Origin: Dehalococcoidia bacterium
GTDB lineage: Bacteria > Chloroflexota > Dehalococcoidia > Bin125
Assembly: GCA_022824765.1 (NCBI GenBank)
Contig: JAJDZG010000129.1
Location: 235 to 64,234 of the forward strand
Length of the DNA: 64,000 nt
Direction: 5' to 3'
Shown here: in pieces, positions 1-64,000 of the stretch
Numbering within the stretch: the first letter of the stretch is position 1
How the letters are laid out: each line of letters begins with the position of its first letter
The notes under the pieces: model-generated
Seen by the model: the letters and a program-made list of their open reading frames with translations, nothing else
What the model was told of the DNA's origin: nothing
Database searches by the model: none
Made by a program: the position numbers and the translations under genes

Positions 1-37
1 GGTCGAACTCACATCCAAGTCGACGCAGCTTTTCGAG

Positions 38-289
38 TCAGCTCGCGATGCGACAAGCCGCGACCACAATCTCGCCCGCCTGACAAATCTCCTCCGGTAG
101 TGGCTTTCCTCGTTCCTTGTAAGAGTCAATGAAGGCCTCCGCGACGCTCTCCAAGATCCAGAGCGCATCCTCAGGCGTGTCGCCCCACGCCCGACACCCA
201 GGTAGCGCTGGCACTTCCGCCAGATACTTGTCCTCGGTGTCGTAAGACGGCGGTCGCATCGTGTACGCCAACCGATACTGCTTCGCCAT
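38..289 (-). CDS. HicB-family antitoxin (type II TA, UPF0150-like). The internal ATG start is preferred over the longest ORF.
   Basis: Translation YRLAYTMRPPSYDTEDKYLAEVPALPGCRAWGDTPEDALWILESVAEAFIDSYKERGKPLPEE is typical of HicB (the ...VPDLPGC...GDTxEEAL... pattern). GGAGG lies 7 nt upstream of the ATG at 289. The ORF-track start at 358 has no RBS. A partner hicA could lie beyond the window edge. Confidence 0.6.
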   Translation of the reverse strand: MAKQYRLAYTMRPPSYDTEDKYLAEVPALPGCRAWGDTPEDALWILESVAEAFIDSYKERGKPLPEEICQAGEIVVAACRIAS

Positions 290-389
290 GTCAGCCTCCG
301 AGCCCATCTCCGCTTGACCCCTACGATACCCTCCAACCGACACCACTTCTGCACCCATTCACTACGGAACCTCGCGGAAAGAACACACC

Positions 390-1331
390 ATGCGACTGAC
401 CTTCGGCGCCCAGATACCAGGCAACTCGACCGACTTCTCCCTGATGCGCGATGTCGCGCAGACGATGGACGCCACCCGCTGGGCGTCGGCCTGGACCTAC
501 GACCATTTCGTCCCGCCGCTCGTCTTCATGGACGAGACGCAGGACTCGCTCGAAGGCTGGATGTCGCTCGCCGCGCTCGGCGAGGCGACCTCCACATTGC
601 AACTCGGCACGCTGGTCTCCGGCGTCACCTACCGCAATCCCGGCTTGTTGGCCAAGATGACCGCAACGCTCGACCACAACACCGGCGGCCGCGCGATCCT
701 CGGACTCGGCGCCGCTTGGCACGAGCGCGAGCACGCCGCCTACGGTTGGGACTTCCCAGCCCTCAAGGAACGCTCTGACCGACTCGAAGAGGCGACGATG
801 CTGATCCGCTCCCTCTTCCACGCCGACGGTCCCGTGCACATCGAGGGCGAGTTCTACCGCACCGACAACGCACCCTTTGCCCCGCGTGTCCATCCCGACA
901 ACCCGCGCGGATTCATCCCGATCATGATCGGCGGCAACGGCGAGCGTCGCACGCTGCGCACCCTGGCCCGCTACGGCGACATCTGCAACGTGCGCGGCAC
1001 CCCTGAGGAGGTCGCTCACAAGCTCGACGTCATCCGCGTCCACTGCGAGAACGCCGGCCGCGACTTCTCGGAGATCACACTGACCACCGTCATGCGACCC
1101 GCGCTCGTCACCGAGCAACCGAAGATTGACCGCCTACGCCAGATCCACGGCGAAGGTATGTCGGACGAGCAACGCGAACGCCTGCCGATCGGTCCTGCAG
1201 AACACCTCATCTCGCTCTTCGCGGAGTACGAGGCGATCGGCATCGAGGGCTTCGTCTTCGAGTCGATCCCCAACAACCCGCGACTCTACGAGCAGTTCGA
1301 CGATCTGGTCCTGAGCGCCTTCGACGACTAA
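390..1331 (+). CDS. LLM class F420-dependent / luciferase-like flavin oxidoreductase
   Basis: 313 aa with luciferase-like monooxygenase features (WTYDHFVPP, GLGAAWHEREH, IGGNGERRTLRTLARYGD). GGAAAGAA RBS before the ATG. Confidence 0.85.
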   Translation: MRLTFGAQIPGNSTDFSLMRDVAQTMDATRWASAWTYDHFVPPLVFMDETQDSLEGWMSLAALGEATSTLQLGTLVSGVTYRNPGLLAKMTATLDHNTGGRAILGLGAAWHEREHAAYGWDFPALKERSDRLEEATMLIRSLFHADGPVHIEGEFYRTDNAPFAPRVHPDNPRGFIPIMIGGNGERRTLRTLARYGDICNVRGTPEEVAHKLDVIRVHCENAGRDFSEITLTTVMRPALVTEQPKIDRLRQIHGEGMSDEQRERLPIGPAEHLISLFAEYEAIGIEGFVFESIPNNPRLYEQFDDLVLSAFDD

Positions 1332-1440
1332 CGCCGCGCGGATGGTCCGCGTCTGCGGCGCCGCGCCGCACGTTTCGATTTACTATGGCACTCAGAAGAT
1401 TCTGCTCCGCAAGGAGCATTCGGCGTGAGCGAGGCTGGCG

Positions 1441-3993
1441 ATGACCATCATTCGAACGTTGGCAATCGGGCTGTTGCTCGCACTGGCAGTCGGTCTGCTC
1501 AGTGCATGCAGCGACGACGAACCCGGGCAAGTGCAGACCGCCGATCAGCAGCAGGCTGATCAGCAGCAAGAACAGGCTGCCGCGACGCAGCAGGACGCTC
1601 AGCAACAGCAACAGCAATCGGCAGCGGCGGACGCGGCAGGACCCCTGAAGATCGCCTTCCTCGCCGACTTCTCCGGCGGACTCTCCGAGTACGGAGTCGC
1701 CATGCAGCGCGGCTTCGATCTCGCCATCAGCCAGGTCAACGCCGCCGGCGGCGTCTGGGGACAGCCGGTCGAGGTCGTCCTCGGCGACACGGGCCTTGAT
1801 CCGACCCGCGCCACCGAGGAAGCGCGACGCCTGATCGAAGTCGAGGGCGTCCACGCCATCGTCGGACCACTCGCCTCTTCGATCACCCTGGCCGTGGTCG
1901 AGTCCGTCGCCGCCGACGCCGGCGTGCTCGTCGTCTCGCCCTCCGCGACCTCCCCGCAGCTGACCATCGCCGACGACAACGACTTCCTCTTCCGCAGCTC
2001 GCCCTCCGACGCCGCACAGGGGCCGATCCTGGCCCAGCTCGCGGCCGATCAGGGCCACGCCCGCGTGGGCGTGCTCTATCGCAACGACGCCTGGGGACAG
2101 GGCCTGGCCGACGCCTTTGGTGACACCTGGGGCGGCGACGCGAACTTCGTCGCCATCGAAGTCGGGCGCGCCTCCTACGTCGCCGAACTGCAGCAGGCCG
2201 CCCAGGGCGGCGCCGACGCCCTCGTCGCGATCGCCTTCCCGCCCGAGTCCGAAGTGTTCATCCGTGAAGCCCTGGAGCAGGGCATCTTCGACCACTTCAT
2301 CTTCACCGACGGCAACAAGAGCCAGGACCTGATCGACGCCATCGGCGGTGACTACCTGAACGGCATGCAGGGGACCGCGCCAGTCGCCGGGCCCGAGACC
2401 GAGGCGCTGCGCAACTACCGCGCCGACTTCGCCGCCGAGATCGGCGACGGCGCCGACGAGCCGTTCGTCGCCCAGACCTACGACGCCGCCGTCGTCATCG
2501 CGCTCGCCGCCGAACACGCCGGCAGCGACGACCGATCCACGATCCGCGACAGCCTGCGCGCCGTCGCCGGACCACCCGGCGACGCATTCGCCGCCGGCGC
2601 CGACGGCATCGCCGCAGCGCTGGCAGCCATTCGCGCCGGCGACGACGTCGACTTCGCCGGCGCCTCCACATCTGTCGACTTCGACGCCGCCGGCGACATC
2701 ACCACCGGGTTCATCGGCGTCTGGCAATACGCCGAGGGCACCATCGAAGAGGTCGGCGTGACCGCCTTCGACCTCAGCGACGGGCCAGCATTGATCATGC
2801 CCGCGCCCTCCGATGCCCAGGACGATGACCAGGCGGCGGTGATGTCCGACGAGCCCCTGAAGATCGGCTTCCTCGCCGACTACTCCGGCGCGATCGCCGA
2901 GTTCGGCCCAGCCATCCAGACCGGCGTCGATCTGGCAATCTCCCAACTCAACGCCGCCGGCGGCATCCTCGGCCACGACGTGGAGCTCGTCATCGGCGAT
3001 ACCGGTCTCGACGCCACGCAGGCAGTCGAAGAAGCCCGCCGACTGATCGAGGTCGAGGGTGTCCACGCGATCGTTGGCCCGCTCGCCTCGTCGATCACCC
3101 TCTCCGTCGTGGAGTCGGTCGCCGCCGACGCTGGAGTCGTCGTGATCTCGCCCTCGGCGACCTCGCCGCAAATCAGCATCGCCGACGACAACGACTTCCT
3201 CTTCCGCAGCACCACGTCGGACGCCGCACAAGGCCCCGTACTCGCCCAGCTCGCCCTGGACGAGGGATTCTCCAGCGTCGGCGTGCTTTACCTCAACGAC
3301 GCCTACGGTCAGGGCTTGGCTGACGCCTTTGAGCTGGCCTATCGCGGAGACATCGCCCTCGTCGCAATCGAGGACGGGCAAACGTCCTACATCGCCGAAC
3401 TCGAGCGGTCGGCCCAGTTTGACGCGCAAGCCCTCGTCGCCATCGCCTTCCCCGCACAAGCGATGGTCTTCATCCGCGAGGCGCTCGAGCAAGGCATCTA
3501 CGACCAGTTCCTCTTCGTCGACGGCACCAAGAGCCAGGACCTCATCGACGCCATCGGCGGTCAGTACCTGGACGGCATGAGCGGCACCGCGCCCTCGCCA
3601 GGACCGGGATCCGATTCGCTCGCCGCCTACCAAGCCGCATACGAGGAAGAGTACGGCGAACTGTCACCGCTGCCGTTCATCGCCGAGGCCTATGACGCGA
3701 CCATCGCCATCGGTCTCGCCGCACAGGCCGCAGGCTCCGTCGAGTCCGCAGCGATCCGCGATCAACTGCGCAACGTCGCCGGTCCGCCGGGAGCGATCAT
3801 CAGCGCGTCGACCCAGATCGCCGACGCCCTCAACCTGATCCTCCTCGGCGAGGACATCAACTACGAAGGCGCCGCCACCACGCTCGACTGGAACGAGCAC
3901 GGCGATGTCACCACCGGGTTCATCGGCATCTGGCAGTTCGAGGACGGCACCATCGTTGAGGTCGGCGAAACGTCGTTCGACCTCGGCCAGTAA
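1441..3993 (+). CDS. ABC transporter substrate-binding lipoprotein, LivJ/LivK type (PBP type I). Internally duplicated, with two complete binding domains in one polypeptide.
   Basis: Signal peptide plus lipobox (LLSAC). A Gln-rich linker follows, then two about-390-aa repeats that each start PLKI[AG]FLAD[FY]SG. The segment EEARRLIEVEGVHAIVGPLASSITL[AS]VVESVAADAGV is near-identical between repeats. Both repeats end ...GFIG[VI]WQ[YF]. Confidence 0.85.
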   Translation: MTIIRTLAIGLLLALAVGLLSACSDDEPGQVQTADQQQADQQQEQAAATQQDAQQQQQQSAAADAAGPLKIAFLADFSGGLSEYGVAMQRGFDLAISQVNAAGGVWGQPVEVVLGDTGLDPTRATEEARRLIEVEGVHAIVGPLASSITLAVVESVAADAGVLVVSPSATSPQLTIADDNDFLFRSSPSDAAQGPILAQLAADQGHARVGVLYRNDAWGQGLADAFGDTWGGDANFVAIEVGRASYVAELQQAAQGGADALVAIAFPPESEVFIREALEQGIFDHFIFTDGNKSQDLIDAIGGDYLNGMQGTAPVAGPETEALRNYRADFAAEIGDGADEPFVAQTYDAAVVIALAAEHAGSDDRSTIRDSLRAVAGPPGDAFAAGADGIAAALAAIRAGDDVDFAGASTSVDFDAAGDITTGFIGVWQYAEGTIEEVGVTAFDLSDGPALIMPAPSDAQDDDQAAVMSDEPLKIGFLADYSGAIAEFGPAIQTGVDLAISQLNAAGGILGHDVELVIGDTGLDATQAVEEARRLIEVEGVHAIVGPLASSITLSVVESVAADAGVVVISPSATSPQISIADDNDFLFRSTTSDAAQGPVLAQLALDEGFSSVGVLYLNDAYGQGLADAFELAYRGDIALVAIEDGQTSYIAELERSAQFDAQALVAIAFPAQAMVFIREALEQGIYDQFLFVDGTKSQDLIDAIGGQYLDGMSGTAPSPGPGSDSLAAYQAAYEEEYGELSPLPFIAEAYDATIAIGLAAQAAGSVESAAIRDQLRNVAGPPGAIISASTQIADALNLILLGEDINYEGAATTLDWNEHGDVTTGFIGIWQFEDGTIVEVGETSFDLGQ

Positions 3994-4004
3994 CCCAACC
4001 AGCA

Positions 4005-4050
4005 CGACCCGGCGGGCAGTGACTGTGCGCTGTCCGCCGGGCACTGCCTG
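4005..4050. terminator. GC-rich stem-loop downstream of the first SBP gene; possible intrinsic terminator or attenuator
   Basis: CCCGGCGG...CCGCCGGG and the overlapping GGCAGTG...CACTGCC inverted repeats lie immediately after the stop at 3993. No T-tract, as expected in a high-GC genome. Confidence 0.35.
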
Positions 4051-4077
4051 CTCATCCCTCATGCCCAGCAACGGAGA

Positions 4078-5391
4078 GTGTGTTCCGTGATCATCCCGCG
4101 TGCGTGCTCCGTGCTCACCGTGCTCGCAGCGGCAGCGGTCGTCCTCATCGCCGCCTGCGGCGGCGATGATGCCGGCCAACAGACCGGCAATCCACCGCCG
4201 CAGCAATCGGCAGCCGAGACGGCAGCGCCAGCCGTTCAGCCGACCGAACCGCTCAAGCTCGGCTTCCTGCTCGACTTCAGCGGCCCCCTGGCCGACTACG
4301 GAGCCGAGCTGCAGCGCGGCTTCGACCTCGCCATCCAGCACATCAACGACGCCGGCGGCGTCTGGGGCATGCCCGTCCAGACCGCCGTCGGCGACACCAT
4401 GGTCGACCCCACGATTGCCGTTGAGGAAGCACGACGGCTGGTCGAAATCGAGGAAGTGCACGCCCTCGTCGGGCCGATGACCAGCGGCACGGCTCTGGCC
4501 GTCGCTGAGTCAGTCACCGGACCAGCCGGCATTCCAACCATCTCGCCCGTCGCCACGTCCGCGCAGATCACGGTGGCCGAAGACGACGACTTCCTCTTCC
4601 GCGTCTCCCTCGCCGATCACGTCGAGGGCCGCTACCTCGCCCAACTGGCGGCGCAACAGGGCTTCGACAACGTCGGGCTGCTCTACCGCGACGACGCCTT
4701 TGGGCAAGGCATGGCCGACTCCTTCGAGCAGCACTGGTCTGGCACCTTGCGCTCGATCGGCGTCAGCCCCGGCGCAACCAGCTTCACCGCCGAGCTGGAA
4801 CAGTCGATTGAGGCGGACGCAGAGGCGCTCGTGCTGATCGCCTTCCCGCCCGAGACGATCCTGATCCTGCGCGAGGCGCTCGAGCTCGGATACTACGACC
4901 AGTTCGTCTTCGGCGCGCCAGCCCGCTCGACTGCCATTCCGCAGTCAATCGGCGGCGATCTGGTCGCTGGCATGCGCGGCACCTACGTCGCCTCAGCACC
5001 TGAGAACGACTCATCGCGAGCCTGGGACGACGCGTTCCTCGCTGAGTACGGCGACGCGCCAAGCCTGCCCTACGTCAAGGAAGCCTACGACGCCACCATC
5101 GCCCTGGCGCTCGCCGCGCAAGCCGCCGGATCGACCGACGGCGCGGCCATCCGCGACCAGCTGCGCCGCATCGGCTCCGCGCCCGGCCTGATTGTGATCC
5201 CGACGCCCGACAGCCTCGCCGCCGGCCTGGCCGAGCTCGCGCGGGGCGGCGACGTCGACTACGAAGGCGCAGCCGTCAGCGCGGACTGGGACGAGAACGG
5301 TGACAGCACTCACGGCTACATCGGCATCTGGGAGTTCAACTCCGACAACACCATCTCCGACGTTGAGGTCATCGAGTACTCGAAGGAGTAG
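4078..5391 (+). CDS. ABC transporter substrate-binding lipoprotein, LivJ/LivK type, single domain
   Basis: 437 aa with lipoprotein signal (VLIAACGG) and the same PLKLGFLLDFSGPLADYG...VGDT...EEARRLVEIEEVHALVGP architecture. The start is GTG at 4078; an alternative GTG at 4087 has better spacing from GGAG. Confidence 0.8.
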   Translation: MCSVIIPRACSVLTVLAAAAVVLIAACGGDDAGQQTGNPPPQQSAAETAAPAVQPTEPLKLGFLLDFSGPLADYGAELQRGFDLAIQHINDAGGVWGMPVQTAVGDTMVDPTIAVEEARRLVEIEEVHALVGPMTSGTALAVAESVTGPAGIPTISPVATSAQITVAEDDDFLFRVSLADHVEGRYLAQLAAQQGFDNVGLLYRDDAFGQGMADSFEQHWSGTLRSIGVSPGATSFTAELEQSIEADAEALVLIAFPPETILILREALELGYYDQFVFGAPARSTAIPQSIGGDLVAGMRGTYVASAPENDSSRAWDDAFLAEYGDAPSLPYVKEAYDATIALALAAQAAGSTDGAAIRDQLRRIGSAPGLIVIPTPDSLAAGLAELARGGDVDYEGAAVSADWDENGDSTHGYIGIWEFNSDNTISDVEVIEYSKE

Positions 5392-5402
5392 AAGGAGTAA
5401 CC

Positions 5403-6716
5403 GTGCCGCACCGCTGGTTGATCCTGTTCGCGCTGGCTCTCGCGGCCTCTGTCATCACGCTCGCCGCGTGCAGCAGCGACGACCAGGCCGCACAAGCTCA
5501 ACAGACCCCGCAGACGCAGACTCAAACTGCTCAAGCGGCACAACAACGCGGCGACGAGATCGGGCCGCTCAAGATCGCGCTACTCGGCGACCTCAGCGGT
5601 GGACTGGCCGAAATCGGCGTCGAGATGCGCGACGGATTCCTGCTCGCCATCGACCACATCAATGCCGCCGGCGGCGTCTTCGGCCAGCCCGTCGAGTTTG
5701 TGATCGGCGACACCAACACCGATCCAACCATCGCCGTCGAAGAAGCACGCCGGATGATCGAGATCGAGGGCGCGCACGCCATCGTTGGCGCGCATTCCAG
5801 CACCAACTCGATCGCCGTCGCCGAGAGCATCACCGGCCCAGCCGGCATCCCGCAAATCTCGCCCGCGTCCTCTTCGCCCCAACTTGCCGTCGCCGCCGAC
5901 GATGACTTCCTCTTCCGCGCCACGCTCAACGACATCGTGCAGGGCCCGGCATTGGCCCAGCTGGTCGACGAGCAGGGATACCGCAACGTCGGCGTGCTCT
6001 ACCGCGACGACGCCTGGGGGCAGGGCATCGCCGAGACCTTCGAGGCCGCGTTCACCGAGACCTACGGCGGTCAGGTCCGCGCCGTCGCCGTCACTCCGCA
6101 GCAGGCCAGCTACCTCGCCGAAATCCAACAGTCGCTGGCCGACGATCCCGAGGCGATGGTCATGCTCGCCTACGTGCCAGAAGGGGCGATCATCCTGCGC
6201 GAGGCCATCGAGAACGGACTCTACGACCGCTTCGTGTTCGGGCCGACCAGCCGCAACTTCCAACTGATCGACGCGATCGGCGCCGAGTATCTCGCCGGGA
6301 TGCCCGGCACCGCACCAGGCACAGCGCCCGGCACCGAGTCGGCGCTGCTCTGGGAGGCCGCATTCCTCGCCAAGTACGAGCGCCCCTACGCCTTCCCCTA
6401 CACCAAGCAGGCCTACGACGCCGCGATCGCCATCGCGCTCGCCGCCGCAGCCGCACAATCGACCGACGGCCCGGCCATCCGAGACCAGCTGCGCCGAATC
6501 GGCGCCGCGCCCGGACAGCTGGTCGTCGCCGACATCGGCAGCATCCGTCAAGGACTCGAAGCTGCCCGCAATGGCGACGACATCGACTATGAGGGCGCCG
6601 CCCAATCGCTCGAATGGGACGAGAACGGCGACCTGGACCGCGGCTACGTCGGACTCTGGCGCTTCACGGACGATGGCGGCATTGAGGACACCGGCGTCAT
6701 CCCCTACGGCGATTGA
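5403..6716 (+). CDS. ABC transporter substrate-binding lipoprotein, LivJ/LivK type, single domain
   Basis: 437 aa with lipobox LAACSS and PLKIALLGDLSGGLAEIGVEMRDGF...EEARRMIEIEGAHAIVG. GAAGGAG lies 5 nt before the GTG start. Confidence 0.85.
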   Translation: MPHRWLILFALALAASVITLAACSSDDQAAQAQQTPQTQTQTAQAAQQRGDEIGPLKIALLGDLSGGLAEIGVEMRDGFLLAIDHINAAGGVFGQPVEFVIGDTNTDPTIAVEEARRMIEIEGAHAIVGAHSSTNSIAVAESITGPAGIPQISPASSSPQLAVAADDDFLFRATLNDIVQGPALAQLVDEQGYRNVGVLYRDDAWGQGIAETFEAAFTETYGGQVRAVAVTPQQASYLAEIQQSLADDPEAMVMLAYVPEGAIILREAIENGLYDRFVFGPTSRNFQLIDAIGAEYLAGMPGTAPGTAPGTESALLWEAAFLAKYERPYAFPYTKQAYDAAIAIALAAAAAQSTDGPAIRDQLRRIGAAPGQLVVADIGSIRQGLEAARNGDDIDYEGAAQSLEWDENGDLDRGYVGLWRFTDDGGIEDTGVIPYGD

Positions 6717-6735
6717 TCGGCGAGCTGAATAGCCG

Positions 6736-7809
6736 TCAGCGGCTGCGCGCTGCCCGCAGACGTCTCAGCCCTTTGTCCAGCCAACCTTCTGGCAACTCGC
6801 CGGCCGGCCCGCTCGTCACGAAGCGGCTGACACGATCCCGCTCGGCCAGCAACCCCTGCGGACGCCAGAGCAGGAAGACCACAATCAGCAGCCCGATCAG
6901 CAGCTGGCGAACCTGGAAGACGCGGCTGCCCAACCAGTCGGGCAGCGACTCCTGAATCAGCGGCGTCCCGAACCAGAAGAAGCCGACCACCACCGCGCCC
7001 AGCACCGCGCCGCGATGATTGCCGCTGCCGCCCACGATCAGCATCGTCCAGACAAAGAACGTGCCCAAGAGGTCGGAGAACGTGAGCGGCGAGATCGTCC
7101 CGCTGCGATGCGCATAGATCGCGCCGGCCAATCCCATCAGCATCGCCCCCAGCATGAACGCGCCCATCCGAAAGCGCACCGTGTTCTTGCCCGACGCCTT
7201 GGCCGTGTCCTCGTTGTCTCGAATCGCCCGCAGCGTCCGACCCCACGGCGACGCCGACGCTCGCGACACCAACCAGTAGACCGCCGCCAGCACGACCAGC
7301 GCGATCACCAACTCGACCCAGCGATACCCACCGCCTTGCACCTGATCCTCCAGCAACCCATCGATCCCATTCAGTCCGCGCGAGCGGTTGACCAAACCCT
7401 CGACCGAGTTGGCAATGCTGCGCAGGATCGCCGCCACGCCGATCGTCGCGATCGCCAGAAAGTCGTCGCGCAGCCGCAGCGTCGGAATGCCCAACAGGAT
7501 CGCCAGCACCGCTCCCGCAATCGCCGCGAACAACCAGCCCACCGGGATCGGCAAACCCCAGCCCGCCACGTAGGACTCCAACCCTTCGGGCGCGGGCAAG
7601 GTCAGCACCGCAGACACGTACGCGCCGACCATGAAGAACGCCGCCACGCCGAAGTTGAGAATGCCCACGCTCCATTGCACGTTCAGCGCCAGCGCGAGGA
7701 TTGCGAAGATCGACACCGTCGTCAGGAAACCCACCGTCCAGTTGACGGCGCCGTCGAACGTAACCAGCGTCACGATCAGCTGTTCCATCGGACTACCTGC
7801 TCTGTCCAA
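6736..7809 (-). CDS. livM: Branched-chain amino acid ABC transporter permease, LivM family
   Basis: Multi-TM protein carrying the LRAIRDNEDTAKASG motif characteristic of LivM. The likely true start is the ATG at 7788 (MEQLIV...), 5 nt after the livH stop. Confidence 0.85.
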   Translation of the reverse strand: MDRAGSPMEQLIVTLVTFDGAVNWTVGFLTTVSIFAILALALNVQWSVGILNFGVAAFFMVGAYVSAVLTLPAPEGLESYVAGWGLPIPVGWLFAAIAGAVLAILLGIPTLRLRDDFLAIATIGVAAILRSIANSVEGLVNRSRGLNGIDGLLEDQVQGGGYRWVELVIALVVLAAVYWLVSRASASPWGRTLRAIRDNEDTAKASGKNTVRFRMGAFMLGAMLMGLAGAIYAHRSGTISPLTFSDLLGTFFVWTMLIVGGSGNHRGAVLGAVVVGFFWFGTPLIQESLPDWLGSRVFQVRQLLIGLLIVVFLLWRPQGLLAERDRVSRFVTSGPAGELPEGWLDKGLRRLRAARSR

Positions 7810-8683
7810 ACATGCCGCGCGGACGCAGCAGCAGCACCGCGATCACGATCACAAACGGAATGCCCGGTTTGAGCCCGGTGCTGATCCACTGTGTGGACAC
7901 CTCTTGCGCAATACCGACGGTCAGCCCGCCGATCAGCGCCCCCCAGGGATTCCCAATCCCGCCCAGAATCATCGCCGCGAACAGCGGCAGCAGCAGTCGG
8001 AATCCCGCGTCGAAGCGTACCTCCGCCTGCAACCCCAGCATCACACCCGCCAGCGCGGCGAGCATCCCGCCCACGATCCACGTGCCCCTGCGGATCCGGT
8101 CCGTGTCAATGCCCGACGCTTCAGCCAGACCAGGATTATCCGATGTCGCGCGCATCGCCTTGCCGAATCTGGTGCGATACAGAAGCCAGTAGAGCAGAAT
8201 CGCCGCCAGCACTGTCACGCCGACGATGAAGAACTGATCAGGCTTGACCCGAATGCCGCCCAGGATCTCGACCGCCGGGTGAATGCCCGGCGTGTAGCGA
8301 AAGTTGGACGGTCCCCAGATCAGCTGGATCGCCGCGCGCAGCATGATCGACATGCCCAGCGACGCAATCGCGAAGATGAAGAAGCCGCCGCCCGCTACTC
8401 GCAACCGCCGATAAACCAGACGCTCCATGATCACCGACAGCGCCGCCACGCCGACCATCGCGACCAGCAGGCCGACGACCAGCCCCCAGCCAAATGACAG
8501 CGAACCGAAGCGTCCGCCGGCAAATCCAAGATTCGCCCCCTCCGACGACACCACGAAGAAGGCCAGGAACATCCCCCAGCCCATCTTGTCCCCGTGCGCG
8601 AAGTCGCCGATCCCGAGCACCCCGAAGATGAGCGTCAGACCCATCGCCCCCAGCGCGATGATCGAGCCGACGATGATCCCCAC
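7793..8683 (-). CDS. livH: Branched-chain amino acid ABC transporter permease, LivH family
   Basis: GIGDFAHGDKMGWGMFLAF and MRATSDNPGLAEASGID are typical LivH motifs. The gene sits between livF and livM. Confidence 0.85.
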   Translation of the reverse strand: MGIIVGSIIALGAMGLTLIFGVLGIGDFAHGDKMGWGMFLAFFVVSSEGANLGFAGGRFGSLSFGWGLVVGLLVAMVGVAALSVIMERLVYRRLRVAGGGFFIFAIASLGMSIMLRAAIQLIWGPSNFRYTPGIHPAVEILGGIRVKPDQFFIVGVTVLAAILLYWLLYRTRFGKAMRATSDNPGLAEASGIDTDRIRRGTWIVGGMLAALAGVMLGLQAEVRFDAGFRLLLPLFAAMILGGIGNPWGALIGGLTVGIAQEVSTQWISTGLKPGIPFVIVIAVLLLRPRGMFGQSR

Positions 8684-8703
8684 CGTGACCAGCTGCGCGA
8701 TGT

Positions 8704-9495
8704 CTATGACGGCATCCCTTCATCAATCGAAAAGCCCTCACCCTCGGCCTGACCCAGGAACGCTCGCCCCACCTCAGGACTGATCAACACCTCGGTCCCC
8801 GATCCGATCAGCGCCTGTTCGCCGTCGACCATCACCAGTCCGCGATCCGACCAGACCAGCGCCTCCGTCGCGTTCTGCTCAACCATCAGCACACCGACAC
8901 CCGAGAGGTGAATTCGATAGATGCGCGCCAGCAGCTCGCCGCGCGCCGCAGGCGAGAGCGCCGCCGTCGGCTCGTCCAGGCAGAGCAACACCGGATCGAG
9001 CATCAGCGCCCGCGCCATCGCCAGCATCTGACGCTGACCGCCCGAGAGCCGGCTCGCCCGCTCATTTGGCCGAAACTCCAAATCGGGAAACATCGCCAGC
9101 ACCTCGCCGATCCGGTCCTCCAGACCCTGCTCACGCATGTAGCCGCCCATCTCCAGGTTCTCGCGGATCGACATCGAGGCAAACACATTGTCGACCTGCG
9201 GCACGTAGCCAACGCCAGCCGCAATCATCCGCGGCGTCGACCAACCGCTCACGTCCCGACCCTGGAACGTGCGCTGGCCCCGTTCGAAGGGCAGCGCGCC
9301 CACAATCGCCTTGAGCAGCGTCGACTTGCCCGCCCCGTTCGGGCCGATGATCGTCAAGATCTCGTCCTGAAAGACATCCAACCCGATGTCGTGAATGATC
9401 TCAATCCCCTCGACGTAGCCCCCGCTGAACGACTCCACCTGCAACAGCGGCTGACGCCCTGCATGGTCGGCATGGTCGGCGGTGATCGCGGTCAT
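8704..9495 (-). CDS. livF: ABC transporter ATP-binding protein, LivF type
   Basis: Walker A GPNGAGKST, signature LSGGQRQM and Walker B LLCLDEP. Overlaps the livG stop by 4 nt. Confidence 0.9.
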   Translation of the reverse strand: MTAITADHADHAGRQPLLQVESFSGGYVEGIEIIHDIGLDVFQDEILTIIGPNGAGKSTLLKAIVGALPFERGQRTFQGRDVSGWSTPRMIAAGVGYVPQVDNVFASMSIRENLEMGGYMREQGLEDRIGEVLAMFPDLEFRPNERASRLSGGQRQMLAMARALMLDPVLLCLDEPTAALSPAARGELLARIYRIHLSGVGVLMVEQNATEALVWSDRGLVMVDGEQALIGSGTEVLISPEVGRAFLGQAEGEGFSIDEGMPS

Positions 9496-10262
9496 GTTCG
9501 CTGTCCGCTGAGATAGGCCGACTGCACCTCGGGATTGCTGAGCACATCACCAGGCGCGCCGATGTCGAGCACGCGGCCCTGCGCCATCACCACGACCGGA
9601 TCGCACAGCTGGCGCACGAAATCGAGATTGTGCTCGATGATCAGGAAGGTCAGCCCCAATCGGTCGCGCAGAACGCGGATGTGTTCCGCCAGACGCGCAA
9701 TCAGCGCCGGGTTGACGCCCGCGCCCGGCTCGTCGAGCAGGATCATCTTGGGCTCCGCCATCAGCGCCCGCGCCAGCTCCAGCAGCTTGCGTTGACCACC
9801 CGACAGCGCACCGGCCCGAATGTACGCCTGGTGGCCCAGCTGCGTCTGCTCCAGCACGGCATGGGCCCGCGCCTCCAGCGCCGACTCCTCCCGCCGCAGA
9901 CGTCCCGGCGTCAGCCACGTGCGCCAGACCGATTCGCCCGACTGACGCTCCCCAGCGAGCATCAGGTTCTCGAGCACCGTCATCGTGTCCAGTTCCTGCG
10001 GAATCTGAAACGTGCGGACCAGCCCGTTCTCGAACATGCGGTGCGGCGCCAGCCCGGTCACGTCTGCGCCGTCGAACGTGACGCGCCCGCCGTCCGGCTT
10101 CAGGAATCCCGCGACGCAGTTGAACGCGGTCGTCTTGCCTGCGCCATTGGGACCGATCATCCCCGCGATCTGGCCTCGCTCGACCGAGAACGTCGCTGCG
10201 TCGCAGGCGCGCAACCCCCCGAAGTGCTTGTCCAACGCCTCGACGTCGAGCAGCGCCGACAT
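9492..10262 (-). CDS. livG: ABC transporter ATP-binding protein, LivG type
   Basis: GPNGAGKTT, LSGGQRKLLELARAL and ILLDEP. The start is set at the internal ATG (MSALLDVEALDKHFGG), 8 nt after the upstream HIT stop; the 10310 start of the longest ORF would overlap the HIT gene by 40 nt. Confidence 0.85.
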   Translation of the reverse strand: MSALLDVEALDKHFGGLRACDAATFSVERGQIAGMIGPNGAGKTTAFNCVAGFLKPDGGRVTFDGADVTGLAPHRMFENGLVRTFQIPQELDTMTVLENLMLAGERQSGESVWRTWLTPGRLRREESALEARAHAVLEQTQLGHQAYIRAGALSGGQRKLLELARALMAEPKMILLDEPGAGVNPALIARLAEHIRVLRDRLGLTFLIIEHNLDFVRQLCDPVVVMAQGRVLDIGAPGDVLSNPEVQSAYLSGQRT

Positions 10263-10269
10263 CTGGCGA

Positions 10270-10650
10270 TCAGCCCGGCGGCCAGGACAGCGCGCGACCG
10301 CCCAGGACATGCAAATGCAAGTGCGGCACCGTCTGCCCAGCGTCCTCGCCGACGTTGATCACCACACGCCAGCCCGACTCCGCGATACCCTCAATCTCCG
10401 CAACCTTCCTGGCCGCCCGCAGCAGCACGCCGAGCAGCATCGACTCCCACTCGTCCGCCTCCTGCAGACCCCTCACGGGCATGCGCGGCACCACCAGCAC
10501 ATGCGTCGGCGCTTGCGGATTCAGATCGCGAAACGCCACGCAGTGATGATCCGCGTAGACGATGTCCGCCTCCACCTCACCCCGCACGATCGCACCGAAA
10601 ATGGTGTCCGATGACCGTTCGGCCAGCGTCGGATCGGTGTAGTCAACCAC
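10270..10650 (-). CDS. HIT (histidine triad) family protein
   Basis: Histidine triad HLHLHVLGG with an upstream [12 protein letters not shown]...HVLVVPR region. A GTG start at 10650 is preceded by AAGGGGG with a 6-nt spacer; the longest ORF reaches 10689. Confidence 0.75.
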
Positions 10651-10706
10651 GCGCTGCCCCCTTCGCCGATCGTTGCTGCGTTCTGCCACAGAGTAGCCTG
10701 TGGCAC

Positions 10707-11432
10707 ATGCCGCCCGACGCCCAGCAACCCAACCTCGTGCTCCTCCGACACGGCCAGAGCCAATGGAATCTGGAGAACCGCTTCACCGGCTGGATCGACG
10801 TACCACTGACTGATCAGGGCCGCGATGAGGCACGCCGCGCCGGCCGCCAGATTCGCGAGGCGGGCATCGAACTCGACGCCGCCTGGACCTCAGTCTTGAC
10901 CCGCGCTATCCACACCCTCTGGCTGGTCCTCGACGAGATCGACGCCCCCTGGTTGCCCGTCCGTCGCGATTGGCGCCTCAACGAACGCCACTACGGCGGC
11001 CTGCAAGGGCTGAACAAGGCAGAGACTGCGGCCAGGCACGGCGACGACCAGGTCCACATCTGGCGCCGCTCCTACGACATCCCGCCACCGCCCCTGGACG
11101 CCGACGACCCCAGCCATCCACGCTTCGACCGCCGCTATCGAGACATCCCGCGCGATGCGCTGCCTTCAGCCGAATCGCTGCAGCTGACCCTCGAGCGCGT
11201 CCTGCCCTGCTGGAATGCAGAGATCGCGCCGGCCCTCGCCAATGGTCAGCGCCTGCTGATCGCCGCCCACGGCAACAGCATCCGCGCCATCGTGAAGCAC
11301 CTCGACCGCATCTCTGACGCTGACATCACCGATCTCAACATCCCCACCGGCATGCCGCTGGGCTACACCCTCTCCCCCCAGCTAGGAGTGCTCAACCGCG
11401 GCTACCTAGCCCCCGCCGAGCCGAACCAGTAG
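10707..11432 (+). CDS. gpmA: 2,3-bisphosphoglycerate-dependent phosphoglycerate mutase
   Basis: [29 protein letters not shown] and [20 protein letters not shown] are canonical GpmA motifs. The ATG at 10707 matches the expected N-terminus. Divergent from the HIT gene. Confidence 0.85.
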
Positions 11433-11445
11433 ACACCCAGCCCCC

Positions 11446-11560
11446 ACCGTCATTCCAGCGCCCCCTCCATCATTCCAGCGCCCCCGTCATTTCAGCGCCT
11501 CCCCGTCATTCCAGCGCCCCCCGTCATTCCAGCTTGTCTGGAATCTCGCCCCACAACGTC
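11446..11560. repeat. Intergenic tandem repeat array (about 19-bp period, GTCATTCCAGCGCCCCC units) ending in a hairpin unit ATTCCAGCttgtCTGGAAT
   Basis: Five imperfect tandem copies sit directly after the gpmA stop. The last copy carries a 7-bp inverted repeat (ATTCCAG/CTGGAAT). The same unit family recurs at 13712-13850. Confidence 0.6.
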
Positions 11561-11632
11561 CCACCAAATCCCAAACGAGACGCCAAGACACGCTGGAACG
11601 ACCGACTCTCCACCAGCCTCCCCAGCGACACC

Positions 11633-12505
11633 CTACGCCGTCACCGCCTCGCGGTACTGGCGGATCGCCTCGATGTGCGCGTCGATGTCCGGCAGGCCGG
11701 CATTCATCGTCGCAATCGACATCGCGGTCGCGCCCATCGCGCCCCAACGTTCCGCGTGAGACACCCACAGCTCGGGATTGCCGCCGCGGAACTGCGCCTG
11801 CGGCTCGATCGGGAAACTGTCAGCGTCGCGGCCGTGCTCTCGCAGATGACCGCGCAACGTCTCGACCATCGCCTCCGAGTCCGCGTTGGGCGCGCCGATC
11901 GGGAACCACCCGTCGCCGATCCGAGCCGTGCGCTCCAGCTGCTTGGGGTGCGCACCGCCGAACCAGACTTCGATCGGCTCCGTCGGGCGCGGCTCGATGC
12001 CGGCCGCTCGCACGCTGTGGAACTCGCCCTCGAAGTCCACCAGGTGCTCGCTCCACAGCGCGCGCATCAACGCGATCTGCTCCTCCTGGCGGCGGCCCCG
12101 ATTGCGGAAGTTCTCGCCCAACACCGCGTACTCGACCTGGTTCCAGCCGCTGCCCACGCCGAGTCGGAAGCGGTTGCCCGAAAGCACCGCCAGCTGCGCC
12201 GCCTGCTTGGCCACCAGCGCCGTCTGACGCTGCGGCAAGACCAGCACGGCCGTCGCCAGACCCAGCGTGCGCGTGTGCGCGGCAATGAAGCCCAGCGTCA
12301 CGAACACCTCGTGGAACGGATGCTCGTCCGTGTACGGACCAGTCATCTGATGCACCGACGGGTCGGCGCCCAGCACGTGGTCGTAGATCAACAGGTGGTC
12401 AAAGCCCAATCCCTCGACGGCCTGCGCGTAGTCTCGGATCGCGCCGGGGTCCGCGCCAATCTCGTTGGTCGGCAGCACCGCGCCCAAGCTCAGATTCGTG
12501 GCCAT
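11633..12505 (-). CDS. LLM class F420-dependent / luciferase-like oxidoreductase
   Basis: 290 aa with luciferase-like monooxygenase features (GFDHLLIYDHV, LGVGSGWNQVEY, WFGGAHPKQLERTARIGDGWFP). Confidence 0.85.
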   Translation of the reverse strand: MATNLSLGAVLPTNEIGADPGAIRDYAQAVEGLGFDHLLIYDHVLGADPSVHQMTGPYTDEHPFHEVFVTLGFIAAHTRTLGLATAVLVLPQRQTALVAKQAAQLAVLSGNRFRLGVGSGWNQVEYAVLGENFRNRGRRQEEQIALMRALWSEHLVDFEGEFHSVRAAGIEPRPTEPIEVWFGGAHPKQLERTARIGDGWFPIGAPNADSEAMVETLRGHLREHGRDADSFPIEPQAQFRGGNPELWVSHAERWGAMGATAMSIATMNAGLPDIDAHIEAIRQYREAVTA

Positions 12506-12556
12506 CTTGCATCCTTTCGCGACGGACCACCAGCGGGACCGCCCGACTCGATTCTA

Positions 12557-12586
12557 GTCGCCCCGAGTCGCCCCGAGTCGCCGCGC
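12557..12586. promoter_or_regulatory. Three tandem 10-bp direct repeats ((T/G)AGTCGCCCC) in a divergent promoter region
   Basis: The run tagtcgcccc gagtcgcccc gagtcgccgc lies between the divergently oriented LLM (start 12505) and CitE-like (start 12632) genes. Candidate regulator binding site. Confidence 0.3.
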
Positions 12587-12631
12587 TGTCGTACCCTCGA
12601 AGCACCGCAGCCCGACCTCTCGGAGACCACC

Positions 12632-13690
12632 ATGCCCACGCCCCGTCAGTTTCTGCGCCCGCTCGTGCTCGGCGCCCCCGATCCGCCGCGCGACATCCCC
12701 ACGACGCCCTCGCGGATGATCCACTTCTTCGATCCGTCCAACGAGCGCATTCGCGCCCGACTGCCGCAGCTCGCTCCAACCGTCGACATCCTGCTCGGCA
12801 ACCTCGAGGACGCGATCCCACCCTCTGCCAAAGAAGCGGCCCGCAACGGACTGATCGAGGTTGGCCAAACCCTCGACCTGGGCCAGACCAAACTCTGGAC
12901 CCGCGTCAATGCCGTCGACAGCCCCTGGTTCCTCGATGACATGCTGCAGCTGACCGAGTCAATCGGCGGCGTCCTCGACACCGTCATGCTGCCCAAAGTC
13001 AATGGACCCGAAGAGATTCGCTTCCTCGACCTGTTGCTCGCCCAGCTTGAAGCGCGCAACGGTCTGACCCAACCGATCCTGATTCACGCCATCCTCGAGA
13101 CCGCGCAAGGCGTCTCCAACGTCGAGGCCATCGCCCAATCGAGCCCGCGCCTGCAAGGAATGAGCCTCGGACCGTCCGACCTGGCCGCCTCGCGGCGGAT
13201 GAAGACCACACGCGTCGGCGGACCGCACCCCGGCTACGTCGTCCGCGATGACGCCAATCCCGACGACGACGCCACGCCGCGCACGCCCTACATTCAGGAC
13301 CCCTGGCACTACACGCTGGCCCGCATGGTCGACGCCTGCGCGGCCAACGAGATCTATCCCTTCTACGGCCCCTTCGGAGACTTTTCCGATCCCATCGGCT
13401 GCGAAGACCAGTTCCGCGCCGCTTTCATCCTCGGTTGCGTCGGCGCTTGGACGCTGCATCCCAACCAGATTCCGATCGCCAAGTCCGTGTTCCGTCCCAA
13501 CGCCGACGAAGTCGCCTTCGCCCGTCGCGTCGTGGCCGCCATGGAGGAAGCCGGCGGCGCCGGAGGAGTCGCCGTCGTCGACGGCAAAATGCAGGACGAC
13601 GCCACCTACAAGCAATGCCAGGTCCTCCTCGACCTCGCAAACATGCTCGCAGAGAAGGACCCAGAGCTCGCCGATCTCTACCACGAGTAG
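12632..13690 (+). CDS. HpcH/HpaI aldolase / citrate lyase beta subunit (CitE)-like acyl-CoA lyase family protein
   Basis: 352 aa with CitE-like features (MIHFFDPSNERIRARLPQ...VDILLGNLEDAIPP...KEAARNG). GGAGA lies 5 nt before the ATG at 12632. The 718-aa ORF in the track (from 11534) has a spurious N-terminal part antisense to the LLM gene. Confidence 0.8.
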   Translation: MPTPRQFLRPLVLGAPDPPRDIPTTPSRMIHFFDPSNERIRARLPQLAPTVDILLGNLEDAIPPSAKEAARNGLIEVGQTLDLGQTKLWTRVNAVDSPWFLDDMLQLTESIGGVLDTVMLPKVNGPEEIRFLDLLLAQLEARNGLTQPILIHAILETAQGVSNVEAIAQSSPRLQGMSLGPSDLAASRRMKTTRVGGPHPGYVVRDDANPDDDATPRTPYIQDPWHYTLARMVDACAANEIYPFYGPFGDFSDPIGCEDQFRAAFILGCVGAWTLHPNQIPIAKSVFRPNADEVAFARRVVAAMEEAGGAGGVAVVDGKMQDDATYKQCQVLLDLANMLAEKDPELADLYHE

Positions 13691-13711
13691 CGCTCCCGTC
13701 CCTCCAAAGAA

Positions 13712-13850
13712 CAGACCATCATTCCACCCCCTCACCGTCTTTCCAGCTTGTCTGGAATCTCGCCCGGCTACACACCCGAACTCCGTCATTCCAGCCCCCC
13801 AACCGTCATTCCAGCCCCTCACCGTCTTTCCAGCTTGTCTGGAATCGCGC
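13712..13850. repeat. Second copy of the tandem-repeat/hairpin family (GTCATTCCAGCCCC units plus two GTCTTTCCAGCTTGTCTGGAATC hairpin units)
   Basis: Lies directly after the CitE-like stop. It shares the TTCCAGCTTGTCTGGAATCTCGCC hairpin and the GTCATTCCAGC core with the 11446-11560 array. Confidence 0.6.
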
Positions 13851-13905
13851 CTGCAACGACGCTCAGCGCAGTGATCGATCAGCTGCACTCACAACCTCTC
13901 TGACG

Positions 13906-16674
13906 TCAGTTCGCCCGGCCTCGCGAGGCCGCCTCCTCGTACGCCTGTCCCGTCAGCCGACGAATGATCTGCACCGAGTACGTCGAGAGCACCCATTTGC
14001 CCGCCATCGCGGCGGCCGCCGCCACGATTACAATCGCCCACTCCGCAGCCGACAGCGGTGAGAAGTCGAAGAACTCCCGCAGCGGCGGCGTGTAGAGCGT
14101 CAGCACAAACACGCCCAACAACGCAGCCCCGAAGAACGTCACCAGCGCTGGACGCATCAAGCTGTCGCGCGTCGCGCCCTGGTAGCCAATCACCTCCACC
14201 ATGTAGGCCAGCCCCACGATCCCGATCGTCGTGCTGACCAGCGTGCGCGCGTCCTCCACCGGCCGGCCAAGGATTCCCTCGGTCAGCAAGTGCACCGCCA
14301 CAGCCGAGACCGCCAGCGCGAGCGATGCAGGAATCGCAAAACGCATCGTCGAGGAGAGAAAGTCCCGCCCTGCCGATCGCGGCGGACGCGTCAGCGTGAT
14401 GAACACCGCCGGCACGCCGAGCGTGAACAGTGCCGTCAATGACCCGTGCCGCGGCAGGAACGGAAACTCGAGGCTCATCATGTTCGATATGAAGATGATC
14501 AGGAACGCGTAGAAGCTCTTGGTCACGAACAGCTTGGACAGCTGCGATGCGTTGCCCAGCACGTTCTGCGCGATCTCCGCGCCCCGCACGAGTGCCTCGA
14601 ACGAGTCGTTGCGCAGCACAATCGCGGCCACACCCCGCGCCGTGCTCGAGCCCGACTCCATCGCCACCCCGACATCCGCCTGGCGCAGCGCCCGCACGTC
14701 GTTGGCCCCGTCGCCGACCATCGCCACATAGTGACCATTCGCCTGCAACGCCGCGACGACCCGCTCCTTCTGCTGCGGCGCGATCCGTCCAAAGACCGAG
14801 TGCTGCTCGACCGCGTCAGCCAGCTCATCGTCCGTCAACCGATCAAGCTCGACACCAGTGATCAGGCCGCCCGGCAGCGTGACGCCCAACTGCTGCACGA
14901 GCGCCGCCACCGTCGCCGGATGGTCACCGCTAATGATCTTGGGTTCGATGCCCAGATCGTCCATCATCCGGAACGTATCTGCGATCTCCGGGCGCAGCTC
15001 GTCGGCAACGGTGACCAGCGCGACCACCCGCAGCTCAGGCAGCGTGTCCGACTCCGCGTCGGGCATGCTCGCCGCTTCGGCGAAGACCACGCCGCGCAAT
15101 CCGCGCTGCGCCGCTCGCTCATACTCGGCCAGTAGCTGTGCGCGGACGTCATCGTCCTCGCCGCCCGCCGGACTCAGCAGACGCTCCGCCGCGCCGAGCA
15201 CGAAGACGCGATGTTCCGCGCCCAACCTCAGGTGCGCCGCGCTCCAGCGACGCTCCGAGTTGAACGGCTCGTCCGCCAGCAACACGGCGCCGTTCGACTG
15301 TGCAGCGAACGCCGCCGCGAGCGCCTCGGCGGTCTTGTTGTTGGCCGACGTCGCGCCCGCGAACGCACCCAACCAGCCGGCCAGCGCACGACCGCCCGGC
15401 GCCCAGCGAATGTCGTCGACCTGCAGCCGATTGGCCGTGATCGTGCCTGTCTTGTCCAGACAGACAATATCCAGATAGTTGAGCGCTTCGACGGCGGTGT
15501 TGTCCTGCACAATCGCACCCAGCCTCGACACGCGCAGCGCACCCACGGCAAACGCGACCGTGAAGCCCAGCATCAGACCTTCCGGCACCACCGACGTCGC
15601 CGTCGCAATCGTCGCGCGAACCGCTTCATCGAACGCGCGGCCGGTGATCAGGAACGAAATCAGAATCAGCAACCCGAGAATGAACGTGGCCACGATCAGG
15701 CCGTCGAGAATGCGCTTGAAGCGCAACTGGAGCGGCGTTTCGGTGCGTTTCAACTCCCGCGCTTCGCGGGTCTCCCGGACGGCCCGCGACTCGCCGCCGA
15801 CGCGCGCCGCGCGGTAGTAGCACGACCCGCCCACGCAGAACGCTCCCGACTCCAGTTCCTCGCCCGGACCGCGACGCACCGAGTTGGTCTCGCCGGTCAA
15901 GATCGACTCGTCCAGCTCCGCCTCTTCCCACACGATCGGCCCATCGGCGACCACCTGATCGCCCGAGCGGAGAACGAGCAGGTCATCTGCGACGACATCC
16001 GTAGCCGGCACATCGAGCTCATAGCCTTCGCGCACCACAGTCGCCGTCGGCGCAGTCAACGCCACCAACTGACGCAGATTTCGCGTCGCGCGAATCTCCT
16101 GGAATGTCCCAACCAGCACGTTCGCGATCACCACGATCCCCACGAACGCGGCATCCTGCAGATGATCCGTCTTCTGCTCCGTGACCGCGAGCACGAGCAA
16201 GATCCCGATCAGCCCAAAGAGAATCAGGTTGAAGTACGTGAAGACATTGGAAATGACCACATCGAGGTCCGAGCGCTGCCTCGAGGTGTCACGGTTGACG
16301 CGGCCGTCCAGCATCCGCTGCGCGACATCAGCCTCGCTCAGACCCAGCAGCTCAGGCGGTTCGGATCGACGCTCCGTTCGCGGCGCGCGCCTGACCTGAT
16401 CGGGAGGGTCAGCAGTCAGCGGCGCAGACGGCACAAGCGGCGCAGACGGCACCACCGCCAGCGGAGCCATCGATGCGGCGCCGCCCAACTCGCCGCTCGG
16501 TTCGTTGGACCAGTCCGAGAGCCAGCCGGCCTGCGCCCGACCTTCAAGCTCTGCCAGAGCAGCCGTCACCTGCCGCAACGGCTCGGGATCGAGCGGCGGC
16601 TGACCTTCCTCGAGCGCCGCCAGGTCAAACAACGGCAGCGCGTCGGCGTCATCGAACGGCGCGGGAGTCGTCAT
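13906..16674 (-). CDS. Cation-transporting P-type ATPase (HAD superfamily, type II-like) with an N-terminal Pro/Ala-rich extension of about 100 aa
   Basis: The P-type motifs are present (DKTGTIT at CLDKTGTITANRL, GDGANDVRALRQADVGVAM), along with multiple TM helices. The start is uncertain because no RBS precedes the ATG at 16674. Confidence 0.85.
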   Translation of the reverse strand: MTTPAPFDDADALPLFDLAALEEGQPPLDPEPLRQVTAALAELEGRAQAGWLSDWSNEPSGELGGAASMAPLAVVPSAPLVPSAPLTADPPDQVRRAPRTERRSEPPELLGLSEADVAQRMLDGRVNRDTSRQRSDLDVVISNVFTYFNLILFGLIGILLVLAVTEQKTDHLQDAAFVGIVVIANVLVGTFQEIRATRNLRQLVALTAPTATVVREGYELDVPATDVVADDLLVLRSGDQVVADGPIVWEEAELDESILTGETNSVRRGPGEELESGAFCVGGSCYYRAARVGGESRAVRETREARELKRTETPLQLRFKRILDGLIVATFILGLLILISFLITGRAFDEAVRATIATATSVVPEGLMLGFTVAFAVGALRVSRLGAIVQDNTAVEALNYLDIVCLDKTGTITANRLQVDDIRWAPGGRALAGWLGAFAGATSANNKTAEALAAAFAAQSNGAVLLADEPFNSERRWSAAHLRLGAEHRVFVLGAAERLLSPAGGEDDDVRAQLLAEYERAAQRGLRGVVFAEAASMPDAESDTLPELRVVALVTVADELRPEIADTFRMMDDLGIEPKIISGDHPATVAALVQQLGVTLPGGLITGVELDRLTDDELADAVEQHSVFGRIAPQQKERVVAALQANGHYVAMVGDGANDVRALRQADVGVAMESGSSTARGVAAIVLRNDSFEALVRGAEIAQNVLGNASQLSKLFVTKSFYAFLIIFISNMMSLEFPFLPRHGSLTALFTLGVPAVFITLTRPPRSAGRDFLSSTMRFAIPASLALAVSAVAVHLLTEGILGRPVEDARTLVSTTIGIVGLAYMVEVIGYQGATRDSLMRPALVTFFGAALLGVFVLTLYTPPLREFFDFSPLSAAEWAIVIVAAAAAMAGKWVLSTYSVQIIRRLTGQAYEEAASRGRAN

Positions 16675-16744
16675 GGGTCAACTCTAGGACCGCCCGCGAA
16701 CGCGCGTCTGTCGTCGGAGGCGTTTGGCCGACGTGGACGTGCCG

Positions 16745-17614
16745 TCAGTCGTTGAGCGATCGCTCCAGACCCGCCAGACGCTCGGTCCGCCGCGCGGCGC
16801 GCAGTCCGCGGCGCGATTCCAACACGCCCCACGACAGCGCCAGCGCAAACACCGCCGATTGCACCAGCACCACCGTCGCGCCCGACGACACATCCACAAA
16901 CCAAGACACGTACACGCCGATGAAGCCGGTCAATGCGCCGATGAACACCGCAATGATGAACATGCGCGGGAACGAATCGGTCAGCATGCGCGCCACCACC
17001 GGCGGAATCACCAACGCCGCGGCGATCAGCGTCACCCCCAGCACTTGTAACGCCGCCACGACCGTCGCCGCCAGCGCCAGCGAAAAGATCGCCTCGACCC
17101 AGCGCACGGAGATCCCGTACGACTCGGCCACGTCGTTGTCGAATGTGATGAACACGAGCGGCTTCCAGAGCAGGAACAGCACCAGCGCAATCAAAATGAC
17201 CATGCCAGTCGTCACATACAGGTCCTGGTTGGTGATACCCAGAATCTCTCCGAACAACGCCGCCTCGAAGTCGCGGGTAAAGCTGCGCGCCCGCGAAATG
17301 ACGGCAATGCCGATCGCGAAGGCGGCCGTGGTCACAATGCCGATCGCCGCGTCGCCGCCGATCTGGCGGCGGCGCGCCGCCTGGTTGATCAGAAAGACCG
17401 AGAACGCGCCCCAGATGCTCGCGCCGAGAAAGAAGTTGAAGCCAATCGTGAACGAGACCACCGCACCGCCGAAGATGCTGTGCGCGAGGCCATGTCCGAT
17501 ATACGCCAGACGGCGCAAGATCACGAACACGCCGACCGCCGCTGTCACGCTGCCGACCAGCGTCGCGGCGATCATCGCCCGCTGCATGAAGCCGAACTCA
17601 AACGGCTCAAGCAT
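16745..17614 (-). CDS. Metal ABC transporter permease (ABC-3, ZnuB/MntB family)
   Basis: Multi-TM protein with the ZnuB-like core. An internal ATG (MLEPFEFGF...) overlaps the upstream ATPase stop by 8 nt; the longer Arg-rich N-terminal ORF extension is not plausible coding. Confidence 0.85.
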   Translation of the reverse strand: MLEPFEFGFMQRAMIAATLVGSVTAAVGVFVILRRLAYIGHGLAHSIFGGAVVSFTIGFNFFLGASIWGAFSVFLINQAARRRQIGGDAAIGIVTTAAFAIGIAVISRARSFTRDFEAALFGEILGITNQDLYVTTGMVILIALVLFLLWKPLVFITFDNDVAESYGISVRWVEAIFSLALAATVVAALQVLGVTLIAAALVIPPVVARMLTDSFPRMFIIAVFIGALTGFIGVYVSWFVDVSSGATVVLVQSAVFALALSWGVLESRRGLRAARRTERLAGLERSLND

Positions 17615-18449
17615 CGTCGCGATCCGGCGCAGCGACCACGCTGACGACTTCCGGCGGCGGCAGGTCATCGCCGTGCGCCCCCGGCGCTTCCTCAGGCACG
17701 GGCAAGACGTACGTCTCATGTCCGCTCTGCACCACCAACATCGGTTGGCCGTACGCCCGCTCCAGAATCTTCGGCTGCAACACCTCCGACGGCGGACCGT
17801 CGGCCAGCACGGTCTGCTCGCCGAGCGCAATCAGCCGCGGCAGATGCGACGCGACCCCATTCAGGTCATGCGTGGTCAGCACCACTGTCACGCCAGCGCT
17901 GTTCAGCGCAGCCAACTGGTGCAGAATCTCGTGACGCGTCTTGATATCGACGCCCGATGTCGGCTCGTCGAGCAAGAGCAGGTCGGGCGAGCGAATCAGC
18001 GCGCGAGCCAGGAACGTTCGTTGCTGTTGACCGCCCGACAGCGCGCGAATCGGCCGGTCGGCCAGATCGGCAATGCCCAGCTGCGCCAGCACCACCCTCG
18101 CCCGGCTGCGCTCGGCGCGACTTGTCCAGGGCAGCCAGCGATTCGTCCGCCAGCTGCCCAGCAGCGCCACCTGCTCGACCGTGATCGGAAAGTTCCAGTC
18201 CACCGTCTCGACCTGCGGCACATAGCCAACGCGGGTGTGGCTGGCCACCTCGGCCGTGCCGGCGTACAGCTCCGGCTCGCCCAGCAGCGAGCGCAGCAGC
18301 GTCGTCTTGCCGCAGCCGCTGGGCCCGACAATCCCGATCAGTTCACCCGGTGCTATCTGCAGGTCGATGTCGCGCAGCGCTGCCACGCCCTCGTATCCGA
18401 CGGCGACACCCTCAAGTCTGACGAGCTGGTCTACTCCGATGGTCGCCAC
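17607..18449 (-). CDS. Metal ABC transporter ATP-binding protein (ZnuC/MntA family)
   Basis: GPSGCGKTT, LSGGQQQRTFLARAL and LLLDEPTSGVD. Confidence 0.85.
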   Translation of the reverse strand: MATIGVDQLVRLEGVAVGYEGVAALRDIDLQIAPGELIGIVGPSGCGKTTLLRSLLGEPELYAGTAEVASHTRVGYVPQVETVDWNFPITVEQVALLGSWRTNRWLPWTSRAERSRARVVLAQLGIADLADRPIRALSGGQQQRTFLARALIRSPDLLLLDEPTSGVDIKTRHEILHQLAALNSAGVTVVLTTHDLNGVASHLPRLIALGEQTVLADGPPSEVLQPKILERAYGQPMLVVQSGHETYVLPVPEEAPGAHGDDLPPPEVVSVVAAPDRDDA

Positions 18450-19408
18450 GTATTGCCCGTCTCGAATCCGTCCAACGCCGAGGCGTCGCCGCCCAGCGCC
18501 GTCACCATAGTGCGTACGTTCTCGACCATCATCCCGACCAGCGTGTTCTCGGGATCGCCGGGCTCACCCGGCAGATCGTCGTCCGAGAGCGTCGACACCT
18601 GAACCGCGCCAGCCTCGCTGGCAATCGTGTCCAGGACCTCCGAAGGAAACACCTCAGAGCCGAAAATCGCCGGCACCCCAGCGTCGCGAATCTGCTCGAT
18701 CAGATCCGCCACTTCGCGCGGCGCCGGCTCCGAAAAGTCAGACGGTTGAATCGCGCCGATGATCTCCAGCCCATAGCGCGGCGCGAAGTACGGGAACGAG
18801 TCGTGATAGGTAATCAGCAAGCGGTGCTCCTCCGGAATCGTGGATGTCGCCGCATCGATCGCCTGGTCCAGCTCCCAGAGGCGCTCGATCAGGCGCTCCG
18901 CGTTCTCGGCGTAGTACGACGCGCCGTTCGGATCGATGTCCGTCAGCCCGTCGCGGACGAACTCCGCGTACTCCACCGCCAGGTGCGGCGCAGTCCACAG
19001 GTGCGGATTCGGATTGCCGTCCTCCTCTGGAAACGAGAAGTCAAACACGTACTCGCTGGGCGATACCGCGAGGTTGCCCAGCTGGATGATCTGCGTGCCG
19101 TCCGACGCATTCGCCTCGGCCAGTTCCAGCGTCGGCAGCTCGAGGTTGAGTCCGTTGATCACGATCAGATCGGCGCGTTCCAACTCTCCCACTGCCGAGG
19201 GCGGCGGATCGAACGTGTGCGAGTTCACGCCCTCGGGCACGAGCGCCACGACGCGCACGCGATCCCCGCCGACCTGCTCGATGATGTCTCGCAGCGGCGC
19301 GACCGTGGTCACGACCAGCAGACCGCTCTCCTCCGCCTGGTCGCCTTCGCCGCCGCAGGCGGCGAGCAGCACCGCAGCAACCGCCGCCGCAAGCAACCAC
19401 CGAATCAT
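18431..19408 (-). CDS. Metal ABC transporter substrate-binding lipoprotein (ZnuA/TroA family, cluster A-I)
   Basis: Lipoprotein signal MIRWLLAAAVAAVLLAACGG with GGGAAG before the ATG at 19408. TroA-like fold features are present and the gene sits upstream of the ATPase and permease. Confidence 0.8.
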   Translation of the reverse strand: MIRWLLAAAVAAVLLAACGGEGDQAEESGLLVVTTVAPLRDIIEQVGGDRVRVVALVPEGVNSHTFDPPPSAVGELERADLIVINGLNLELPTLELAEANASDGTQIIQLGNLAVSPSEYVFDFSFPEEDGNPNPHLWTAPHLAVEYAEFVRDGLTDIDPNGASYYAENAERLIERLWELDQAIDAATSTIPEEHRLLITYHDSFPYFAPRYGLEIIGAIQPSDFSEPAPREVADLIEQIRDAGVPAIFGSEVFPSEVLDTIASEAGAVQVSTLSDDDLPGEPGDPENTLVGMMVENVRTMVTALGGDASALDGFETGNTWRPSE

Positions 19409-19491
19409 GCCGCTTCCCATCAAGTGCAAGACTCAGGATACGTGCACGATTCGGTCAACTCAGCAACCACAGCGTCCCGACGGATTGTGCG

Positions 19492-20415
19492 TTACACCAA
19501 CCCGGGCCGAATGCTGTTGCGCGGGAATCCGCCCGCACCCAACGTGTGCGGCCACACGTCGAACAGCGTGTCAATCTCGATCCGGTTGTCGTCGAAATGC
19601 AGGTATCGCTCGAGCACCGGTTCCGAGAACAGCGAGATGCGGTGCCCGCTCGCACCGAAGATGCGACCATTGGCTGCATCCGACTGATCGGAGGCGAGCC
19701 AGGCCACAATCGGCGCCACATTCTTCGGATCACGCGCCGTGCCCGATGCGGACTCTGACGGAGCCGGCCCCTCCTGCTCGACGCCGCGGCCCCGATCGGT
19801 CATCCGAGTCGACGCGCCGGGCGCAATGCAGTTTGTCGTGACCCCGTAGCGTCCCAGCGCACCGACGTTCGAGCGCATCAAGCCCAGCTTGGCCGCATGC
19901 GCCGCCGAGTAGTTGGGCTGTCCCGCCGAGCCGCGAATGCCAGCATCCGAGGTGAAGTAGATGATCCGACGATGACCGCCCTCGCGGTTCGCACGCCAAT
20001 AGATCGAGGCGAACTTGGTCGGCGCGAAGCAACCCTTCAGGTGCGCTCGCACCAGACCGTCCCACTCGTCCTCGGTCATGTTGAAGATCATCCGCTCGCG
20101 CAGAATGCCGTGCGCACAGACGAGCACATCGAGTCCGCCGAACTCATCAATCGCGGTCTGAATCATCCGCTCCGCGGTGTCCATGTCGGCCACATCGCCG
20201 ACGAAGGGCACCGCCTCGCCGCCCGCGTCGCGAATCTCCTGCACGATCGCCTCGACCTTGGACGCGTCCATGCCAAATCGACCCTCGACGTCAAAGCCGG
20301 TATCCGCCACGACCACCTTCGCTCCCTGCTCGCCGAAGACGCGGCACAGATTGGATCCAATCCCGCCCGCGCCGCCGGTGATGATGCAGATTCGTCCGTC
20401 CAGATGCTTCGTCAT
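19492..20415 (-). CDS. SDR-family NAD(P)-dependent oxidoreductase, MFE-2 / 17beta-HSD4-like dehydrogenase domain with a C-terminal extension
   Basis: TGGAGGIGS Rossmann motif, a catalytic YxxxK region (NYSAAHAAK) and an FDVEGRFG...VVADTG pattern like the peroxisomal multifunctional enzyme 2 N-domain. Confidence 0.85.
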   Translation of the reverse strand: MTKHLDGRICIITGGAGGIGSNLCRVFGEQGAKVVVADTGFDVEGRFGMDASKVEAIVQEIRDAGGEAVPFVGDVADMDTAERMIQTAIDEFGGLDVLVCAHGILRERMIFNMTEDEWDGLVRAHLKGCFAPTKFASIYWRANREGGHRRIIYFTSDAGIRGSAGQPNYSAAHAAKLGLMRSNVGALGRYGVTTNCIAPGASTRMTDRGRGVEQEGPAPSESASGTARDPKNVAPIVAWLASDQSDAANGRIFGASGHRISLFSEPVLERYLHFDDNRIEIDTLFDVWPHTLGAGGFPRNSIRPGLV

Positions 20416-20459
20416 CTCGTTCCGCCTCTCGCTATGCCCTGCCTCAAGTCGTGTCCCGC

Positions 20460-21374
20460 CTATGGGAACTGGCGCGGCGGCGGACCGACCCCTTGCAACT
20501 CGAGCGTCTGCGGCATCAGCTCAAACAGCGTGTCGATGTCCCAGTACGGCTCGACGTTCCAGATCGTCTGCTCCCACTCCGGCTCTCGCCAGATCGTGAT
20601 CTTGTTCCCCGTCGTGCCGACGACGCGGCCCGAGATGTCAGCGCTCGCATCCGATGCCAGGAACGTCACCGCCGGCGTGACGTTGTTGGGGTCCATCGCC
20701 GTGCCCGACGCGGTCAGGCTGGGTGCATCCGCCGACTGGTCGACACCGCGTCCGCGGTCGGTCATCCGCGTCGACGCGCCCGGCGAGATGCAGTTGGACG
20801 TCGCGCCGTAGCGCTCGAGCGCCTCCGCGTTGGACAGCGACAGGCCAATCTTGCCCGCATGAGCGGCCGAATAGTTGGGCTGCCCCGCTTCGCCGCGCAC
20901 CCCAGCCGACGAGGTGAAGTAGATGATCCGCCGATTGCCCTTGTCGCGATTCGCTCGCCAATGGATCGCAGCGAACTTGGTCGGCGCAAAGCAGCCCTTG
21001 AGGTGAATGCGAACCAGGCCGTCCCACTCCTCCTCGGTCATGTTGAAGATCATCCGCTCGCGCAGAATGCCATGCGCGCAGACGAGGATGTCAAGGTCGC
21101 CGAAGGTCTCGATCGCCGTCTGGACCGCGCGCTCTGCTGTCTCCATCTCCGCGATGTCCCCGGCGACGGCAGTCGCCTGTCCACCCGCGGCGATGATCTC
21201 GTCGACGACAGCCTGGACCTTCGAGGGGTCCATGCCCGCGCGTCCCTCGACGTCAAAGCCGGTGTCGCAGGCGACGACCGCCGCTCCCTCTTCGGCAAAC
21301 ACCCGGCAAATGTGCGAGCCCATCCCGCCCGCACCGCCAGTCACCAAAGCCACCTTGCCATCCAAATGTCCCAT
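20460..21374 (-). CDS. SDR-family oxidoreductase, tandem paralog of the preceding gene
   Basis: About 60% identical to the 19492-20415 product (LVTGGAGGMGSHICRVFAEEGA..., NYSAAHAGK). Confidence 0.85.
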   Translation of the reverse strand: MGHLDGKVALVTGGAGGMGSHICRVFAEEGAAVVACDTGFDVEGRAGMDPSKVQAVVDEIIAAGGQATAVAGDIAEMETAERAVQTAIETFGDLDILVCAHGILRERMIFNMTEEEWDGLVRIHLKGCFAPTKFAAIHWRANRDKGNRRIIYFTSSAGVRGEAGQPNYSAAHAGKIGLSLSNAEALERYGATSNCISPGASTRMTDRGRGVDQSADAPSLTASGTAMDPNNVTPAVTFLASDASADISGRVVGTTGNKITIWREPEWEQTIWNVEPYWDIDTLFELMPQTLELQGVGPPPRQFP

Positions 21375-21424
21375 GTCGCACCTCTCTCAGCTGACCAGAG
21401 GCTAGGCGCGAGCGTGACGCAGGG

Positions 21425-21865
21425 TCAATCGAGGTCGGGGAAGATATCAAATCCGAGTGCTTGCCCCGCCTCAGCCTGCCGGCGATCCCATGTGATGAAG
21501 GTCAATGGCTCGCCAAGATCGACGGCCGTCGCCAGATGAATCGCATCAGCGCCCGACAAAGAGAATCGAACCAACAGATCGGTGGCGGCCTGAATATGCC
21601 TGTCCGCCACTGATTCCACTTCGAAACTCCGCCAGATAAGGTCCACGCGGTCCAGCGCGGTCACCCATTCCGCTTCATCAAGCTCCTGGTGTCGGAACCG
21701 CCTGGCCAGGGCCGAGTGCGTCTCGACGTAGGTCAGCATGCTGGTGGCGAGGATGACATCGCTGCCGAAGATCGACTGAGCGACGCTCGCCCCGGACTCT
21801 TGGGGAAGGATGAGCTTGACGAACCCGCTGGTGTCAAAGTACGCCCGATGATCCGTCATCTGCAT
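21425..21865 (-). CDS. vapC: PIN-domain ribonuclease toxin (VapC family)
   Basis: YFDTSGFVKL is the first acidic PIN motif. Size is about 145 aa and the start overlaps the upstream small ORF by 10 nt. Confidence 0.7.
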   Translation of the reverse strand: MQMTDHRAYFDTSGFVKLILPQESGASVAQSIFGSDVILATSMLTYVETHSALARRFRHQELDEAEWVTALDRVDLIWRSFEVESVADRHIQAATDLLVRFSLSGADAIHLATAVDLGEPLTFITWDRRQAEAGQALGFDIFPDLD

Positions 21866-22140
21866 CGATCACAGCGGCATCGACCGAGAGCGCACATCAA
21901 CTCTTCGTTCGTCATCGGCTTGCCGATCGGTTGCCAACCACGAATGGTCTGCATCAGCGACTGCCGATCCTCACGACTTCGATACGGCGGATCCACCAGA
22001 CCCTTGTAGTAGAGCCGCTCCCAAACGCGATCCGGCTCCTCGTCGCCCCAATCCAGCGGCGGCCTCTCCACCGGCTGCCAGACCGGCTCAGCCCGAACCG
22101 GCTGCACCAAGCCGTCTCGCTGATGTTCCTGCTCGCTCAT
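21856..22140 (-). CDS. Putative cognate antitoxin of the PIN toxin, atypical sequence
   Basis: 94-aa ORF immediately upstream with a 10-nt overlap into vapC, which is the classic TA arrangement. The sequence is not a recognisable AbrB/MazE/Phd fold (PLDWGDEEPDRVWERLYYKGLVDPPYRSRE...). Confidence 0.45.
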   Translation of the reverse strand: MSEQEHQRDGLVQPVRAEPVWQPVERPPLDWGDEEPDRVWERLYYKGLVDPPYRSREDRQSLMQTIRGWQPIGKPMTNEELMCALGRCRCDRCR

Positions 22141-22196
22141 GACCTCTTCCCTCGCAACATCATCCTACCGACATCCGAGGCACCGGGCCGGCTCGC

Positions 22197-23663
22197 TCAG
22201 CGCAGGAACTTCGGATCCAGCAGCCGACCCACCGTCTCAATCGCCTCCGATTTGTCGTAGCGCAAGTACGACTGCGACTTCGACACCTGCTGATCGCCGA
22301 AGAAGAACCGCTCGTACAGCTCTTGCCGTCCCGCCAACGACGTACCCACCAGATCCCAGGCCAGCCGGAACAGCGGTACCTTCGCAATCCCCGACTCCGA
22401 CGTCTCCGCCGCGCCCGCGAAATACCGCTCCACCGACGGTCCCAGCGCCTCGCGGATCGCCTCCATGTTCGCCTCCGACGGCGCCGCCATGAAGTTGCTC
22501 CCGCCGATCTGCTTGATGTGATCAATCATCTGCACGTAGTACTCGGGAAACAGCCGCAGTCCCGACTGAATCGCGTTGGCGTTGCAATACCAGACCCCGT
22601 TCTCGGGATTCTCCACCGCTCCCTCGACCGCCGCAATCGCGATCGACTCCAGGGTCTGCAGCATCGTCACGATCTCGCCCAGCCGAATCTGTACGTTGAT
22701 GAACGAGTTCGTCTGCGCGTTCTCGGCGACCAGATGCGCCACGCCCAGCAGGAATCGAGCCTTGGCCACGTTCTTGACGATCACGTGATGCCCCAGCGAC
22801 TCGTGGAATCGCATCACCATCAGCGCCGTGTTGTGAATCTTCGCGTCCTGGTAGTCGAAGATGTTCTCCCACGGCACCTCGACATCATCAAACACCGCCA
22901 CCGTGTCAATCTCCTCGAACCGACTCGAGATCGGGTAATCGTGCTTGGAACGATTCGGGTCGAACGAGTCTCGGCAGACCCAATGCAATCCCGCAGCGTC
23001 GACCGGAATCGTAAAGCCCAGCGCATACTTGTTCTCGTCCTCGCCACTGACGATCGGCAGGACCATCGACAGGTTCTCGTCCGAGAACGGCGCCAGCGTC
23101 CCCAATATTCGCGCACCCCGCACGACGATCCGATCCGACTTCCGCTCCACGACGCCGGCCGTGAGGAACGGCTCCTGCTCGCCGAGCGGCGTCTTGCGAT
23201 CAATCTGCGGCGTGATGAACGTGTGCGTCAGGCAGACATCGTTGCGCCGACAGTGCTCCAGAATCCGCACCGCGTGATCGCCAAGCTGCGGATCGTTCTG
23301 ACCCCAATGATGCTTCGCAGCCGCGACCCCGGCGATCGCCGCGTTCATGTAATCAGGCGCACGACCCAGCTGGCCTCCCGTGTGCTCGGCCCAGGCAGCG
23401 AAGGCGGCACCACGATCTCGCAGATCCTGCTTCGATCGTGGAATCTTGAACGATCGGTGCGACCGCTCGCCGTCGTCATCCTCGTACGAGATCAGCTCCC
23501 GATTCGCAGGATCACACTGGAAGTCGTAGTACGCCGCAATCGTCCGAGCCGCATTAGCGAAACCGGCCGCCTCGGTGACGTCATCAACCACAGCGCCGTT
23601 GTGCCAGATGCGACGCTGATCGCGCAGCCCTGCCAGATAGGCCGCGCCGTCGCGCATCCCCAT
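22197..23663 (-). CDS. 4-hydroxyphenylacetate 3-hydroxylase (HpaB) family flavin-dependent monooxygenase, oxygenase component
   Basis: 488 aa. The N-terminal region (AAYLAGLRDQRRIWHNGAVVDDVTEAAGFANAARTIAAYYDF) matches the HpaB family pattern, and the length is typical. Confidence 0.8.
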   Translation of the reverse strand: MGMRDGAAYLAGLRDQRRIWHNGAVVDDVTEAAGFANAARTIAAYYDFQCDPANRELISYEDDDGERSHRSFKIPRSKQDLRDRGAAFAAWAEHTGGQLGRAPDYMNAAIAGVAAAKHHWGQNDPQLGDHAVRILEHCRRNDVCLTHTFITPQIDRKTPLGEQEPFLTAGVVERKSDRIVVRGARILGTLAPFSDENLSMVLPIVSGEDENKYALGFTIPVDAAGLHWVCRDSFDPNRSKHDYPISSRFEEIDTVAVFDDVEVPWENIFDYQDAKIHNTALMVMRFHESLGHHVIVKNVAKARFLLGVAHLVAENAQTNSFINVQIRLGEIVTMLQTLESIAIAAVEGAVENPENGVWYCNANAIQSGLRLFPEYYVQMIDHIKQIGGSNFMAAPSEANMEAIREALGPSVERYFAGAAETSESGIAKVPLFRLAWDLVGTSLAGRQELYERFFFGDQQVSKSQSYLRYDKSEAIETVGRLLDPKFLR

Positions 23664-23674
23664 CGCGCTGCCGC

Positions 23675-24226
23675 CTAATCGCCGCTGAAGGCCGGCGTCG
23701 GCTCATCGACCAGCGCCGCGTCGCCTTCAGTCGGCAAGACCTCGGCGTAGTTGAGCGCGCCGTCGATATCGCCCTCCCACTGCTCGCGCGGCAGCTCGTA
23801 CAACACCTCGATCCCATGACCATCAGGATCGTTGATGTACACCGAATGCGTCATGCCATGATTGATCCGCAGGTTGAACTTCACACCCTTGGCCTGCAAG
23901 AAGGCGATCTGCTTCAGCCACGAGTCACGGTCCGGATAATGAACCGCGAAATGGTTGAGCCCCGGTCGTCGCGGCGCCATCGACCAATCGTCCGCCGACG
24001 CCGAATCGCCCATGATCTCCGCCAGCGCCAGATCGTGGTGACTCTCGGACAGTCCGTTGTAGAAGCGCATCGTCATCGAACGCTCGTCGCGCGGCTTCAG
24101 CGATCCGATGTGCCGAAAGCCCATCACTTCCGTCCAGAACTCGTGCGAGACCTCAATGTCGCGCACGTTCAGCACCAGATGGTTCACGCCCACTGGTGTC
24201 ATCGCCCGGGCAGGTGCGTCGCTCAT
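23675..24226 (-). CDS. VOC-family protein (glyoxalase/bleomycin resistance/extradiol dioxygenase fold)
   Basis: VNHLVLNVRDIEVSHEFWTEVMGF...GLNHFAV...HSVYINDPDGHGIEV are typical VOC beta-alpha-beta-beta-beta modules. The stop is 11 nt before the HpaB-like start. Confidence 0.75.
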   Translation of the reverse strand: MSDAPARAMTPVGVNHLVLNVRDIEVSHEFWTEVMGFRHIGSLKPRDERSMTMRFYNGLSESHHDLALAEIMGDSASADDWSMAPRRPGLNHFAVHYPDRDSWLKQIAFLQAKGVKFNLRINHGMTHSVYINDPDGHGIEVLYELPREQWEGDIDGALNYAEVLPTEGDAALVDEPTPAFSGD

Positions 24227-24313
24227 GATTCGCTCTCCTCTCGATCATCACTGATCAGCTCGCGTGCAAGTCACGTGAACTGCAAGATACCAACTCCCAC
24301 GCGTACAGGATCG

Positions 24314-25246
24314 CTAGCCGAGCCGATCCAGCGCCCGCGTCATCTCTTCCGACTCGACGCCTCCAGAATCAGCCGCTGCAACCACATCCTGGAAGCGCCT
24401 GACCGTCTGCTGCATCCGGATGCGCCGGAACAGGGCGGCATCAGCAGTCGATCCGAGCGCTCCGTACTGCTCAACGACCCGCCAAACCAGCTCCGTGCCG
24501 TAGACATCGATCAGCGCCGCAAAGTCGAGCGCTGGATCAGCCACGCGCAACCGATACCAGCCGTCAACCGCGATCAGCTGCTGCACGAACGTGTCCACCA
24601 GCAGCCGTTCTGCGCTCAGACCCCCATGCACGAGCGCCGGCGGATGCGCCCAAACATGCTCGTCGTCGAGCAATCTGCGCCACCAGCGGCGCGCCCAGGT
24701 CAGCGTCGACCAACTGACCAGCGGCCGCAGCACCGCCAACGATCGCCGCGAGAGCTCGACGTGCTCTTCGCGCCACTGACGCGCCGGCGCCGCGCCCAAT
24801 CCGCGTGCTCGCTCCACCGAAAATCCGTGCAGCTGATGGCAGAACTCGGCGAGACCGCGCACCAGACGCTCGCGGTTCTGATCATTGAACAACTCAGGCC
24901 GCAGCGGCCGACCCTCCAGACGTGGCGCTGCCAGCCACTGCCGACGCCATTCCGCCTCGGCGCTGCTGGAGCGCTCGACCATCGGCACCGACGGACCGAC
25001 GAATCCGCGCAGATGCGGCAGGATCGAACGCATCAACCGCAGCTGCTCCGCCGCCTCAGCCGTTTGCGCAAACCAGGCGACCCACTCGTCGTCCCAATCG
25101 GCGCGGACCACGTCAGCGTCATGCTCCTGGCGGAAGCTGACCGCAGCTACCTCGATGTCCGGAAAGTCAGCGCCGAGCAGGAACAACAGGTCATCCGCGC
25201 CCTCAATCGACGCGCGGATTGCAGCAGCATCGCTGGCGACGCACAT
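24314..25246 (-). CDS. Phosphotransferase enzyme family protein (APH-like kinase)
   Basis: HGGLSAERLLVD (Brenner-like HGD...) and VDGWYRLRVADPALDFAAL (the DxxxD...DL region) are present. The start is taken at the ATG forming TAATG with the upstream M23 peptidase stop; the longer ORF extension overlaps the peptidase. Confidence 0.65.
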   Translation of the reverse strand: MCVASDAAAIRASIEGADDLLFLLGADFPDIEVAAVSFRQEHDADVVRADWDDEWVAWFAQTAEAAEQLRLMRSILPHLRGFVGPSVPMVERSSSAEAEWRRQWLAAPRLEGRPLRPELFNDQNRERLVRGLAEFCHQLHGFSVERARGLGAAPARQWREEHVELSRRSLAVLRPLVSWSTLTWARRWWRRLLDDEHVWAHPPALVHGGLSAERLLVDTFVQQLIAVDGWYRLRVADPALDFAALIDVYGTELVWRVVEQYGALGSTADAALFRRIRMQQTVRRFQDVVAAADSGGVESEEMTRALDRLG

Positions 25247-26460
25247 TAGCCGAGTGTATCGCCCGACCCGCCTGACTCGCCCGATTCCGCCGACGGCGGC
25301 AGCGGCGGACGGTCGTCGCCCAACCATTGCACCGGATCGACATCAATGCCCTGCACGATCACTTCCCAATGCACATGCGGCCCGGTCGACAGGCCGGTCG
25401 TGCCGACGTTGCCGATCCAGTCGCCAGCGGCGACCTCCATGCCCTCGCGCACGGCGATCAACGACATGTGCCAATAGCCGGAGTAAACGCCCGCCCCGTG
25501 ATCGAGGATGACGCCCAATCCATGCAACACGACCTCGCCCGTCCAGACGACGCTGCCCGCCGCCGCTGCGACCAACGGATCGCCATGCTGTCCCGCGATG
25601 TCGTGGCCATGATGCCACTCGCTCGACGGCACGCCGTCGTATGTGCGCGGCGCGCCGAAAACGCCGGTCACCTCGCCCACAATCGGCAGCTGCCAGGGAC
25701 CCGACCAGCGCGCAGGACCACTGACCGCCACATGGTCGCGGAAGCGCACATCAATGTCCCGCTGCAACTCCGCCGGATCGACCGGATCACCGCTGCCGTC
25801 ACCGCCCAGCACGATCTCTTCGAGCGGAGCCGTGCTGGCCAACACCATCAGCACCGCTGAAACCGTCTGCAACCAGCCGACATCCGAATACAGGTCGACC
25901 ACGACGCTGCGCGCACCGACTGGCGCGTCGCGCGCAACCGCCGCCAGACCCCACCAGACGCCCGTCGCCGTCTGCGAGAGGCTCCAGCTGCGTCCATCGA
26001 GCGTGGCGGCCGCAGCAGTGGTGGAAGAATCCTCAGTGATCACGGTCAGCGCGACCGCCTCGCCTTGCGTAATGGTCGACGGCGCCAACACGAAGTCGGC
26101 GACCGGGTTCTCGACCGAATCCACCGCAACCGGCTCCGACTCTTGCTCCTGTTGCTCCTGCACAGGATTCGAAACCTCGCGAGCAGGCTCGATCGCCGGC
26201 TCGGGCTCGGGCTCAGCATCCGACGACTGCGCCTGAACGACCGGCACGACCGGCGCTGCTTGCTCTTCGACCACCTCCGCTGACGACGCCTGCTGCGCCT
26301 CCGACGCCGCGGTCTCAGCCGGCAACGTCGTCGCGACGGCGGCCGTTGACGCCGCAGGCGGATCAGTCGGCGTCTCGCGCAGCAGCAACGCCGCACCCGC
26401 GCCGATCGCCGCGGACAACACCGCGAGCAACACGATGGTCGCCAGCCAGCGGCCGCTCAA
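25246..26460 (-). CDS. M23 family metallopeptidase, membrane-anchored, with an acidic/Pro-rich linker
   Basis: N-terminal TM segment and a low-complexity linker, then a LytM/M23 domain (HHGHDIAGQHGDPLVAAAAGSV, STGPHVHWEV). Confidence 0.8.
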   Translation of the reverse strand: MSGRWLATIVLLAVLSAAIGAGAALLLRETPTDPPAASTAAVATTLPAETAASEAQQASSAEVVEEQAAPVVPVVQAQSSDAEPEPEPAIEPAREVSNPVQEQQEQESEPVAVDSVENPVADFVLAPSTITQGEAVALTVITEDSSTTAAAATLDGRSWSLSQTATGVWWGLAAVARDAPVGARSVVVDLYSDVGWLQTVSAVLMVLASTAPLEEIVLGGDGSGDPVDPAELQRDIDVRFRDHVAVSGPARWSGPWQLPIVGEVTGVFGAPRTYDGVPSSEWHHGHDIAGQHGDPLVAAAAGSVVWTGEVVLHGLGVILDHGAGVYSGYWHMSLIAVREGMEVAAGDWIGNVGTTGLSTGPHVHWEVIVQGIDVDPVQWLGDDRPPLPPSAESGESGGSGDTLG

Positions 26461-26605
26461 CTGCCGACCCCTGCGTCGGGACTCACCTTGCTCGCCCTCT
26501 GGCCGCTCGCGCTGTGTCCGCTTCTGTTGGTGATCACCGCAGCCTCTCGTACTCTCACTCTAGACAGCAAAGCCCAATCATCGCGTGCAACAGTCAGGAA
26601 TCCCC

Positions 26606-27031
26606 GTGCCAGACGCAGCGGCCGCGCCGACGCCGATCCTGCGCGTTCCCAAACCCTGGGGCGAGGAGCTGATCCTGAGCCGCAGCGCCCACTCGGTGAT
26701 CAAGGCAATCCGGATCGACGCCGGCCAGCGCCTCTCGTTGCAATACCACCGGCGCAAACACGAAACGGTGATGCTGCTGTCCGGCAACGCGATCTTGACC
26801 ATCGGGGCCGCCACTGATCTGTTGGAGAACGTCACGATGCGCAGCGGACATCCCGTCCAGGTCGGCGCGGGCATCATCCATCGCATCACCGCCGGCCCGG
26901 CAGGCGCGGACATCCTTGAACTGGCCAGGCCTCTGCCCAACCACGCGACGGACGACTTCACCGGCGACGCGGAAGACATCGTGCGGCTGGCCGACGACTA
27001 CGGCCGCGCCTGCGGCGCTGAGCCTGGCTAG
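26606..27031 (+). CDS. Cupin-domain protein
   Basis: KPWGEELIL...IDAGQRLSLQYHRRKHETVMLLSGNA...GHPVQVGAGIIHRI is a cupin-2 / sugar-isomerase-like barrel. AGGAA lies 5 nt before the GTG at 26606. Confidence 0.7.
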   Translation: MPDAAAAPTPILRVPKPWGEELILSRSAHSVIKAIRIDAGQRLSLQYHRRKHETVMLLSGNAILTIGAATDLLENVTMRSGHPVQVGAGIIHRITAGPAGADILELARPLPNHATDDFTGDAEDIVRLADDYGRACGAEPG

Positions 27032-27041
27032 GGAGCGACTC

Positions 27042-28253
27042 GTGCCGCGCGACGACAGCTTCCAGCGCCTCGTCGACGGAGATGAGATCGCGCTGCGCGA
27101 CGTCTTCCGACGCTATGGCGCCGCCGCCCGCACCCTGGCCCAGCGAATCGTCGGCCGTGAAATCGCCGACGACGTGGTCGAGACCGCCTTCATCCAGATC
27201 TGGGCCATGCCCCAGCGCTGGGCGTCCGACGCGCTTGATGTGCACATCCTGCGTCTGACCCGTGACCTGGCGCACGCCGCCCGACGTCGCGGCATTGCGC
27301 CCTCGCTGGCCATCCGTGACCTTGAACCGTTCCCGCTGCAGCCCGATCCTGACTTGCCCGACGTCGTCCACGACATCTCGGCCGGCGACTACCAGCGCGC
27401 GATGCTGCGCTCACCGGGCGCCGCGAGCCGGATTCTGGAAGATGCCTGGCTCGACGCATCGGCGCCAATCACCGCCGATGCCCAGCCAGATGCCGACCTG
27501 ATCCACGCAATCGAAGCCTTCGCCGCGCTGCTCTACGACACGCGCGAGAATCCCCATCAGTCCGATGCCGAGGTCGAAGCCAAGCTCGGCTTCTTCGCCT
27601 TCGGCCTGCTCGATGACCTCGAGCAGCGCCGCATCGCCCAGCAGATTCGCCGCGACGACACGCTCTCCAGGCGCCTGTCCGCCTGGCCGACCGCCGCCGC
27701 GGCGGTCACCTTGAGCACGCTCGAGATCGCACCCTCAGCGGTGGAGCCGCGCCTCGAACAGCGACTCATCCAGCGCGCTCGACTGGCCCGTCCGCCGACC
27801 GTGCACACCCGCCAGACGCTGCAGATCGTGCGCCGCGGACTCATCTGGTTTGCCCTGGCCGCACTCGCCGCCGTCGCCGTCATCTTCGGCCTACTCGCCT
27901 TCCGCCCGGACGATCCAATCGACGGCCGCGCCGTCGCACTCTCCGACGATGGGCGAACCGGCGTCCTCCTGCCGCACTACGAAAATCAGCTGTTCGCGCT
28001 GGTCTTCTGGGGACTGCCTGAGCCGTCCGCCAACGACGCCTGGCAGCTCTGGCTGGTGCGCGAGTCCGGCGCCGTCGAAGCCGGCCCGTTGATCGAACGC
28101 AGCGCCGACGGTCGCGCCGCCGTGACCGTCAACCCCATCCTGCTCGACTCCGACGACCCAGCGATCGGCTTCGCCGTCTCGCGCGACGATCCTGCCCAGC
28201 GGCCCGCCGATCCGCCATCCTCCGACGACATCATTTATCAGTTTCCCCGCTGA
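27042..28253 (+). CDS. Fusion protein: sigma-70 region-2-like domain, then an anti-sigma N-domain, a single TM helix and an RskA-like extracytoplasmic C-domain
   Basis: GGGAG lies 6 nt before the GTG at 27042, 10 nt after the cupin stop. The N-terminus DEIALRDVFRRYGAAARTLAQRIVGREIADDVVETAFIQIWAMPQRW...LDVHILRLTRDLAHAARRRG matches ECF sigma region 2. No recognisable region-4 HTH follows. Then come LGFFAFGLLDDLEQRRIAQQIRRDD (anti-sigma-like), a TM helix (GLIWFALAALAAVAVIFGLLAF) and AWQLWLVRESGAVEAGPL...AIGFAVS (RskA C-domain pattern). Confidence 0.6.
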   Translation: MPRDDSFQRLVDGDEIALRDVFRRYGAAARTLAQRIVGREIADDVVETAFIQIWAMPQRWASDALDVHILRLTRDLAHAARRRGIAPSLAIRDLEPFPLQPDPDLPDVVHDISAGDYQRAMLRSPGAASRILEDAWLDASAPITADAQPDADLIHAIEAFAALLYDTRENPHQSDAEVEAKLGFFAFGLLDDLEQRRIAQQIRRDDTLSRRLSAWPTAAAAVTLSTLEIAPSAVEPRLEQRLIQRARLARPPTVHTRQTLQIVRRGLIWFALAALAAVAVIFGLLAFRPDDPIDGRAVALSDDGRTGVLLPHYENQLFALVFWGLPEPSANDAWQLWLVRESGAVEAGPLIERSADGRAAVTVNPILLDSDDPAIGFAVSRDDPAQRPADPPSSDDIIYQFPR

Positions 28254-28335
28254 TCGCCGCGGGTCGGCAGGTAGACTAGTCAACAGTGTGTTCTGATGCG
28301 GCGTGCGACGCTGCCCGCTCGAAAGCGAGACCCTG

Positions 28336-29505
28336 ATGGATTTTGAATTCAACTCGGAACAGGAAGCCTGGCGCAGCGAGATCCAAGGTTGGATCCGCGA
28401 CGAGTTCGGCGCCGACTGGAACGGCCTCGACGTCTCCAACGACGAAGAGGGCTCAGACGAAGCATGGGAGTTCGCGCAGGGCATCCGCACCAAGCTCGCC
28501 GAGAAGCAGTGGACTGCGCCGGCCTGGCCCAAAGAGCACGGCGGCATGGGCCTTTCCTTCGCCGAGCAAGCGATCTTCAACGAGGAACTCGCCTACCACC
28601 GCGTGCCCGGACCCGACCTGATCTCCGTCGGCTACGTCGGCCCCACCTTGCTCGTCTACGGCACCGACGACCAGAAGGCCAAGTACCTCGACGACATCGT
28701 CAATGCCCGCGCCTCATGGTGCCAGGGCTACTCCGAGCCCGGCTCAGGCTCCGACCTCGCCTCGCTCCAGACCCGCGCCGTCCGCGACGGCGACGACTAC
28801 GTGATCAACGGCCAAAAGATCTGGACCTCCAACGCGCACCGCGCCGACCAGATGTTCGCACTCGTCCGCACCGATCCCGACGCGCCCAAGCACCGCGGCA
28901 TCACCTACCTGCTCGTCGACATGGACACGCCCGGCATCACCGTCCGACCGCTGATCAACATGCTCGGCGGACACGGCTTCAACGAAGTCTTCTTCGAGGA
29001 CGTCCGCGTGCCCGTCGAAAACCGCGTCGGCGAGGAAAACCGCGGCTGGTACGTCGGCATGGCCACCATGGACTTTGAGCGCTCCGCCCTCTCCGGTTCC
29101 GCCGCGATCCGACGCAACTTCGAAGACTTCATCGACTACCTCAACGAGAGCCCCGCCAAGTCACGCGAAGCCAAGCTCGGCACCGCCGACACCGCAATCA
29201 GCATCGAGGTCTCCCGGATGCTCTCCTTGCGCGTGCTGTCGATTCAGCAGGGCGGACTCGCCCCCAACCACGAAGCGTCGGTGGCCAAGATGTTCTCCTC
29301 CGAGCTGTCCCAGCGCTTCGCCCGCTTCGGGATCAACACCATGGGCAGCTACGGCGCCGTCCGCAAGGGCGATCCCTACGCCCAGATGAAGGGCTGGTTC
29401 ACCGAGACCTACATGTCCTCCGTGCCAGCCACCATCGCCGGCGGATCGTCAGAAATCCAGCGCGGCATCATCGCCACCAGAGGACTCGGCCTGCCCCGCG
29501 CATAA
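28336..29505 (+). CDS. Acyl-CoA dehydrogenase family protein
   Basis: MDFEFNSEQEAW is the typical ACAD N-terminus. YLDDIVNARASWCQGYSEPGSGSDLASLQTRAV, ITVRPL and ...GGSSEIQRGIIA are also present. The ATG at 28336 is preferred over the upstream GTG. Confidence 0.85.
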   Translation: MDFEFNSEQEAWRSEIQGWIRDEFGADWNGLDVSNDEEGSDEAWEFAQGIRTKLAEKQWTAPAWPKEHGGMGLSFAEQAIFNEELAYHRVPGPDLISVGYVGPTLLVYGTDDQKAKYLDDIVNARASWCQGYSEPGSGSDLASLQTRAVRDGDDYVINGQKIWTSNAHRADQMFALVRTDPDAPKHRGITYLLVDMDTPGITVRPLINMLGGHGFNEVFFEDVRVPVENRVGEENRGWYVGMATMDFERSALSGSAAIRRNFEDFIDYLNESPAKSREAKLGTADTAISIEVSRMLSLRVLSIQQGGLAPNHEASVAKMFSSELSQRFARFGINTMGSYGAVRKGDPYAQMKGWFTETYMSSVPATIAGGSSEIQRGIIATRGLGLPRA

Positions 29506-29546
29506 CGCGGATCGTCCCCTCCACTCAACCACGGCGCTGACGACCG

Positions 29547-30943
29547 ATGGCCTCGATCTACGACGACTTCAGCCGTTACTTCGACGAGGCCGCCCAGTTC
29601 TCGGACATTGACCCTGGGCTGCTCGAGCAGGTCAAGACCTGCAACAACACGTATCACATGAGCTTCCCGGTCGAGAACGAGGCCGGCGAGATCGAGGTGA
29701 TCGAGGCCTACCGCGCCCAGCACAGCCATCATCGCCTGCCCACCAAGGGCGGCATCCGCTATTCCACGATGGTCGACGCCGACGAAGTCAAGGGACTCGC
29801 CGCCTTGATGACCTTCAAGTGCGCCATCGTCGATGTCCCCTTCGGCGGTGCCAAGGGCGGCGTCTGCATCGACCCCTATCAGCGCTCCCCCGAATTCGTC
29901 GAACGCGTCACCCGCCGTCTCGTGATCGAACTCGACCACCACAACTTCATCGGTCCGTCGATCGACGTCCCCGCGCCCGACTACGGCACCGGTCAACGCG
30001 AGATGGCCTGGATCGCAGACACCTACCGCACCCTCAACCCGCACGACATTGACCACTTCGGCTGCGTCACTGGCAAGCCGCTCACCCTGCACGGCATCCC
30101 CGGCCGTCGCGAAGCAACCGGACTCGGCGTCTTCCACGGCATCATCAACTGCCTCTCTGACCCGAGGCTGGACACAACCTCTCGCCCGGGCTCGACGGCA
30201 AGCGTGTGATCGTGCAAGGGCTCGGCAACGTCGGCTACCACGCCGCGAGAGAACTCTCCGACCACGGCGCACGCATTGTCGGCATCGCCGAACACGACGC
30301 CGGCCTGTACGACGCCAACGGGCTCGATATGGAGGCGATCGCCCAGCATCGCTGGGAGCACGGCGGGATCGCCGCCTTTCCCGCCGGTCAAGTCTTCGCC
30401 AACTCCCAGGAGACGCTCGAACAACCCTGCGACATCCTCGTCCCGGCTGCCCTGGAACATCAGCTCACCGTCGACAACGCCCACCGGATCCAGGCCCAGG
30501 TCATCGCCGAGGCAGCCAACGCCCCGACCACCCCCGACGCGGACCGAATCCTGCGGGATCGCGGCATCACCCTCATCCCCGACCTCTATCTCAACGCCGG
30601 CGGCGTCACCGTCTCCTACTTCGAGTGGATCAAGAACCTCTCGCACGTCTCGTTCGACCGAATGCTGGTCGGCGCCGCAGACATGCAGAGCCGACGCATG
30701 CTCGACACCATGCAAGCCATCACCGGTCAGGCCCTGCCCCTCCACGAGCGCGCCATGCTCGAACGCGGCCCCACCGAAATCGACATCGTCAACAACTCCC
30801 TCGCCAAAACCATGGGCGAGTCCTACCAGCGCATCTCCGAGCTGCGCCGCGAGCGAGGCCTGCCCGATCTGCGCACCGCCGCCTATCTCTACTCGCTCGA
30901 GTTAGTCGCGCAGAGTTACATCGAGCTGGGGTTCTTCCCGTAG
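29547..30943 (+). pseudogene. gdh: Glu/Leu/Phe/Val dehydrogenase (glutamate dehydrogenase-like) interrupted by a frameshift near 30158-30170. Either a sequencing/assembly error or an authentic disruption.
   Basis: ORF 29547-30209 carries the N-domain with KGGIRY...[11 protein letters not shown] 30206-30943 carries the NAD-binding domain. In the second frame, upstream of 30206, the translation reads [25 protein letters not shown] back to a stop at 30158-30160. A single indel therefore splits one gene. Confidence 0.7.
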
Positions 30944-31036
30944 CCGCAACCATCGCCCGACCCCACAGCGCCCCGTCAGCAGCCCGGCTACGCTGTGCTC
31001 AATCCAACAGCCAGCCGAGCAGACAGGAATCCGGCC

Positions 31037-31564
31037 ATGGGCAACCCCGAGATGTACATCGAACTCCTGCCCGAGTTCTCAGACTCCGGCGAGCCAGTGG
31101 TGCACTTCACCACCAACGACGACGCCAACGCCCTGCTCGCGTCCGACCCCAACGCGCTCCTCATCGCCATCGTCCTCGACCAGCAGATCTCATCCAACAA
31201 AGCCTTCTCCGGCCCCTACGACCTGAAGCAGCGACTCGGCCACCTCGACCCATCGCAGATCGCCGCCATGGACGAAGACGAGTTCCTCACCATCTTCCGC
31301 GAGAAGCCAGCCATCCACCGCTTCCCCGCCTCGATGGGCAAGCGAGTCCAGGCCGCCTGCGCCGCAGTCCGAGACGACTACCAGAACAGCGCCGACAACA
31401 TCTGGGACAACCAACCAGACGCCAAAACGATCATGAAACGCTTGGCAGGGATCCCCGGCGTCGGCCCGGCCAAGCAGAAGATCGCAATCCTCCTGCTCGC
31501 CCGCTACTACGGCATGGACATCCCCGGCTGGCGCGAAGCCATCCCCATCGACCTACCCGACTAA
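31037..31564 (+). CDS. HhH-GPD-type base excision DNA repair family protein (small, uncharacterised subfamily)
   Basis: A helix-hairpin-helix GIPGVGPAKQKIAILLLARYYG lies near the C-terminus, in a protein of about 175 aa. AGGAA lies 7 nt before the ATG at 31037. Confidence 0.55.
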   Translation: MGNPEMYIELLPEFSDSGEPVVHFTTNDDANALLASDPNALLIAIVLDQQISSNKAFSGPYDLKQRLGHLDPSQIAAMDEDEFLTIFREKPAIHRFPASMGKRVQAACAAVRDDYQNSADNIWDNQPDAKTIMKRLAGIPGVGPAKQKIAILLLARYYGMDIPGWREAIPIDLPD

Positions 31565-31568
31565 GCGA

Positions 31569-31700
31569 AGGCGGTTCGACCTGTTGCAGCACCAATAGTG
31601 CTTTGAGCGCCTTCTCCGTCGCTTGCTGCGCGTGAAAGCAGACTTCACCCGCGCTACGGCTATCGCTCAGCGCGGTCAAGCCACGGCCATCGGTTCGGTA
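31569..31700 (-). pseudogene. HEPN-domain toxin remnant (N- and C-terminally truncated), in the same frame as the upstream MNT gene and separated from it only by the MNT TGA stop
   Basis: The translation ...EVCFHAQQATEKALKALLVLQQVEPP matches the HEPN core (FHAQQAAEKALKALL). Similarity stops exactly where the convergent HhH-GPD gene ends (about 31565). The downstream translation in all frames is non-HEPN. Only about 13 aa precede the FHAQQ motif, against about 35 in intact HEPN proteins. Confidence 0.4.
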
Positions 31701-32039
31701 TCAGTGTCCCCATTCATAGAGCACCTTGCCGTGCGCGCACGCGTAGTTGTCCATGGTGTTGACCGTCCCCCGATTTCGGGAAAACTTCGAAGGCGTCGAG
31801 ACGAAGAAGTCGACACTCATCAATGTGCCGCGGGTGGTTCTGCGGAGTTCCGCCCCGGGGCGCTCGTACTGCGCCGCGCACTCTTCATCAAGCACCACGA
31901 ACAGGTCTACGTGATAAAAGTCGTTCGGCTCGCTATAGCCGCGGTAGCCGACGAGCCAGATGCTCTGTGGATCGAACGACTCAACGATCCGACCAACGAT
32001 CAGATCGAGCTTCTGCTGGCTTTCGGTCTGCGTGGTCAT
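31701..32039 (-). CDS. Minimal nucleotidyltransferase (MNT) domain protein, antitoxin-like partner of a HEPN/MNT module
   Basis: 112 aa. LVGYRGYSEPNDFYHVDLFVVLDE resembles the degenerate GSxxRG...DxDLxV nucleotidyltransferase motif. It sits adjacent to the HEPN fragment. Confidence 0.55.
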   Translation of the reverse strand: MTTQTESQQKLDLIVGRIVESFDPQSIWLVGYRGYSEPNDFYHVDLFVVLDEECAAQYERPGAELRRTTRGTLMSVDFFVSTPSKFSRNRGTVNTMDNYACAHGKVLYEWGH

Positions 32040-32132
32040 GAGTTCATTCTATTGGGGAGTCATGGACGGCTGCGCGCTATCCTCCACTGACTGCGCGTGC
32101 GTCCAATGTGGCGCTGACTGGAGCGAACTCTC

Positions 32133-33092
32133 ATGCCCGTATCCTTTGGCGTCCACACCGGACAACAGAACGTCGCCATGGCCGACCTGCGACGCCTGTG
32201 GCGTTGGATTGACGACTCCGGCATGGACTGGATCTCTGTCTGGGACCACTTCTATGAGGCTCCGCCCGTCGACGGCATGTCTCCCCACTTCGAAGCCCTG
32301 ACCTGCATGGCCACCATCGCCGCCGAGACCGAACGAGTCCGAATCGGATGCCTCGTCTTCTGCGTCCCCTATCGCAATCCCGCCTACCTCGCCAAGTCCC
32401 TCATGACCCTCGACCACATCTCCAACGGTCGCATCGAGCCCGGCCTCGGTGCCGGCTGGCATCAGATGGAATTCGAAGGCTTCGGCTACGGTTGGCCGAG
32501 CCTCAAGATTCGCTTCGAAATGCTCGAAGAAGGCACTCAGATCATCAAGGGCATGCTGTCCCAGGAACGAACCTCCTTCGAGGGCGTCCACTACCACGCG
32601 ATCAACGCCACCAACCAACCCGGTCCCCTCCAGGACCATGTCCCCCTCTGGATCGGCGGACGCGGCGAGCGCAAGACCCTGCGCATGGCCGCTCAGTACG
32701 CCGACGGCTGGAACGTGCCCTACATCGGACCCGAAGAGTTCGCCCGACTCTCCGGCGTGCTTGACGTCCGCTGCGGCGAGCAGGGTCGCGATCCCGCCAC
32801 CATCGACCGCACCGTCAACCTCCAGTTCAACCTCAGCCCGACCCAGGCCGAAGCCGATATCGCCCGCGAAAAGCTCGTCGAACAGTGGGGCGACCAGGCC
32901 GAGCGCGTCTCTGAGGGCGCCCTGCAGGGCACGCCCGACGATGCATTCGACCGCGTATCCATGTACTGCGATGCTGGCGCCGCCGGGGTCAACGTGGCGC
33001 TCCGCGCGCCCTGGAGCGACGACGCCCTCGACGCCTACGTCAACGAAGTCGTTCCCGCCTTGCGCGAGAAGTACGGCGCCGTCGAGCTCTAA
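32133..33092 (+). CDS. LLM class F420-dependent / luciferase-like oxidoreductase
   Basis: 319 aa (ISVWDHFYE, GLGAGWHQMEFEGFGY, WIGGRGERKTLRMAAQYADGWN). Confidence 0.85.
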   Translation: MPVSFGVHTGQQNVAMADLRRLWRWIDDSGMDWISVWDHFYEAPPVDGMSPHFEALTCMATIAAETERVRIGCLVFCVPYRNPAYLAKSLMTLDHISNGRIEPGLGAGWHQMEFEGFGYGWPSLKIRFEMLEEGTQIIKGMLSQERTSFEGVHYHAINATNQPGPLQDHVPLWIGGRGERKTLRMAAQYADGWNVPYIGPEEFARLSGVLDVRCGEQGRDPATIDRTVNLQFNLSPTQAEADIAREKLVEQWGDQAERVSEGALQGTPDDAFDRVSMYCDAGAAGVNVALRAPWSDDALDAYVNEVVPALREKYGAVEL

Positions 33093-33155
33093 GACCAAAC
33101 AACCGCCGCTTGAAACCGCCACACGCAGCCGCCAGCAGTCAGCTAGGCTCAGAGC

Positions 33156-34060
33156 ATGAGCACAGACGCCAGTGGCCAGATCGACAACGCGCTCCAGATC
33201 GACGGCTTCCCTGACGATCTGCGCCGACCGATCTTGCTGCTCGCCTTCTTCGGCTGGAACGACGCCGCCGAAGCCGCCACCGACGCCGCCAAGTTCCTCC
33301 GCAACCTCAGCCAGACCGACGCCGTCGCCTCGCTCGACCCCGACGACTTCTTCGTCTTCACCGAGCACCGTCCCACCGTCAAGTGGATCGACGGCGATAC
33401 GCCGCGCCGCGAGATGTCCTGGCCAGTCACCGACTTCACCATCCTGCGCCGCCCGCAGTCTGAGCACGACCTGATCATCGGGCTCGGCACAGAACCAGAC
33501 CTCAAGTGGCGGCGCTACACTCGCGCCGTCTTGAACGTCGCTGCAACCGCGAGGGTCGAGGAAGTGGTCACGATCGGCGCCCTGTTGGCCGACGTCGCAC
33601 ACACCAGGCCGATCCAGATTTCGGGCGGCTCAACCAACCCCGACCGACAGCAGCAGTTCGGCTTCCAGCCCTCCAAGTACGAGGGACCGACCGGCATCGT
33701 CGGCTCGATTGGCGACGCCTGCCGCCTCGCCGCCGTGCCCCACATGGGATTCTGGGCCTCCGTGCCCCATTACGTCACCTCCAAGCACAATCCAGGCGCC
33801 ACCAAGGCGCTGCTCTCCCAGCTCGACCGCGTCTTCCAGCTCGACCTCGACCTGCGCAGCCTCGATGGCGCACAGGAGCGCTATCGCGCCCAGATCGACC
33901 AGGCCTTGCAGGAAAACCCGACATCCGCGACTACATCCGCAGCCTCGAAGAGCAGTTCGACCGCGAGCACGGCGAACCGCCCACAGAACCCTCCACGCTC
34001 GACAGCGATGACGTGATGGACGCCGTCAACCGCCTGCTGCGCGGCGACGAGTCAAACTGA
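33156..34060 (+). pseudogene. PAC2 (proteasome assembly chaperone 2-like, Rv2125-type) family gene with a +1 frameshift at about 33910-33920. Either a homopolymer sequencing error or an authentic disruption.
   Basis: N-terminal frame LLAFFGWNDAAEAATDAAKFL (PAC2 family) runs to ...AQIDQALQENP. In the +1 frame the translation continues PDIRDYIRSLEEQFDREHGEPPTEPSTLDSDDVMDAVNRLLRGDESN to a stop at 34060, 1 nt before the next gene's ATG. The junction lies in gaaaacccgacatcc (an A/C homopolymer). Confidence 0.65.
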
Positions 34061-34061
34061 C

Positions 34062-34802
34062 ATGGCCGACCAGAGCCAGGACGCCACCGACGAGCAGCCG
34101 TTCGTCAATGAAATCGAGGTGCGCGGACTGATCGTCGGCGCATTCCAGGAAAACTGCTGGGTGATCGGCAACCGACGCACTGCAGAAGCCATCTGCATCG
34201 ACCCCGGCGAGCAAGCAGACGACATCCTCCACATGGCGTCCGAAATGGGCGTCACCATCAAGCTGATCGCCAACTCGCACGCCCACCTCGACCATGTGCT
34301 CGGGGTGCGCGGTGTGCAGTCCGACGACAACGCACAGTTTCTGCTGCACGAGGCCGACCTCGACATCCTGCAAGGCGCAGCCGAGTCTGCCGCGCGCTTC
34401 GGCATGCAGGTCGAGCAGCCGCCAGACCCTGACCACTTCATCGACGACGCCCAAACCGTCGAGGTCGACGGCGTGCAGCTGCAGGTCATCCACACACCAG
34501 GCCACACGCGCGGCTCCGTCTGCTTCTATGGACACGGCGTCCTCTTCTCCGGCGACACCCTCTTCAAACAGAGCATCGGTCGCACCGACCTGCCCGGCGG
34601 CGACTTCGACCAGGAAATGTCATCGATCATCGACAAGCTGCTGCAGCTGCCCGACGACACCATCGTCTTGCCCGGACACATGGACCAGACCACGCTCTCC
34701 GCCGAGCGGACCCAAAATCCCTTCATCCTCCAGACCCTCCAACAGCGAGGCCAGCAGCCGGGCCAACGCCGCTCCCCCGGCGGACTGATCTTGCCCAACT
34801 GA
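34062..34802 (+). CDS. MBL-fold metallo-hydrolase (glyoxalase II / hydroxyacylglutathione hydrolase-like)
   Basis: HAHLDHV (HxHxDH), HTPGHTRGS and GDTLF are present. Confidence 0.85.
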   Translation: MADQSQDATDEQPFVNEIEVRGLIVGAFQENCWVIGNRRTAEAICIDPGEQADDILHMASEMGVTIKLIANSHAHLDHVLGVRGVQSDDNAQFLLHEADLDILQGAAESAARFGMQVEQPPDPDHFIDDAQTVEVDGVQLQVIHTPGHTRGSVCFYGHGVLFSGDTLFKQSIGRTDLPGGDFDQEMSSIIDKLLQLPDDTIVLPGHMDQTTLSAERTQNPFILQTLQQRGQQPGQRRSPGGLILPN

Positions 34803-34823
34803 CGCACCCGATCGGAGCGCTCC

Positions 34824-35279
34824 ATGTCAGACCGCGACACACTCCTCAGCGAGATGGCCGAGGTCAAGGCCGGCCTCGACGCGCGGCTCGACCGAATCGA
34901 CGAGGCACACGGCGCCTGGCACGGCGCGGTCGGCGACTGGTCAGTCGTCAACCTGCTCCAGCACATGGCCGGCTGGTTGACCGAGATGACCACCGGCGTC
35001 GAGCGCATGAACGCCGGCCAGCGGCCGACGCCCGAAGGTGTGGATTACTCGAATCCCGAAGACTGGAACCCGGGCTTCGTCGCCTCGCGCGGAGAACAGA
35101 GCCTGGAACAGGCGCGCAACGCCTTCGACGCAGCACACGACCGCTTTGCCACAGCCGTCGAATCGCTCGACCCAGCCCGCTTCGGCGAGGGCAAGACTGT
35201 CAACCGCATGGTCGAGGGCGTCGTCACCCACCATTATGTGGAGCACGCATCCGATATCGACGCCTTCCTCGGCGTTTAG
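34824..35279 (+). CDS. DinB/ClbS-like four-helix-bundle protein (DUF1706-like)
   Basis: WSVVNLLQHMAGWLTE resembles the ClbS/DfsB-family helix. Size is about 150 aa. Confidence 0.45.
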   Translation: MSDRDTLLSEMAEVKAGLDARLDRIDEAHGAWHGAVGDWSVVNLLQHMAGWLTEMTTGVERMNAGQRPTPEGVDYSNPEDWNPGFVASRGEQSLEQARNAFDAAHDRFATAVESLDPARFGEGKTVNRMVEGVVTHHYVEHASDIDAFLGV

Positions 35280-35382
35280 CGCCCCGCCAACCCACAGCTA
35301 GCGCGTCGGACGACGACGGGCGATACTTGAGCCAATCGTTGGCCGCCGAGCCCTGCCGGCCGGCGCTGGAAGAAGGACGAAC

Positions 35383-35853
35383 ATGAGCGATGACGAGAGT
35401 CTGATTACGCCTGCCATGGAGGCCGCCATCGGCTCTGAGGGCGAGCCCCGCGTGGTCACCATCGACAAAGAGCTGGTCCAGCGGTTGATGCACGCGCTCG
35501 GAGAAGACGACGCCGATCTGCTCGCCGCCGTCGAGTCCGGCGACACCAGCTACCCAATCCCCACCTACGCGCTGCTCACGACCAGCACCTCCCAGCGCCA
35601 GCTGACCGTGCCCGACGCGCCCGAGCGCGCCCTGATGGCCGCCGACGCCTGGGAAGTCAAGGCCGACATCCACCTCGGCGACACCATGACCATCGTTCCC
35701 CGCCTCGCTGATATCTCGGAGCGCATCGGCGGCCGCGTCGGTCACTCCCTGTTCATCAATCACGAGTGGGTCTACACCAACCAGGACGACCTCGAGGTCG
35801 CACGTGTGCGCCGCACCGTGACGCACTTCAAGGCACAGCACACCGGAGAGTAG
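35383..35853 (+). CDS. MaoC/FAS1-like dehydratase N-terminal-type hot-dog domain protein
   Basis: 156 aa with hot-dog fold features. First of three consecutive hot-dog genes. Confidence 0.65.
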   Translation: MSDDESLITPAMEAAIGSEGEPRVVTIDKELVQRLMHALGEDDADLLAAVESGDTSYPIPTYALLTTSTSQRQLTVPDAPERALMAADAWEVKADIHLGDTMTIVPRLADISERIGGRVGHSLFINHEWVYTNQDDLEVARVRRTVTHFKAQHTGE

Positions 35854-35860
35854 GGCGACG

Positions 35861-36277
35861 ATGGCGCTGACTTACGACGACCTCCAGGAAGGCACCGAGC
35901 TGCCCAACGAGCAGCGAACGCCGACCACCGAACAGGTGGTGGCCTTCTGCGATGCGACCGGCAACCAGGGCCCGCAGTTCCTCGACCCCGCCTTTGCCAA
36001 AGACAAGATGGGCCTGCCCGGACCGATCCTGCCCGGCAACATGAAGCAGGGATTCCTCGACCAATATCTGCGCCGACAGTTCGGACAGCAGCAGATCACC
36101 CACCTCCAGCTCAACCACCGACGGCCTGACCTGCACAACGCCGAGCTGACCATCGGCGGCGAGGTCACCCGCACCTACGACCTCGACGGCCGCCGCATGG
36201 CCGACCTTGAAGTGCACATCGACAATCCACAGGGCGACCGCTCCGTGCGCGGCGCGGCAACCGTCGCCTTCGACTAG
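35861..36277 (+). CDS. MaoC-family (R)-specific enoyl-CoA hydratase hot-dog domain protein
   Basis: 138 aa with FCDATGNQGPQFLDPAFAKDKMGLPGPILPGNM (MaoC hydratase motif region) and ELTIGGEVTR...GDRSV. Confidence 0.75.
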   Translation: MALTYDDLQEGTELPNEQRTPTTEQVVAFCDATGNQGPQFLDPAFAKDKMGLPGPILPGNMKQGFLDQYLRRQFGQQQITHLQLNHRRPDLHNAELTIGGEVTRTYDLDGRRMADLEVHIDNPQGDRSVRGAATVAFD

Positions 36278-36290
36278 GCGCGGACCCGTC

Positions 36291-36731
36291 GTGCCTCTGT
36301 CGCGGCTGATCGATCTCCCCGAGATCGCCGAAGGCATCCAGCTGCCCAGCCGCGAGCTGGCGCCCACCATCATGGATGTCGCCCAGTTCATCGGCGCGGC
36401 CGGCTTCGCGATCCCAATCTTCCTCGACCCAATAGCCGCGCGCGACACCGGTCTCGACGCGCCGGTCGTCCCAGCCGAGTACAAGTCCGCCTTCCTGCTC
36501 GCCTACCTGCGCCAGATCGTCATGCCAGACGGTAAGATCGTGCGCCTGCAATCTGGGTTCCGCCGGCCCGACTATCACGGCAACCGATTCACCATCGGCG
36601 GACAGGTCACCCGCGTTGAACCTGCTCCCGATCCGAACGCCGGCCGGGAGGTTCATCTCGAACTCTGGCTGGACCAGGAGTCCGGAGATCGCAGCGTGCG
36701 CTCTTCGGCGATCGTGCTGCTGCCAGGCTGA
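36291..36731 (+). CDS. MaoC-family hot-dog domain protein, paralog of the preceding gene
   Basis: LPSRELAPTIMDVAQFIGAAGFAIPIFLDPIAARDTGL...RFTIGGQVTRV...GDRSV. The GTG start at 36291 is chosen just after the upstream stop; the longer ORF from 36207 overlaps the previous gene. Confidence 0.6.
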   Translation: MPLSRLIDLPEIAEGIQLPSRELAPTIMDVAQFIGAAGFAIPIFLDPIAARDTGLDAPVVPAEYKSAFLLAYLRQIVMPDGKIVRLQSGFRRPDYHGNRFTIGGQVTRVEPAPDPNAGREVHLELWLDQESGDRSVRSSAIVLLPG

Positions 36732-36750
36732 ATCGACTCAGTCCCCGCTG

Positions 36751-38112
36751 TCAGGTCCCGCTGATCGTCAGGCGCGACATGCGCAGCGTCGGCGCGGAGC
36801 TGCCGCCGAACCACTGCGCATCCGAGCCCACCGCGTCGATCCGCTGCAGCATCTCCAACAAGTTGCCCGACACGTTGATCTCCTGCACCGGCTCGGCGAG
36901 CTCACCGTTGCGAATCCAGATGCCCGCCGCGCCGCGCGAGAAATCACCCGTCGTGTAGTTGATCCCAAAGCCCATCAGCGTCGTCAGGTAAAGGCCGTCT
37001 TCGACCTCCGCGATGATCTGCGCGGGATCGCTCTGGCCCGCCTCGAGCGAGAGGTTGCCGCTCCCGATCTGCGGCAATCCGCCCACGCTGCGCCAGGCCG
37101 AACCGGTACTCACCGCATTCAGCCGCCGCGCGTTGTACGAGTCGTACAGGAAACCCTGAAAGACGCCTGCCTCAACGAGCGGGTTGCGCCGCGTCACCAC
37201 GCCCTCGCCGTCGAACGGACGCGAACCAAGTCGGTTCGAGAGCGTGCCGTCGTCCACAATCGTGACCAGCGGAGACGCAACCTCAGCGCCCTCCAGATCA
37301 GCGAGAAAGGTCGAACGCCGGAACAGCGCCTCGCCGCTCGCCGCGCCCGAGATGATCCCCGCCAGGCCAGCCGCCATGCGCGGCTCCCACACGACCGGCA
37401 CCTCGCAGGTCGCCGCCTTGCCCGCCCCCAGCTGACGCAGCGCGCGAGCGGCCGCCTCGCGTCCCACGTCCTCGGCAGCGTCCAGCCGATGCAGGCTGCG
37501 CTCCGACGTCGACCAACCAGCGTTGCGCAGGCTGCCGTCATCCTCCTGCGCCATCACCTCAACCCACATCGAAGCGGACGTGTCAGCATAGGAGCCGCCA
37601 AAGCCGTTGGAGTCGACCAACGCGAACGTGCTCACGTTGGTGCTGAACGTGGCGCCGCCGCTGTTGGCAATTCGATCGTCGGCCGAGAGCGCGGCGTCCT
37701 CACAGGCCAACGCCTGCGACAGCCGATGCTCGCCATCGACGTCGGGAATCTGCTCGTCAAACAGCCCCAGCTGAGGCGTCTCGCGAGCCTGCAGCTTCGG
37801 ATCGGCGAGTCCGGCAAACTCGTCCGGCTCCGACACCCGCGCCAGCTCGAGCGCCGTCTGCACCGTCTCGTCGAGCGCCGCGTCCGACACGTCGGACGTC
37901 GACACCGTCGCCTGGCGTCCGCCCAAAATCACTCGCAGACCCACCGATCTCGATGTGGACTCGGAGACCTTCTCAATCTGCTGCTTGCGCACCGTCGTCG
38001 CCGCGTTGGTAGAGGTGATCGCCACCGCGTCGGCCATCTCCGCGCCGGCAGCCTTGGCCCGCTCCAGCAGGCGCGCGGCCAGTTCCAGCGGCTCCGTCGA
38101 CAGCGCCGCCAT
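36751..38112 (-). CDS. pmbA: TldD/PmbA-family metalloprotease, PmbA/TldE type
   Basis: TldD/PmbA family features are present. Forms an operon with tldD. The start ATG forms TGATG with the tldD stop. Confidence 0.8.
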   Translation of the reverse strand: MAALSTEPLELAARLLERAKAAGAEMADAVAITSTNAATTVRKQQIEKVSESTSRSVGLRVILGGRQATVSTSDVSDAALDETVQTALELARVSEPDEFAGLADPKLQARETPQLGLFDEQIPDVDGEHRLSQALACEDAALSADDRIANSGGATFSTNVSTFALVDSNGFGGSYADTSASMWVEVMAQEDDGSLRNAGWSTSERSLHRLDAAEDVGREAAARALRQLGAGKAATCEVPVVWEPRMAAGLAGIISGAASGEALFRRSTFLADLEGAEVASPLVTIVDDGTLSNRLGSRPFDGEGVVTRRNPLVEAGVFQGFLYDSYNARRLNAVSTGSAWRSVGGLPQIGSGNLSLEAGQSDPAQIIAEVEDGLYLTTLMGFGINYTTGDFSRGAAGIWIRNGELAEPVQEINVSGNLLEMLQRIDAVGSDAQWFGGSSAPTLRMSRLTISGT

Positions 38113-39575
38113 CAGGCCGACATCCCGCCCGAGCGCATCTGCGTCCCGCCCACTGTCATGCCCGACACCAGCACCGTCGGAATCCCCACCCCGACCGGCA
38201 CCGACTGACCAGATTTGCCGCACGTCCAGCGGCCGTCCGACATCTCCAGATCGTGTCCTACCCCCGTCACCTTGGACAACACGTCCGGCCCGTTGCCGAT
38301 CAGGTTCACGTCGCGGATCGGCGCCGTCACCTGACCGTTCTCGATCAGGTAGCCCTCGGTCACCGAAAATACAAAATCGCCGTTCGTGATGTTCACCTGT
38401 CCGCCGCTGAACGCCTTGCAGTAGATGCCGTAGTCGACCCGTCGAATCAGGTCGCCAGGGTCGTCCTCGCCGGCTGTCATGTAGGTGTTGGTCATCCGCG
38501 GCATCGGCGCATGACGGAAGGACTGCCGACGTCCGTTGCCCGACGGCGCGACGCCAAAGTGCTCAGACGAGATCCGATCCTGCATATACGCCGCCAACTG
38601 CCCCTGCTCGATCAGCAGGTTGCTCCCTGCCATCTCGCCCTCGTCGTCCACATTGACCGATCCGCGCGAGAGGTTCAGCGTCGCGTCGTCGATCACCGTC
38701 ACCAGCTCCGACGCGACCGACTGTCCGATCCGATTGGAGTAGTTGGAGGTCTCCTTGCGGTTGAAGTCAGCCTCGAGCCCGTGCCCGACCGCCTCATGCA
38801 GCAGGATCCCGGAGTCGCCCGCGGCCAGCACGACCGGAAACGTGCCGGCCGGCGCCTCCCGAGCCTCCTGCTGCAGCACGGCCTGTCGCGCGGCCTCCTC
38901 AGCCAGAGACTCCGGCGAGTGCTCGTCGAAGTAGGGCATCCCCATCCGTCCGCCGCCTCCCCAACGCGCGTTCCGACGCTCCCCGTCCAACTCCGACAGG
39001 CACGACACGTTGAAGCGCAGCAGCGGCTGGTAATCGGCCACCATCCGACCGTCCGAACGCACGATCAGGACACGCTTCTCCTCGTCGACCATCGATGCGT
39101 CGACGCGGGCGATGCTGGGGTGATAGCCGCGCGCGGCCGCATCGGCGCGGCGCAGCAGTGCGACCTTCTCGGTCAGCGGAATCGCCGTGCTCGGCGCGTC
39201 GATCGCGTAGCGATCTGCGTCGTACGACGCGGCCGTCACGTCGACCGGCTCGCCCGCCGACGACCCGTGCGCGATCTGCGCAGCCGTCGCCGCCGCCCGC
39301 CGCATCGCCTCCACCGAGAGATCCTCGGTGTACGCATATCCAATCGCATCGCCCTCAACCACTCGGATGCCCACGCCCTGCGACAGCGACGCCTGTGTCG
39401 CCTTGACCTGCTGGTCTTCGAAGCTCAGCGATCCCGATCGCTTGTGTTCGAAGTACAGCTCGGCGAACGATCCACCGCGCCCCAGCGCCGACGCCAGCAC
39501 CGACTCGGCAGCCGCGCCATCCACCCCTAGTTGGCTTGCATAGAAGCCGACCACGTCGGCTGGTGTCTCAGTCAT
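38112..39575 (-). CDS. tldD: Metalloprotease TldD
   Basis: HEAVGHGLE (HExxxH) and the conserved C-terminal GG...G region. 487 aa. Confidence 0.85.
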   Translation of the reverse strand: MTETPADVVGFYASQLGVDGAAAESVLASALGRGGSFAELYFEHKRSGSLSFEDQQVKATQASLSQGVGIRVVEGDAIGYAYTEDLSVEAMRRAAATAAQIAHGSSAGEPVDVTAASYDADRYAIDAPSTAIPLTEKVALLRRADAAARGYHPSIARVDASMVDEEKRVLIVRSDGRMVADYQPLLRFNVSCLSELDGERRNARWGGGGRMGMPYFDEHSPESLAEEAARQAVLQQEAREAPAGTFPVVLAAGDSGILLHEAVGHGLEADFNRKETSNYSNRIGQSVASELVTVIDDATLNLSRGSVNVDDEGEMAGSNLLIEQGQLAAYMQDRISSEHFGVAPSGNGRRQSFRHAPMPRMTNTYMTAGEDDPGDLIRRVDYGIYCKAFSGGQVNITNGDFVFSVTEGYLIENGQVTAPIRDVNLIGNGPDVLSKVTGVGHDLEMSDGRWTCGKSGQSVPVGVGIPTVLVSGMTVGGTQMRSGGMSA

Positions 39576-39593
39576 CGGAGGTCCAATCCAGGC

Positions 39594-40787
39594 TCACTCA
39601 GCCAGAGCGCCGCTCGCGCGAAGCTCCGCGATCTGCTCCACGCTATAGCCGCACGCAGACAGAATCGAGTCGGCGTCACCGTTCAGTTCAGGCGCGCGAC
39701 CCTGCACCGCGCCCGGCGTGGCCGAAAACTGCCACGGCAGACCCGTCACCCGTCGCGTCCCGTAGCGCGGATCGGGAATCTCGGCCAGGTATCCGTTCGC
39801 CCAGACCTGCTCCGACGCCGCCACGTCCTCGTAACTGTTGACCGGCGCCGACGGAATGTCCGCCGCGCGCAGACGCTGCAGCCACGTCTCACGGTCGGCC
39901 GTGGCGAAACTCGTTTCCAGCAGCGACTCCAGCTCGGACGAGTGCCGCTGGCGAGCCGGCGCCGTCGCAAACCGATCGTCCGACTCCCACTCGGGATGAT
40001 CCATCAGCTCGCACAGCGCGCGCCAGTTCTTCGCATCGACCACCCCGATCACCAGCCAGCGGCCGTCCGACGCCTGATAGAACGTAAACGTCGGCATCCG
40101 TCGACGCCGCATGCGCGGCTGCACACCGTCCTGCAGGAATCCCGTGAAGTAGACGCCCTGCAACGCGATCTGCGATCCGAGCAGCGACACATCCACCTGC
40201 TGACCCTGACCAGAATCCTTCGCAGCGATCAAACCGGCCAGCATCGCGATGCACGCCTGCATCGCGCCGACCTGGTCCGCGAAACCGCCCGGCAGCGTGC
40301 GAGGCTCGGCGTGCCGACCCTGCTCCTCAAGCGCCTGCAGCGCCATCACGCCGCCCGTTGCCTGACCGATCACGTCGTAGCCCGGCTCTCCGGCCTGCGG
40401 TCCGACCGCCCCGAACGCCGAGGCCGACACGCACACGATCCGCGCATTGCGCCCGCGCAACGCCTCGTACGACAAGCCCAGACGATCCATCACGCCCGGC
40501 CGATAGTTGTCGATCACGCCGTCGCAGCGCTCCGCCATCCGCAAGGCGGCCTCCACCGCGGACGGATCGCGCAGGTTCAGCACAATCGATCGCTTGCCCC
40601 GATCGTGCGCCTCGAAGTACCGCGAGAAACCGTCCTCGGCCAGGTCCGATCCGCGACCGGGATCGCCGCCCGGCGGCTCCACCTTCCAAATCTCCGCACC
40701 TAGATCGGACAGCAGCACCGTCGCGTACGGTCCCTGCTGATAGCGGGTGAAATCGAGAATGCGGTAACCGTCAAGGGGTCCAGGCAC
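39594..40787 (-). CDS. CaiB/BaiF family CoA-transferase (family III)
   Basis: GYRILDFTRYQQGPYATVLLSDLGAEIWKVEPPGGD is the canonical family III CoA-transferase N-terminus. 397 aa. Confidence 0.85.
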   Translation of the reverse strand: MPGPLDGYRILDFTRYQQGPYATVLLSDLGAEIWKVEPPGGDPGRGSDLAEDGFSRYFEAHDRGKRSIVLNLRDPSAVEAALRMAERCDGVIDNYRPGVMDRLGLSYEALRGRNARIVCVSASAFGAVGPQAGEPGYDVIGQATGGVMALQALEEQGRHAEPRTLPGGFADQVGAMQACIAMLAGLIAAKDSGQGQQVDVSLLGSQIALQGVYFTGFLQDGVQPRMRRRRMPTFTFYQASDGRWLVIGVVDAKNWRALCELMDHPEWESDDRFATAPARQRHSSELESLLETSFATADRETWLQRLRAADIPSAPVNSYEDVAASEQVWANGYLAEIPDPRYGTRRVTGLPWQFSATPGAVQGRAPELNGDADSILSACGYSVEQIAELRASGALAE

Positions 40788-40831
40788 ACTGCCTCCGCTG
40801 CTGGTTGCTAACGGGAGGATAGCCTGCTGAC

Positions 40832-41086
40832 ATGCCGCCGAGACTCACCTTGACAGACGCTGAGCGCGAACTCCTGCCCGAGCTGCTCGAGCGCTTCGCG
40901 GCGCTGCAGCATGAGTTTCCCCGCCAGGCTTCGGCATCGCAACAAGCCGCCTGGATCCGAGACCGCTACGCCGTCAACGCCACCCTGACCGACAATCTGA
41001 TCACCCTGCTGCTCTTCGAGCATGGAGTCCACCGCTCGCTCGACCAGGTAAGACAAGACCTCGCTATCCTGCGTGAGGACCCCTGA
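40832..41086 (+). CDS. Hypothetical small helical protein
   Basis: 84-aa ORF with coding-like composition, ending 23 nt before the NTF2-like gene. No recognisable motif. Confidence 0.35.
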   Translation: MPPRLTLTDAERELLPELLERFAALQHEFPRQASASQQAAWIRDRYAVNATLTDNLITLLLFEHGVHRSLDQVRQDLAILREDP

Positions 41087-41108
41087 ATCCAATCTGGAAG
41101 GAACACAC

Positions 41109-41501
41109 ATGGCACTCGACGCAGCAGACAAGATGGAGATCCTCGAACTCGCCGCCCGCTACAACCACGCCATCGACTTCGGAGACGGCGAAGCATGGGC
41201 CGGCACGTTCACCGAGGACGGCGTCTTCAACGGCGGTCCGCAGCCCGTCAGCGGCCACGTCGCGTTGGCCCAGTTCGTCGGCGGCTTCGCCCAGCAGATG
41301 GCCGGCGCCCGCCATTGGACCAACAACCACGTCGTCGACGGCGACGGCGACCGCGCCACCCACACCTGCTACCTCAACCTCGTCCAGTCCAAGGACGGCG
41401 GCAGCAGCATCGTCACCGGCGTCTACACCGACAAGCTGTCCAAGGTCGACGGTCAGTGGCGCTTCACCGAACGCAACGTCACCCCCGACGCGAGGGACTA
41501 G
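41109..41501 (+). CDS. NTF2-like / SnoaL-like superfamily protein
   Basis: About 130 aa with the NTF2-like pattern (LAARYNHAIDFGDGEAWAGTFTEDGVF...DGQWRF). GGAAGGAA lies 8 nt before the ATG at 41109. Confidence 0.6.
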   Translation: MALDAADKMEILELAARYNHAIDFGDGEAWAGTFTEDGVFNGGPQPVSGHVALAQFVGGFAQQMAGARHWTNNHVVDGDGDRATHTCYLNLVQSKDGGSSIVTGVYTDKLSKVDGQWRFTERNVTPDARD

Positions 41502-41533
41502 CCAAATCGGCCGACCTCTCGCCCACGACCCAT

Positions 41534-41572
41534 CGAGGCCCCATACACAGACCATCGGTGCATGGGGCCTCG
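41534..41572. terminator. Bidirectional stem-loop between convergent genes
   Basis: An 11-bp perfect inverted repeat CGAGGCCCCAT...ATGGGGCCTCG with a 17-nt loop sits between the convergent NTF2-like and LysM genes. Confidence 0.45.
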
Positions 41573-41594
41573 GATCGTCGTGCCTGCAGCGAGC

Positions 41595-42758
41595 CTACTC
41601 GTCCAGCATGTCGTCGCCGCCCGCTGACTCCTCTTCGAGCAGTTGCTCGGACGGCGCCGTCAGCGACTCCTCCTCCAGCGCGTCGTCGGTGGAAACCGCG
41701 TCAACGGTCGACACCACGCTCGCAGCCGGCTGGTAGCCGACCGGCACCAGCAGCGAGTCGCCCACGTAGATCAAGCCGGCGTCGGCGATCCCGTTCAGCA
41801 TCATCAAGGCCTCGACCGTCGTCTCGTTCGCCTCGGCGATCGCCGCCAGGCTGTCACCGTCCTCGATCGAGACCACCGCAATCGTGTGCCAGTTGGCCAG
41901 CTCGTCCGTCAGCGCCGGCGCCACGCTTGGCGTCGCGTCACTAGACGTTGTCACGTCAGCTGACGTGTCAGCCGCCGGCGCAGACTCGACCGTCTCCGTC
42001 GCTGCAACAGACTCAACCGCCCCAGACGCCTCAGCCGTGGACGTCACCTCTTCCGCGAAGCCAATCGGAATCCTCAGCGTCTGCCCCACACTGAGCGCTG
42101 CAGGATCGGTGATCCCGTTCAGCGTGGCGATCGCCGAAATCGTGGTGTCGTAGTTCTGCGCGATCAGCCAGAGCGTCTCGCCCGGCAGCACCTCGATCAC
42201 CTCAATCTCGGTCCACGCGGCCAGCCTCGCCTCAGGTTCGAGTAACGAAAGGTCGACCGCCGGCGCGGCCGCAGTCTCAGTCTCAGTGGTCGTTGCCGTC
42301 GCCGTGACGACCGCCGCCGTGGACGTCTCGGCAGCGCTGGATGTCGGCGATGCCGTCGGAGTCGCGGCGGTCGTTGCCGCGACCGTGGTCGCGGCAGCCG
42401 CGCTGGTCGGCGTCGCGACCTCTGTCGTGGACGCGGTCGGCGTGCTCGCCACTCGCGTAATCGTCGGCGCAGGCTCCGAGCTGCCGCCGAACAACTGCCA
42501 GGCGATCACGCCAGCGACGACCGCAGGCAACACCACGGCGGCAACGCCAATGGTCCACGCGCGACGGCGCTGAGAACGCAAATCCTGATCGGTCGAGCCG
42601 ACAACGGACGGGTCATCGTACGCTGGCGACGCCATCGCGGCGTGGTCGACCGCCCCGTCCAGCGGCTGCTGAAACGGCGAGTCTGTCGTTGGTGATTCAG
42701 CTTGCGACGTCGGCTTCGCTCCGAACGGCCCCGACGGCGCGGCTTCTTGCAGGGACAT
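41595..42758 (-). CDS. LysM domain-containing membrane protein with a Thr/Ala-rich linker
   Basis: TM helix (WTIGVAAVVLPAVVAGVIAW) and two LysM motifs (IEVLPGETLWLIAQNY...LNGI, VSIEDGDSLAAIAEAN...LNGI). Confidence 0.7.
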   Translation of the reverse strand: MSLQEAAPSGPFGAKPTSQAESPTTDSPFQQPLDGAVDHAAMASPAYDDPSVVGSTDQDLRSQRRRAWTIGVAAVVLPAVVAGVIAWQLFGGSSEPAPTITRVASTPTASTTEVATPTSAAAATTVAATTAATPTASPTSSAAETSTAAVVTATATTTETETAAAPAVDLSLLEPEARLAAWTEIEVIEVLPGETLWLIAQNYDTTISAIATLNGITDPAALSVGQTLRIPIGFAEEVTSTAEASGAVESVAATETVESAPAADTSADVTTSSDATPSVAPALTDELANWHTIAVVSIEDGDSLAAIAEANETTVEALMMLNGIADAGLIYVGDSLLVPVGYQPAASVVSTVDAVSTDDALEEESLTAPSEQLLEEESAGGDDMLDE

Positions 42759-42812
42759 CCCGGTCTCCCAACCGAGCCACCCCGCCGTGTTGCTGTGCCC
42801 AAAGGTGTGGAA

Positions 42813-43604
42813 CTAGCGGAACTTCGCGGGCCGCTTCTCAAGGAAGGCAGCGATCGCTTCCGCATGCTCCGGTGTCTGCATCGCCCACTCTAGCGCCTTG
42901 CCTTCGCGCTGTTGCACGAGCTGAATGTCAGTTTCCAACTGATTCTCGGATAACAGAGATTTTACACGGCGCATGATCGCATCGGGATTCTCGGCCAGCT
43001 GCTCGCCCAGCGCCACCGCGCGGTCGATCAGCTCGTCGTCCGGCGCGACATCGCGGACCAAACCCGCCTCAAGCGCCTCCTGCGCGCCCACGAAGCGCCC
43101 CGTCAGACACCAGTCCAGCGAACGACCCACGCCGACCAGGCGCGGCAGCAGCGTCGTCGACGCCGCCTCAGGCAACAGACCCATCTTCACGAACCGAAAA
43201 CCAAACTGCGCACTCTCCCCAGCGATCCGGAAGTCGAACGGCAGGATGGTCGTCACCCCCACGCCGACTGCATAGCCGTGCACCGCGGCGATGATCGGCT
43301 TGCTGCGCGTGCAGAAGTCGACCCACGACTCATCGTGCTCGTCCGCCGACCTCCCGGCGCTCCGTGCGGCGTCGCCGGAATCCACGTCCGCCTGCTGCTG
43401 TTGGAGGTCAAGACCCGCACAGTATGCCCGACCGTTGCCGGCGAACACGATCGCCGCAACGCCAGGATCGTCGTTGAAGTCGGTCACCGCCTGCTGCTCC
43501 TCAGCCGCCATCGCGCGGCTCCAGGCGTTCAGCTTCTCCGGCCGATTCTTGCGGATGATGCCGACCGCGCCGCGCGTTTCCACTTCAATCAGGTCGTACG
43601 TCAT
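42813..43604 (-). CDS. Enoyl-CoA hydratase/isomerase (crotonase) family protein
   Basis: RPEKLNAW, AYCAGLDL and AAVHGYAVGVGV are typical crotonase fold motifs. Confidence 0.85.
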   Translation of the reverse strand: MTYDLIEVETRGAVGIIRKNRPEKLNAWSRAMAAEEQQAVTDFNDDPGVAAIVFAGNGRAYCAGLDLQQQQADVDSGDAARSAGRSADEHDESWVDFCTRSKPIIAAVHGYAVGVGVTTILPFDFRIAGESAQFGFRFVKMGLLPEAASTTLLPRLVGVGRSLDWCLTGRFVGAQEALEAGLVRDVAPDDELIDRAVALGEQLAENPDAIMRRVKSLLSENQLETDIQLVQQREGKALEWAMQTPEHAEAIAAFLEKRPAKFR

Positions 43605-43701
43605 TGGTCGTCCTTTCTCAGTTACGTCACCTGGTGGAAGTTATCACTCCATTGACATGGCAGGCCTCAGACTCGACCCCTGCCTTGCCTACAGTGAAGA
43701 C

Positions 43702-45531
43702 ATGCCCCGCTCTCGACCATTACTGCGCACGCTGACCGCGGCAATCCTCGCCGTCGCCGCCGTCTGGGCCGCGTGGGGATTCTCCGCCGCCGACACCTAC
43801 GAGGTCCAGCCCGGCGACACGCTGCACGAGATCGCCAGGCTCCTGCAAGTGGACGTCTCCGTCATCATGGCGCTCAACACTGACATCGAGTCGCCCAATC
43901 AAATCTACGCCGGCCAGCAGCTGCGGATCCCTGACAACGCCTCCCCGCTGCCGAGCAGCGGCGCCGCCGCAACCACGCTGACTGGCGCCGTCTACAGCGG
44001 AGGCTCCGCGCTCTCCTACGACATCCAGCCCGGCGACACGCTGTCCGCAATCGCCGCCGAATTCGACACCACCATCGACGCGCTGCTGGCCCTGAACCCC
44101 GTTATCGAGGCCAATCCTGACCGCATTCCGATCGGATACACGCTGCTCATCCGAGCCCCAGACCCATCGAACAATGCCGCCCAGGAATCGTCGGCCAGCG
44201 GCCGCGACCGAGACGGCGGCAGTCCCGCCCTCACCGCCGGCACACAAGCCCGCGAACTCGGCTCCACCTCCACCCACACCATCGAGTACACCGTCCAGCC
44301 CAACGAGTACGCATCCAGCATCGCCGAGGCGCATGGCATCACCTTAGACCTGCTGCGCCAGCGCAACCCGTCCTCGAACCTTGATGTCATCCATCCCGGA
44401 CAGGTGCTGCTGATCCCGGTCCCCGACTACCGCGTCGCAGCCATCGACCCCACCGATACGACCACCGGCCTCACCGACACCTACATCGTCCGGCCCGGCG
44501 ACTACGCCAGCGAGATCGCGAGCCGCTTCGAGATCCCGCTGGCTGAACTCAGACAGCTGAACGTCACCGTCGATCTGTCCACCATCTACATCGGCCAACG
44601 ATTGGTCGTCCCCTGGATTGGCTCCGCGTCAGACGCGCCGACCGGCACCGTGCCTGCCGTCGAGGTGCGACGCCGTATGCACCGCGTGCAACCGGGCGAC
44701 ACGTTCGCCAGTGTCGCCGCCCTCTACGGCCTCAGCATGGACGATCTGCGCGGACTCAACCCGCTGCGTCCCAGCGACCTGCTCGTCATCGGCGAGCGCT
44801 TGATCCTGCCCGGCGTGATCAATCCGCAAGTGGTCTCCGAGACCCGAACCCTCTGGGAAGCCGACCTCGTCCAATACGCAGCAGCGTCGCTCGGCGTCAC
44901 CCCGCGAACGCTGATCGCCAACTACCCATCGCTCAACGACGGCGATTGGATGTCGGCCGGCTCGAGCTGGCAACTGCCGCTCCGCGAGGGCCGTCTGGTC
45001 ACGGTCCAACCCGGCGACACGCTGCAATCCATCGCCAACGCGCACGGCGCGGACATCTGGGACATCCTCTCCGACCCAGCCAACGGCGTTGACGACTCCA
45101 ACGCCCTGGTCATCGGCCAGGAACTCATCATCCCCTTCAGTTCGCCCAACTTCGCCTGGCCGGCCTCCGGCGAGATCACCGACCCATTCGGTCTCTGCCG
45201 CAGCTGGGATTGCTCCTACCGCCACCGCGGTCTCGACGTCGCGCTCGATCTCTGGGAACCGATCGACGCCGCAGCCGACGGCGTCGTCTCCTTCGTCGGC
45301 GGCGACCCAGGCAGCGGGCTCGGTTGGTACGTCGAGGTCGACCACGGCGACGGCTGGACCACGATCTACGCCCACCTGATTGAATTCGCCGTCTGGCAGG
45401 GGCAAATCGTCTCCCAGGGCGACCTGCTCGGCTACAACGGCAGCACCGGCTACAGCACCGGACCTCACCTCCACTTCGAAGTCCAGCACGACGGCTGGTA
45501 CATCGATCCGCTCGTGGTGCTGCCCCGCTAA
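43702..45531 (+). CDS. Secreted multi-LysM M23 peptidase (about six LysM repeats plus a C-terminal LytM/M23 domain)
   Basis: Signal peptide MPRSRPLLRTLTAAILAVAAVWA. Repeated Y[EDT][VI][QR]PGDT...IA LysM units. The C-terminus carries YRHRGLDVA...GPHLHFEV. An alternative upstream ATG at 43657 is possible. Confidence 0.8.
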   Translation: MPRSRPLLRTLTAAILAVAAVWAAWGFSAADTYEVQPGDTLHEIARLLQVDVSVIMALNTDIESPNQIYAGQQLRIPDNASPLPSSGAAATTLTGAVYSGGSALSYDIQPGDTLSAIAAEFDTTIDALLALNPVIEANPDRIPIGYTLLIRAPDPSNNAAQESSASGRDRDGGSPALTAGTQARELGSTSTHTIEYTVQPNEYASSIAEAHGITLDLLRQRNPSSNLDVIHPGQVLLIPVPDYRVAAIDPTDTTTGLTDTYIVRPGDYASEIASRFEIPLAELRQLNVTVDLSTIYIGQRLVVPWIGSASDAPTGTVPAVEVRRRMHRVQPGDTFASVAALYGLSMDDLRGLNPLRPSDLLVIGERLILPGVINPQVVSETRTLWEADLVQYAAASLGVTPRTLIANYPSLNDGDWMSAGSSWQLPLREGRLVTVQPGDTLQSIANAHGADIWDILSDPANGVDDSNALVIGQELIIPFSSPNFAWPASGEITDPFGLCRSWDCSYRHRGLDVALDLWEPIDAAADGVVSFVGGDPGSGLGWYVEVDHGDGWTTIYAHLIEFAVWQGQIVSQGDLLGYNGSTGYSTGPHLHFEVQHDGWYIDPLVVLPR

Positions 45532-45535
45532 CCCG

Positions 45536-46519
45536 CTATCCGACGCGCCGCTGCACCTGGACGCAGATCCCACGCAGCGCCGCCACGTCGATGCGGTCCG
45601 CACCGCCGTAGACCTCGCCCGCGCGGACGCCGTAATCGTCACGCTCGCGCCAACCCGGCGATGCTGCCTCCACCACGCCGTCCAACTCCGCCGCCGCCGC
45701 GGTCGCCGCCCAGCACGCGCCAACCTGGTCGCCGTCGGACAGCAGAGACGCGCTCCCCCGCCGCGCCCCCACCAGCGCTCGCTCCAGACGCGGCATCAAC
45801 GCCGCTCCGATCTCCGGCAACCGGGCATCCAGATGCGACCGCGCCAGCGAGTGCAGCGCGTCGGCCGCCTGCCACCGCTCCTCGACGTTCACCTCAGCCA
45901 GACCGAGCGCGTCCTGCACCTCCGGCCACATCTGCGGCAGCTTGAGCAGACGTCCAGCCGCCCGCAGCCGACGCGGCGCCCGCAGCAGGTCAACCGGCTC
46001 GCCGATCAGCGCGCTCACCGCCGGCAGCACCCCCAATCGAACCGCGTCCACAGCCTCAATCGGACGATCCAGCCGCTCGGCATCATCGAGCGCGACGCGC
46101 GCGCGCTGCAACGACGCCGCAGCGCGCTGCTGCCGACCCTCGGCCGAGAAGTAGCGATCTCGAAACGCCGCCAGCACTTCCCGCAGCGTCGGATCAGCCA
46201 TCCGCAGCGTGTGCATGTCGGCAAGCTGCCCGGCCAACGGCTCCAGATGCAGCAACTCCTCCAGCTCCACCAGCGACCCGGATGTGATCGTGTCCACCGC
46301 GACCAGCACGCCGTTCTCCTCCGTCGCCTGACCCTCGTCGATGTGCGGATCGTCGCGGTGTCGGAAGAGCAGAATCTGCAGCAGCGATCCGTCCCAGACC
46401 TGCTGACGAGCGTAGTCTCCGACCACCGCCGCACCGCGGATCAGAGAGTCGCGGCTGCGCTGACGCGCCGAAATCCGCTCCGCCAGCGCCTGCCAATCCA
46501 GCTCGTCAGCGTCTGGCAT
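45536..46519 (-). CDS. Hypothetical protein (Ala/Arg/Leu-rich, about 327 aa), co-directional and immediately downstream of nadE
   Basis: Long ORF with GC3-biased codon usage and no recognisable catalytic motif. The start lies 6 nt after the nadE stop. Confidence 0.5.
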   Translation of the reverse strand: MPDADELDWQALAERISARQRSRDSLIRGAAVVGDYARQQVWDGSLLQILLFRHRDDPHIDEGQATEENGVLVAVDTITSGSLVELEELLHLEPLAGQLADMHTLRMADPTLREVLAAFRDRYFSAEGRQQRAAASLQRARVALDDAERLDRPIEAVDAVRLGVLPAVSALIGEPVDLLRAPRRLRAAGRLLKLPQMWPEVQDALGLAEVNVEERWQAADALHSLARSHLDARLPEIGAALMPRLERALVGARRGSASLLSDGDQVGACWAATAAAAELDGVVEAASPGWRERDDYGVRAGEVYGGADRIDVAALRGICVQVQRRVG

Positions 46520-46524
46520 GGAGA

Positions 46525-48246
46525 TCAGAACCCGCGGTAACGATTGGCGATCGGAAAGCGGCGCTCGCGGCCGAACGCGCGCGGTGTGATCTTCAGGCCC
46601 GGCGCCGCCTGGCGACGCTTGTACTCCGCGCCCGTCACCAGCGACATCACCCGCTTCACCTGCGACTCCTCGAATCCAAGCCCCGTGATCTCATCCAGCG
46701 ACCGATCCTCCTCCACAAACGCCTCGAGAATCGGATCGAGCTGGTCGTACGGCATCAGCGATTGCTCGTCGAACTGATCCGGCCGCAGCTCCGCCGACGG
46801 CGGCTTGGTCAGCACCGATCTCGGGATCACCTCCCGGCCCGCCCGCTCGTTGACCAGCTCCGAGAGACGGTAGACCAGCAGCTTCGGCACGTCCTGAATC
46901 ACCGCCAGGCCGCCCGTCATGTCCCCGTAGAGCGTCGTGTAGCCCGTCGCCGACTCGCTCTTGTTGGACGTCGTCAGCACCAGCGCGCCCATTTTGTTCG
47001 AGACAGCCATCATCAGCACACCGCGAATCCGCGCCTGCAGGTTCTCCTCCGTCACGTCCTCCGCCAACCCCTCAAACAGCGGCCCCAGCGTCTCCAGATA
47101 CGACGCGTACGGCCCTTCGATCGCCAGGACGTCCATCCGAATACCCAGATTCTCGGCCAGCGCCCGCGCATCCGCCACGCTGCCCTCCGACGAGTAGCGC
47201 GACGGCATCGAGAAGCCGCGCACATGCTCCGGACCGAGCGCATCAACCGCGATCGCCGCCGTCAGCGTCGAATCGATCCCGCCCGAGAGCGCGATCACGA
47301 CGTCCGCGAATCCAGTCTTGTGCACATAGTCGCGCGTCCCCAGCACGAGCGCCTCGTAGACCTCTTCATCGTCCGACCCCATCTCCACCAGCTCGGCCTC
47401 AAGCGGCGGCGCGGCGCCCCGCGACTGCGCCGACACCGTCGTGCGCGCCGCCTCCGTCTGCGGCAAACGCCGCAGCCTCGGATCATGCAGACGCGTCTGA
47501 CGGACCTCTTCGACATCCAGATCCACCGTCAGCATGTGATCGCTGAAGGCCGGCGCTCGCGCGATCAGATCGCCGCCCGGTCCAAAGACCGACGATCCGC
47601 CGTCGAAAATCAGATGGTCCTGCCCACCCACGAGATTGCAATACAGCGTCAACACCGCGTTGTCTGCGGCGCGAGTGGCCAACATCTGCTCGCGTTGGCG
47701 AGACTTCCCCGCATGGAACGGCGACCCGTTGATGTTCACCACCAGCTCGGCGCCAGCCAAACATTGATCCTGCATCGGCCCCGACGAATACCAGATGTCC
47801 TCGCAGATCGTCACACCGACGCTCGCGCCCGCGATCTCGAACAGCTGCACGCCCTCCCCAGGACGAAAGTAGCGCGCCTCGTCAAAGACGCCGTAGTTGG
47901 GCAGGTACTGCTTGTGATACGCACCCGCCAGCTTGCCGTCATGAATCACGCCAGCCGCGTTGAAGATGTCATGCGCGTAGTCGACGAATCCCACGACCGC
48001 CGTCACATGCAACCCCTGCGTGGCCTCGCAGACTCGCCCCAGCATCGCCAGATTGTCCTCGACGAAACCACGTCGCAGCACCAGATCTTCCGGCGGATAA
48101 CCCGTCAGAGCAAGCTCCGGAAAGGCCACCAGATCGGCACCGATCGACTCCGCCTCCTGAATCCGCTCGATGATCTTGTCAGCGTTGCCGGCGAGATCGC
48201 CGACCGTCGAGTTGATCTGCGCCAACGACGCCCGCAATCGTCGCAC
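46525..48246 (-). CDS. nadE: Glutamine-dependent NAD+ synthetase
   Basis: CN-hydrolase domain (LAQINSTVGDLAGN...FPELALTGYPPEDL...VTICEDIW) plus a NAD synthetase domain (ALSGGIDSTLTAAIA). The GTG start at 48246 is preceded by GGAGG with a 4-nt spacer. Confidence 0.85.
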   Translation of the reverse strand: MRRLRASLAQINSTVGDLAGNADKIIERIQEAESIGADLVAFPELALTGYPPEDLVLRRGFVEDNLAMLGRVCEATQGLHVTAVVGFVDYAHDIFNAAGVIHDGKLAGAYHKQYLPNYGVFDEARYFRPGEGVQLFEIAGASVGVTICEDIWYSSGPMQDQCLAGAELVVNINGSPFHAGKSRQREQMLATRAADNAVLTLYCNLVGGQDHLIFDGGSSVFGPGGDLIARAPAFSDHMLTVDLDVEEVRQTRLHDPRLRRLPQTEAARTTVSAQSRGAAPPLEAELVEMGSDDEEVYEALVLGTRDYVHKTGFADVVIALSGGIDSTLTAAIAVDALGPEHVRGFSMPSRYSSEGSVADARALAENLGIRMDVLAIEGPYASYLETLGPLFEGLAEDVTEENLQARIRGVLMMAVSNKMGALVLTTSNKSESATGYTTLYGDMTGGLAVIQDVPKLLVYRLSELVNERAGREVIPRSVLTKPPSAELRPDQFDEQSLMPYDQLDPILEAFVEEDRSLDEITGLGFEESQVKRVMSLVTGAEYKRRQAAPGLKITPRAFGRERRFPIANRYRGF

Positions 48247-48335
48247 GAGGCCTCCATCCCCAGCCACCAACCGCTGATCCGCAGGGTATCGCACCGCGCA
48301 GCCGCGCACAGATTCCGCTCAGCGCGCCCCCAGAT

Positions 48336-49304
48336 ATGCTCAAAGCTGTGTCCGACGCTCCAACCCTCGCCGCCGAAATCTCCAACGCATCCTTTGCCTG
48401 GCCTGGCGGACGCGGCGTCGACGATGTCTCGCTGCAGATCGCGCCCGGACAGATCGTCACCCTGCTCGGTCCAAACGGAGCCGGCAAGTCGACCGTCCTC
48501 AAGCTCCTCAGCGGCGAAATCAACCCCGATCGCGGCAGCGTCCAGATTCGCGGCAGACCGCACAGCCCCGACGTGCGGCGCGGCATCGGCCTCGTCCTGC
48601 AAGAACCCAGCACCGACGATCTGATGACCCTCGAAGAAACCTTGACCTTGCACGGCCGACTCTTTGGCCTGCGCGGCGCCCCGCTGCGCGAGCGCAGCGC
48701 CGCGCTGCTCGACGCCTTGCAGATCGGCGACCGCGCCGCCGACCGCTGCGAGACCCTGTCCGGCGGCCTGCGACGTCGACTCGACCTCGCCCGCGCCCTG
48801 CTGCACGAGCCCGAGCTGCTTTTGCTCGACGAACCGACGCTCGCGCTCGACCCCGACTCCAGCGCCGCCATCTGGTCCGCGCTGCGTGAGCGCGCAGCGG
48901 ACGGCGCCGCCATCGTCGTCTGCTCCAACGACACCAGCGAAGCAGAGTCCAACGCCGACCGCGTCGTGATCATCAACCGCGGCAGCATCCAGGCAGAAGG
49001 AAGGCCGTCTCAGCTCACCGCCAATCTCCGCCGCGACGCCCTCGAACTGGAGTGGCACGATGCGTCCGATACGGACATCGCCGCGCTCCAGGCATGGAAC
49101 GAGATCGGCTCCCTGCTGCGCTCCGATCACGGACTGCACCTGACCGTCGACAGCGCGGTCGAGACCGTGCCGCGACTCTTCCAGCAGTACGGCGCGCGGA
49201 TCAGCGGCATTCGCATTCGTGAATCGAGCCTGCGCGACGCCTGGTTCCAGATCGTCGGCGTCGCCATCTCGGACGCCATTTCGGACGAGGAGGATGCCTC
49301 GTGA
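48336..49304 (+). CDS. ABC transporter ATP-binding protein (ABC-2 exporter type)
   Basis: GPNGAGKST, LSGGLRRRLDLARAL and LLLDEPT. Confidence 0.85.
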   Translation: MLKAVSDAPTLAAEISNASFAWPGGRGVDDVSLQIAPGQIVTLLGPNGAGKSTVLKLLSGEINPDRGSVQIRGRPHSPDVRRGIGLVLQEPSTDDLMTLEETLTLHGRLFGLRGAPLRERSAALLDALQIGDRAADRCETLSGGLRRRLDLARALLHEPELLLLDEPTLALDPDSSAAIWSALRERAADGAAIVVCSNDTSEAESNADRVVIINRGSIQAEGRPSQLTANLRRDALELEWHDASDTDIAALQAWNEIGSLLRSDHGLHLTVDSAVETVPRLFQQYGARISGIRIRESSLRDAWFQIVGVAISDAISDEEDAS

Positions 49305-50092
49305 GCGGAACGCTGCTGGCGGCCTGGGCGCTCTTGGCTCGCGACCTGCGCGCCGTCGTCCGCTCGCGATCACAGCTCTACTCGTCGCTGCTGATGCCGC
49401 TGATGCTGCTCGCCGTGCTCGGCACCGGCGTATCCAGCGGGCTCGCGCCGACCTCGCCGCGCATCATCGACGGCGACTACACCTCGTACCTCGCGCCCGG
49501 CATGATCGCGATGACCGCTCTCTTCTCATCGACGTTCTCCAGCGCCGGACTCTACCGCGACCGCGAGAGCGGGCTGCTGCGCGCCCTGCTCGCCTCGCCG
49601 CACGGCCCGCCGACCATCATGTTCGGCAAGGCCCTGGCCGCCATCCTGATCGGGACCGTCCAGGCGCTGCTCGTGCTGGTCCTCGCGGTGGTCATCCCCG
49701 GCATCGACCTCGCCTGGCAGTTCGGCTGGCTCGGCGGCGCGGCCACGGTCGTCGCTGCCGTGCTCCTGCTCAACCTGATGCTCTCCGGACTGTCACTGCT
49801 GCTCGCGGTGCGAATCAAGACGATGCAGGGCTTCCACCTGATCATGAACCTCGCTCTCTTCCCGCTGTTCTTCCTCTCCGGCGCCTTCTTCCCACTCGAC
49901 CAGGTGCCCGCCTGGCTCGAGATCATCGGCTACATCAACCCGCTCACCTACGCCGTCGACCTGCTCCATTACGCGTCCTACGCCGACGCCCCCGACGGGC
50001 TGATCGGCCCGCTGATCGACACGTTGGTGCTCGGCGTCCTCGCCGTCGGCATGTTCGTGATCGGCCTCAGACGTGCCCCGCGAGCAGTCTGA
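49301..50092 (+). CDS. ABC-2 family transporter permease
   Basis: Six predicted TM segments. Overlaps the ATPase stop by 4 nt. Confidence 0.8.
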   Translation: MSGTLLAAWALLARDLRAVVRSRSQLYSSLLMPLMLLAVLGTGVSSGLAPTSPRIIDGDYTSYLAPGMIAMTALFSSTFSSAGLYRDRESGLLRALLASPHGPPTIMFGKALAAILIGTVQALLVLVLAVVIPGIDLAWQFGWLGGAATVVAAVLLLNLMLSGLSLLLAVRIKTMQGFHLIMNLALFPLFFLSGAFFPLDQVPAWLEIIGYINPLTYAVDLLHYASYADAPDGLIGPLIDTLVLGVLAVGMFVIGLRRAPRAV

Positions 50093-50983
50093 ATGCTCAA
50101 GATGAGACGGCCAATCGCCACCGCTTCCGCTGCCCTCTGCCTGCTCGGCGCCGCACTCGCCTCCGCCTGCGGAGACGGCGACGACCGCCTCGTCGTGACG
50201 GCCTCCGAAGGCGCATTCGTACCCGTCATCGAGACCTCCGACGTCTACGTCGGCATGCCGCGCCTCGTCGTCACCCTGCTCGAGCGTGACACCCAGCCCG
50301 ACTTCTCGGACGACGCCGTCTTCCTGGCCCGATTCTTCGCGCCCACGCCGGAAGGCGGTCTGCGATTCCACTCCGAAGCGCCGCTCGACACAATCCTCGT
50401 CGACGAACTGCGTTATCTGATCGCGCCCGAACCGCCCTTCGACGAGCCAGGCCAGTGGGCGCTCGCCGTGACCGTCGAACTCGCCGACCGCACGGCCGAA
50501 AGCTCGCCGCGACTGCCATTCATCGTCAACGAGCGTCCGCGCGGATTAACCGCAGGCGACCACGCACCGCGAATCGACACTCCAACCGTCACCGACGGCA
50601 TCCTCGAACGTCTGGCAGCACAGACACGGGACGACCCCTCGCTCTATGAACGATCAGCCGCCGAACTGCTCGACGCCGGCGAGCCATTCCTGATCGTCTG
50701 GGCCTCGGCTGACCGCTGCGCCGGCCGCTTGGCCTGCTCGCGAGCACTCGCGCAAGCGGTGGAGCTGCGCGATGCAGCCGTGATCAGCGTGATCCACGTC
50801 GAACCGTTCGGCCGACCGCGATCCGGCCAGCTGCAGACGCTCATCGACGCGGCCAACGAGGCCTGGGTCATCGAGGCAGAGCCGCAACTCTTCATCATCG
50901 ACGCCGATGGCGTGATCCGCGCCCGCTTCGAAATCGTGATCTCGGACGACGAACTGCGCCAGGCGGTTGACGACGTCCGCTAG
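50093..50983 (+). CDS. Putative lipoprotein (possibly thioredoxin-like fold)
   Basis: Lipobox LASAC. The start ATG directly abuts the upstream stop (TGAATG). No canonical CxxC is present. Confidence 0.5.
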   Translation: MLKMRRPIATASAALCLLGAALASACGDGDDRLVVTASEGAFVPVIETSDVYVGMPRLVVTLLERDTQPDFSDDAVFLARFFAPTPEGGLRFHSEAPLDTILVDELRYLIAPEPPFDEPGQWALAVTVELADRTAESSPRLPFIVNERPRGLTAGDHAPRIDTPTVTDGILERLAAQTRDDPSLYERSAAELLDAGEPFLIVWASADRCAGRLACSRALAQAVELRDAAVISVIHVEPFGRPRSGQLQTLIDAANEAWVIEAEPQLFIIDADGVIRARFEIVISDDELRQAVDDVR

Positions 50984-51927
50984 ACCAGCACGTCCACACC
51001 GACCGCGGCAAACACGATGAACAGATAGGCGATCGAGGCGAAGAACAGACGCATCGGCGCCGCCTCGCCCTTCCAAACCCGGTAGGCGATGTAGATGAAC
51101 ACAGCGCCAAAGGCCGCACACGTGCCCAGATAGCACCAGCTGAGATGCCCGCCAAGCGGCCCCAACAAGCTGACCGCGACCAGCCCAACCGAGTAGATCA
51201 GCAGCTGCTTGCGGGTCTCCCGCTCGCCCGCCACGACCGGCAGCATCGGCACGTCCGCTCGGGCATAGTCATCGCGGTACTTCAACGCCAACGCCCAGAA
51301 ATGCGGCGGCGTCCACATGAAAATCACCAGGAACAGAATGAACGGCGTCCAGGTCACCTCGCCCGTCACCGCCGCCCAACCGACAAGCGGCGGAATCGCA
51401 CCCGCCGCGCCGCCGATCACGATGTTCTGCGTCGTCGAACGCTTCAGCCAGACGGTGTAGACGAGCACGTAGAAGAGCACCGCCGCCTCGGCCAACAACG
51501 CCGCCAGCAGATTGACCGTCAAGGCAAGCTGTACGCCGCCGAGCGCCGCCAGCAGCACCCCCCAGGCCAGCGCCTGCCCAGGTTGGATCGTGCCCGCGGG
51601 CAGCGGACGCTGTGCGGTTCGCTCCATGATCGCGTCGATGTCGCGGTCGAACCACTGGTTGAACGTGTTCGCGCCGCCCGCAGTCAAAATGCCGCCCAGC
51701 AGCGTCAGCGCTATCAACCCCAACCCTTCGCCGAAGCTGCCCCGCGGCCAGCCGTCCGCGGCGACCACCATCGTCGGCACCGTCGTCACCAACAGCAGTC
51801 CGATGATGCCCGGCTTCGTCAGCTCCCAGAGCGCCCGCGCCGTAATCCACGCCGCTGGACCCCAGCCGCGCGCAGGCAGCGGCAAGCCCGGACTGGCGAT
51901 ACTCGGATCGGCGGCGCGTTCGGTCAT
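50980..51927 (-). CDS. ctaB: Protoheme IX farnesyltransferase (heme O synthase)
   Basis: UbiA-family motifs are present (NQWFDRDIDAIMERT, FIWTPPHFWAL-like FMWTPPHFWALAL). Confidence 0.9.
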   Translation of the reverse strand: MTERAADPSIASPGLPLPARGWGPAAWITARALWELTKPGIIGLLLVTTVPTMVVAADGWPRGSFGEGLGLIALTLLGGILTAGGANTFNQWFDRDIDAIMERTAQRPLPAGTIQPGQALAWGVLLAALGGVQLALTVNLLAALLAEAAVLFYVLVYTVWLKRSTTQNIVIGGAAGAIPPLVGWAAVTGEVTWTPFILFLVIFMWTPPHFWALALKYRDDYARADVPMLPVVAGERETRKQLLIYSVGLVAVSLLGPLGGHLSWCYLGTCAAFGAVFIYIAYRVWKGEAAPMRLFFASIAYLFIVFAAVGVDVLV

Positions 51928-51945
51928 CTGCTCTGCTGGTCAACT

Positions 51946-52992
51946 TCAGTCTGGTACCGACAGTATCGCGTCTGCCGGCGTTTCAGGCTCGCCCTCAGGC
52001 GTCGGATGCGGCTCGGACGTGGATCGATAGAGCGCGACCGCCGCCGATCCCGCGACCAGCGTCCAGGTCAGCGCGCCCACGGACAAATGCAGCGCACGCA
52101 ACTCTGCCGGGAACTCCAGCCGCAGCATCTCCGCACCCAGCGCGATCTGTCCCAGGTAGAGCAGCGCCGCGCCATGCATCATGAACGTGGCCGCTCGCGA
52201 GCGCGGACGCAGCATCACCACACCCAGCGACCCCGCGAACAACGCCGCGCCAGCGAGCACCACGATCAGCCGGTGCGACATGTGCCAACGCGCGTACAGT
52301 CCCGTCGGCCACAGATCGCCGTGGCAGAGCGGCCACTGACGCCAGCACGCGCCGCCGCCCGGTCCGACCTGAGCGCCGGCCTCCGGTTTCACGTCAATAT
52401 GCGTCACATACGATCCGACCACCACGACGGCCAGCGTCAGCACCGCCGCGACCACAGCCATCCACGCGTAGCGGTTGACCTGATCCTTGGAATCGACATC
52501 CAGCCTCGCTTGTTGCGCAGAAGGCGTCCAGCGCCAATCCCACGTACCCAGCCACGACGCGGTCACCAGCATCGTAATCAGCATCGCCGTCGCCAGATGC
52601 GAAGTGACGATCACATCCTCGAGCCGCTCGGTCACCGTCAGACCGCCCAGAATCACCTGCACCGCCAGCAACACCACGGCGACAGCAGACGTCAGCCAGA
52701 CGCGGCGCGCATGCATCCAGCGCCGCAGCGTGTAGACCGCCCAGCCGATGATCACAAAGCCCAACAGGGCCGCCACGAGTCGGTGCGTCCACTCCAACCA
52801 GACCTGATATGCCTCGTGCTCGCCGAAATCGCCCGACGGAATCACCGCCCCGTAGCAACCGGGCCAGTCGGGACAGGCCAGGCCGGAATCGGTCACGCGC
52901 ACGATCCCGCCTAGCGTCGTCAGCGCCAGCAGACCGATCACCAGTCCGAACCCGAACCACTGGGCCCGCGTCCAAGTCCTCAACACCTGCAT
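51946..52992 (-). CDS. ctaA: Heme A synthase (CtaA/COX15 family)
   Basis: GLACPDWPGCYG and conserved His-containing helices. An internal ATG at 52992 is preferred over the GTG at 53037. Confidence 0.8.
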   Translation of the reverse strand: MQVLRTWTRAQWFGFGLVIGLLALTTLGGIVRVTDSGLACPDWPGCYGAVIPSGDFGEHEAYQVWLEWTHRLVAALLGFVIIGWAVYTLRRWMHARRVWLTSAVAVVLLAVQVILGGLTVTERLEDVIVTSHLATAMLITMLVTASWLGTWDWRWTPSAQQARLDVDSKDQVNRYAWMAVVAAVLTLAVVVVGSYVTHIDVKPEAGAQVGPGGGACWRQWPLCHGDLWPTGLYARWHMSHRLIVVLAGAALFAGSLGVVMLRPRSRAATFMMHGAALLYLGQIALGAEMLRLEFPAELRALHLSVGALTWTLVAGSAAVALYRSTSEPHPTPEGEPETPADAILSVPD

Positions 52993-53043
52993 GACGCTCG
53001 CCGCTCTGTCGTGGTACTCATCGTTCGCTCGTGGCACGCCCGG

Positions 53044-54048
53044 TCAGCGCTCGCCGGGCCGTGGCCCCAGTGTGTCGAGTTCGCCGTGTATGCGCAGCTG
53101 CATGTTTCGCACAGTGTCGTTGCGCCGATCCTTGAAACCCTCCCGCTCGGCCCAGAAATACACCGTCAGAATGATCGCCAGCGCAAACATCATCGACCCC
53201 GGCACCCACATGATGCCCGCGCCGATCCGTTGGTCGACCAGCGCCGTCGGACCCCATTCGCGCAGCTCAGCAGCCGTCGCGTAGGTGTCGTAAATCGCGT
53301 CAGGCACGTTGATCAGAATCAGGCCCAACGCGATGTTCTGGAGGATCGCCACGACCAGCACCGCGCAGCGCCACACGTGATGCGGACGCAGCCGCGTTGC
53401 ATCCACGCCGATCACCAGCCACCAGAACAGCACCGCGCCGAACAGAAACACACCGTGTTCCACGAAGTGCAGCGCCTCCGAAGCAATCGCCGCATCGTAC
53501 GCCGCCGGCAGATGCCAACTCCACACGCTCAGCACGAACAACAGCAGCGCCACCGGCGGATACGTCAACCACTGCACGACGCGCGAGTTCAGGAACGGCA
53601 CCAGATACGACCTACGCACCCGCGGCGAGGCGGCCCGCAGCGCCAGCGTCGCCGGCGCGCCCAACAGCATCAGCGGCGCGACGAGCATCGTGATGAACAC
53701 ATGCTGGACCATGTGGACCCAGAACAGGTCGTCCGAGTACGTGTCGATCGGCGAGACCAGGCCCAGGATCATGAAGACCCAACCCGCGCCAAAGGACCAC
53801 AGGTGCCAGCGCGGGAAGTGGAAGCTCGGCGAGTCGCGCCGCAGTCGGTAGTAGCCCCAGCCGTAGAGCCCGCCCACGACCAGGACCAACGCGATGCCCG
53901 GCGCGTCAATGCTCCAAACGCCCAGCGCCGTCAGCAACTCTGCCGACTCGGCATAGCGGCCATCGTGCGCCGACAGCACCCTCGGTGCGAGCGCTGCCGC
54001 CACGCCGCCCGACGCGGCAATCAGCGCGGCCAGTGCCCGCCCCGTCAC
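53044..54048 (-). CDS. ctaG: Cytochrome c oxidase assembly factor CtaG (Caa3_CtaG family)
   Basis: Polytopic membrane protein with HMVQH and HFVEHG motifs typical of Caa3_CtaG. Sits between ctaE and ctaA. Confidence 0.7.
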   Translation of the reverse strand: MTGRALAALIAASGGVAAALAPRVLSAHDGRYAESAELLTALGVWSIDAPGIALVLVVGGLYGWGYYRLRRDSPSFHFPRWHLWSFGAGWVFMILGLVSPIDTYSDDLFWVHMVQHVFITMLVAPLMLLGAPATLALRAASPRVRRSYLVPFLNSRVVQWLTYPPVALLLFVLSVWSWHLPAAYDAAIASEALHFVEHGVFLFGAVLFWWLVIGVDATRLRPHHVWRCAVLVVAILQNIALGLILINVPDAIYDTYATAAELREWGPTALVDQRIGAGIMWVPGSMMFALAIILTVYFWAEREGFKDRRNDTVRNMQLRIHGELDTLGPRPGER

Positions 54049-54073
54049 CGGATGCTCAGCGGGGCGGCCCGCG

Positions 54074-54694
54074 TCAGCTCAGGAAGAAGACGAGCGGGAA
54101 AATGACCAGCAGCCATACGAACCCGACAAAGTGCCAGTACAGCGTCGCCGCCTCAATCGCCGTGTTGCGCTTGGCGTCGAAGTGACCCAGCAGACCGCGC
54201 AGCCACTGCGCGAAAATGAACACCAACCCGCCGATCACGTGCGCCCCATGGAACCCGGTCAGCGTGTAGAACGTCGCCGCGTACGGGCCATCCGAGATCC
54301 CGAAGTCCGCGTGCTCCCACTCGAAGTACTGGTTGATGATGAAGGCCGTCCCGACGACCAGCACGATCGCCATGTTGATCAGCATCGCCTTGCGATTCCC
54401 CTTGCGGATCGCGAACGCCGCCAGCTGCATCGGAATCGACGTGCTCACCAACAGCACCGTGAACAGGATCGGCAGCAGGTGATCGCCTTCCACTCGGTGC
54501 CCGCCGTTGGTTGGCTCCCACAGCAGCGTGTCGGAGTGCAGCGCGAGCATCGCCGCGATCAGCCCCGCGAAGAACATGATCTCGGAGAAAATGAAGAAGA
54601 TGATCCCCCACAGGCCCGTCGTCATCGGCTCGTCGCCGACGAGGAAGCTGCGAACCGGGTGCACCCGCTTGTGCGGGACGGCTGAGGCTGCCAT
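54074..54694 (-). CDS. ctaE: Cytochrome c oxidase subunit III
   Basis: FFAGLIAAMLALH...TGFHGAHVIGG are classic subunit III motifs. Confidence 0.9.
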   Translation of the reverse strand: MAASAVPHKRVHPVRSFLVGDEPMTTGLWGIIFFIFSEIMFFAGLIAAMLALHSDTLLWEPTNGGHRVEGDHLLPILFTVLLVSTSIPMQLAAFAIRKGNRKAMLINMAIVLVVGTAFIINQYFEWEHADFGISDGPYAATFYTLTGFHGAHVIGGLVFIFAQWLRGLLGHFDAKRNTAIEAATLYWHFVGFVWLLVIFPLVFFLS

Positions 54695-54696
54695 GA

Positions 54697-56439
54697 CTAC
54701 CCCTCCTCCCGCGCGGACTCGGAGGGCTGGCTGGCGCCGCCCCCTCCACTGCCGTGACCATTGTGACCGTTGTTGACGTGGTAATGCGGGTCGTCCTGCA
54801 GACGCTCACCGAAGCGCAGGTCGAACAGCGGCCGCTCCGAGCGAATCTCCGGCAGCGAGTCGAAGTTGTGCGCCGGCGGCGGTGACGTCGTCGCCCACTC
54901 CAGCGTCGTTCCCTCCCACGGATCCGAACCCGCGCGCTCGCCCCACTTCAGCGAGTAGAACACGTTGTAGAGGAAGACCATCATGCCCGCCGCCGAGACG
55001 AACGCGCCAATCGTGATCAGCATGTTCATCAGCTCCCAGCCCGGATTCGCGACGTAGTCGTTGATCCGACGCGGCATCCCGTCCAGACCCAGCAGCAGTT
55101 GCGTGAAGAAGACCAGGTTCACACCGATGAACAGCAGCCAGAAATGCAGCTTGCCCAGCCCCTCGTTCATGAACTTGCCGAACATCTTCGGGAACCAGTA
55201 ATAGCAGCCCGCCAGGAATCCGAACGTCGCCGCAATCGACATCGTGTAGTGGAAGTGGCCCACCACGAAGTACGTGTCGTGCAGCGCGAAGTCGACCGGC
55301 ACCGCCGCGTGGAAGACACCCGTGATCCCGCCGATCAGGAAGAGCATCAGGAAGCCGACACTGAACAGCATCGCCGTCGGGAAGACGTTCGATCCGCGCC
55401 ACATGGTCGCGATCCAGTTGAACATCTTCACGCCCGTCGGCACCGCAATCAGGAACGTCGCGCCCATGAAGAACGGCAGGAACACGCCGCCCGTCGTGAA
55501 CATGTGATGCGCCCAGACAATGAACCCCAACAGTCCAATCCCCACCAACGCCAGCACCATCGATCGGTAGCCGAAGATCGGCCGCCGCGTGAACACGCCG
55601 AACACGTCCGAGACGATCCCCATCGCCGGCAGGATCATGATGTACACAGCCGGGTGCGAGTAGAACCAGAACAGATTCTGCCAGAGCAGCGGCTGCCCGC
55701 CGTTCGCCGGGTCGAAGAACGCGCCCTCCGCGCCGTTGCGGTCGATGAACCCCAGCACCAGCGCCGCGGCCAGCACCGGTGTCGAGAGCAGGATCAGCAG
55801 CCCCGTCACGAGCGTCGTCCACGTAAACAGCGGCAGCCGCCACATCGTCATCCCCGGCGCCCGCATCTTGAAAATCGTGACGAGGAAGTTGACCGACCCA
55901 AAGATCGACGCCTGCCCCAGCAGGATCACCCCCACGAGCCACATGTCCATCCCCGCGCCGGGCGGCTCCGCGTTGTTGCCCGTGTCCAGCGTCACCGGCG
56001 GATAGGCCGTCCAACCAGCCGATGCCGTGCCGCCCTCCACCGCAAAGCTCATCGCCAGCAGCGCACCGCCGAACAGGAAAATCCAGAACGACAACGCGTT
56101 GATGCGCGGGAACGCCATGTCCAGCGCGCCAATCTGCAGCGGCATCGAATAATTCATGAACGCCGCGCCCACCGGCAGCAGGAAGAGGAAGATCATCACG
56201 CTGCCATGCATCGTGAAGATCGAGTTGTACGTCTCCGCCGAAATGATCGTGCCAGCCTGCGCCAGCTCCGTCCGCATGACCAGCGAGAAGGCCATCCCGA
56301 CGAGCCCAAAGGCCCCGGCCGCCCAGAGGTACATGATGCCGATCTTCTTGTGGTCGACCGTCGTCAACCACTCCAGCACCGTGCGCCAGACATTTGCGCC
56401 GGCGTATGGTGTCGTCTGCGCCCCCGCCAGTGTCGCCAT
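54697..56439 (-). CDS. ctaD: Cytochrome c oxidase subunit I
   Basis: WFFGHPEVY-like FWFYSHPAVYIMILP, the heme/CuB His ligands, and 580 aa. GGAGGG RBS. Confidence 0.92.
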   Translation of the reverse strand: MATLAGAQTTPYAGANVWRTVLEWLTTVDHKKIGIMYLWAAGAFGLVGMAFSLVMRTELAQAGTIISAETYNSIFTMHGSVMIFLFLLPVGAAFMNYSMPLQIGALDMAFPRINALSFWIFLFGGALLAMSFAVEGGTASAGWTAYPPVTLDTGNNAEPPGAGMDMWLVGVILLGQASIFGSVNFLVTIFKMRAPGMTMWRLPLFTWTTLVTGLLILLSTPVLAAALVLGFIDRNGAEGAFFDPANGGQPLLWQNLFWFYSHPAVYIMILPAMGIVSDVFGVFTRRPIFGYRSMVLALVGIGLLGFIVWAHHMFTTGGVFLPFFMGATFLIAVPTGVKMFNWIATMWRGSNVFPTAMLFSVGFLMLFLIGGITGVFHAAVPVDFALHDTYFVVGHFHYTMSIAATFGFLAGCYYWFPKMFGKFMNEGLGKLHFWLLFIGVNLVFFTQLLLGLDGMPRRINDYVANPGWELMNMLITIGAFVSAAGMMVFLYNVFYSLKWGERAGSDPWEGTTLEWATTSPPPAHNFDSLPEIRSERPLFDLRFGERLQDDPHYHVNNGHNGHGSGGGGASQPSESAREEG

Positions 56440-56484
56440 CAGAAACCCTCCCTCTGCGGTCCTCGTCCTGCGCTCATGGCGGGG

Positions 56485-57837
56485 CTAGCCGCCGGCCTCA
56501 ATCAGTTCAGCGAGTTTACTCGGGATCACCGCCGACTCAGGCGGTCGCGGCACCGTCTGTAGCCACGCGTAGATGTCCGCCACATCCTCGTCCGACACCT
56601 GGTCCGGCGGGAACGCGGTCATCGCCTCCAGCGGCTCGCGGTACTGCGTGATCACCCGGTCCGGCGGCACGATCGTCTGCGCGATCGTCGGGCCCACCAG
56701 ACCCTCACCGCTGTCACCGTGACAGACGTTGCAGCCGAGCGAGAAGAACAGGCTCTGCCCGTTCGTCGCGTTACCCAAAGCGCCCTCTTCCTGCTCGACC
56801 TCTTCCTCGCCGCCGAAGTCACCCTCAATCGGTTCGGGAGCCGAGCCAGCCTTGTCCGCAAACCAGGCCTCATAGTCCGCCGGTTCGAGTGCGCGCACCG
56901 TGTAGATCATCCGCGCGTGGTCGCGACCGCAGAACTCAGCGCACTGGCTGGCAAAGTCGCCTGCCTCGGTGATTCGAACCCACAGCGTCTGCACGCGGCC
57001 CGGTACCGCGTCAAGCTTCGTCAGGAACTGCGGCGTGTAGAACGCGTGCAACACGTCGGCCGAGGCAATGTTGAAGCGAATCATCGGACCCACCGGCACC
57101 GTCACAATCGGCGTGTTGTCGGCCTGCTGCAAGCGACCCTCGGCAACCGTGTCGGTACCGTTGAACGAACGCATCACCTCGCTGCCCGCAGCATGGCGAA
57201 TCGGGACCGTCCCGTTGACCGCACGCTCGACCGTCACCACGTCGCCCGTGCGAGCGACCACCCGCATGTGCTCGACGCCCAGCTTGAGCGTCATGAAGGG
57301 CACGACCAGCGACGGATCCTCGAGCACGATCTCCGTGTCAGCCGGATTCTCGGACACCGCCTCGGCCAGATCGGTACCCAACGGCACCGCGTAGTTGAAG
57401 GCCCACGCCCACTGCCGACCCTGAACATCGACGACCACCGTCTCCTCGTCCGGATCCGCGGCCGCCTGAATGTCCTGCAGGACAAAGAAGGAAATGATGA
57501 ACAGCGCGATCACGATCACCGTCGGGATGCCCGTCCACAGGATCTCGGCCGTGGCGTTGTGGCCGACCTGCGTCGGCAGCTCGTCGTCGCTCTTGCGCTT
57601 GTAGCGGAACACGACCCAGAGAATCATCGCTTCCACGATGATGAAGACCGCCACCCCGATGCCAAACACGACGAAGTACAGCGCACGGATCGAGTCGCCC
57701 TGCTCAGAGACGGCCTCGGGCAGCGCAACCTGAGCCGCGGCGAGACCGGTCAGCGCCAGCAGCGCGATCGCGGCCGCGCCCATGACCAGCGTCAACCGCC
57801 CCCATCGGGTTCGCCACAGCCGTTGATGTGCCCTCAC
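56485..57837 (-). CDS. ctaC: Cytochrome c oxidase subunit II fused to a C-terminal cytochrome c domain (caa3-type), with an insertion of about 85 aa in the cupredoxin domain
   Basis: CuA site CAEFCGRDHARM. C-terminal heme-c motif CNVCHG. Signal sequence plus 2 TM. The GTG at 57837 is preceded by AAGGGAG with a 7-nt spacer; the ORF-track TTG start at 57882 has no RBS. Confidence 0.85.
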   Translation of the reverse strand: MRAHQRLWRTRWGRLTLVMGAAAIALLALTGLAAAQVALPEAVSEQGDSIRALYFVVFGIGVAVFIIVEAMILWVVFRYKRKSDDELPTQVGHNATAEILWTGIPTVIVIALFIISFFVLQDIQAAADPDEETVVVDVQGRQWAWAFNYAVPLGTDLAEAVSENPADTEIVLEDPSLVVPFMTLKLGVEHMRVVARTGDVVTVERAVNGTVPIRHAAGSEVMRSFNGTDTVAEGRLQQADNTPIVTVPVGPMIRFNIASADVLHAFYTPQFLTKLDAVPGRVQTLWVRITEAGDFASQCAEFCGRDHARMIYTVRALEPADYEAWFADKAGSAPEPIEGDFGGEEEVEQEEGALGNATNGQSLFFSLGCNVCHGDSGEGLVGPTIAQTIVPPDRVITQYREPLEAMTAFPPDQVSDEDVADIYAWLQTVPRPPESAVIPSKLAELIEAGG

Positions 57838-57883
57838 GCGCCCGCTCCCTTCGCTCCCGGTCTGACGTTCCAGTCCGGGCAAA

Positions 57884-59068
57884 TCAGCCTGCGCCGTCCG
57901 CGCCGTCCATCAACGGCGCATCCGACACATGCTCGTCCCCGTGTGCTTCGTGATCATCGTGCTCGGGCTCCTCGAAGTAGCGGATGTCCTCGAGGAACCA
58001 GCCCACGCCGCCAAACACGATCAGTGTGATACCCGCGCCCAACACCTGGTCGGTGAAGACCGCTCCAGCCGCGGTCATGATCAGCCCGACCGCGAACACC
58101 AGCGGCGAGATGCTCGGCGGCGGCATGTGGATGCCTGGCGGCGGCGGCGCAACTCCAGGCATCACCTGCAGCGGATTCTGCCGATACTCCGCCGGCCCGC
58201 CCGCCTCGAAGTAGCCCATGTCCTCGAGGAACCAGCGCACCGCCGAGAGCACGATCAGCGTGATCCCGACACTCAGCAGCTGTCCCACGAAGACCGCGCC
58301 CGCGGCCAGCATGATCAATCCCAAGGCAAACAGCACCGGCGCCAGGCTGGGCGGCGGCAGATGAGATTCAGGCGTGTCGTGGCCGCCGTGACCATGTGCG
58401 TCATCCAGACCAGACGGCAGGGCCAGCGTCGCCGACGGCTGCGGGGCCGGTGCCGCCAACGCGGGCACGTCCCCGCTGCGAGACGCCGGCAACGGTTGCA
58501 GGTAACCGTCGGCGATCACCTTGCGCTCGTCGCGATACGCCATCGGACGCAGCGCCGGCGGCAGCAAACCAGCGATCGGCTTGAACAGGTCAGGCCCGCT
58601 GTAGGCCTCCTGCAGGTCGAGCCCGAAACTGGAAGGCCGCTGACGGTACGTCACCAACTTGTGCAGCTTGATCCCATTGATCCGGCAGAGCCGAATCGCG
58701 CGGCCGCTCTGACCCATCGGCACGTACAGCACCAGCGGTCCCGCCGCGGCCAACGGCTTCCAACGCTCTGCAGCCGTCTCCTGGTTGACCTCGTGCGTCA
58801 GCGCCAACTCGCCCGAGAGCGCGATGAAGTGGCCCGGCTCGTCCGTCACCACGATGTCCGGGTAAATCCAGCCCGCGTTGCGGACGCGGACACCCATCTG
58901 CTCGGCCGGGAAGTTGACCGTCACTTCGCGATCAGGGAACTCGTCGTTGGGATAGCCGTAGCTCGCCTCAGCGATCTGCTGAAGCACCGAATGCCGCTTC
59001 TGCCTCGCCGACTCCAGCGTGGGCATGGCCGTCAGTTCTCCCCGCTCGTAGACCGCGTTCGCATACAT
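57884..59068 (-). CDS. Uncharacterised membrane protein leading the caa3 operon: an N-terminal soluble domain of about 190 aa plus two tandem copies of a 2-TM module ending in WFLEDxxYFE
   Basis: Repeats PPSLAPVLFALGLIMLAAGAVFVGQLLSVGITLIVLSAVRWFLEDMGYFE and PPSISPLVFAVGLIMTAAGAVFTDQVLGAGITLIVFGGVGWFLEDIRYFEE are about 75% identical. The gene is co-directional and 46 nt upstream of ctaC. The start is uncertain (ATG 59068 or 59026). Confidence 0.55.
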   Translation of the reverse strand: MYANAVYERGELTAMPTLESARQKRHSVLQQIAEASYGYPNDEFPDREVTVNFPAEQMGVRVRNAGWIYPDIVVTDEPGHFIALSGELALTHEVNQETAAERWKPLAAAGPLVLYVPMGQSGRAIRLCRINGIKLHKLVTYRQRPSSFGLDLQEAYSGPDLFKPIAGLLPPALRPMAYRDERKVIADGYLQPLPASRSGDVPALAAPAPQPSATLALPSGLDDAHGHGGHDTPESHLPPPSLAPVLFALGLIMLAAGAVFVGQLLSVGITLIVLSAVRWFLEDMGYFEAGGPAEYRQNPLQVMPGVAPPPPGIHMPPPSISPLVFAVGLIMTAAGAVFTDQVLGAGITLIVFGGVGWFLEDIRYFEEPEHDDHEAHGDEHVSDAPLMDGADGAG

Positions 59069-59121
59069 CGGCGTACACGCTGCGGTCGATCTCCGATCCT
59101 AACCCAGCCCTGGCACACGGG

Positions 59122-60318
59122 CTATCCCCCGCGTGACCTGCGCGCACTGTCGACCGAGCGGCCCGGCTGATTGATCGGGATGTAACGCGGCCGATAGATC
59201 GCCACCCCGCGCCCGTTGCGGGCCCGAGTGCGCTCGTCCACGATCTGCGCGCCGATCCCCGCAATCCGCGACCATCCGAACAGCGTCGTGTAGTAGTCAG
59301 GATCCGTGAATCCCAGCGCATTCACCAAACTGCCCGAAATCAGGTCCACATTCGGGTACGGATTCGACACCTTCGGGTTCTCCGAAAGCACGCGGATGCC
59401 AGCCTCGCGCACCGCCTTCACCACCTTGAACCAGTGGTCGTCGGGGCAGAGTTCCTCGCCCACGCCCAGCTGGACCTTGGCCCGCGGGTCCTCCTGGCGC
59501 AGCACGGCGTGGCCGAAACCAAAGATCAGGCCGCCAGCGGCCAACCGCTGCTTGAGGATGCCGTAGGCCTCATCCGAATCCTCCGTGTTGACCTCGTGCA
59601 CCATCTTGAAGGCGTCCTGATTGGCCATCCCGTGACGCGGCCCGGCCAACGCGTTCATCCCCGATGCCATCGATCGGTACATGTCCGCCAGACCCGAAGC
59701 CACCGCGCGGCCCGTGAATGTCGAAAGATTGCCCCCGCCGTGGTCCGCGTGCAGGTTGTAGTAAACCGACAACAGCCGCGTCAACGCCGCCTCGTCGCCG
59801 CCCGGCATGCCCAGCATGTGGACAAAGTTGTTCACGTACCCCCGCGACGGCTCCGACGGAATCAGATCGCCCCAACCCTCGCGCAGACGGAAGATCGCCG
59901 CCAACGCCGTCGGTATCCGCGCGACGAGGTTCAGCGCATCCTCGTAGTAGTCATCTGTCTTGCCCGTCATGCCCAGAATCTGAATCGCCGCGCAGAACAG
60001 ATCCATCGGATGACCCGACATCGGCATCGCGGCAATCGCCGACATCGTCTCCTCAGACACCTCTGAGCGCTCGGCGACGTCGTCGATCACCCCCTGACGC
60101 TCCGCGTCTGTCGGCAGCTCCTTGTTGAACAGCAGGTGAATGATGTCCTCAGCCTGCAGGAACGCCAACTCGGCAATCGGGTAACCCACGTAGGAGACAC
60201 CCTCCTGCGGATCGACATAGCTGGTCTCGCACGTGCCCACGGGATAACCGCGCAGGCCCGTATCGAGATGGTCGTTGGTGATCGTGAACTCGATGGTCGG
60301 AATCTCAGACACGGGCAT
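59122..60318 (-). CDS. Citrate synthase family protein
   Basis: GFGHAVL (citrate synthase GFGHxVY motif) and the LSVYYNLHADHGGGN region. The internal ATG at 60318 (MPVSEIPTIEF...) is preferred over the Arg-rich N-terminal ORF extension. Confidence 0.8.
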   Translation of the reverse strand: MPVSEIPTIEFTITNDHLDTGLRGYPVGTCETSYVDPQEGVSYVGYPIAELAFLQAEDIIHLLFNKELPTDAERQGVIDDVAERSEVSEETMSAIAAMPMSGHPMDLFCAAIQILGMTGKTDDYYEDALNLVARIPTALAAIFRLREGWGDLIPSEPSRGYVNNFVHMLGMPGGDEAALTRLLSVYYNLHADHGGGNLSTFTGRAVASGLADMYRSMASGMNALAGPRHGMANQDAFKMVHEVNTEDSDEAYGILKQRLAAGGLIFGFGHAVLRQEDPRAKVQLGVGEELCPDDHWFKVVKAVREAGIRVLSENPKVSNPYPNVDLISGSLVNALGFTDPDYYTTLFGWSRIAGIGAQIVDERTRARNGRGVAIYRPRYIPINQPGRSVDSARRSRGG

Positions 60319-60400
60319 CGCTTTCCCCGCGCGCACCCTGAAGTGATGGTTGACGCCAGTTCCCCGTGCGCGGGAGACCCGGCCCAGCTCGCTCGTTCGT

Positions 60401-61474
60401 CTACGCGTTCTGTCTCGCCTCGGTCGGCGGCGCCGCCGCCACCGAGACCAACTTGAACCGCTTGCGGCCACTCGGCGCGTCGATCTCGATCACGCGGTTG
60501 GCTTGCTGGTCCAGCAAGCCGCGACCGAGCGGGCTGTCGACCGATATTCGCCGCTCCGCCGCGTTCGCTTGAGTGGTTCCGACCAGAGTGTACTCCTTGG
60601 ACTGCCCCTGCTCGGCACCCTCCGAGTCGACCACCACCACCGTCACCAGGCTGCCGATCTGCGCGCGGCCCGTGTCCGCCGCTTCCCGCACCACCGCGCG
60701 GTCGATCTGATACCGCAGCTCGTCAATCCGCGAGCTCAGCCGCTCCTGCTGTTCGCGCGCCGCCTCGAGCGGAGCGTTCTCGCGGATGTCTTTATCTTCG
60801 CGCGCCGCCGCGACCGCCTGGATCAGGTCCGGCATCCGCGCCTCAGCCTCGCTCAGCTCGCGCTTCAGATGCTCCAGACCCTCCGCCGTCATCTCGAACG
60901 TCTCGGCCTCCTCGTGCGTGAAGTTGCCCGTCGTCCGCACCCCGCCCGCAGACCGCTTGATCTTCAGGTGGTTGCCCAGATTCTGCTCGCACCATTCGCG
61001 TTCCTTCCAGCAATAGCGAAGGAACTCCTTGACCGGGCGCAGCTTCGACTCGAGGTCGGTCGTGTTGTCGCCCATGATCTGCTGGAACCGCTCGATCCCG
61101 TTCGGGTTCAGCTCCACAATCGGCGTCGCGGGACCGACGTGCGAGAGAAACCGGTTGATCGCCTGGCGCGCCCCCTCGTCGAGCTCGAACACCGTCCGCT
61201 TGGCCGGCACCGCTCGAGACGACGTCTTGCGATTCTTGCGCTTCGCCTCCCGCGCCTCTTCCCACATGAAGTACTCGGTCACCGCCTGATCCAGGGTGAC
61301 CGCGGACGCAGACGCGCCGTTGCCGCTCTCCACGGAACGATCAGCAACCGCCACCGACGACGGACGCTCGACGACGTCGCCCGCGACTACATCGACATCA
61401 TCGCCGTCCTCGTCCACGATGTCCTCAACCGCAGTCTCGGCCTCATCCATGCGCGCATCGTCAGACAATCCCAT
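60401..61474 (-). CDS. GreA/GreB-family transcription elongation factor-like protein with an N-terminal extension of about 200 aa
   Basis: C-terminal region MPDLIQAVAAAREDKDIRENAPLEAAREQQERLSSRIDELRYQI...ISVDSPLGRGLLDQQANRVIEIDAPSGRKRFKLVSV matches the GreA coiled-coil plus FKBP-like domain. GGGAGG lies 6 nt before the ATG at 61474. Confidence 0.7.
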   Translation of the reverse strand: MGLSDDARMDEAETAVEDIVDEDGDDVDVVAGDVVERPSSVAVADRSVESGNGASASAVTLDQAVTEYFMWEEAREAKRKNRKTSSRAVPAKRTVFELDEGARQAINRFLSHVGPATPIVELNPNGIERFQQIMGDNTTDLESKLRPVKEFLRYCWKEREWCEQNLGNHLKIKRSAGGVRTTGNFTHEEAETFEMTAEGLEHLKRELSEAEARMPDLIQAVAAAREDKDIRENAPLEAAREQQERLSSRIDELRYQIDRAVVREAADTGRAQIGSLVTVVVVDSEGAEQGQSKEYTLVGTTQANAAERRISVDSPLGRGLLDQQANRVIEIDAPSGRKRFKLVSVAAAPPTEARQNA

Positions 61475-61638
61475 GCGAGACCTCCCACTTTGGTCGAAAC
61501 TGCCGCCGGTCTCGACGGCCCATGCCGCAGACACCCAAGCACCGCAGAGCCCGTCTCGACTCCGCCACCTCTTATCTTACTCCCTATCGAGCGGGAATCC
61601 GTACTCCAGCACCTCGCAATCTGGCAAGTCGGAATCTG

Positions 61639-62385
61639 ATGGACCAACGCCGCATCCAGCACGCCCTCGACGCAGCCGGCCTGACCTATCTGGCAGACCT
61701 CAACCCGCACATCGCCGCCCAGCTGCAAACGTGGCTACGGATGCTCGCCCGCTCCGACCGCAACCTGACGGCGATCCGAGACGCCGAGGCCGCGCTCCAC
61801 AAACACGTCGTCGAGCCGCTCGTCGGACGCCACCAGCTGATCGCGGCCGATCTGCCCGTCCCCCACGGACCGATGATCGATATCGGCAGCGGCAACGGAT
61901 CGCCCGGCTTGCCAATCGCGCTATGTGAACCAACGCGTCCCGCCCTGCTGCTCGACGCTCGATCCGGCGCGGCCTCGTTTCTCAGCGAAGTGACAGCCGC
62001 GATCGGCGCGGAACAGATCAGCGTTCACTGTGGTCGCGCCGAGCAGGTCGCCCACTCTAAACAGCGCGAGACTTTCGCCCTGGCGGTCAGTCGCGCCGCC
62101 GCGCCGCCGCCAGCCGCCCTGGAGCTGACCCTGCCCTTCCTGCAAGTTGGCGGCGTTGCCGCAATCTGGACCGGGCCGCTCTCGACCGATGCCCTCTGCG
62201 TCTGCGCCGACACGGCCACGACCCTCGGCGCGGTGCTGACGCCGATCCACTCCTCCCACACCGAACACCACCGCATCCTGGTCGCGACCAAACAGCACCA
62301 CACCGACGCGCAGTTTCCTCGCCGCTGGAACCAGATCCGACGCGGACCGCCAGCCCCCATCTTCCCGGACGCACGGAAACCCTAG
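61639..62385 (+). CDS. rsmG: 16S rRNA (guanine527-N7)-methyltransferase
   Basis: DIGSGNGSPGLPIA is the SAM-binding motif, with a GidB-like N-terminus (IQHALDAAGL...LQTWLRML). The ATG at 61639 is preferred over the long N-terminal ORF extension. Confidence 0.75.
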   Translation: MDQRRIQHALDAAGLTYLADLNPHIAAQLQTWLRMLARSDRNLTAIRDAEAALHKHVVEPLVGRHQLIAADLPVPHGPMIDIGSGNGSPGLPIALCEPTRPALLLDARSGAASFLSEVTAAIGAEQISVHCGRAEQVAHSKQRETFALAVSRAAAPPPAALELTLPFLQVGGVAAIWTGPLSTDALCVCADTATTLGAVLTPIHSSHTEHHRILVATKQHHTDAQFPRRWNQIRRGPPAPIFPDARKP

Positions 62386-62394
62386 CCTGCGCTC

Positions 62395-63867
62395 ATGTCC
62401 GACGCCTCCACAACAGCACCCCGCCTTGACCCATCGCGCTACCAGCGCAACCTGCGCGTCTACTACCTGTTCATGGGCTCCACCGGATTCATGGTCTTCC
62501 TGCCCATCTGGATCATCTATCTGCTCAATCACCGCGGACTATCGCTGACCGAGGTCGGCGTCTTCGAGTCGTTCTTCTTCCTCACCGTCATCCTTGGCGA
62601 GGTGCCCACGGGCGCCGTCGCCGACCGCTTCGGACGCCGCATCTCGCTCGCGCTCGGCGCAATCCTCTTCGCCGTCTCAATCGCCATCTTCGCCCAGGCA
62701 GACGACTTCGCCATCCTGCTCGGCTCCTACCTGGTCATGGGACTCGCGATGACCCTCTACTCCGGAGCCTCGGAAGCGTTGCTCTACGACACCCTGCGCG
62801 TGCTCGGACGTACCAACGAGTACGAGCGCCACAGCGGACGCTCGCACGGGCTCTTCTGGCTGATGATGGTGCTCGCCACCATCATCGGCGGACCGCTCAG
62901 CTACGTGCTCGGCTACTCCACGGCGATCACCATCTCCTGCGCCTTCTTCCTCGTCGCCGCCGTCGCGGCCCTGCTCTTGCGCGAGCCGCCCCGTCGCGAG
63001 TCTGACTTCCCCATCGATCCGCTCCACGCGCCGCCCGCTGGTCTGCACACCGCGCCCGACACCGAAGGCACCCTCCCTCCCCCAATCAAGCAGTCCGACG
63101 GCTTCCCGATCCTCAACGAAATGATGGAGGGCTTCCGCATCGTCTGGCGGCTCCGCCCGGTCCGCTACCTCGTGCCCTTCGCCGCCGTCCTGATCGCCCT
63201 CTACGACATGCCCCGCTTCCTCACCCAGCCCTACGTTGCCGGGCACGGACTCGACCCACTCGACAGCGCCGCCGACGGATTCATCTGGTCAGCCTTGATG
63301 ATCCCCGCCTATCTCGGCACCATGATCGGCATGCTCAGCGCCGAATCCCTGATGACCCGCTTCGGACCGCGACGTTCCTTCCCGCTGATCCTCATCTGGG
63401 GCGCCGTCTTCATGGTGCCCCTGCTGATCTGGAACCATCTCGGACTGCTCGGCGCGATCTTCATGATCTCCATCGCCCAGGCCGCCATTCGACCCATCGC
63501 CACCGGTTACATCAACCGACGCATCACCTCCGATCAACGCGCCACCGTCCTGTCCATCTTCGCCCTCGTCGGCGGCGGCGCGATGAGCATCATCCTGCTC
63601 ACCATCGTGCCCTTCGCCGACGCCGTCTCCTTCTCCGCCGCCTTTGGACTCGACCTGATCGCCGCGCTCACCCTCGGCGTCCTGCTCTGGCTCCTCTGGC
63701 GCGCCGCCCACCGCCGTGACCAGGCCGAACGCATCCGCCGCTGGTCGATGTCGATCCACAAGCCCCAGGCGCTCCACCGCCCTGCAGCCAACGGCGCCTC
63801 CGCAAACGGCACCGAGCAGGCACCGCGCCGCTCCACTGTGTACCGAAATGTGCAGAACACCGACTAA
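62395..63867 (+). CDS. MFS transporter
   Basis: 12 to 14 predicted TM segments and the GxVADRFGRR motif (MFS signature between TM2 and TM3). Confidence 0.85.
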   Translation: MSDASTTAPRLDPSRYQRNLRVYYLFMGSTGFMVFLPIWIIYLLNHRGLSLTEVGVFESFFFLTVILGEVPTGAVADRFGRRISLALGAILFAVSIAIFAQADDFAILLGSYLVMGLAMTLYSGASEALLYDTLRVLGRTNEYERHSGRSHGLFWLMMVLATIIGGPLSYVLGYSTAITISCAFFLVAAVAALLLREPPRRESDFPIDPLHAPPAGLHTAPDTEGTLPPPIKQSDGFPILNEMMEGFRIVWRLRPVRYLVPFAAVLIALYDMPRFLTQPYVAGHGLDPLDSAADGFIWSALMIPAYLGTMIGMLSAESLMTRFGPRRSFPLILIWGAVFMVPLLIWNHLGLLGAIFMISIAQAAIRPIATGYINRRITSDQRATVLSIFALVGGGAMSIILLTIVPFADAVSFSAAFGLDLIAALTLGVLLWLLWRAAHRRDQAERIRRWSMSIHKPQALHRPAANGASANGTEQAPRRSTVYRNVQNTD

Positions 63868-64000
63868 CCACCACCTGATCGACTTCCCCGTTTGACACGA
63901 CCGCCCCGATCATCCCTACGATCTCTGCATCGCCCTCGTCACTTCCGCACTACCCTCACTCGTTCGACAACCCGTCGCGATGGCAACGGCCCATGATCCA

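What the first reader, a model, noticed from the sequence alone, without database searches (positions are those of the whole stretch)
1441..6716. Three consecutive LivJ-type binding-protein genes, one an internal tandem duplication (two complete PBP domains), serving a single permease/ATPase set
The first SBP (850 aa) contains two full binding-protein domains. A stretch of about 60 aa is essentially identical between the halves, and the nucleotide sequence (about 1800-1990 versus 3000-3190) is also highly similar, suggesting recent duplication or ongoing gene conversion. Two single-domain paralogs follow, and only one livGFHM set is present (convergent, 6736-10262). A lipid-anchored two-domain type-I SBP is uncommon and may broaden or cooperatively tune substrate range. 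The Q-rich linkers are encoded by CAG-rich repeats (about 1540-1625) that are slippage-prone.
Basis: seen in the sequence. Interest (0 to 1): 0.5.

Follow-up and report, generated by a model that had tools for sequence, protein, structure and literature searches.

The report
Conserved two-domain LivJ-type lipoprotein binding protein
One gene really does encode two complete amino-acid-binding modules on a single lipid anchor, followed by two single-module relatives that share one membrane transporter, but this is an old, conserved design in marine Dehalococcoidia, not a recent duplication or an assembly error.

Summary
ORF 1441-3993 encodes 850 aa: lipoprotein signal, Q-rich tether, two full Peripla_BP_6/LivJ domains and a 24-aa acidic linker. 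Two 437-aa single-domain paralogues follow, and a single livMHFG set converges on them.

- **Not an artefact.** At least 118 full-length two-domain homologues exist, down to 48% identity. Syntenic copies occur in about 50 Dehalococcoidia/SAR202 genomes, including complete long-read chromosomes.
- **Not recent in this genome.** The halves are 65% aa and 73% nt identical. Codon identity at shared residues is 0.64, the same as between old paralogues (0.56-0.68). The 61-aa near-identical stretch has no excess third-position identity (0.62 versus 0.60). It holds LivJ ligand-contact positions 77-79 and 100-102, so selection on the protein explains it.
- **Recombination does occur in relatives.** Halves are 99.9% (L047) and 96.7% (L057) nt identical there, and halves cluster by genome in several clades.
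- **Array size varies.** The syntenic locus carries one to eight binding-protein genes, including an unfused tandem pair.

Both halves keep the LivJ amino-acid-anchoring residues; SBP-B and SBP-C lack the acidic residue at position 226. The closest functional analogue is GlnPQ's tandem binding domains. I judge it a new variant of a known kind, of moderate interest.

The parts
1354..1370 (+). Terminator-like hairpin followed by a T-rich tail, downstream of the luciferase-like oxidoreductase gene (390-1331). It implies that the binding-protein array has its own promoter within 1371-1440.
   Evidence: Pattern scan. This is a consensus match only; no sigma-70-like promoter was found.
1441..1509 (+). 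Signal peptide with lipobox (LLSA-C23) of the two-domain binding protein.
   Evidence: Translation. A22, C23 and D26 are invariant in 19 homologues. AF2 predicts a helix over residues 3-23.
1510..1641 (+). Q/A/D-rich disordered tether (aa 24-67) between the lipid anchor and the first domain.
   Evidence: pLDDT is about 30 over residues 19-64. dN/dS is 0.31 against the closest orthologue, with a one-codon indel. Perfect repeats are at most (CAG)3 and (CAGCAA)3.
1642..2781 (+). N-terminal LivJ-type binding domain (aa 68-447).
   Evidence: Pfam Peripla_BP_6. PDB sequence hits to LivJ, LivK and 4GNR. pLDDT about 90. Anchoring residues S79, A101, T102 and D226 are present. dN/dS 0.037.
2782..2853 (+). 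24-aa acidic interdomain linker, GPALIMPAPSDAQDDDQAAVMSDE.
   Evidence: Alignment of 118 homologues shows a linker of variable sequence but similar length. pLDDT is below 50 at residues 457-467. dN/dS 0.31.
2854..3993 (+). C-terminal LivJ-type binding domain (aa 472-850) plus the stop codon.
   Evidence: Pfam best stretch covers residues 472-779. 4GNR sequence hit E 2e-30. Anchoring residues are conserved. dN/dS 0.11.
4008..4041 (+). Perfect 14-bp GC-rich hairpin directly after the two-domain gene. Probably a partial terminator or a 3' stabiliser.
   Evidence: RNA fold gives -41.2 kcal/mol, z -2.4. Hairpins of different sequence sit at the same place in most related loci.
4078..5391 (+). SBP-B, a single-domain LivJ-type lipoprotein (437 aa). 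Its pocket class is distinct, with Ala at LivJ position 226.
   Evidence: All 17 orthologues share the signature Y-M-S-S-V-A-T-F-F-A-Y.
5403..6716 (+). SBP-C, a single-domain LivJ-type lipoprotein (437 aa). Its pocket class is distinct, with Pro at LivJ position 226.
   Evidence: The 31 orthologues share the signature I-H-S-S-A-S-S-W-Y-P-Y.
6736..7809 (-). LivM-type permease, convergent with the array. Its stop codon lies only 19 nt from the SBP-C stop.
   Evidence: Pfam BPD_transp_2. NCBIfam best hit is LivM, below the equivalog cut-off. Gap measured.
7793..8683 (-). LivH-type permease.
8704..9495 (-). LivF-type ATPase.
9492..10310 (-). LivG-type ATPase. The probable true start is at 10262, giving MSALLDVE...
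   Evidence: The 256-aa version aligns to LivG model positions 4-253.

Best explanation
Gene 1441-3993 encodes a conserved, anciently fused lipoprotein with two LivJ-type (HAAT-family, type I/cluster B) substrate-binding domains strung on flexible tethers.

**Architecture**
- The order is lipid anchor, about 45-aa disordered Q-rich tether, domain 1, 24-aa acidic linker, domain 2.
- It is the first gene of a tandem array of binding-protein genes. The array varies in copy number across genomes. It lies at a syntenic Dehalococcoidia locus and converges on one LivMHFG translocator.

**Shown**
- Both domains are complete and under strong purifying selection.
- Both retain the residues that anchor the alpha-amino and alpha-carboxylate groups of an amino acid in LivJ.

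**Inferred**
- Each domain captures a free amino acid independently, probably a hydrophobic one. Each then docks in turn on the same LivHM permease.
- One secretion and lipidation event therefore places two binding sites at two distances from the membrane, much as the tandem SBD1-SBD2 of GlnPQ do.
- SBP-B and SBP-C lack the acidic residue at position 226. They probably bring chemically different ligands to the same translocator.

**Evolution**
- The similarity of the halves in this genome reflects common ancestry plus selection on the binding cleft, not recent exchange.
- Across the family, the 1.2-kb domain repeats recombine from time to time, by conversion, deletion or re-duplication. Different lineages therefore carry halves that are anywhere from 48% to more than 99% identical.
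For: **Architecture and family**
- establish the reading frame and family assignment.
- Fold search: each domain superposes on ligand-bound LivJ-type structures (4GNR, 3TD9, 4N0Q; TM-score 0.88-0.89 normalised to the target). No PDB chain covers both domains.
- AF2 gives domain pLDDT about 90, disordered segments at 19-64 and 457-467, and pTM 0.50. This fits beads on a string.

**Conservation**
- 118 full-length homologues of about 850 aa.
- 78 loci, all from Dehalococcoidia, Chloroflexota or SAR202 genomes.
- Synteny LLM, SBP array, livMHFG, HIT, gpmA.

**Selection**
- dN/dS is 0.037 (N domain) and 0.114 (C domain) against the 93%-identical orthologue. The linkers score 0.31.

**Binding residues**
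- The LivJ contact list comes from PMC13103812.
- S79, A101, T102, D226 and F276 are kept in essentially all N and C halves.
- SBP-B has Ala and SBP-C has Pro at position 226, conserved in 17 and 31 orthologues.

**No recent exchange in the window**
- Same-codon fraction between halves is 0.64, against 0.56-0.68 between old paralogues.
- Third-position identity is 0.62 in the conserved stretch and 0.60 elsewhere. The longest exact in-register match is 34 nt.

**Recombination in the family**
- L047 halves are 99.9% nt identical and L057 halves 96.7%.
- Halves of P0070, P0072, P0077, P0087 and P0105 are 98-99.5% identical within each protein. In P0070, P0072 and P0105 that exceeds every comparison with the other four proteins (95-98%).
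- Bootstrap is 100 for N+C sisterhood in L047, L057 and L053.
- An unfused tandem pair, each gene with its own lipobox, occurs in L041-L048.

**Analogue**
- GlnPQ tandem binding domains bind ligands independently (PMC8025302).
Against: - No ligand, expression or transport data exist for any member.
- Tyr202, an H-bond donor in LivJ, is Phe in both halves, so the binding geometry may differ.
- Whether the distal or the proximal domain can dock on LivHM is untested. One domain could act only as a capture or hand-off module.
- The phylogenies are neighbour-joining trees on about 375 columns. Many deep nodes have low support. The number of independent fusions versus conversions is therefore unresolved.
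- Lipidation is inferred from a motif only.
- The literature search covered open-access papers only. A prior description of LivJ-type tandem lipoproteins cannot be excluded.
Confidence: 0.7

Rival explanations
1. One reading: the two halves stem from a recent internal duplication, or are being homogenised by ongoing gene conversion in this genome. The near-identical 60-aa stretch would be a conversion tract.
For: - The stretch is 56/61 aa identical and 84.7% nt identical, against about 73% for the whole domain.
- Relatives show real homogenisation.
- At sites where the window differs from its closest orthologue L001, the window's halves match each other more often than L001's halves do (71 versus 33 sites).
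Against: - Synonymous similarity in the stretch is not elevated. Same-codon fraction there is 0.41-0.52, against a gene mean of 0.64. Third-position identity is 0.62 versus 0.60.
- The overall same-codon fraction equals the baseline between old paralogues.
- The 71:33 excess is scattered over the whole domain. It coincides with higher GC3 in the window (0.86 versus 0.82), which points to a compositional effect.
- The stretch holds ligand-contact positions 77-79 and 100-102. It is also conserved in SBP-B and SBP-C.
Confidence: 0.06
2. The 850-aa ORF is an assembly or sequencing artefact that fuses two adjacent single-domain genes, for example through a missed stop or a lost intergenic region.
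For: Unfused adjacent pairs of single-domain genes do exist at the syntenic locus in some genomes (L041-L048).
Against: - More than 118 independent clusters have the same length and a linker at the same position.
- Many lie on complete long-read chromosomes of 2.3-3.6 Mb.
- The second domain has no signal peptide or lipobox, and the linker is in frame.
- An orthologue 93% identical in protein, about 8% diverged in DNA, has the same architecture.
Confidence: 0.01
3. Subfunctionalisation is the point of the fusion. The two halves bind different ligands, so the protein widens the substrate range and fixes a 1:1 stoichiometry of two specificities, as with GlnPQ SBD1 and SBD2.
For: - In this clade the halves differ at position 18 (Tyr versus Phe) and position 150 (Trp versus Tyr).
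- Position 18 sets Leu versus Leu/Ile/Val specificity in LivK and LivJ (PMC13103812).
- The halves are only 65% identical, and the C half evolves about three times faster (dN/dS 0.11 versus 0.04).
Against: - In most homologues the 11 pocket positions are the same in both halves (F-L-A-S-S-A-T-Y-F-D-F).
- Several lineages carry halves that are 97-100% identical. The architecture is therefore maintained without any difference in specificity.
- The changes Tyr to Phe and Trp to Tyr are conservative.
Confidence: 0.3
4. One half is not a transport receptor. It could be a sensor, a scaffold or a decoy, or a degenerate domain.
For: Nothing specific. The distal and proximal positions could give unequal access to the permease, as is seen with GlnPQ.
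Against: Both halves keep all anchoring residues in 118 of 118 homologues. Both are under strong purifying selection and fold with pLDDT about 90.
Confidence: 0.05

Closest known systems
E. coli LivJ/LivK with LivHMGF (HAAT family, TC 3.A.1.4; PDB 1Z15, 1USG, 2LBP)
   Same: - Same Pfam family and fold.
- Several binding proteins share one LivHM permease and LivGF ATPase pair.
- Ligand-anchoring residues Ser79, Ala101, Thr102 and an acidic residue at 226 are conserved in both halves.
   Different: - LivJ and LivK are soluble, single-domain periplasmic proteins encoded in the same orientation as the permease genes.
- Here the receptors are lipoproteins, one of them carries two domains, and the receptor genes converge on the transporter genes.
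- Tyr202 is Phe.
- All NCBIfam scores fall below the equivalog cut-offs.
Streptococcus pneumoniae LivJ (PDB 4GNR)
   Same: - Best sequence and structure match (E 2e-30; TM-score 0.88 normalised to the target).
- It has Asp rather than Glu at position 226 and Ser at position 100, like both halves.
   Different: It has a single domain and is about 25% identical.
GlnPQ of Lactococcus lactis: tandem SBD1-SBD2 (PMC8025302)
   Same: - Two complete substrate-binding domains in one polypeptide, joined by a short flexible linker.
- The domains sit at different distances from the membrane and serve one translocator.
- In GlnPQ the domains bind ligands independently. This is the best mechanistic analogue.
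   Different: - GlnPQ domains are class F (PF00497-type) and are fused to the transmembrane domain.
- Here the domains are cluster B LivJ-type, on a separate lipid-anchored protein.
- Here the two pockets are nearly alike.
Operons with extra paralogous binding proteins for one transporter (for example MusE1/MusE2 of Gardnerella, PMC13008276; HisJ/ArgT from general knowledge)
   Same: Tandem paralogous binding-protein genes with diverged pockets feed one permease, as SBP-A, SBP-B and SBP-C do here.
   Different: Those paralogues remain separate genes. Here two of them are fused, and the array ranges from one to eight genes between related genomes.
Concerted evolution of prokaryotic paralogues (PMC6053082)
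   Same: In several lineages, repeats within one genome are more alike than orthologous repeats between genomes.
   Different: Here the repeats are two domains inside one gene, and homogenisation is episodic. It is not detectable in the window's own lineage.

Membership tests
LivJ-type substrate-binding protein (Pfam Peripla_BP_6; HAAT family; type I/cluster B) | Significant match to the family profile over the full domain length. | tested here: met
   PF13458 scores 348 bits against a cut-off of 31.7, with two stretches in SBP-A. SBP-B scores 184 bits and SBP-C 167 bits.
LivJ-type substrate-binding protein (Pfam Peripla_BP_6; HAAT family; type I/cluster B) | Two-lobed alpha/beta fold that superposes on solved LivJ/LivK structures. 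| tested here: met
   The AF2 model (domain pLDDT about 90) matches 4GNR, 3TD9 and 4N0Q with TM-scores of 0.88-0.89 normalised to the target.
LivJ-type substrate-binding protein (Pfam Peripla_BP_6; HAAT family; type I/cluster B) | Genomic association with LivH/LivM permeases and LivG/LivF ATPases. | tested here: met
   The adjacent convergent livMHFG set is conserved in about 70 related loci.
Free alpha-amino-acid-binding LivJ/LivK subgroup | Residues that hydrogen-bond the ligand main chain: Ser79, the backbone of residue 100, Thr102, Tyr202 and Glu226 (PMC13103812). | tested here: inconclusive
   - Both halves of SBP-A have Ser79, Thr102 and Asp226 (Asp as in 4GNR), but Phe at position 202.
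- SBP-B has Ala226 and SBP-C has Pro226 and Ser102. SBP-B and SBP-C therefore fail this feature.
- No binding assay is possible with these tools.
E. coli LivJ / LivK / LivH / LivM / LivG / LivF equivalogs (NCBIfam) | Score above the curated equivalog cut-off. | tested here: not met
   Every score is below its cut-off, for example 228 versus 477 bits for the binding protein and 221 versus 362 for LivG. These proteins belong to the family but are not orthologues of the E. coli proteins.
Bacterial lipoprotein | Signal peptide ending in a lipobox, [LVI][ASTVI][GAS]C. | tested here: met
   The motifs are LLSA-C23, IAA-C and LAA-C. The Cys is invariant in homologues.
Bacterial lipoprotein | Lgt/Lsp-dependent acylation and cleavage. 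| not testable with these tools
   This needs biochemistry or the complete genome.
GlnPQ-type tandem substrate-binding domains | Two or more complete binding domains in tandem in one polypeptide. | tested here: met
GlnPQ-type tandem substrate-binding domains | Binding domains covalently fused to the transmembrane domain; class F (PF00497) fold. | tested here: not met
   SBP-A has no transmembrane domain beyond its signal peptide. Its fold is LivJ-type, cluster B. It may work like GlnPQ's domains, but it is not a member.
   In the window the value is 0.64, against a baseline of 0.56-0.68, and the conserved stretch shows no local excess. The feature is met in relatives L047 (99.9% nt) and L057 (96.7% nt).

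The most novel reading that the evidence does not exclude
LivJ-type binding domains may behave as recombining 1.2-kb cassettes.
- At one syntenic locus, lineages would move between one gene, two tandem genes, a fused two-domain gene and larger arrays.
- Elsewhere, proteins carry three to five domains.
- Episodic intragenic homogenisation keeps the fused halves alike.

On this reading, selection acts on the number of equivalent binding sites per lipid anchor, as a dosage or avidity device for scavenging dilute amino acids. The result would be a separately anchored counterpart of GlnPQ's tandem domains, in a transporter family where none has been studied.
Probability: 0.3. Interest if true: 0.55.

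Novelty: new variant of a known kind. Interest (0 to 1): 0.35.

Why it matters
Tandem substrate-binding domains have been studied almost only in GlnPQ, where they are fused to the permease.

A conserved family of lipid-anchored two-domain LivJ-type receptors would be a natural test case. It includes members whose halves range from 48% to more than 99% identical. It could show whether linking two receptors changes capture, competition for docking, or transport rate in a different ABC family.

The organisms are abundant, uncultivated marine and sponge-associated Dehalococcoidia/SAR202 that live on dilute dissolved organic matter. The variable binding-protein array around one translocator is also a compact example of how uptake range evolves.

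For annotation, 850-aa 'ABC transporter substrate-binding proteins' of this clade should not be split or flagged as fusions.

Tried and rejected
1. **Conversion tract in the window.** Sliding-window synonymous analysis, third-position identity and a quartet test against the closest orthologue were run. The only signal was a dispersed 71:33 asymmetry, which I attribute to higher GC3 in the window.
2. **Slippage-prone CAG repeats.** Tandem Repeats Finder and a regular-expression scan found at most three perfect units.
3. **Riboswitch or known RNA near the array.** Rfam gave only two chance-level hits over 1-12000.
4. **Sigma-70 promoters.** None was found. The scan is not informative for this phylum.
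5. **Second transporter set in the window.** None is present. The other ABC ATPases are only 31-32% identical and belong to other systems, including a ZnuABC-like one.
6. **Literature on LivJ-type tandem lipoproteins.** Five searches returned only the GlnPQ and OpuA work. One query was malformed.
7. **Specific NCBIfam assignment, such as urea or LIV.** All scores were below the cut-offs.
8. **One fusion plus conversion, or several independent fusions.** NJ bootstraps leave deep nodes unresolved, and the linkers are too low in complexity to serve as markers.

Full report
**1. What is in the sequence**

The region holds three same-strand ORFs with the codon-position GC pattern of real genes (GC3 about 0.85):
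- 1441-3993, 850 aa;
- 4078-5391, 437 aa;
- 5403-6716, 437 aa.

Pfam places all three in Peripla_BP_6/ANF_receptor. The first has two full-length matches (E 1e-103, two stretches).

The 850-aa protein is laid out as follows:
- a signal peptide ending in the lipobox LLSA-C23;
- a Q/A/D-rich segment, aa 24-67;
- domain N, aa 68-447;
- the linker GPALIMPAPSDAQDDDQAAVMSDE;
- domain C, aa 472-850.

On the minus strand, converging on the array, lie livM, livH, livF and livG homologues at 6736-10310. The stop codons of SBP-C and livM are 19 nt apart. No other LivH/LivM homologue occurs in the 64-kb window.

**2. Is the fused ORF real?**

A search of 5.8 billion proteins returned more than 118 full-length homologues of about 835-893 aa. 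All have the same two-domain architecture, and identity runs down to 48%.

A scan of one genome per species returned 78 loci. All come from Dehalococcoidia, Chloroflexota or SAR202 MAGs, and many are complete long-read chromosomes of 2.3-3.6 Mb.

The closest orthologue, L001, is 93% identical in protein and 8.4% diverged in DNA. It shares the architecture apart from a one-codon indel in the tether. An assembly artefact is excluded.

**3. Recent duplication or conversion?**

The halves are 65% identical in protein and 73% in DNA, at a register offset of 1212 nt.

The near-identical stretch is real:
- 56 of 61 residues are identical, at nt 1816-1998 versus 3028-3210.
- DNA identity there is only 84.7%.
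- Third-position identity is 0.62, against 0.60 in the rest of the gene.
- In 30-codon windows, the fraction of identical residues that use the same codon is 0.41-0.52 there. That is below the gene mean of 0.64.

Over the whole domain, the same-codon fraction between halves is 0.64. Between the much older paralogue pairs it is 0.63 (A_N/B), 0.63 (A_N/C) and 0.68 (B/C). Synonymous sites between the halves are therefore at the codon-usage baseline.

The stretch includes the positions equivalent to LivJ 77-79 and 100-102, which line the ligand cleft. It is also well conserved in SBP-B and SBP-C. Purifying selection explains it, not recent exchange.

A quartet comparison with L001 gave a 71:33 excess of sites where the window's halves agree. 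Those sites are scattered across the domain. The window also has higher GC3 (0.86 versus 0.82), so I read the excess as compositional.

The 'slippage-prone' CAG repeats are at most (CAG)3 and (CAGCAA)3.

**4. Evolution of the family**

The within-protein identity of the two halves ranges from 0.48 to 0.99 across homologues.

Evidence for homogenisation or re-duplication in some lineages:
- In P0070, P0072, P0077, P0087 and P0105 the halves are 98-99.5% identical within each protein. In P0070, P0072 and P0105 that exceeds every comparison with the other four proteins (95-98%); in P0077 and P0087 the same-position halves are as alike as their own two halves.
- At DNA level, the halves of L047 (a complete chromosome) are 99.9% identical over 377 codons. 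Those of L057 are 96.7% identical.
- In a bootstrapped NJ tree of 93 domains with 200 replicates, N and C halves of the same gene are sisters with 100% support in L047, L057 and L053.
- L057's pair nests among the C halves of its syntenic relatives, which suggests the N half was overwritten.
- L047's pair is sister to a single-domain gene, L075.

By contrast, the window's N half groups with N halves of L001, L002 and L004 (100% support). Its C half groups with that of L001 (100% support).

Only 1702 of 6903 protein pairs show the simple orthologous pattern, in which N-N and C-C identities both exceed the cross-half (N-C) comparisons. The repeats therefore recombine or re-duplicate episodically, but not detectably in the window's lineage.

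I could not decide between one old fusion followed by conversion and domain loss, and several independent fusions. Deep nodes are weak, and the linkers are too low in complexity to serve as markers.

**5. The locus as a whole**

The synteny is LLM oxidoreductase, SBP array (+), livM-livH-livF-livG (-), HIT, gpmA-like. It is conserved across the clade, while the array itself varies:
- one single-domain gene (L061-L078);
- two adjacent single-domain lipoprotein genes 42-75 nt apart, each with its own signal peptide (L041-L048);
- a two-domain gene alone;
- a two-domain gene plus one to four single-domain genes;
- two consecutive two-domain genes (L033, L034);
- up to eight genes in total (L039, L040).

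Outside this clade, the best 150 cluster representatives for one domain include proteins with two, three, four and five Peripla_BP_6 domains. The five-domain protein lies on a contig carrying NurA/HerA/Mre11/Rad50-type genes. Concatenation of LivJ-type domains is thus recurrent but a minority state, in roughly 10 of 150 representatives.

**6. Structure and likely mechanism**

AF2 gives two confidently folded domains (pLDDT about 90). It predicts a disordered tether at residues 19-64, a disordered linker at 457-467, and pTM 0.50. That pattern fits independent beads on a string.

Each domain superposes on ligand-bound LivJ-type structures: 4GNR, 3TD9 and 4N0Q, with TM-scores of 0.88-0.89 normalised to the target. 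No solved chain covers both domains.

The LivJ contact list from PMC13103812 maps as follows:

| Protein or half | Main-chain anchoring positions | Position 18 | Position 150 | Position 226 |
|---|---|---|---|---|
| SBP-A, N half | Ser79, Ala101, Thr102, Phe276; Tyr202 replaced by Phe | Tyr | Trp | Asp |
| SBP-A, C half | Ser79, Ala101, Thr102, Phe276; Tyr202 replaced by Phe | Phe | Tyr | Asp |
| SBP-B | distinct pocket signature | Tyr | Phe | Ala |
| SBP-C | distinct pocket signature | Ile | Trp | Pro |

- The anchoring residues are kept in essentially all homologues of SBP-A.
- Position 18 is the known determinant of LivK versus LivJ specificity.
- In most homologues, both halves share one pocket signature.
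- The SBP-B and SBP-C signatures are distinct and conserved, in 17 and 31 orthologues.

Against L001, dN/dS is 0.037 for the N half, 0.114 for the C half and about 0.31 for the linkers.

My inference has three parts.
- Both halves are working receptors of the amino-acid type. Each binds independently and takes turns docking on the one LivHM permease.
- The fusion mainly raises the number of receptor sites per lipid anchor and places them at two distances from the membrane. In this clade there is some secondary divergence in specificity.
- SBP-B and SBP-C extend the range to ligands that lack a free alpha-ammonium group.

The mechanistic precedent is GlnPQ, whose tandem domains bind ligands independently (PMC8025302). 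Binding, docking and transport are all untested here.

**7. Comparison with known systems and novelty**

The proteins are members of the HAAT/LivJ family by profile, fold and gene context. They are not equivalogs of the E. coli Liv proteins, because all NCBIfam scores fall below the cut-offs.

The tandem design works like GlnPQ's. It fails two of GlnPQ's defining features: fusion to the transmembrane domain and a class F fold.

I found no paper describing LivJ-type tandem lipoproteins in the searchable library. That search covers open-access text only.

**Verdict.** The feature is real. Its anatomy was correctly described, but the evolutionary reading was wrong for this genome. It is a new variant of a known kind and of moderate interest (0.35). 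The most interesting aspect is at family level: domain-sized cassettes that fuse, homogenise and vary in number around a single translocator.

Noticed in passing
window 4008-4041; same position in L007, L013, L017-L024, L027, L028, L047, L057: A perfect 14-bp GC-rich hairpin sits directly after the two-domain gene (-41 kcal/mol). Hairpins with different sequences occupy the same place in most related loci, and L047's has a T-run. It is probably a partial terminator or a 3' stabiliser that sets expression of A relative to B and C.
   Followed up: partly
window 6716-6736; related loci: The last binding-protein gene and livM converge with their stop codons only 19 nt apart. In many relatives the gap is between -19 and +27 nt. 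That leaves no room for terminators, so the convergent transcripts probably overlap.
   Followed up: partly
L039 4780-16419, L040, L033, L034: At the same syntenic locus the binding-protein array ranges from one to eight genes. L033 and L034 carry two consecutive two-domain genes.
   Followed up: partly
L033 4928-8998; L039 4780-9850; L040: Some array members lack a lipobox. Instead they carry a conserved N-terminal module of about 60 aa (...RVSVRPLEDGRAEVAVQFR...GRWLNSSPV...) in front of the binding domain. The module was not identified.
   Followed up: no
P0097 (868 aa): A natural chimera. Its N half resembles the N half of SBP-A, while its C half clusters with SBP-B. This suggests recombination between neighbouring array genes.
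   Followed up: no
P0173 / L079 8001-13832; P0230; P0243; P0254: LivJ-type proteins with five (1943 aa), four and three tandem Peripla_BP_6 domains exist. The five-domain protein lies on a contig with NurA, HerA-like, Mre11 and Rad50 genes, which looks archaeal. No adjacent permease genes appear in the 22-kb locus.
   Followed up: partly
L041-L048, for example L046 9899-12439: The unfused tandem pair of single-domain genes have almost identical signal peptides within each genome. Homogenisation or recent duplication therefore also affects separate neighbouring genes.
   Followed up: no
window 390-1331, 11633-12505, 32133-33092: The window holds three luciferase-like (LLM-class) oxidoreductase paralogues. 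Related loci often carry two in tandem upstream of the array.
   Followed up: no
window 12560-23663: Neighbouring genes are an HpcH/HpaI aldolase, a P-type ATPase, a ZnuA/ABC-3 metal uptake set, two tandem short-chain dehydrogenases and an HpaB-type 4-hydroxyphenylacetate 3-hydroxylase. No link to the binding-protein array was established.
   Followed up: no
window 1207-3633 (-): An 808-aa antisense ORF overlaps the two-domain gene. Codon-position GC favours the plus-strand gene. The antisense ORF is best explained as a high-GC artefact.
   Followed up: yes

What the first reader, a model, noticed from the sequence alone, without database searches (positions are those of the whole stretch)
11433..13905. 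A family of short tandem hairpin repeats brackets a two-gene LLM-oxidoreductase / CitE-like lyase unit
Two intergenic arrays (11446-11560 and 13712-13850) are built from 19-20-bp units sharing the core GTC(A/T)TTCCAGC. Both contain the hairpin unit TTCCAGCttgtCTGGAAT(C)TCGCC, once in the first array and twice in the second. They sit immediately after the gpmA and CitE-like stops and flank the divergently transcribed LLM gene (11633-12505) and CitE-like gene (12632-13690). They could be REP/MITE-like elements or terminator hairpins. They could also be footprints of a small mobile cassette that delivered the two genes. Proline-rich pseudo-translations of these repeats appear in the ORF track and should not be annotated as proteins.
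Basis: seen in the sequence. Interest (0 to 1): 0.55.

Follow-up and report, generated by a model that had tools for sequence, protein, structure and literature searches.

The report
Nuclease-target hairpin repeats flanking two genes
The two repeat arrays are real and are an undescribed variant of a recently described, cross-phylum class of DNA hairpin repeats that small Ssn (GIY-YIG) nucleases recognise on single-stranded DNA; they were inserted into two gene-end gaps of a Chloroflexota genome and then expanded locally, and they do not mark a mobile gene cassette.

Summary
The window has 11 hits to GTCATTCCAGC (1 mismatch allowed) against 1.2 expected. It has three exact copies of TTCCAGCTTGTCTGGAAT against 0 expected. 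All lie in two 3'-3' intergenic gaps.

The motif is not local. The 18-mer occurs in more than 104 genome contigs from many phyla. There it is nearly always GTC-ATTCCAG-CTTGT-CTGGAAT-C. It is intergenic, usually paired with an inverted partner, and its stem covaries.

In four independent loci, units of this type flank or surround a ~100-aa GIY-YIG gene. That protein is 41-47% identical to the NTS-flanked 94-aa Neisseria protein that I take to be SsnA. The closest known kind is therefore NTS/SRM repeats plus Ssn single-strand nucleases (Chenal 2025). The ends CGTCATTCC...GGAATC are identical to NTS. The published SRM search pattern nevertheless misses this variant.

Relatives keep the order gpmA-LLM-CitE-ATPase, one of them with 41-45-nt gaps and no repeats. 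The repeats are therefore the insertions, and the cassette idea fails. The arrays have no terminator features.

Two things remain open. One is the origin of the tandem 5' half-units (18-20 nt period). The other is whether this genome encodes an Ssn: none lies in the 64 kb.

The kind is known and the variant is new. Interest is moderate.

The parts
11449..11515 (+). Array A: four tandem 5' half-units (GTCATTCCAGCG at 11449; ATCATTCCAGCG at 11469; GTCATTTCAGCG at 11486; GTCATTCCAGCG at 11505), separated by C-rich, G-poor spacers. The period is 17-20 nt.
11523..11545 (+). Array A full hairpin unit, GTC-ATTCCAG-CTTGT-CTGGAAT-C, preceded by C and followed by TCG. By analogy with NTS, this is the forward (Ssn-recognised) strand.
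   Evidence: DNA hairpin -5.9 kcal/mol, z = -3.7
11576..11602 (-). Decayed inverted partner arm of array A. On the + strand it reads CGAGACGCCAAGACACGCTGGAACGAC; its reverse complement is GTCGTTCCAGCGTGTCTTGGCGTCTCG. It pairs with 11523-11549 to give a doublet hairpin with a 26-nt loop.
   Evidence: (I13, I14)
13718..13728 (+). Array B block 1: decayed half-unit ATCATTCCACC. A still weaker remnant, GTCCCTCCAAA, lies at 13698-13708.
13737..13759 (+). Array B block 1 full unit, GTC-TTTCCAG-CTTGT-CTGGAAT-C. The A-to-T change leaves a 6-bp stem.
   Evidence: -4.5 kcal/mol
13785..13815 (+). Array B block 2: two half-units, GTCATTCCAGC at 13785 and at 13805.
13824..13846 (+). Array B block 2 full unit, GTCTTTCCAGCTTGTCTGGAATC. 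It is followed by GCGCCTGCAACGAC, which may be a remnant of a right arm.
10611..11432 (+). gpmA-like histidine phosphatase gene. Homologues are about 255 aa, so the true start is probably later than 10611. Its stop lies 16 nt before array A.
11633..12505 (-). Luciferase-like (LLM) oxidoreductase gene. It is an ancestral neighbour and not part of the repeat element.
12632..13690 (+). HpcH/HpaI (CitE-like) lyase gene. It is an ancestral neighbour. Its stop lies 5 nt before array B.
13906..16674 (-). P-type ATPase gene, convergent with the CitE-like gene.

Best explanation
The arrays are copies of a cross-phylum hairpin repeat of the NTS/SRM class. These are short oriented palindromes that single-domain GIY-YIG nucleases of the Ssn family bind only as single-stranded DNA and cut a few nucleotides upstream.

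The unit here is (C/T)GTC + 7-bp stem ATTCCAG/CTGGAAT + invariant loop CTTGT + C. Its outer parts, CGTCATTCC...GGAATC, are identical to the Neisseria NTS.

In other genomes the gene-carrying form is hairpin unit - ssn gene - inverted hairpin unit. The common form is a gene-less inverted doublet of about 60 nt, which looks like a MITE or REPIN.

In this Chloroflexota lineage such elements landed in two neutral 3'-3' intergenic gaps. They then grew in place by tandem duplication: an 18-20-nt '5' flank + 5' half' unit in both arrays, and an 87-nt block in array B.

Shown here: the repeat family, its hairpin covariation, its intergenic habit, its physical association with Ssn homologues elsewhere, and the fact that the repeats rather than the genes are the insertion.

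Inferred: if this genome encodes a cognate Ssn, the + strand of the three full units would be bound when single-stranded and nicked in the C-rich spacer upstream. Recombination or uptake of DNA spanning the LLM/CitE pair could then be affected, as NTS-gene-NTS does in Neisseria. If the genome has no Ssn, the arrays are decaying relics.
For: The motif is far above chance in the window.

It is widespread. Nitrospirota/Thermodesulfovibrionia dominate, with Ignavibacteria, a Dehalococcoidia MAG, Fibrobacteria and CPR also present. I estimate that about 17 hits would be expected by chance for a collection of that size; no tool computed this. Of 106 hits, 97 are preceded by GTCA, and only 12 lie inside long ORFs against 71% for random positions. 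An inverted partner lies within 130 nt in 64 of 104 cases.

The hairpin covaries. Partner units found without requiring complementarity are 96.5% Watson-Crick paired, against 74.5% for shuffled partners. Six of 7 stem pairs show changes on both sides, and 0 of 500 shuffles reach the covariation score. GTCA, the loop CTTGT and the 3' C are invariant.

The units are physically linked to Ssn-type genes. They flank GIY-YIG genes of about 100 aa in L055, L012 and L039 and surround one in L124-L126, which are three samples of one locus.

Those proteins are 41-47% identical (E 1e-23 and 2e-28) to a 94-aa N. gonorrhoeae protein that is itself flanked by canonical NTS. That protein is 97% identical to the N. 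meningitidis 94-aa GIY-YIG protein. This matches the published description of SsnA (PMC11893778).

Chloroflexota do carry Ssn with SRM units: an Anaerolineales MAG contig (L113) shows this.

The Dehalococcoidia contig L079 has the same architecture as array A, including the CCCCCACC spacer, a half-unit, a full unit and an inverted arm.

Synteny shows the genes are ancestral and the repeats are inserted.

A sister metagenome scaffold (99.6-99.9% identical) has 100-N gaps near or at both arrays, about 130 nt upstream of array A and about 20 nt into array B. This is consistent with repeats breaking short-read assembly.
Against: No Ssn/GIY-YIG ORF exists in the 64-kb window or in 20-kb stretches of three relatives. 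A cognate enzyme in this genome is therefore unproven.

The published degenerate SRM search sequence does not match these units.

Only two loci are seen in 64 kb. A metagenome scan for the GC-rich-lineage version found nothing relevant, so the genome-wide copy number is unknown.

Several units are degenerate: GTCTTTCC, ATCATTCC, GTCATTTC and the decayed right arm.

The invariant loop differs from N. meningitidis, where loop identity was dispensable (PMC11893778).

No cleavage or binding data exist for this variant.
Confidence: 0.7

Rival explanations
1. A REP/REPIN-type system: palindromic repeats spread and maintained by a domesticated Y1 (HUH) tyrosine transposase (RAYT), with no link to Ssn.
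For: The family has the REPIN look. It forms inverted doublets of a self-palindromic unit, it is strictly intergenic, its stems covary, and it builds clustered mosaic-like arrays.
Against: The only gene repeatedly bracketed by the units is a GIY-YIG gene. No transposase family appears among the 25 most frequent Pfam families (each with 2 or more members) in 144 nearest-neighbour ORFs. The conserved 5' end is GTCA, not the GTAG/GTGG of REPs. The outer sequence is identical to NTS, for which Ssn binding has been shown experimentally (PMC11893778).
Confidence: 0.07
2. Purely local slippage products: minisatellite-like expansions with no wider family and no function.
For: Tandem periods of 18-20 nt and an 87-nt block duplication show that local duplication did occur. 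Relative L107 has none of it.
Against: The same 23-nt unit occurs in more than 100 other genomes with a conserved architecture. It also occurs at an unrelated locus in another Chloroflexota genome, with the same spacer. Slippage explains how the arrays grew, not where the unit came from.
Confidence: 0.05
3. Transcription terminators or 3'-end mRNA stabilisers for the convergent gene pairs.
For: The arrays lie immediately after stop codons in convergent gaps. The array A doublet folds well as RNA (z = -5.1). REP-like elements are known to stabilise 3' ends (general knowledge).
Against: There is no T/U tract and no GC-rich stem. The terminator scan finds nothing at either array. Array B as a whole folds no better than shuffles (z = -0.1). 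Relatives manage with 41-45-nt gaps that lack the motif.
Confidence: 0.08
4. Boundary scars or recombination sites of a mobile two-gene cassette (integron attC-like or dif-module-like) that brought in the LLM and CitE genes.
For: The only two arrays in 64 kb bracket exactly this gene pair, and both are in the same orientation.
Against: The gene order HIT-gpmA-LLM-CitE-ATPase-ABC is conserved in three relatives at about 80% gpmA identity. L107 has it without any repeat. There is no integrase or recombinase nearby, and no attC (GTTRRRY) or 11-6-11 dif-type core (sequence inspection). I estimate that two arrays would fall this close together by chance roughly 7-13% of the time; no tool computed this.
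Confidence: 0.03

Closest known systems
NTS / SRM (Ssn-related motif) repeats with SsnA, the GIY-YIG cd10448 single-strand-specific nucleases (Chenal et al., Nat Commun 2025, PMC11893778)
   Same: It is an oriented hairpin repeat. The 5' CGTCATTCC and the 3' GGAATC are identical to NTS (CGTCATTCCCGCGMAVGCGGGAATCYRG). The C after the palindrome and the GTC before it, which are critical for binding and cleavage, are both present. Position -1 is non-G. The repeats are intergenic, cluster around genes, and show the repeat-ssn-repeat architecture in gene-carrying copies. The associated proteins are 41-47% identical to the NTS-flanked Neisseria protein.
   Different: The stem is 7 bp (ATTCCAG) rather than about 8 bp (ATTCCCGC). 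The loop CTTGT is invariant. The published degenerate SRM pattern does not match. The main hosts are Nitrospirota, Ignavibacteria, CPR and Chloroflexota, none of which the paper's main text mentions. Units mostly occur as inverted doublets whose two stems always differ. Here there are also tandem arrays of 5' half-units. No ssn gene is seen in this window.
REP / BIME / REPIN elements with RAYT (Y1 HUH) transposases
   Same: They are short intergenic palindromes that form inverted doublets and mosaic clusters. They are recognised as single-strand hairpins by a small enzyme whose gene is itself flanked by the repeats.
   Different: The enzyme class is different: a hydrolytic GIY-YIG nuclease rather than an HUH tyrosine transposase. 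The conserved 5' motif is GTCA rather than GTAG. Exact sequence identity across phyla is unusual for REPs, which are species-specific.
Neisseria dRS3 repeats (ATTCCC-N8-GGGAAT)
   Same: They share the ATTCC...GGAAT palindrome core. About half of dRS3 copies are NTS according to PMC11893778.
   Different: dRS3 is defined without the oriented flanks. It is known as a target for phage or IS integration in Neisseria, and nothing of that sort is seen here.

Membership tests
NTS/SRM (Ssn-related motifs) | Oriented unit: a non-G base, then GTC, then a palindromic stem starting A-T, a short loop, and a C immediately 3' of the palindrome. | tested here: met
   The three full units read C-GTC-(A/T)TTCCAG-CTTGT-CTGGAAT-C. 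The family alignment shows GTCA and the 3' C invariant. Position -1 is G in only 1% of units.
NTS/SRM (Ssn-related motifs) | Match to the published degenerate search sequence HGTCWYN(0-2)YYVSBRHN(0-5)WNVSBRGN(0-2)RNCYNB. | tested here: not met
   A regular expression built from the pattern matches canonical NTS controls. It matches none of the window units or the cross-phylum consensus unit. The window has 2 unrelated hits against 0.7 in shuffles.
NTS/SRM (Ssn-related motifs) | Hairpin structure maintained in evolution. | tested here: met
   96.2% of cells are paired, 6 of 7 pairs change on both sides, and 0 of 500 shuffles reach the covariation score. Anchor-only partner units are 96.5% Watson-Crick paired against 74.5% for shuffled partners. 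DNA folding gives -4.5 to -5.9 kcal/mol.
NTS/SRM (Ssn-related motifs) | Units of the same type flank genes for Ssn-family (single-domain, ~94-120 aa GIY-YIG) proteins. | tested here: met
   Seen in L055, L012, L039 and L124-L126. The L012 and L055 proteins are homologous to the NTS-flanked 94-aa Neisseria protein, with E 2e-28 and 1e-23. This was met in other genomes, not in this window.
NTS/SRM (Ssn-related motifs) | A cognate ssn gene in the same genome. | tested here: inconclusive
   No GIY-YIG ORF was found in the 64-kb window or in L105-L109 (HMM search). The rest of the genome is not available. Chloroflexota do have Ssn with SRM units (L113).
NTS/SRM (Ssn-related motifs) | Many dispersed intergenic copies per genome. 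| tested here: inconclusive
   There are two loci in 64 kb, both intergenic. The sister assembly breaks near or at both arrays. At family level, 94 of 106 copies lie outside long ORFs. The metagenome scan for the lineage-specific form gave no relevant hit.
NTS/SRM (Ssn-related motifs) | Bound only as single-stranded DNA of one strand and cut a few nucleotides upstream. | not testable with these tools
   This needs a purified enzyme and oligonucleotides. It is known only for Neisseria and Wolbachia homologues (PMC11893778).
REP/REPIN-RAYT | A Y1 (HUH) transposase gene flanked by the repeats, and a 5' GTAG/GTGG tetranucleotide. | tested here: not met
   No transposase family appears among the 25 most frequent Pfam families (each with 2 or more members) in 144 nearest-neighbour ORFs, so a singleton would not have been listed. 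Clustering of neighbouring ORFs gives only GIY-YIG as a closely adjacent recurrent family. The 5' end is GTCA.
Intrinsic terminator | GC-rich stem followed by a T/U run. | tested here: not met
   The scan of 11300-14000 finds no site at either array. The stems are AT-rich and are followed by C-rich sequence.
Mobile gene cassette (integron or dif-module type) | The bracketed genes are absent from the same site in relatives, and a cognate recombinase or core sites are present. | tested here: not met
   Synteny is conserved in L107, L108 and L109. L107 has the genes without the repeats.

The most novel reading that the evidence does not exclude
The CTTGT-loop units may be the ends of a so far unrecognised kind of bacterial mobile element, driven by a GIY-YIG (Ssn) nuclease. 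On this reading, hairpin - ssn - inverted hairpin is the autonomous form and the ~60-nt doublets are its non-autonomous derivatives. The tandem 5' half-unit arrays, which always break at the first loop base and carry a conserved G-poor spacer shared between unrelated loci, would then be footprints of repeated Ssn cutting and repair. Alternatively they would be extra cleavage registers that pair in turn with the single 3' arm, as the published split-NTS experiments allow.
Probability: 0.2. Interest if true: 0.75.

Novelty: new variant of a known kind. Interest (0 to 1): 0.45.

Why it matters
The result extends the Ssn/SRM system, described in 2025 mainly from Pseudomonadota, in three ways:
- It adds a sequence variant that the published search pattern cannot see.
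- It shows that this variant is common in Nitrospirota, Ignavibacteria and CPR, and present in Chloroflexota.
- It adds structural features not reported before: an invariant loop, inverted doublets whose two stems always differ, and tandem 5' half-unit arrays.

For annotation, it explains a class of proline-rich pseudo-ORFs and assembly breaks. It also tells annotators not to call the LLM/CitE pair a mobile cassette.

For biotechnology, each Ssn/motif pair is a potential new site-specific single-strand DNA cutter. The proteins of L055, L012 and L039 come with a defined candidate target.

Tried and rejected
- Rfam search of 11000-14300 at E up to 10: only a chance miRNA hit.
- Literature search by sequence strings: primers only.
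- Metagenome scan with the GC-rich-lineage form GTCWTTCCAGCTTGTCTGGAATCKCG: one low-GC CPR contig, irrelevant to the window's lineage.
- Viral-contig scan of the 18-mer: two hits without the GTCA prefix, judged to be chance.
- Protein search with the pseudo-translations of array A, meant to find other arrays called as genes: 1104 candidates, none scored.
- Search for a GIY-YIG ORF in the window and in the relatives' loci: none.
- Nested-insertion origin of the half-units: rejected, because no displaced 3' halves (CTGGAATC) lie downstream of array A.
- Orientation relative to GC skew. In other genomes the unit lies more often on the G-rich strand (58 against 30, p = 0.004). In the window and L079 it lies on the C-rich strand, and the signal is confounded with gene orientation, so I did not use it.
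- Supplementary tables of the Ssn paper: not held.
- Follow-up papers on Ssn: none found in the library.
Full report
**1. Observation**

- Array A (11447-11550) has four 5' half-units: GTCATTCCAGCG, ATCATTCCAGCG, GTCATTTCAGCG and GTCATTCCAGCG. They are separated by C-rich spacers of 5-9 nt and followed by one full unit, GTCATTCCAGCTTGTCTGGAATC (11523-11545).
- Array B (13696-13860) consists of two ~87-nt blocks that are 83% identical. Each block is half, half, then a full unit GTCTTTCCAGCTTGTCTGGAATC.
- Tandem Repeats Finder gives periods of 18/37 nt and 20 nt.
- GTCATTCCAGC with up to 1 mismatch occurs 11 times against 1.2 expected. The 18-mer TTCCAGCTTGTCTGGAAT occurs 3 times exactly against 0 expected.
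- The genes are as stated: His_Phos_1/gpmA-like (+), luciferase-like oxidoreductase (-), HpcH/CitE-like (+) and P-type ATPase (-). Both arrays occupy convergent 3'-3' gaps.
- One new point: array A has a decayed inverted arm at 11576-11602. It pairs with the full unit into a long hairpin (RNA z = -5.1; DNA -15 and -18 kcal/mol on the two strands).
- No other non-coding repeat family is present in the 64 kb. The remaining repeats are paralogous genes.

**2. The motif is a widespread family**

I estimate about 17 chance hits for a collection of that size; no tool computed this.
- Nitrospirota/Thermodesulfovibrionia dominate. Ignavibacteria, Fibrobacteria, candidate phyla (Gracilibacteria, Peribacteria), a gammaproteobacterial MAG and a Dehalococcoidia MAG are also present.
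- In register, the sequences read GTCATTCCAGCTTGTCTGGAATC, then 9-83 nt, then an inverted second unit such as GATTCCGGACAAGCCGGAATGAC.
- 97 of 106 hits carry the GTCA prefix. Only 12 of 106 lie inside an ORF of 150 aa or more, against 71% for random positions.
- 64 of 104 have an inverted partner within 130 nt, with a median gap of 20 nt.
- Partner units located only by the loop ACAAG and the terminal GAC are 96.5% Watson-Crick paired, against 74.5% for shuffled partners.
- In an alignment of 19 distinct units, GTCA, the loop CTTGT and the 3' C are invariant. Six of the seven stem pairs show compensatory changes, and 0 of 500 shuffles reach the covariation score.
- The 5' flank is G-poor over about 11 nt, and G at position -1 occurs in only 1% of units.

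**3. The associated enzyme**

Clustering the ORFs of the 104 loci showed one family lying right at the units: a small GIY-YIG protein.

- In L055 the gene sits between GTCATTCCAGCTTGTCTGGAATC and GATTCCGGGCAAGCCGGAATGAC.
- In L012 it sits between GTCATTCTGG-(long loop)-CCAGAATC and GATTCCAGACAAGCTGGAATGAC.
- In L039 it sits between GTCACTCCGACTTGTTCGGAGTC and its inverted copy.
- All three proteins hit only Pfam GIY-YIG.
- A further homologue (L124-L126) is surrounded by five CTTGT-type units.

A literature search led to Chenal et al. 2025 (PMC11893778).

- The Neisseria NTS repeat is CGTCATTCCCGCGMAVGCGGGAATCYRG. Its relatives in other bacteria are called SRM.
- These repeats flank ssnA, a 94-aa single-domain GIY-YIG nuclease.
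- SsnA binds the repeat only as single-stranded DNA of one strand and cuts a few nucleotides upstream.
- The GTC before the palindrome is critical for cutting, and the C after it is critical for binding.
- NTS-flanked DNA transforms less well when SsnA is present.

I located the N. gonorrhoeae 94-aa protein, flanked by canonical NTS, in L112.

- It is 97% identical to the N. meningitidis protein.
- It is 47% identical to the L012 protein (E 2e-28) and 41% identical to the L055 protein (E 1e-23).
- I identify it as SsnA from its length, its NTS flanks and the species. I could not compare an accession or the sequence with the paper.

The window units share CGTCATTCC...GGAATC with NTS and keep both critical positions.

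**4. Differences from the published family**

- The published degenerate SRM pattern matches canonical NTS controls but not these units. The stem is one pair shorter and the loop begins CTT.
- The paper's main text does not mention Chloroflexota, Nitrospirota or tandem and half units.
- The loop is invariant here, whereas loop identity was dispensable for the N. meningitidis enzyme.
- The two units of a doublet never share the same stem (0 of 64).

**5. Cassette hypothesis**

- gpmA homologues identify the organism as Chloroflexota.
- Three related contigs (gpmA 81-84% identical) keep the order HIT-gpmA-LLM-CitE-P-ATPase-ABC.
- L107 has gaps of 41 and 45 nt with no repeat.
- L108 and L109 carry a different hairpin repeat in the same gaps. 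L109 also has an inverted NTS-like unit after gpmA.
- The genes are therefore ancestral. The repeats are lineage-specific insertions into gaps that attract hairpin elements.
- A sister scaffold (99.6-99.9% identical) has 100-N gaps near or at both arrays: about 130 nt upstream of array A and about 20 nt into array B.

**6. Other readings**

- Terminators: there is no T-tract and no hit in the scan. Array B as a whole folds no better than shuffles.
- REP/RAYT: no transposase family appears among the 25 most frequent Pfam families (each with 2 or more members) in 144 nearest-neighbour ORFs, and the 5' motif is GTCA.
- Pure slippage: this cannot explain a unit shared with more than 100 genomes. 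It also cannot explain the Dehalococcoidia contig L079, which has the same architecture and the same CCCCCACC spacer at an unrelated locus.

**7. Half-unit arrays**

- A truncated unit 18-24 nt upstream of a full unit recurs in other phyla: L002, L004, L013, L018, L046 and L079.
- Nested insertion is unlikely, because no displaced 3' halves are found downstream.
- Local tandem duplication is the simplest mechanism and fits the 87-nt block duplication.
- Two points remain unexplained: the constant break point at the first loop base, and the conserved spacer.
- The published finding that a 5' half and a 3' half supplied separately still support cutting leaves one possibility open. Each half-unit might pair with the single 3' arm and provide an additional cutting register. 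This is inference only.

**8. Limits**

- No GIY-YIG ORF lies in the window or in the relatives' 20-kb stretches.
- Chloroflexota do carry Ssn with SRM units (L113), but a cognate enzyme in this genome is unproven.
- Several units are degenerate, so the arrays may be decaying.
- Scans aimed at the window's own lineage found nothing relevant.

**9. Verdict**

- The arrays are a new sequence and structural variant of the known NTS/SRM-Ssn kind.
- Interest is moderate (0.45).
- The most novel reading still open is a GIY-YIG-driven mobile element whose cutting and repair leave half-unit arrays. I put it at about 0.2 probability.

Noticed in passing
window 1-64000: GC skew of the + strand is uniformly -0.12 to -0.18 across the whole window, whatever the gene orientation. 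This is an unusually strong strand asymmetry. The arrays reach -0.4 to -0.56.
   Followed up: partly
window 12556-12582: A perfect 10-nt tandem repeat, AGTCGCCCCG x2.7, lies in the 126-nt divergent promoter region between the LLM and CitE-like genes.
   Followed up: no
window 1642-6700 and 19687-20948: There are four tandem paralogous periplasmic-binding-protein (Peripla_BP_6) genes and two adjacent short-chain dehydrogenase paralogues.
   Followed up: no
L108 7646-7832; L109 10774-10914 and 15157-15625: Relatives carry a different hairpin repeat (GACCCTCACCCTnnCCCTCTCCCAGAGGGAGAGGGGA) in the same two convergent gaps. L109 also has an inverted NTS-like unit, GATTCCCGTGCTGGGCGCGGGCATGAC, after gpmA. 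These gaps therefore act as hotspots for hairpin elements.
   Followed up: partly
L109 11847-13809: Terminase-like genes (Terminase_6N/Terminase_3) are inserted between the LLM and CitE-like genes in one relative.
   Followed up: no
L001-L104 (genome loci): In inverted doublets the partner of an ATTCCAG unit never has the same stem (0 of 64). The partners are ATTCTGG, ATTCCGG, ATGCTGG, ATTGCGG, ATTCCGA and others.
   Followed up: partly
L006, L014, L025, L026, L028, L033, L070, L075, L077, L078, L086, L089, L090, L097: In Nitrospirota many doublets are embedded in a larger repeated context, ACTAAGGAGTTCATAAGTAAGnCCACATTG ... ATGTGAC. It occurs several times per genome, which suggests a composite element.
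   Followed up: no
L012 2653-2700 (- strand); L114 1455-1503: The unit just upstream of some ssn genes has an enlarged loop. The loop contains a Shine-Dalgarno-like GAGGAG or GAGGAC run, and the unit ends ...CCAGAATC one base before the ATG, so the hairpin overlaps the translation start region.
   Followed up: no
L114-L123, the 10-12 nt 5' of GTCATTCTGGGGACG: A Parcubacteria population has two alleles of the block immediately upstream of the unit: GCTTTCAGTT and CGCCTCCCCGCT. The C-rich allele resembles the window spacer GCGCCTCCCC and lies where Ssn would cut.
   Followed up: partly
L105 8877-8976 and 11087-11186: A metagenome scaffold of the same population (99.6-99.9% identical) has 100-N gaps near or at both arrays. 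The gene caller there produced a spurious 43-aa ORF next to one gap.
   Followed up: yes
window 16418-16452: A perfect 18-nt tandem duplication, AGCGGCGCAGACGGCACA x1.9, lies near the 5' end of the P-type ATPase gene.
   Followed up: no

What the first reader, a model, noticed from the sequence alone, without database searches (positions are those of the whole stretch)
57884..59068. Uncharacterised gene heading the caa3 oxidase operon encodes a duplicated 2-TM 'WFLEDxxYFE' module
A 394-aa ORF lies directly upstream and co-oriented with ctaC-ctaD-ctaE-ctaG-ctaA-ctaB. Its C-terminal half is two about-50-residue repeats (about 75% identical), each a TM hairpin ending in WFLED[MI][GR]YFE and each preceded by a Pro-rich segment (HLPPPSLAP and HMPPPSISP). 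Its N-terminal 190 aa is a soluble domain with no motif I recognise. It does not resemble canonical subunit IV (CtaF) sequences that I can recall. It could be a lineage-specific extra subunit, an assembly factor or an unrelated passenger.
Basis: seen in the sequence. Interest (0 to 1): 0.6.

Follow-up and report, generated by a model that had tools for sequence, protein, structure and literature searches.

The report
Split oxidase subunit III hairpins, nuclease-fold domain
The unnamed gene ahead of this bacterium's cytochrome oxidase genes most likely supplies, in two copies, the two membrane helices missing from the shortened oxidase subunit III, and it carries an unexpected nuclease-shaped cytoplasmic domain that turns up joined to oxidase subunits in other bacteria too.

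Summary
It lies on the minus strand, and the gene is probably 380 aa (57884..59026), not 394 aa.

**The repeats.** The two C-terminal repeats are 63% identical, far above chance. Each is a two-helix hairpin. By profile they are homologous to helices 1-2 of canonical 7-helix COX3, to the C-terminal hairpin of actinobacterial CtaF (PF12270), and to helices XIII-XIV of QoxB.

**The gap they would fill.**
- The window's ctaE is the 5-helix form that lacks these helices.
- ctaD has no C-terminal extension.
- The operon has no ctaF.

The ORF is therefore best read as a CtaF-like subunit that completes subunit III, here duplicated in tandem.

**Conservation.** The gene sits directly upstream of ctaC in 59/59 Dehalococcoidia species loci and in 6/6 loci found through ctaC alone.

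**Verdict.** This is a new variant of a known kind, of moderate interest. No experiment yet shows the protein in the enzyme.

The parts
57884..59026 (-). Gene X, 380 aa plus stop, taking the probable true start at M15. The longest ORF reaches 59068 (394 aa).
   Evidence: ORF list. Homologues other than the 96%-identical P0001 start at MPT.... GGGGAG box upstream of the ATG at 59026.
58592..59026 (-). N-terminal domain, aa 1-145, with a restriction-endonuclease-like (PD-(D/E)xK) fold. Predicted cytoplasmic. Invariant residues in the family: D57, E63, H66, E79, R88, W89.
58481..58591 (-). Conserved tail of the domain, aa 146-182 (SGPDLF..PIA.LLPPALRP..YR.ER). Similar LLP..LR/K tails follow the domain in stand-alone and CoxII-fused relatives.
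   Evidence: Alignments. Sequences of P0150, P0159, P0124, P0147 and P0195.
58376..58480 (-). Disordered linker, aa 183-217, ending in a His/Asp/Glu-rich stretch (DDAHGHGGHD).
   Evidence: pLDDT <50 over aa 182-218. The 20 aa before hairpin 1 are 14% His, 28% D+E and 0% K+R across 76 homologues.
58205..58375 (-). Hairpin 1, aa 218-274: HLPPPSLAP, two TM helices, then RWFLEDMGYFE. Homologue of COX3 helices 1-2.
58142..58204 (-). Pro-rich linker between the hairpins, aa 275-295. Mean length in the family is 25 aa, 22% Pro.
57971..58141 (-). Hairpin 2, aa 296-352: HMPPPSISP, two TM helices, then GWFLEDIRYFE. Homologue of COX3 helices 1-2.
   Evidence: The weak PF12270 hit of the window protein falls here.
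57887..57970 (-). Disordered His/acid-rich C-terminal tail, aa 353-380.
   Evidence: pLDDT <50. Family tails are 15% His and 30% D+E.
56485..57837 (-). ctaC, subunit II with a C-terminal cytochrome c domain (caa3 type). Probable GTG start at 57837; the longest ORF starts at TTG 57882.
   Evidence: Pfam COX2_TM, COX2 and Cytochrome_CBB3. Sequence. tblastn alignments start at this residue in relatives.
54697..56439 (-). ctaD, subunit I, 580 aa, with no extra C-terminal TM helices.
   Evidence: Pfam COX1 covers aa 32-481. The hydropathy scan finds no segment after aa 497.
54074..54694 (-). ctaE, subunit III, 206 aa. This is the 5-helix form that lacks helices 1-2.
   Evidence: Pfam COX3 matches only profile positions 74-251 of 258. 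Hydropathy.
50980..54048 (-). ctaG (53044..54048), ctaA (51946..53037) and ctaB (50980..51927). The gaps of 25, 6 and 18 nt leave no room for a separate ctaF.

Best explanation
Gene X most likely encodes a structural subunit of the A-type caa3 oxidase. It would be functionally equivalent to actinobacterial CtaF.

**Proposed mechanism.**
- Each C-terminal repeat is a detached copy of transmembrane helices 1-2 of subunit III.
- The window's CtaE has only the five core helices, and CtaD has no C-terminal helices XIII-XIV. One hairpin of X is therefore inferred to pack against CtaE and CtaD and rebuild the seven-helix subunit III. In canonical enzymes that assembly forms the lipid-holding cleft and borders the D-pathway entrance.
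- The second, co-evolving hairpin is inferred to occupy a neighbouring peripheral site, as the other two helices of four-helix CtaF do. Alternatively it fills the same site on a second oxidase monomer.

**Topology.** By homology with COX3 (N-terminus on the N side), and because there is no signal peptide, all soluble parts lie in the cytoplasm. These parts are the restriction-endonuclease-fold N-domain, the His/acid-rich flanks and the Pro-rich linker.

**N-domain.** It is an accessory cytoplasmic module anchored to the oxidase. It is probably no longer a nuclease, and its role (docking, oligomerisation or regulation) is unknown.

**Shown versus inferred.**
- Shown: hairpin homology, the complementary absence of the hairpin from ctaE and ctaD, conserved position, and the fold of the N-domain.
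- Inferred: physical presence in the enzyme, which site each hairpin fills, the topology, and any role of the N-domain.
For: 1. **Hairpin against solved structures.** The hairpin profile (22 hairpins) searched against 177,635 PDB sequences gives COX3 chains as most top hits. All are matched at their N-terminal helices 1-2 with HxxxPSxWP...WWxD in register: 7jro_c E 2.3e-4, 5j4z_BC 3.8e-4, R. sphaeroides 1m56_C 9.2e-4, bovine 1v54_C 4.3e-3. Also hit are B. subtilis QoxB residues 579-622 (E 2.4e-3) and an actinobacterial 'cytochrome c oxidase polypeptide 4', 9wcx_m residues 87-127 (E 0.3).
2. **Profile-profile comparison.** hhalign against three COX3 hairpins gives probability 96.6%, E 5e-10, over 51 columns.
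3. **Pfam.** 17/22 single hairpins hit PF12270 Cyt_c_ox_IV, best E 9.9e-9. Several homologues carry precomputed PF12270 hits.
5. **Complementary absence.** The window ctaE matches only COX3 profile positions 74-251 of 258. ctaD has no C-terminal helices. No ctaF fits in the operon. X holds the only hairpins in the window.
6. **Other hairpin genes in cta operons.** A Chloroflexi MAG has an 88-aa single-hairpin gene whose stop overlaps the start of a 213-aa COX3 gene (L008). A doubled hairpin plus cupredoxin gene follows COX1/COX3 fragments in L007.
7. **Conserved position.** X lies directly upstream of ctaC-ctaD-ctaE in 59/59 GTDB species loci with enough DNA, and in 6/6 loci retrieved through CtaC alone. 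X identity falls to 40%, similar to CtaC at 45-52%.
8. **Packing.** X and ctaC are 1-46 nt apart, with no promoter-like or terminator-like site between them.
9. **The N-domain recurs with oxidase genes in other forms.**
   - Fused to a bona fide CoxII (P0150 passes TIGR02866) at the head of another oxidase operon.
   - Placed after a 2-TM segment directly downstream of a 186-aa COX3 gene (P0127).
   - Stand-alone beside ctaA-ctaB-COX2 (P0133).
Against: - There are no protein-level data. Co-purification, stoichiometry and the binding site are all inferred.
- The whole neighbourhood (GreA, citrate synthase, X, cta) is collinear across this one lineage. Adjacency alone therefore cannot separate functional linkage from inherited synteny.
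- The window protein's own PF12270 score (19.5 bits) is below the gathering score of 26.9. The PDB E-values are modest (1e-4 to 1e-3), and short TM segments are prone to compositional matches.
- Foldseek found nothing at E <= 1e-3.
- Some oxidases work with a 5-helix subunit III and nothing in the helix 1-2 site (F. johnsoniae, cited in PMC8361435). The hairpin is therefore not obligatory.
- A role as an assembly chaperone for CtaE is not excluded.
- Several relatives of the N-domain have no cox context.
- The N-terminal 2-TM segment of P0127 does not match the hairpin profile significantly (E 4.7 among 146 sequences).
Confidence: 0.65

Rival explanations
1. X is an assembly factor or chaperone. 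Its hairpins transiently occupy the helix 1-2 site of the 5-helix CtaE, or hold CtaE or CtaD during haem and copper insertion. X is not part of the mature enzyme, and the cytoplasmic domain recruits other assembly components.
For: - X sits in an operon that also carries three assembly genes: ctaG, ctaA and ctaB.
- A stand-alone relative of the N-domain lies beside ctaA-ctaB.
- 5-helix subunit III enzymes can function without a hairpin (PMC8361435).
Against: - The closest characterised homologue of the hairpin, CtaF, is a stable subunit seen in solved supercomplexes.
- X is placed next to the structural genes ctaC-D-E, not among ctaG-A-B.
- The N-domain is fused directly to the structural subunit CoxII in other operons. 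That fixes it stoichiometrically to the mature enzyme there.
Confidence: 0.15
2. X is a staple that joins two complexes. Its two near-equivalent hairpins each fill the vacant helix 1-2 site of a different 5-helix CtaE (or of another partner complex), so X enforces an oxidase dimer or a supercomplex. The nuclease-fold domain could add a dimer interface.
For: - The two hairpins show no repeat-specific signature across distant subgroups: orthologous identity 0.476 against cross identity 0.474.
- Within one protein they stay 52-93% identical. This suggests equivalent constraints or gene conversion.
- The linker between them is conserved at about 25 residues and is Pro-rich.
- In known supercomplexes the subunit III face is the contact surface (PMC8361435).
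Against: - Concerted evolution by gene conversion would give the same pattern without equivalent binding sites.
- Actinobacterial CtaF also has four helices within a single complex.
- No structural or stoichiometric data exist, and multimer prediction could not be run.
- This is a refinement of the best explanation rather than a true alternative.
Confidence: 0.12
3. X is an unrelated passenger. It is a membrane-anchored PD-(D/E)xK nuclease (for defence, toxin or DNA processing) that merely shares a transcript or a neighbourhood with the cta genes.
For: - The N-domain has a nuclease fold.
- Remote relatives are fused to histone-H1-like DNA-binding tails (P0217 HC2 hit; P0180 sequence).
- The entire neighbourhood is syntenic, so linkage could be historical.
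Against: - The TM part is specifically homologous to an oxidase subunit piece that this operon lacks.
- There is no match to any PADLOC defence model.
- The glutamate of the (V/I)E(T/S/G) motif (mostly VET) is conserved in all 12 non-cta relatives aligned. In the cta-linked family it is Ala or Thr, and no catalytic Lys is present.
- Independent fusions of the domain to CoxII argue for a real link with oxidases.
Confidence: 0.05

Closest known systems
Actinobacterial CtaF (cytochrome aa3 oxidase subunit IV, Pfam PF12270; seen in M. smegmatis and C. glutamicum III2IV2 supercomplex structures)
   Same: - Both have four TM helices.
- Both carry a hairpin with a (P)HSxWP-like motif before helix 1 and an aromatic/acidic motif after helix 2.
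- Both partner a 5-helix CtaE, and together they make up a canonical subunit III (PMC8361435).
- Both are encoded next to ctaC.
- Hairpins of the X family hit PF12270, and the PDB search finds an actinobacterial CtaF chain.
   Different: - In X both hairpins carry the COX3-type motif, as a tandem duplication 52-93% identical within one protein.
- X is 380 aa and has a ~180-aa cytoplasmic nuclease-fold domain plus His/acid-rich linkers. CtaF is about 140 aa and lacks these.
- X lies upstream of ctaC.
- X occurs in Chloroflexota (Dehalococcoidia MAGs), not Actinomycetota.
- The window protein scores below the PF12270 gathering threshold.
Helices 1-2 of canonical seven-helix subunit III (COX3/CtaE of mitochondria, Rhodobacter, Paracoccus)
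   Same: - The motif and hairpin length are the same, with E 2e-4 to 4e-3 in the PDB and hhalign probability 96.6%.
- A His-rich segment precedes the motif, as at the COX3 N-terminus (sequences).
   Different: - The hairpin is encoded on a separate polypeptide, separated from ctaE by ctaC and ctaD.
- It is present twice.
- The conserved WP and WW of COX3 are replaced by xP and W(F/L).
C-terminal helices XIII-XIV of subunit I in quinol oxidases (B. subtilis QoxB, E. coli CyoB)
   Same: - This is the same evolutionary solution: a 5-helix subunit III whose missing hairpin is supplied from another polypeptide.
- QoxB residues 579-622 match the hairpin profile, E 2.4e-3.
- That these helices sit in the subunit III helix 1-2 position rests on my own knowledge of the bo3 and aa3-600 structures. 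It was not tested here.
   Different: There the hairpin is fused to subunit I, as a single copy, with no soluble domain.
Stand-alone single-hairpin genes next to 5-helix cox3 in other Chloroflexi (for example P0099, 88 aa; unannotated)
   Same: - The HLPPPSLSP...W..DD hairpin is the same (profile E 2e-11).
- The gene is translationally coupled to COX3.
   Different: It has one hairpin, no soluble domain, and sits directly before ctaE.
YaeQ and other PD-(D/E)xK (restriction-endonuclease-like) fold proteins
   Different: - There is no detectable sequence similarity.
- There is no (D/E)xK.
- The domain is tethered to the membrane and linked with respiratory oxidase subunits.

Membership tests
Actinobacterial-type CtaF (Pfam PF12270 Cyt_c_ox_IV) | Whole-protein score above the Pfam gathering threshold (26.9 bits) | tested here: not met
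   The window protein scores 19.5 bits, E 1.1e-3, over aa 315-360 against profile positions 80-125 of 132. At family level, 17/22 isolated hairpins hit PF12270, best E 9.9e-9, and several homologues have precomputed hits. The protein is a relative of the family, not a member as the family is defined.
Actinobacterial-type CtaF (Pfam PF12270 Cyt_c_ox_IV) | Small (~130-140 aa) protein made only of four TM helices | tested here: not met
   Four TM helices are present. However, the protein is 380 aa with a ~180-aa soluble domain.
Actinobacterial-type CtaF (Pfam PF12270 Cyt_c_ox_IV) | Encoded with cta structural genes and paired with a 5-helix CtaE | tested here: met
   X lies directly upstream of ctaC. 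ctaE is 206 aa and matches COX3 profile positions 74-251 only. The arrangement is conserved in 59/59 and 6/6 loci.
Actinobacterial-type CtaF (Pfam PF12270 Cyt_c_ox_IV) | Stable subunit of the purified oxidase, occupying the subunit III helix 1-2 position | not testable with these tools
   This needs proteomics or cryo-EM of the enzyme.
COX3 N-terminal hairpin (helices 1-2 of seven-helix subunit III) | Profile-level sequence homology, including the H-x3-PS-x-(W)P and W-(W)-x-D motifs in register | tested here: met
   hmmsearch against the PDB: COX3 chains matched at residues ~5-66, E 2.3e-4 to 3.5e-2. hhalign: 96.6% probability, E 5e-10.
COX3 N-terminal hairpin (helices 1-2 of seven-helix subunit III) | Contiguous with the five-helix core in one polypeptide | tested here: not met
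   The hairpin is on a separate gene, with ctaC and ctaD between X and ctaE.
Bacillus-type CtaF / prokaryotic COX4 (Pfam PF03626 COX4_pro) | Match to PF03626 | tested here: not met
   No hit at E <= 1.
PD-(D/E)xK nuclease superfamily (N-domain) | Core alpha-beta-beta-beta-alpha-beta fold | tested here: met
PD-(D/E)xK nuclease superfamily (N-domain) | Catalytic signature: D at the start of strand 2 and (D/E)xK in strand 3 | tested here: inconclusive
   D57 is invariant. The glutamate of the (V/I)E(T/S/G) motif is present in all 12 non-cta relatives aligned, but it is Ala or Thr in the cta-linked family. No conserved Lys is found in any member. E79 and H78 are conserved nearby and could substitute. 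Model coordinates could not be inspected.
PD-(D/E)xK nuclease superfamily (N-domain) | Metal-dependent nuclease activity | not testable with these tools
   This needs a biochemical assay.

The most novel reading that the evidence does not exclude
The ~140-aa restriction-endonuclease-fold domain defines a previously undescribed family with no Pfam, NCBIfam or PADLOC model. That family has been recruited repeatedly as a cytoplasmic accessory module of haem-copper oxidases.

**Forms in which it is linked to oxidase genes.**
- Fused to duplicated subunit III hairpins (X).
- Fused to CoxII.
- Placed after a 2-TM segment next to cox3.
- Encoded beside ctaA-ctaB.

**What it might do in X.** Together with two interchangeable hairpins and His/acid-rich flanks, it may dimerise or bridge oxidase complexes. 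Alternatively it may gate or feed proton uptake at the D-pathway mouth. That would be a bacterial counterpart, by analogy only, of the matrix-side regulatory subunits of mitochondrial complex IV.
Probability: 0.25. Interest if true: 0.75.

Novelty: new variant of a known kind. Interest (0 to 1): 0.52.

Why it matters
- **Annotation.** This gives a name and a testable role to a 'hypothetical protein' conserved at the cta locus of a whole lineage of Dehalococcoidia-class Chloroflexota. At least 61 species genomes carry it, and several MAG names suggest sponge symbionts.
- **Evolution of subunit III.** The actinobacterial 'split subunit III' solution (CtaE + CtaF) also exists outside Actinomycetota, with a tandem duplication of the hairpin. 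This adds to the picture of COX3 helices 1-2 as a mobile module. That module can be fused to subunit I, free-standing, doubled, or used as a membrane anchor for soluble domains such as a cupredoxin or a nuclease-fold domain.
- **An unexpected partner.** A nuclease-fold domain on the cytoplasmic face of an oxidase, also fused independently to CoxII, is unexpected. It points to an unstudied accessory function of bacterial complex IV.
- **Practical use.** The hairpin profile can be used to annotate missing 'subunit IV' genes in genomes whose cox3 is of the 5-helix type.

Tried and rejected
**Searches that found nothing.**
- The N-domain against Pfam, NCBIfam, PADLOC and PDB sequences gave no hits.
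- Foldseek against the PDB gave nothing at E <= 1e-3. The weak top hits were 260-266-aa respirasome chains and the 139/143-aa chains 6hwh_S and 7q21_F. I take these to be COX3 and CtaF by length only.
- The promoter and terminator scan found no site in either gap flanking X. It therefore says nothing about where transcription starts.
- Literature searches for a nuclease-fold and oxidase fusion, and for Chloroflexi subunit IV, found nothing relevant.

- AF2 of the N-domain alone, with 17 sequences, gave a poor model (pLDDT 60). The full-length model was used instead.
- The afdb50 fold library was not available.

**Hits and leads rejected.**
- The weak hits of the window protein to DUF3040, DUF7541, SidA_fam and SCO2097_fam are all below their cut-offs and lie on the TM segments. 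I treated them as compositional.
- P0084 looked like an X-CtaC fusion. Its contig also has split ctaC and ctaG genes, so I read it as a frameshift artefact of the assembly.
- The 2-TM segment of P0127 resembles the hairpin by eye (PSASIWP...GWIRDD) but is not significant against the profile (E 4.7). I use it only as suggestive evidence.
- The C-terminal extension of the 635-aa COX1 in L074 gave no hairpin-profile hit at E < 0.01.
- The 84-aa gene after ctaB in L001 has no counterpart in the window.
- Contexts of the stand-alone domains P0124 and P0126 and of the ferredoxin fusion P0146 showed no cox genes.
Full report
**1. The observation**

The ORF exists at 57884..59068, but on the minus strand. 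Downstream on the same strand lie these genes:
- ctaC (COX2_TM, COX2 and a cytochrome c domain, so caa3 type)
- ctaD
- ctaE
- ctaG (the Caa3_CtaG type)
- ctaA
- ctaB

Upstream lie citrate synthase and a long GreA homologue.

Homologues at 40-87% identity begin at the residue equivalent to M15 (MPTLES...). Only the 96%-identical P0001 shares the 394-aa length. A GGGGAG box precedes that ATG. The gene is therefore probably 57884..59026, 380 aa, and I use that numbering below.

The internal repeat is real:
- It spans aa 218-274 and 296-352.
- The alignment score is 194, against 27.8 +/- 5.4 for shuffles.
- The motifs HLPPPSLAP / HMPPPSISP and WFLEDMGYFE / WFLEDIRYFE are as described.
- Each repeat contains two TM helices.

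**2. What the repeats are**

I built a profile from 22 hairpins of the family and of a related architecture (A2) and searched it against all PDB sequences.
- Most top hits were COX3 chains, each matched at its N-terminal helices 1-2 with the HxxxPSxWP and WWxD motifs in register. Examples are 7jro_c (E 2.3e-4), R. sphaeroides 1m56_C (9.2e-4) and bovine 1v54_C (4.3e-3).
- The search also found residues 579-622 of B. subtilis QoxB (E 2.4e-3).
- It found, weakly, an actinobacterial cytochrome c oxidase polypeptide 4, 9wcx_m residues 87-127 (E 0.3).

Other tests agree:
- A profile-profile comparison with three COX3 hairpins gives 96.6% probability and E 5e-10.
- Seventeen of the 22 hairpins hit Pfam PF12270, the actinobacterial CtaF family, with a best E of 9.9e-9.
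- The window protein alone scores only 19.5 bits, below the gathering score of 26.9.

The review PMC8361435 states that in M. smegmatis CtaE and CtaF together form the equivalent of canonical subunit III, and that CtaF provides the equivalents of helices 1-2. The hairpin is thus a known evolutionary module.

**3. Why it fits this operon**

- The window's ctaE is 206 aa and matches the COX3 profile only from position 74 to 251 of 258. It is the five-helix form without helices 1-2.
- ctaD is 580 aa and has no hydrophobic segment after the canonical twelve helices.
- The gaps between ctaE, ctaG, ctaA and ctaB are 25, 6 and 18 nt, so there is no ctaF.
- X carries the only hairpins in the 64-kb window.

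Elsewhere the same module appears in other forms:
- An 88-aa single-hairpin gene has a stop that overlaps the start of a 213-aa COX3 gene in a Chloroflexi MAG (P0099, L008).
- A doubled hairpin with a C-terminal cupredoxin lies just after COX1 and COX3 fragments (P0085-P0087, L007).

**4. Conservation**

The full-length protein occurs only in MAGs named Dehalococcoidia or Chloroflexi/Chloroflexota, with identity falling to 40%.
- In 61 species-level genomes the order GreA, citrate synthase, X, ctaC, ctaD, ctaE is kept in all 59 loci with enough downstream DNA.
- Those loci were found through X itself. I therefore also seeded a metagenome scan with CtaC. All six loci with a full-length CtaC relative (50-85% identity) have X directly upstream.
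- At the greatest distance X is 40-46% identical. For comparison, CtaC is 45-52%, CtaD 66-72% and GreA 34-39%. X therefore behaves as a constrained protein.
- No promoter-like or terminator-like site lies between X and ctaC.

One caveat applies. The whole neighbourhood is collinear in this lineage, so adjacency alone is weak evidence.

**5. The two hairpins compared**

Between distant subgroups, repeat 1 is no more similar to repeat 1 than to repeat 2 (0.476 against 0.474). Within one protein the repeats are 52-93% identical. This indicates concerted evolution or equivalent constraints on the two hairpins. It leaves open a model in which the two hairpins fill equivalent sites on two complexes.

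The segments flanking the hairpins are 14-15% His and 28-30% Asp+Glu, with almost no Lys or Arg. This is reminiscent of the His-rich N-terminus of COX3 visible in the aligned PDB sequences. I infer, without having tested it, that these segments lie at the cytoplasmic mouth of the D pathway.

**6. The N-terminal domain**

A profile of the domain searched against 1.84 billion representative proteins finds 226 clusters at E <= 1e-3. None has a Pfam, NCBIfam or PADLOC model for this domain. Most are stand-alone proteins of 130-180 aa. The informative ones are:
- **CoxII fusions.** P0150, P0159 and P0166 have the domain plus its LLPPALRP tail fused to the N-terminus of CoxII. P0150 passes the TIGR02866 cut-off and heads a COX2, cupredoxin, COX1, COX4_pro, COX3 operon. 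Its three predicted TM segments before the periplasmic domain place the nuclease-fold domain in the cytoplasm.
- **Next to COX3.** P0127 has the domain after a 2-TM segment, and its gene lies directly downstream of a 186-aa COX3 gene. That 2-TM segment is not significantly similar to the hairpin profile.
- **Beside ctaA-ctaB.** P0133 is stand-alone and lies beside ctaA-ctaB-COX2.
- **Not linked to cox genes.** Ferredoxin fusions (P0131, P0146) and the stand-alone proteins P0124 and P0126 show no cox context.
- **DNA-binding tails.** Remote members carry histone-H1-like tails.

The catalytic signature is incomplete:
- D57 is invariant.
- The glutamate of the (V/I)E(T/S/G) motif (mostly VET), present in all twelve non-cta relatives aligned, is Ala or Thr in the cta-linked family.
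- No Lys is conserved anywhere.
- H78 and E79 are conserved instead.

I therefore regard nuclease activity as doubtful but not excluded.

**7. Interpretation**

The best-supported reading is that X is a CtaF-like structural subunit. It supplies the missing helices 1-2 of subunit III in duplicate, and it tethers a cytoplasmic nuclease-fold domain to the oxidase (confidence 0.65).

Rival readings:
- an assembly factor (0.15)
- a staple joining two complexes (0.12), which is a refinement of the main reading rather than a true rival
- an unrelated membrane nuclease (0.05)

Nothing here shows the protein in the enzyme. That needs proteomics, cryo-EM or at least a multimer prediction, none of which I could run.

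**8. Novelty**

The split subunit III principle is known. New here are:
- its occurrence in Chloroflexota
- the tandem duplication
- the position upstream of ctaC
- above all, the fusion to an undescribed nuclease-fold domain that is linked to oxidase subunits in several independent ways

I found no paper describing this. I rate it a new variant of a known kind, with moderate interest.

Noticed in passing
window 56485..57837 (-), CtaC aa ~133-244: CtaC has about 110 residues between the COX2_TM match (aa 50-132) and the COX2 match (aa 245-330, which starts at profile position 33). This looks like an inserted small beta-rich segment (…FMTLKLGVEHMRVVARTGDVVTVERAVNGT…). It is also present in the ctaC part of P0084.
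   Followed up: no
window 60401..61534 (-): The GreA homologue is 377 aa. The GreA/GreB domains cover only aa 215-365, leaving an N-terminal extension of about 210 aa with no Pfam match. GreA is also next to the cox-linked stand-alone domain gene P0133 in L085.
   Followed up: no
P0080 (homologue of X); hairpins listed: Its two hairpins are 93% identical to each other, against 52-73% in other members. This suggests recent gene conversion or re-duplication.
   Followed up: partly
P0085-P0087; L007 6001..6989: A second architecture uses the same doubled hairpin. It has an N-terminal TM helix, two hairpins and a C-terminal cupredoxin (PF13473), and it is encoded right after COX1 and COX3 fragments, in the ctaF position. 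It may be a membrane-tethered copper electron carrier docked on the oxidase.
   Followed up: partly
L006 8001..10369 and 12810..13806; L007 3533..5826: These ENA long-contig assemblies have split ctaC, ctaG, COX1 and COX3 genes. The apparent X-CtaC fusion protein P0084 is therefore probably a frameshift artefact.
   Followed up: partly
P0131, P0146; L072 7001..8212: These are fusions of an FdxA-like 4Fe-4S ferredoxin, a TM segment and the nuclease-fold domain. They are encoded between TauE/YceI and AhpC/OsmC-type genes, with no cox genes nearby.
   Followed up: partly
P0180, P0217 and similar 250-400-aa representatives: Remote members of the nuclease-fold domain family carry long Lys/Ala/Pro-rich histone-H1-like tails (HC2 Pfam hit for P0217). 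This suggests that part of the family binds DNA.
   Followed up: no
window 50093..50983 (+) and 48105..49373 (-): These are ORFs of 296 and 422 aa next to ctaB with no Pfam match. They may be overlapping-frame artefacts in this GC-rich DNA.
   Followed up: no
window 59027..59121 (gap between citrate synthase and X): The gap is 95 nt in the window and about 100-320 nt in relatives, larger than the gaps within the cta cluster. No sigma-70-like promoter or terminator was detected. The start of the transcription unit is undetermined.
   Followed up: partly
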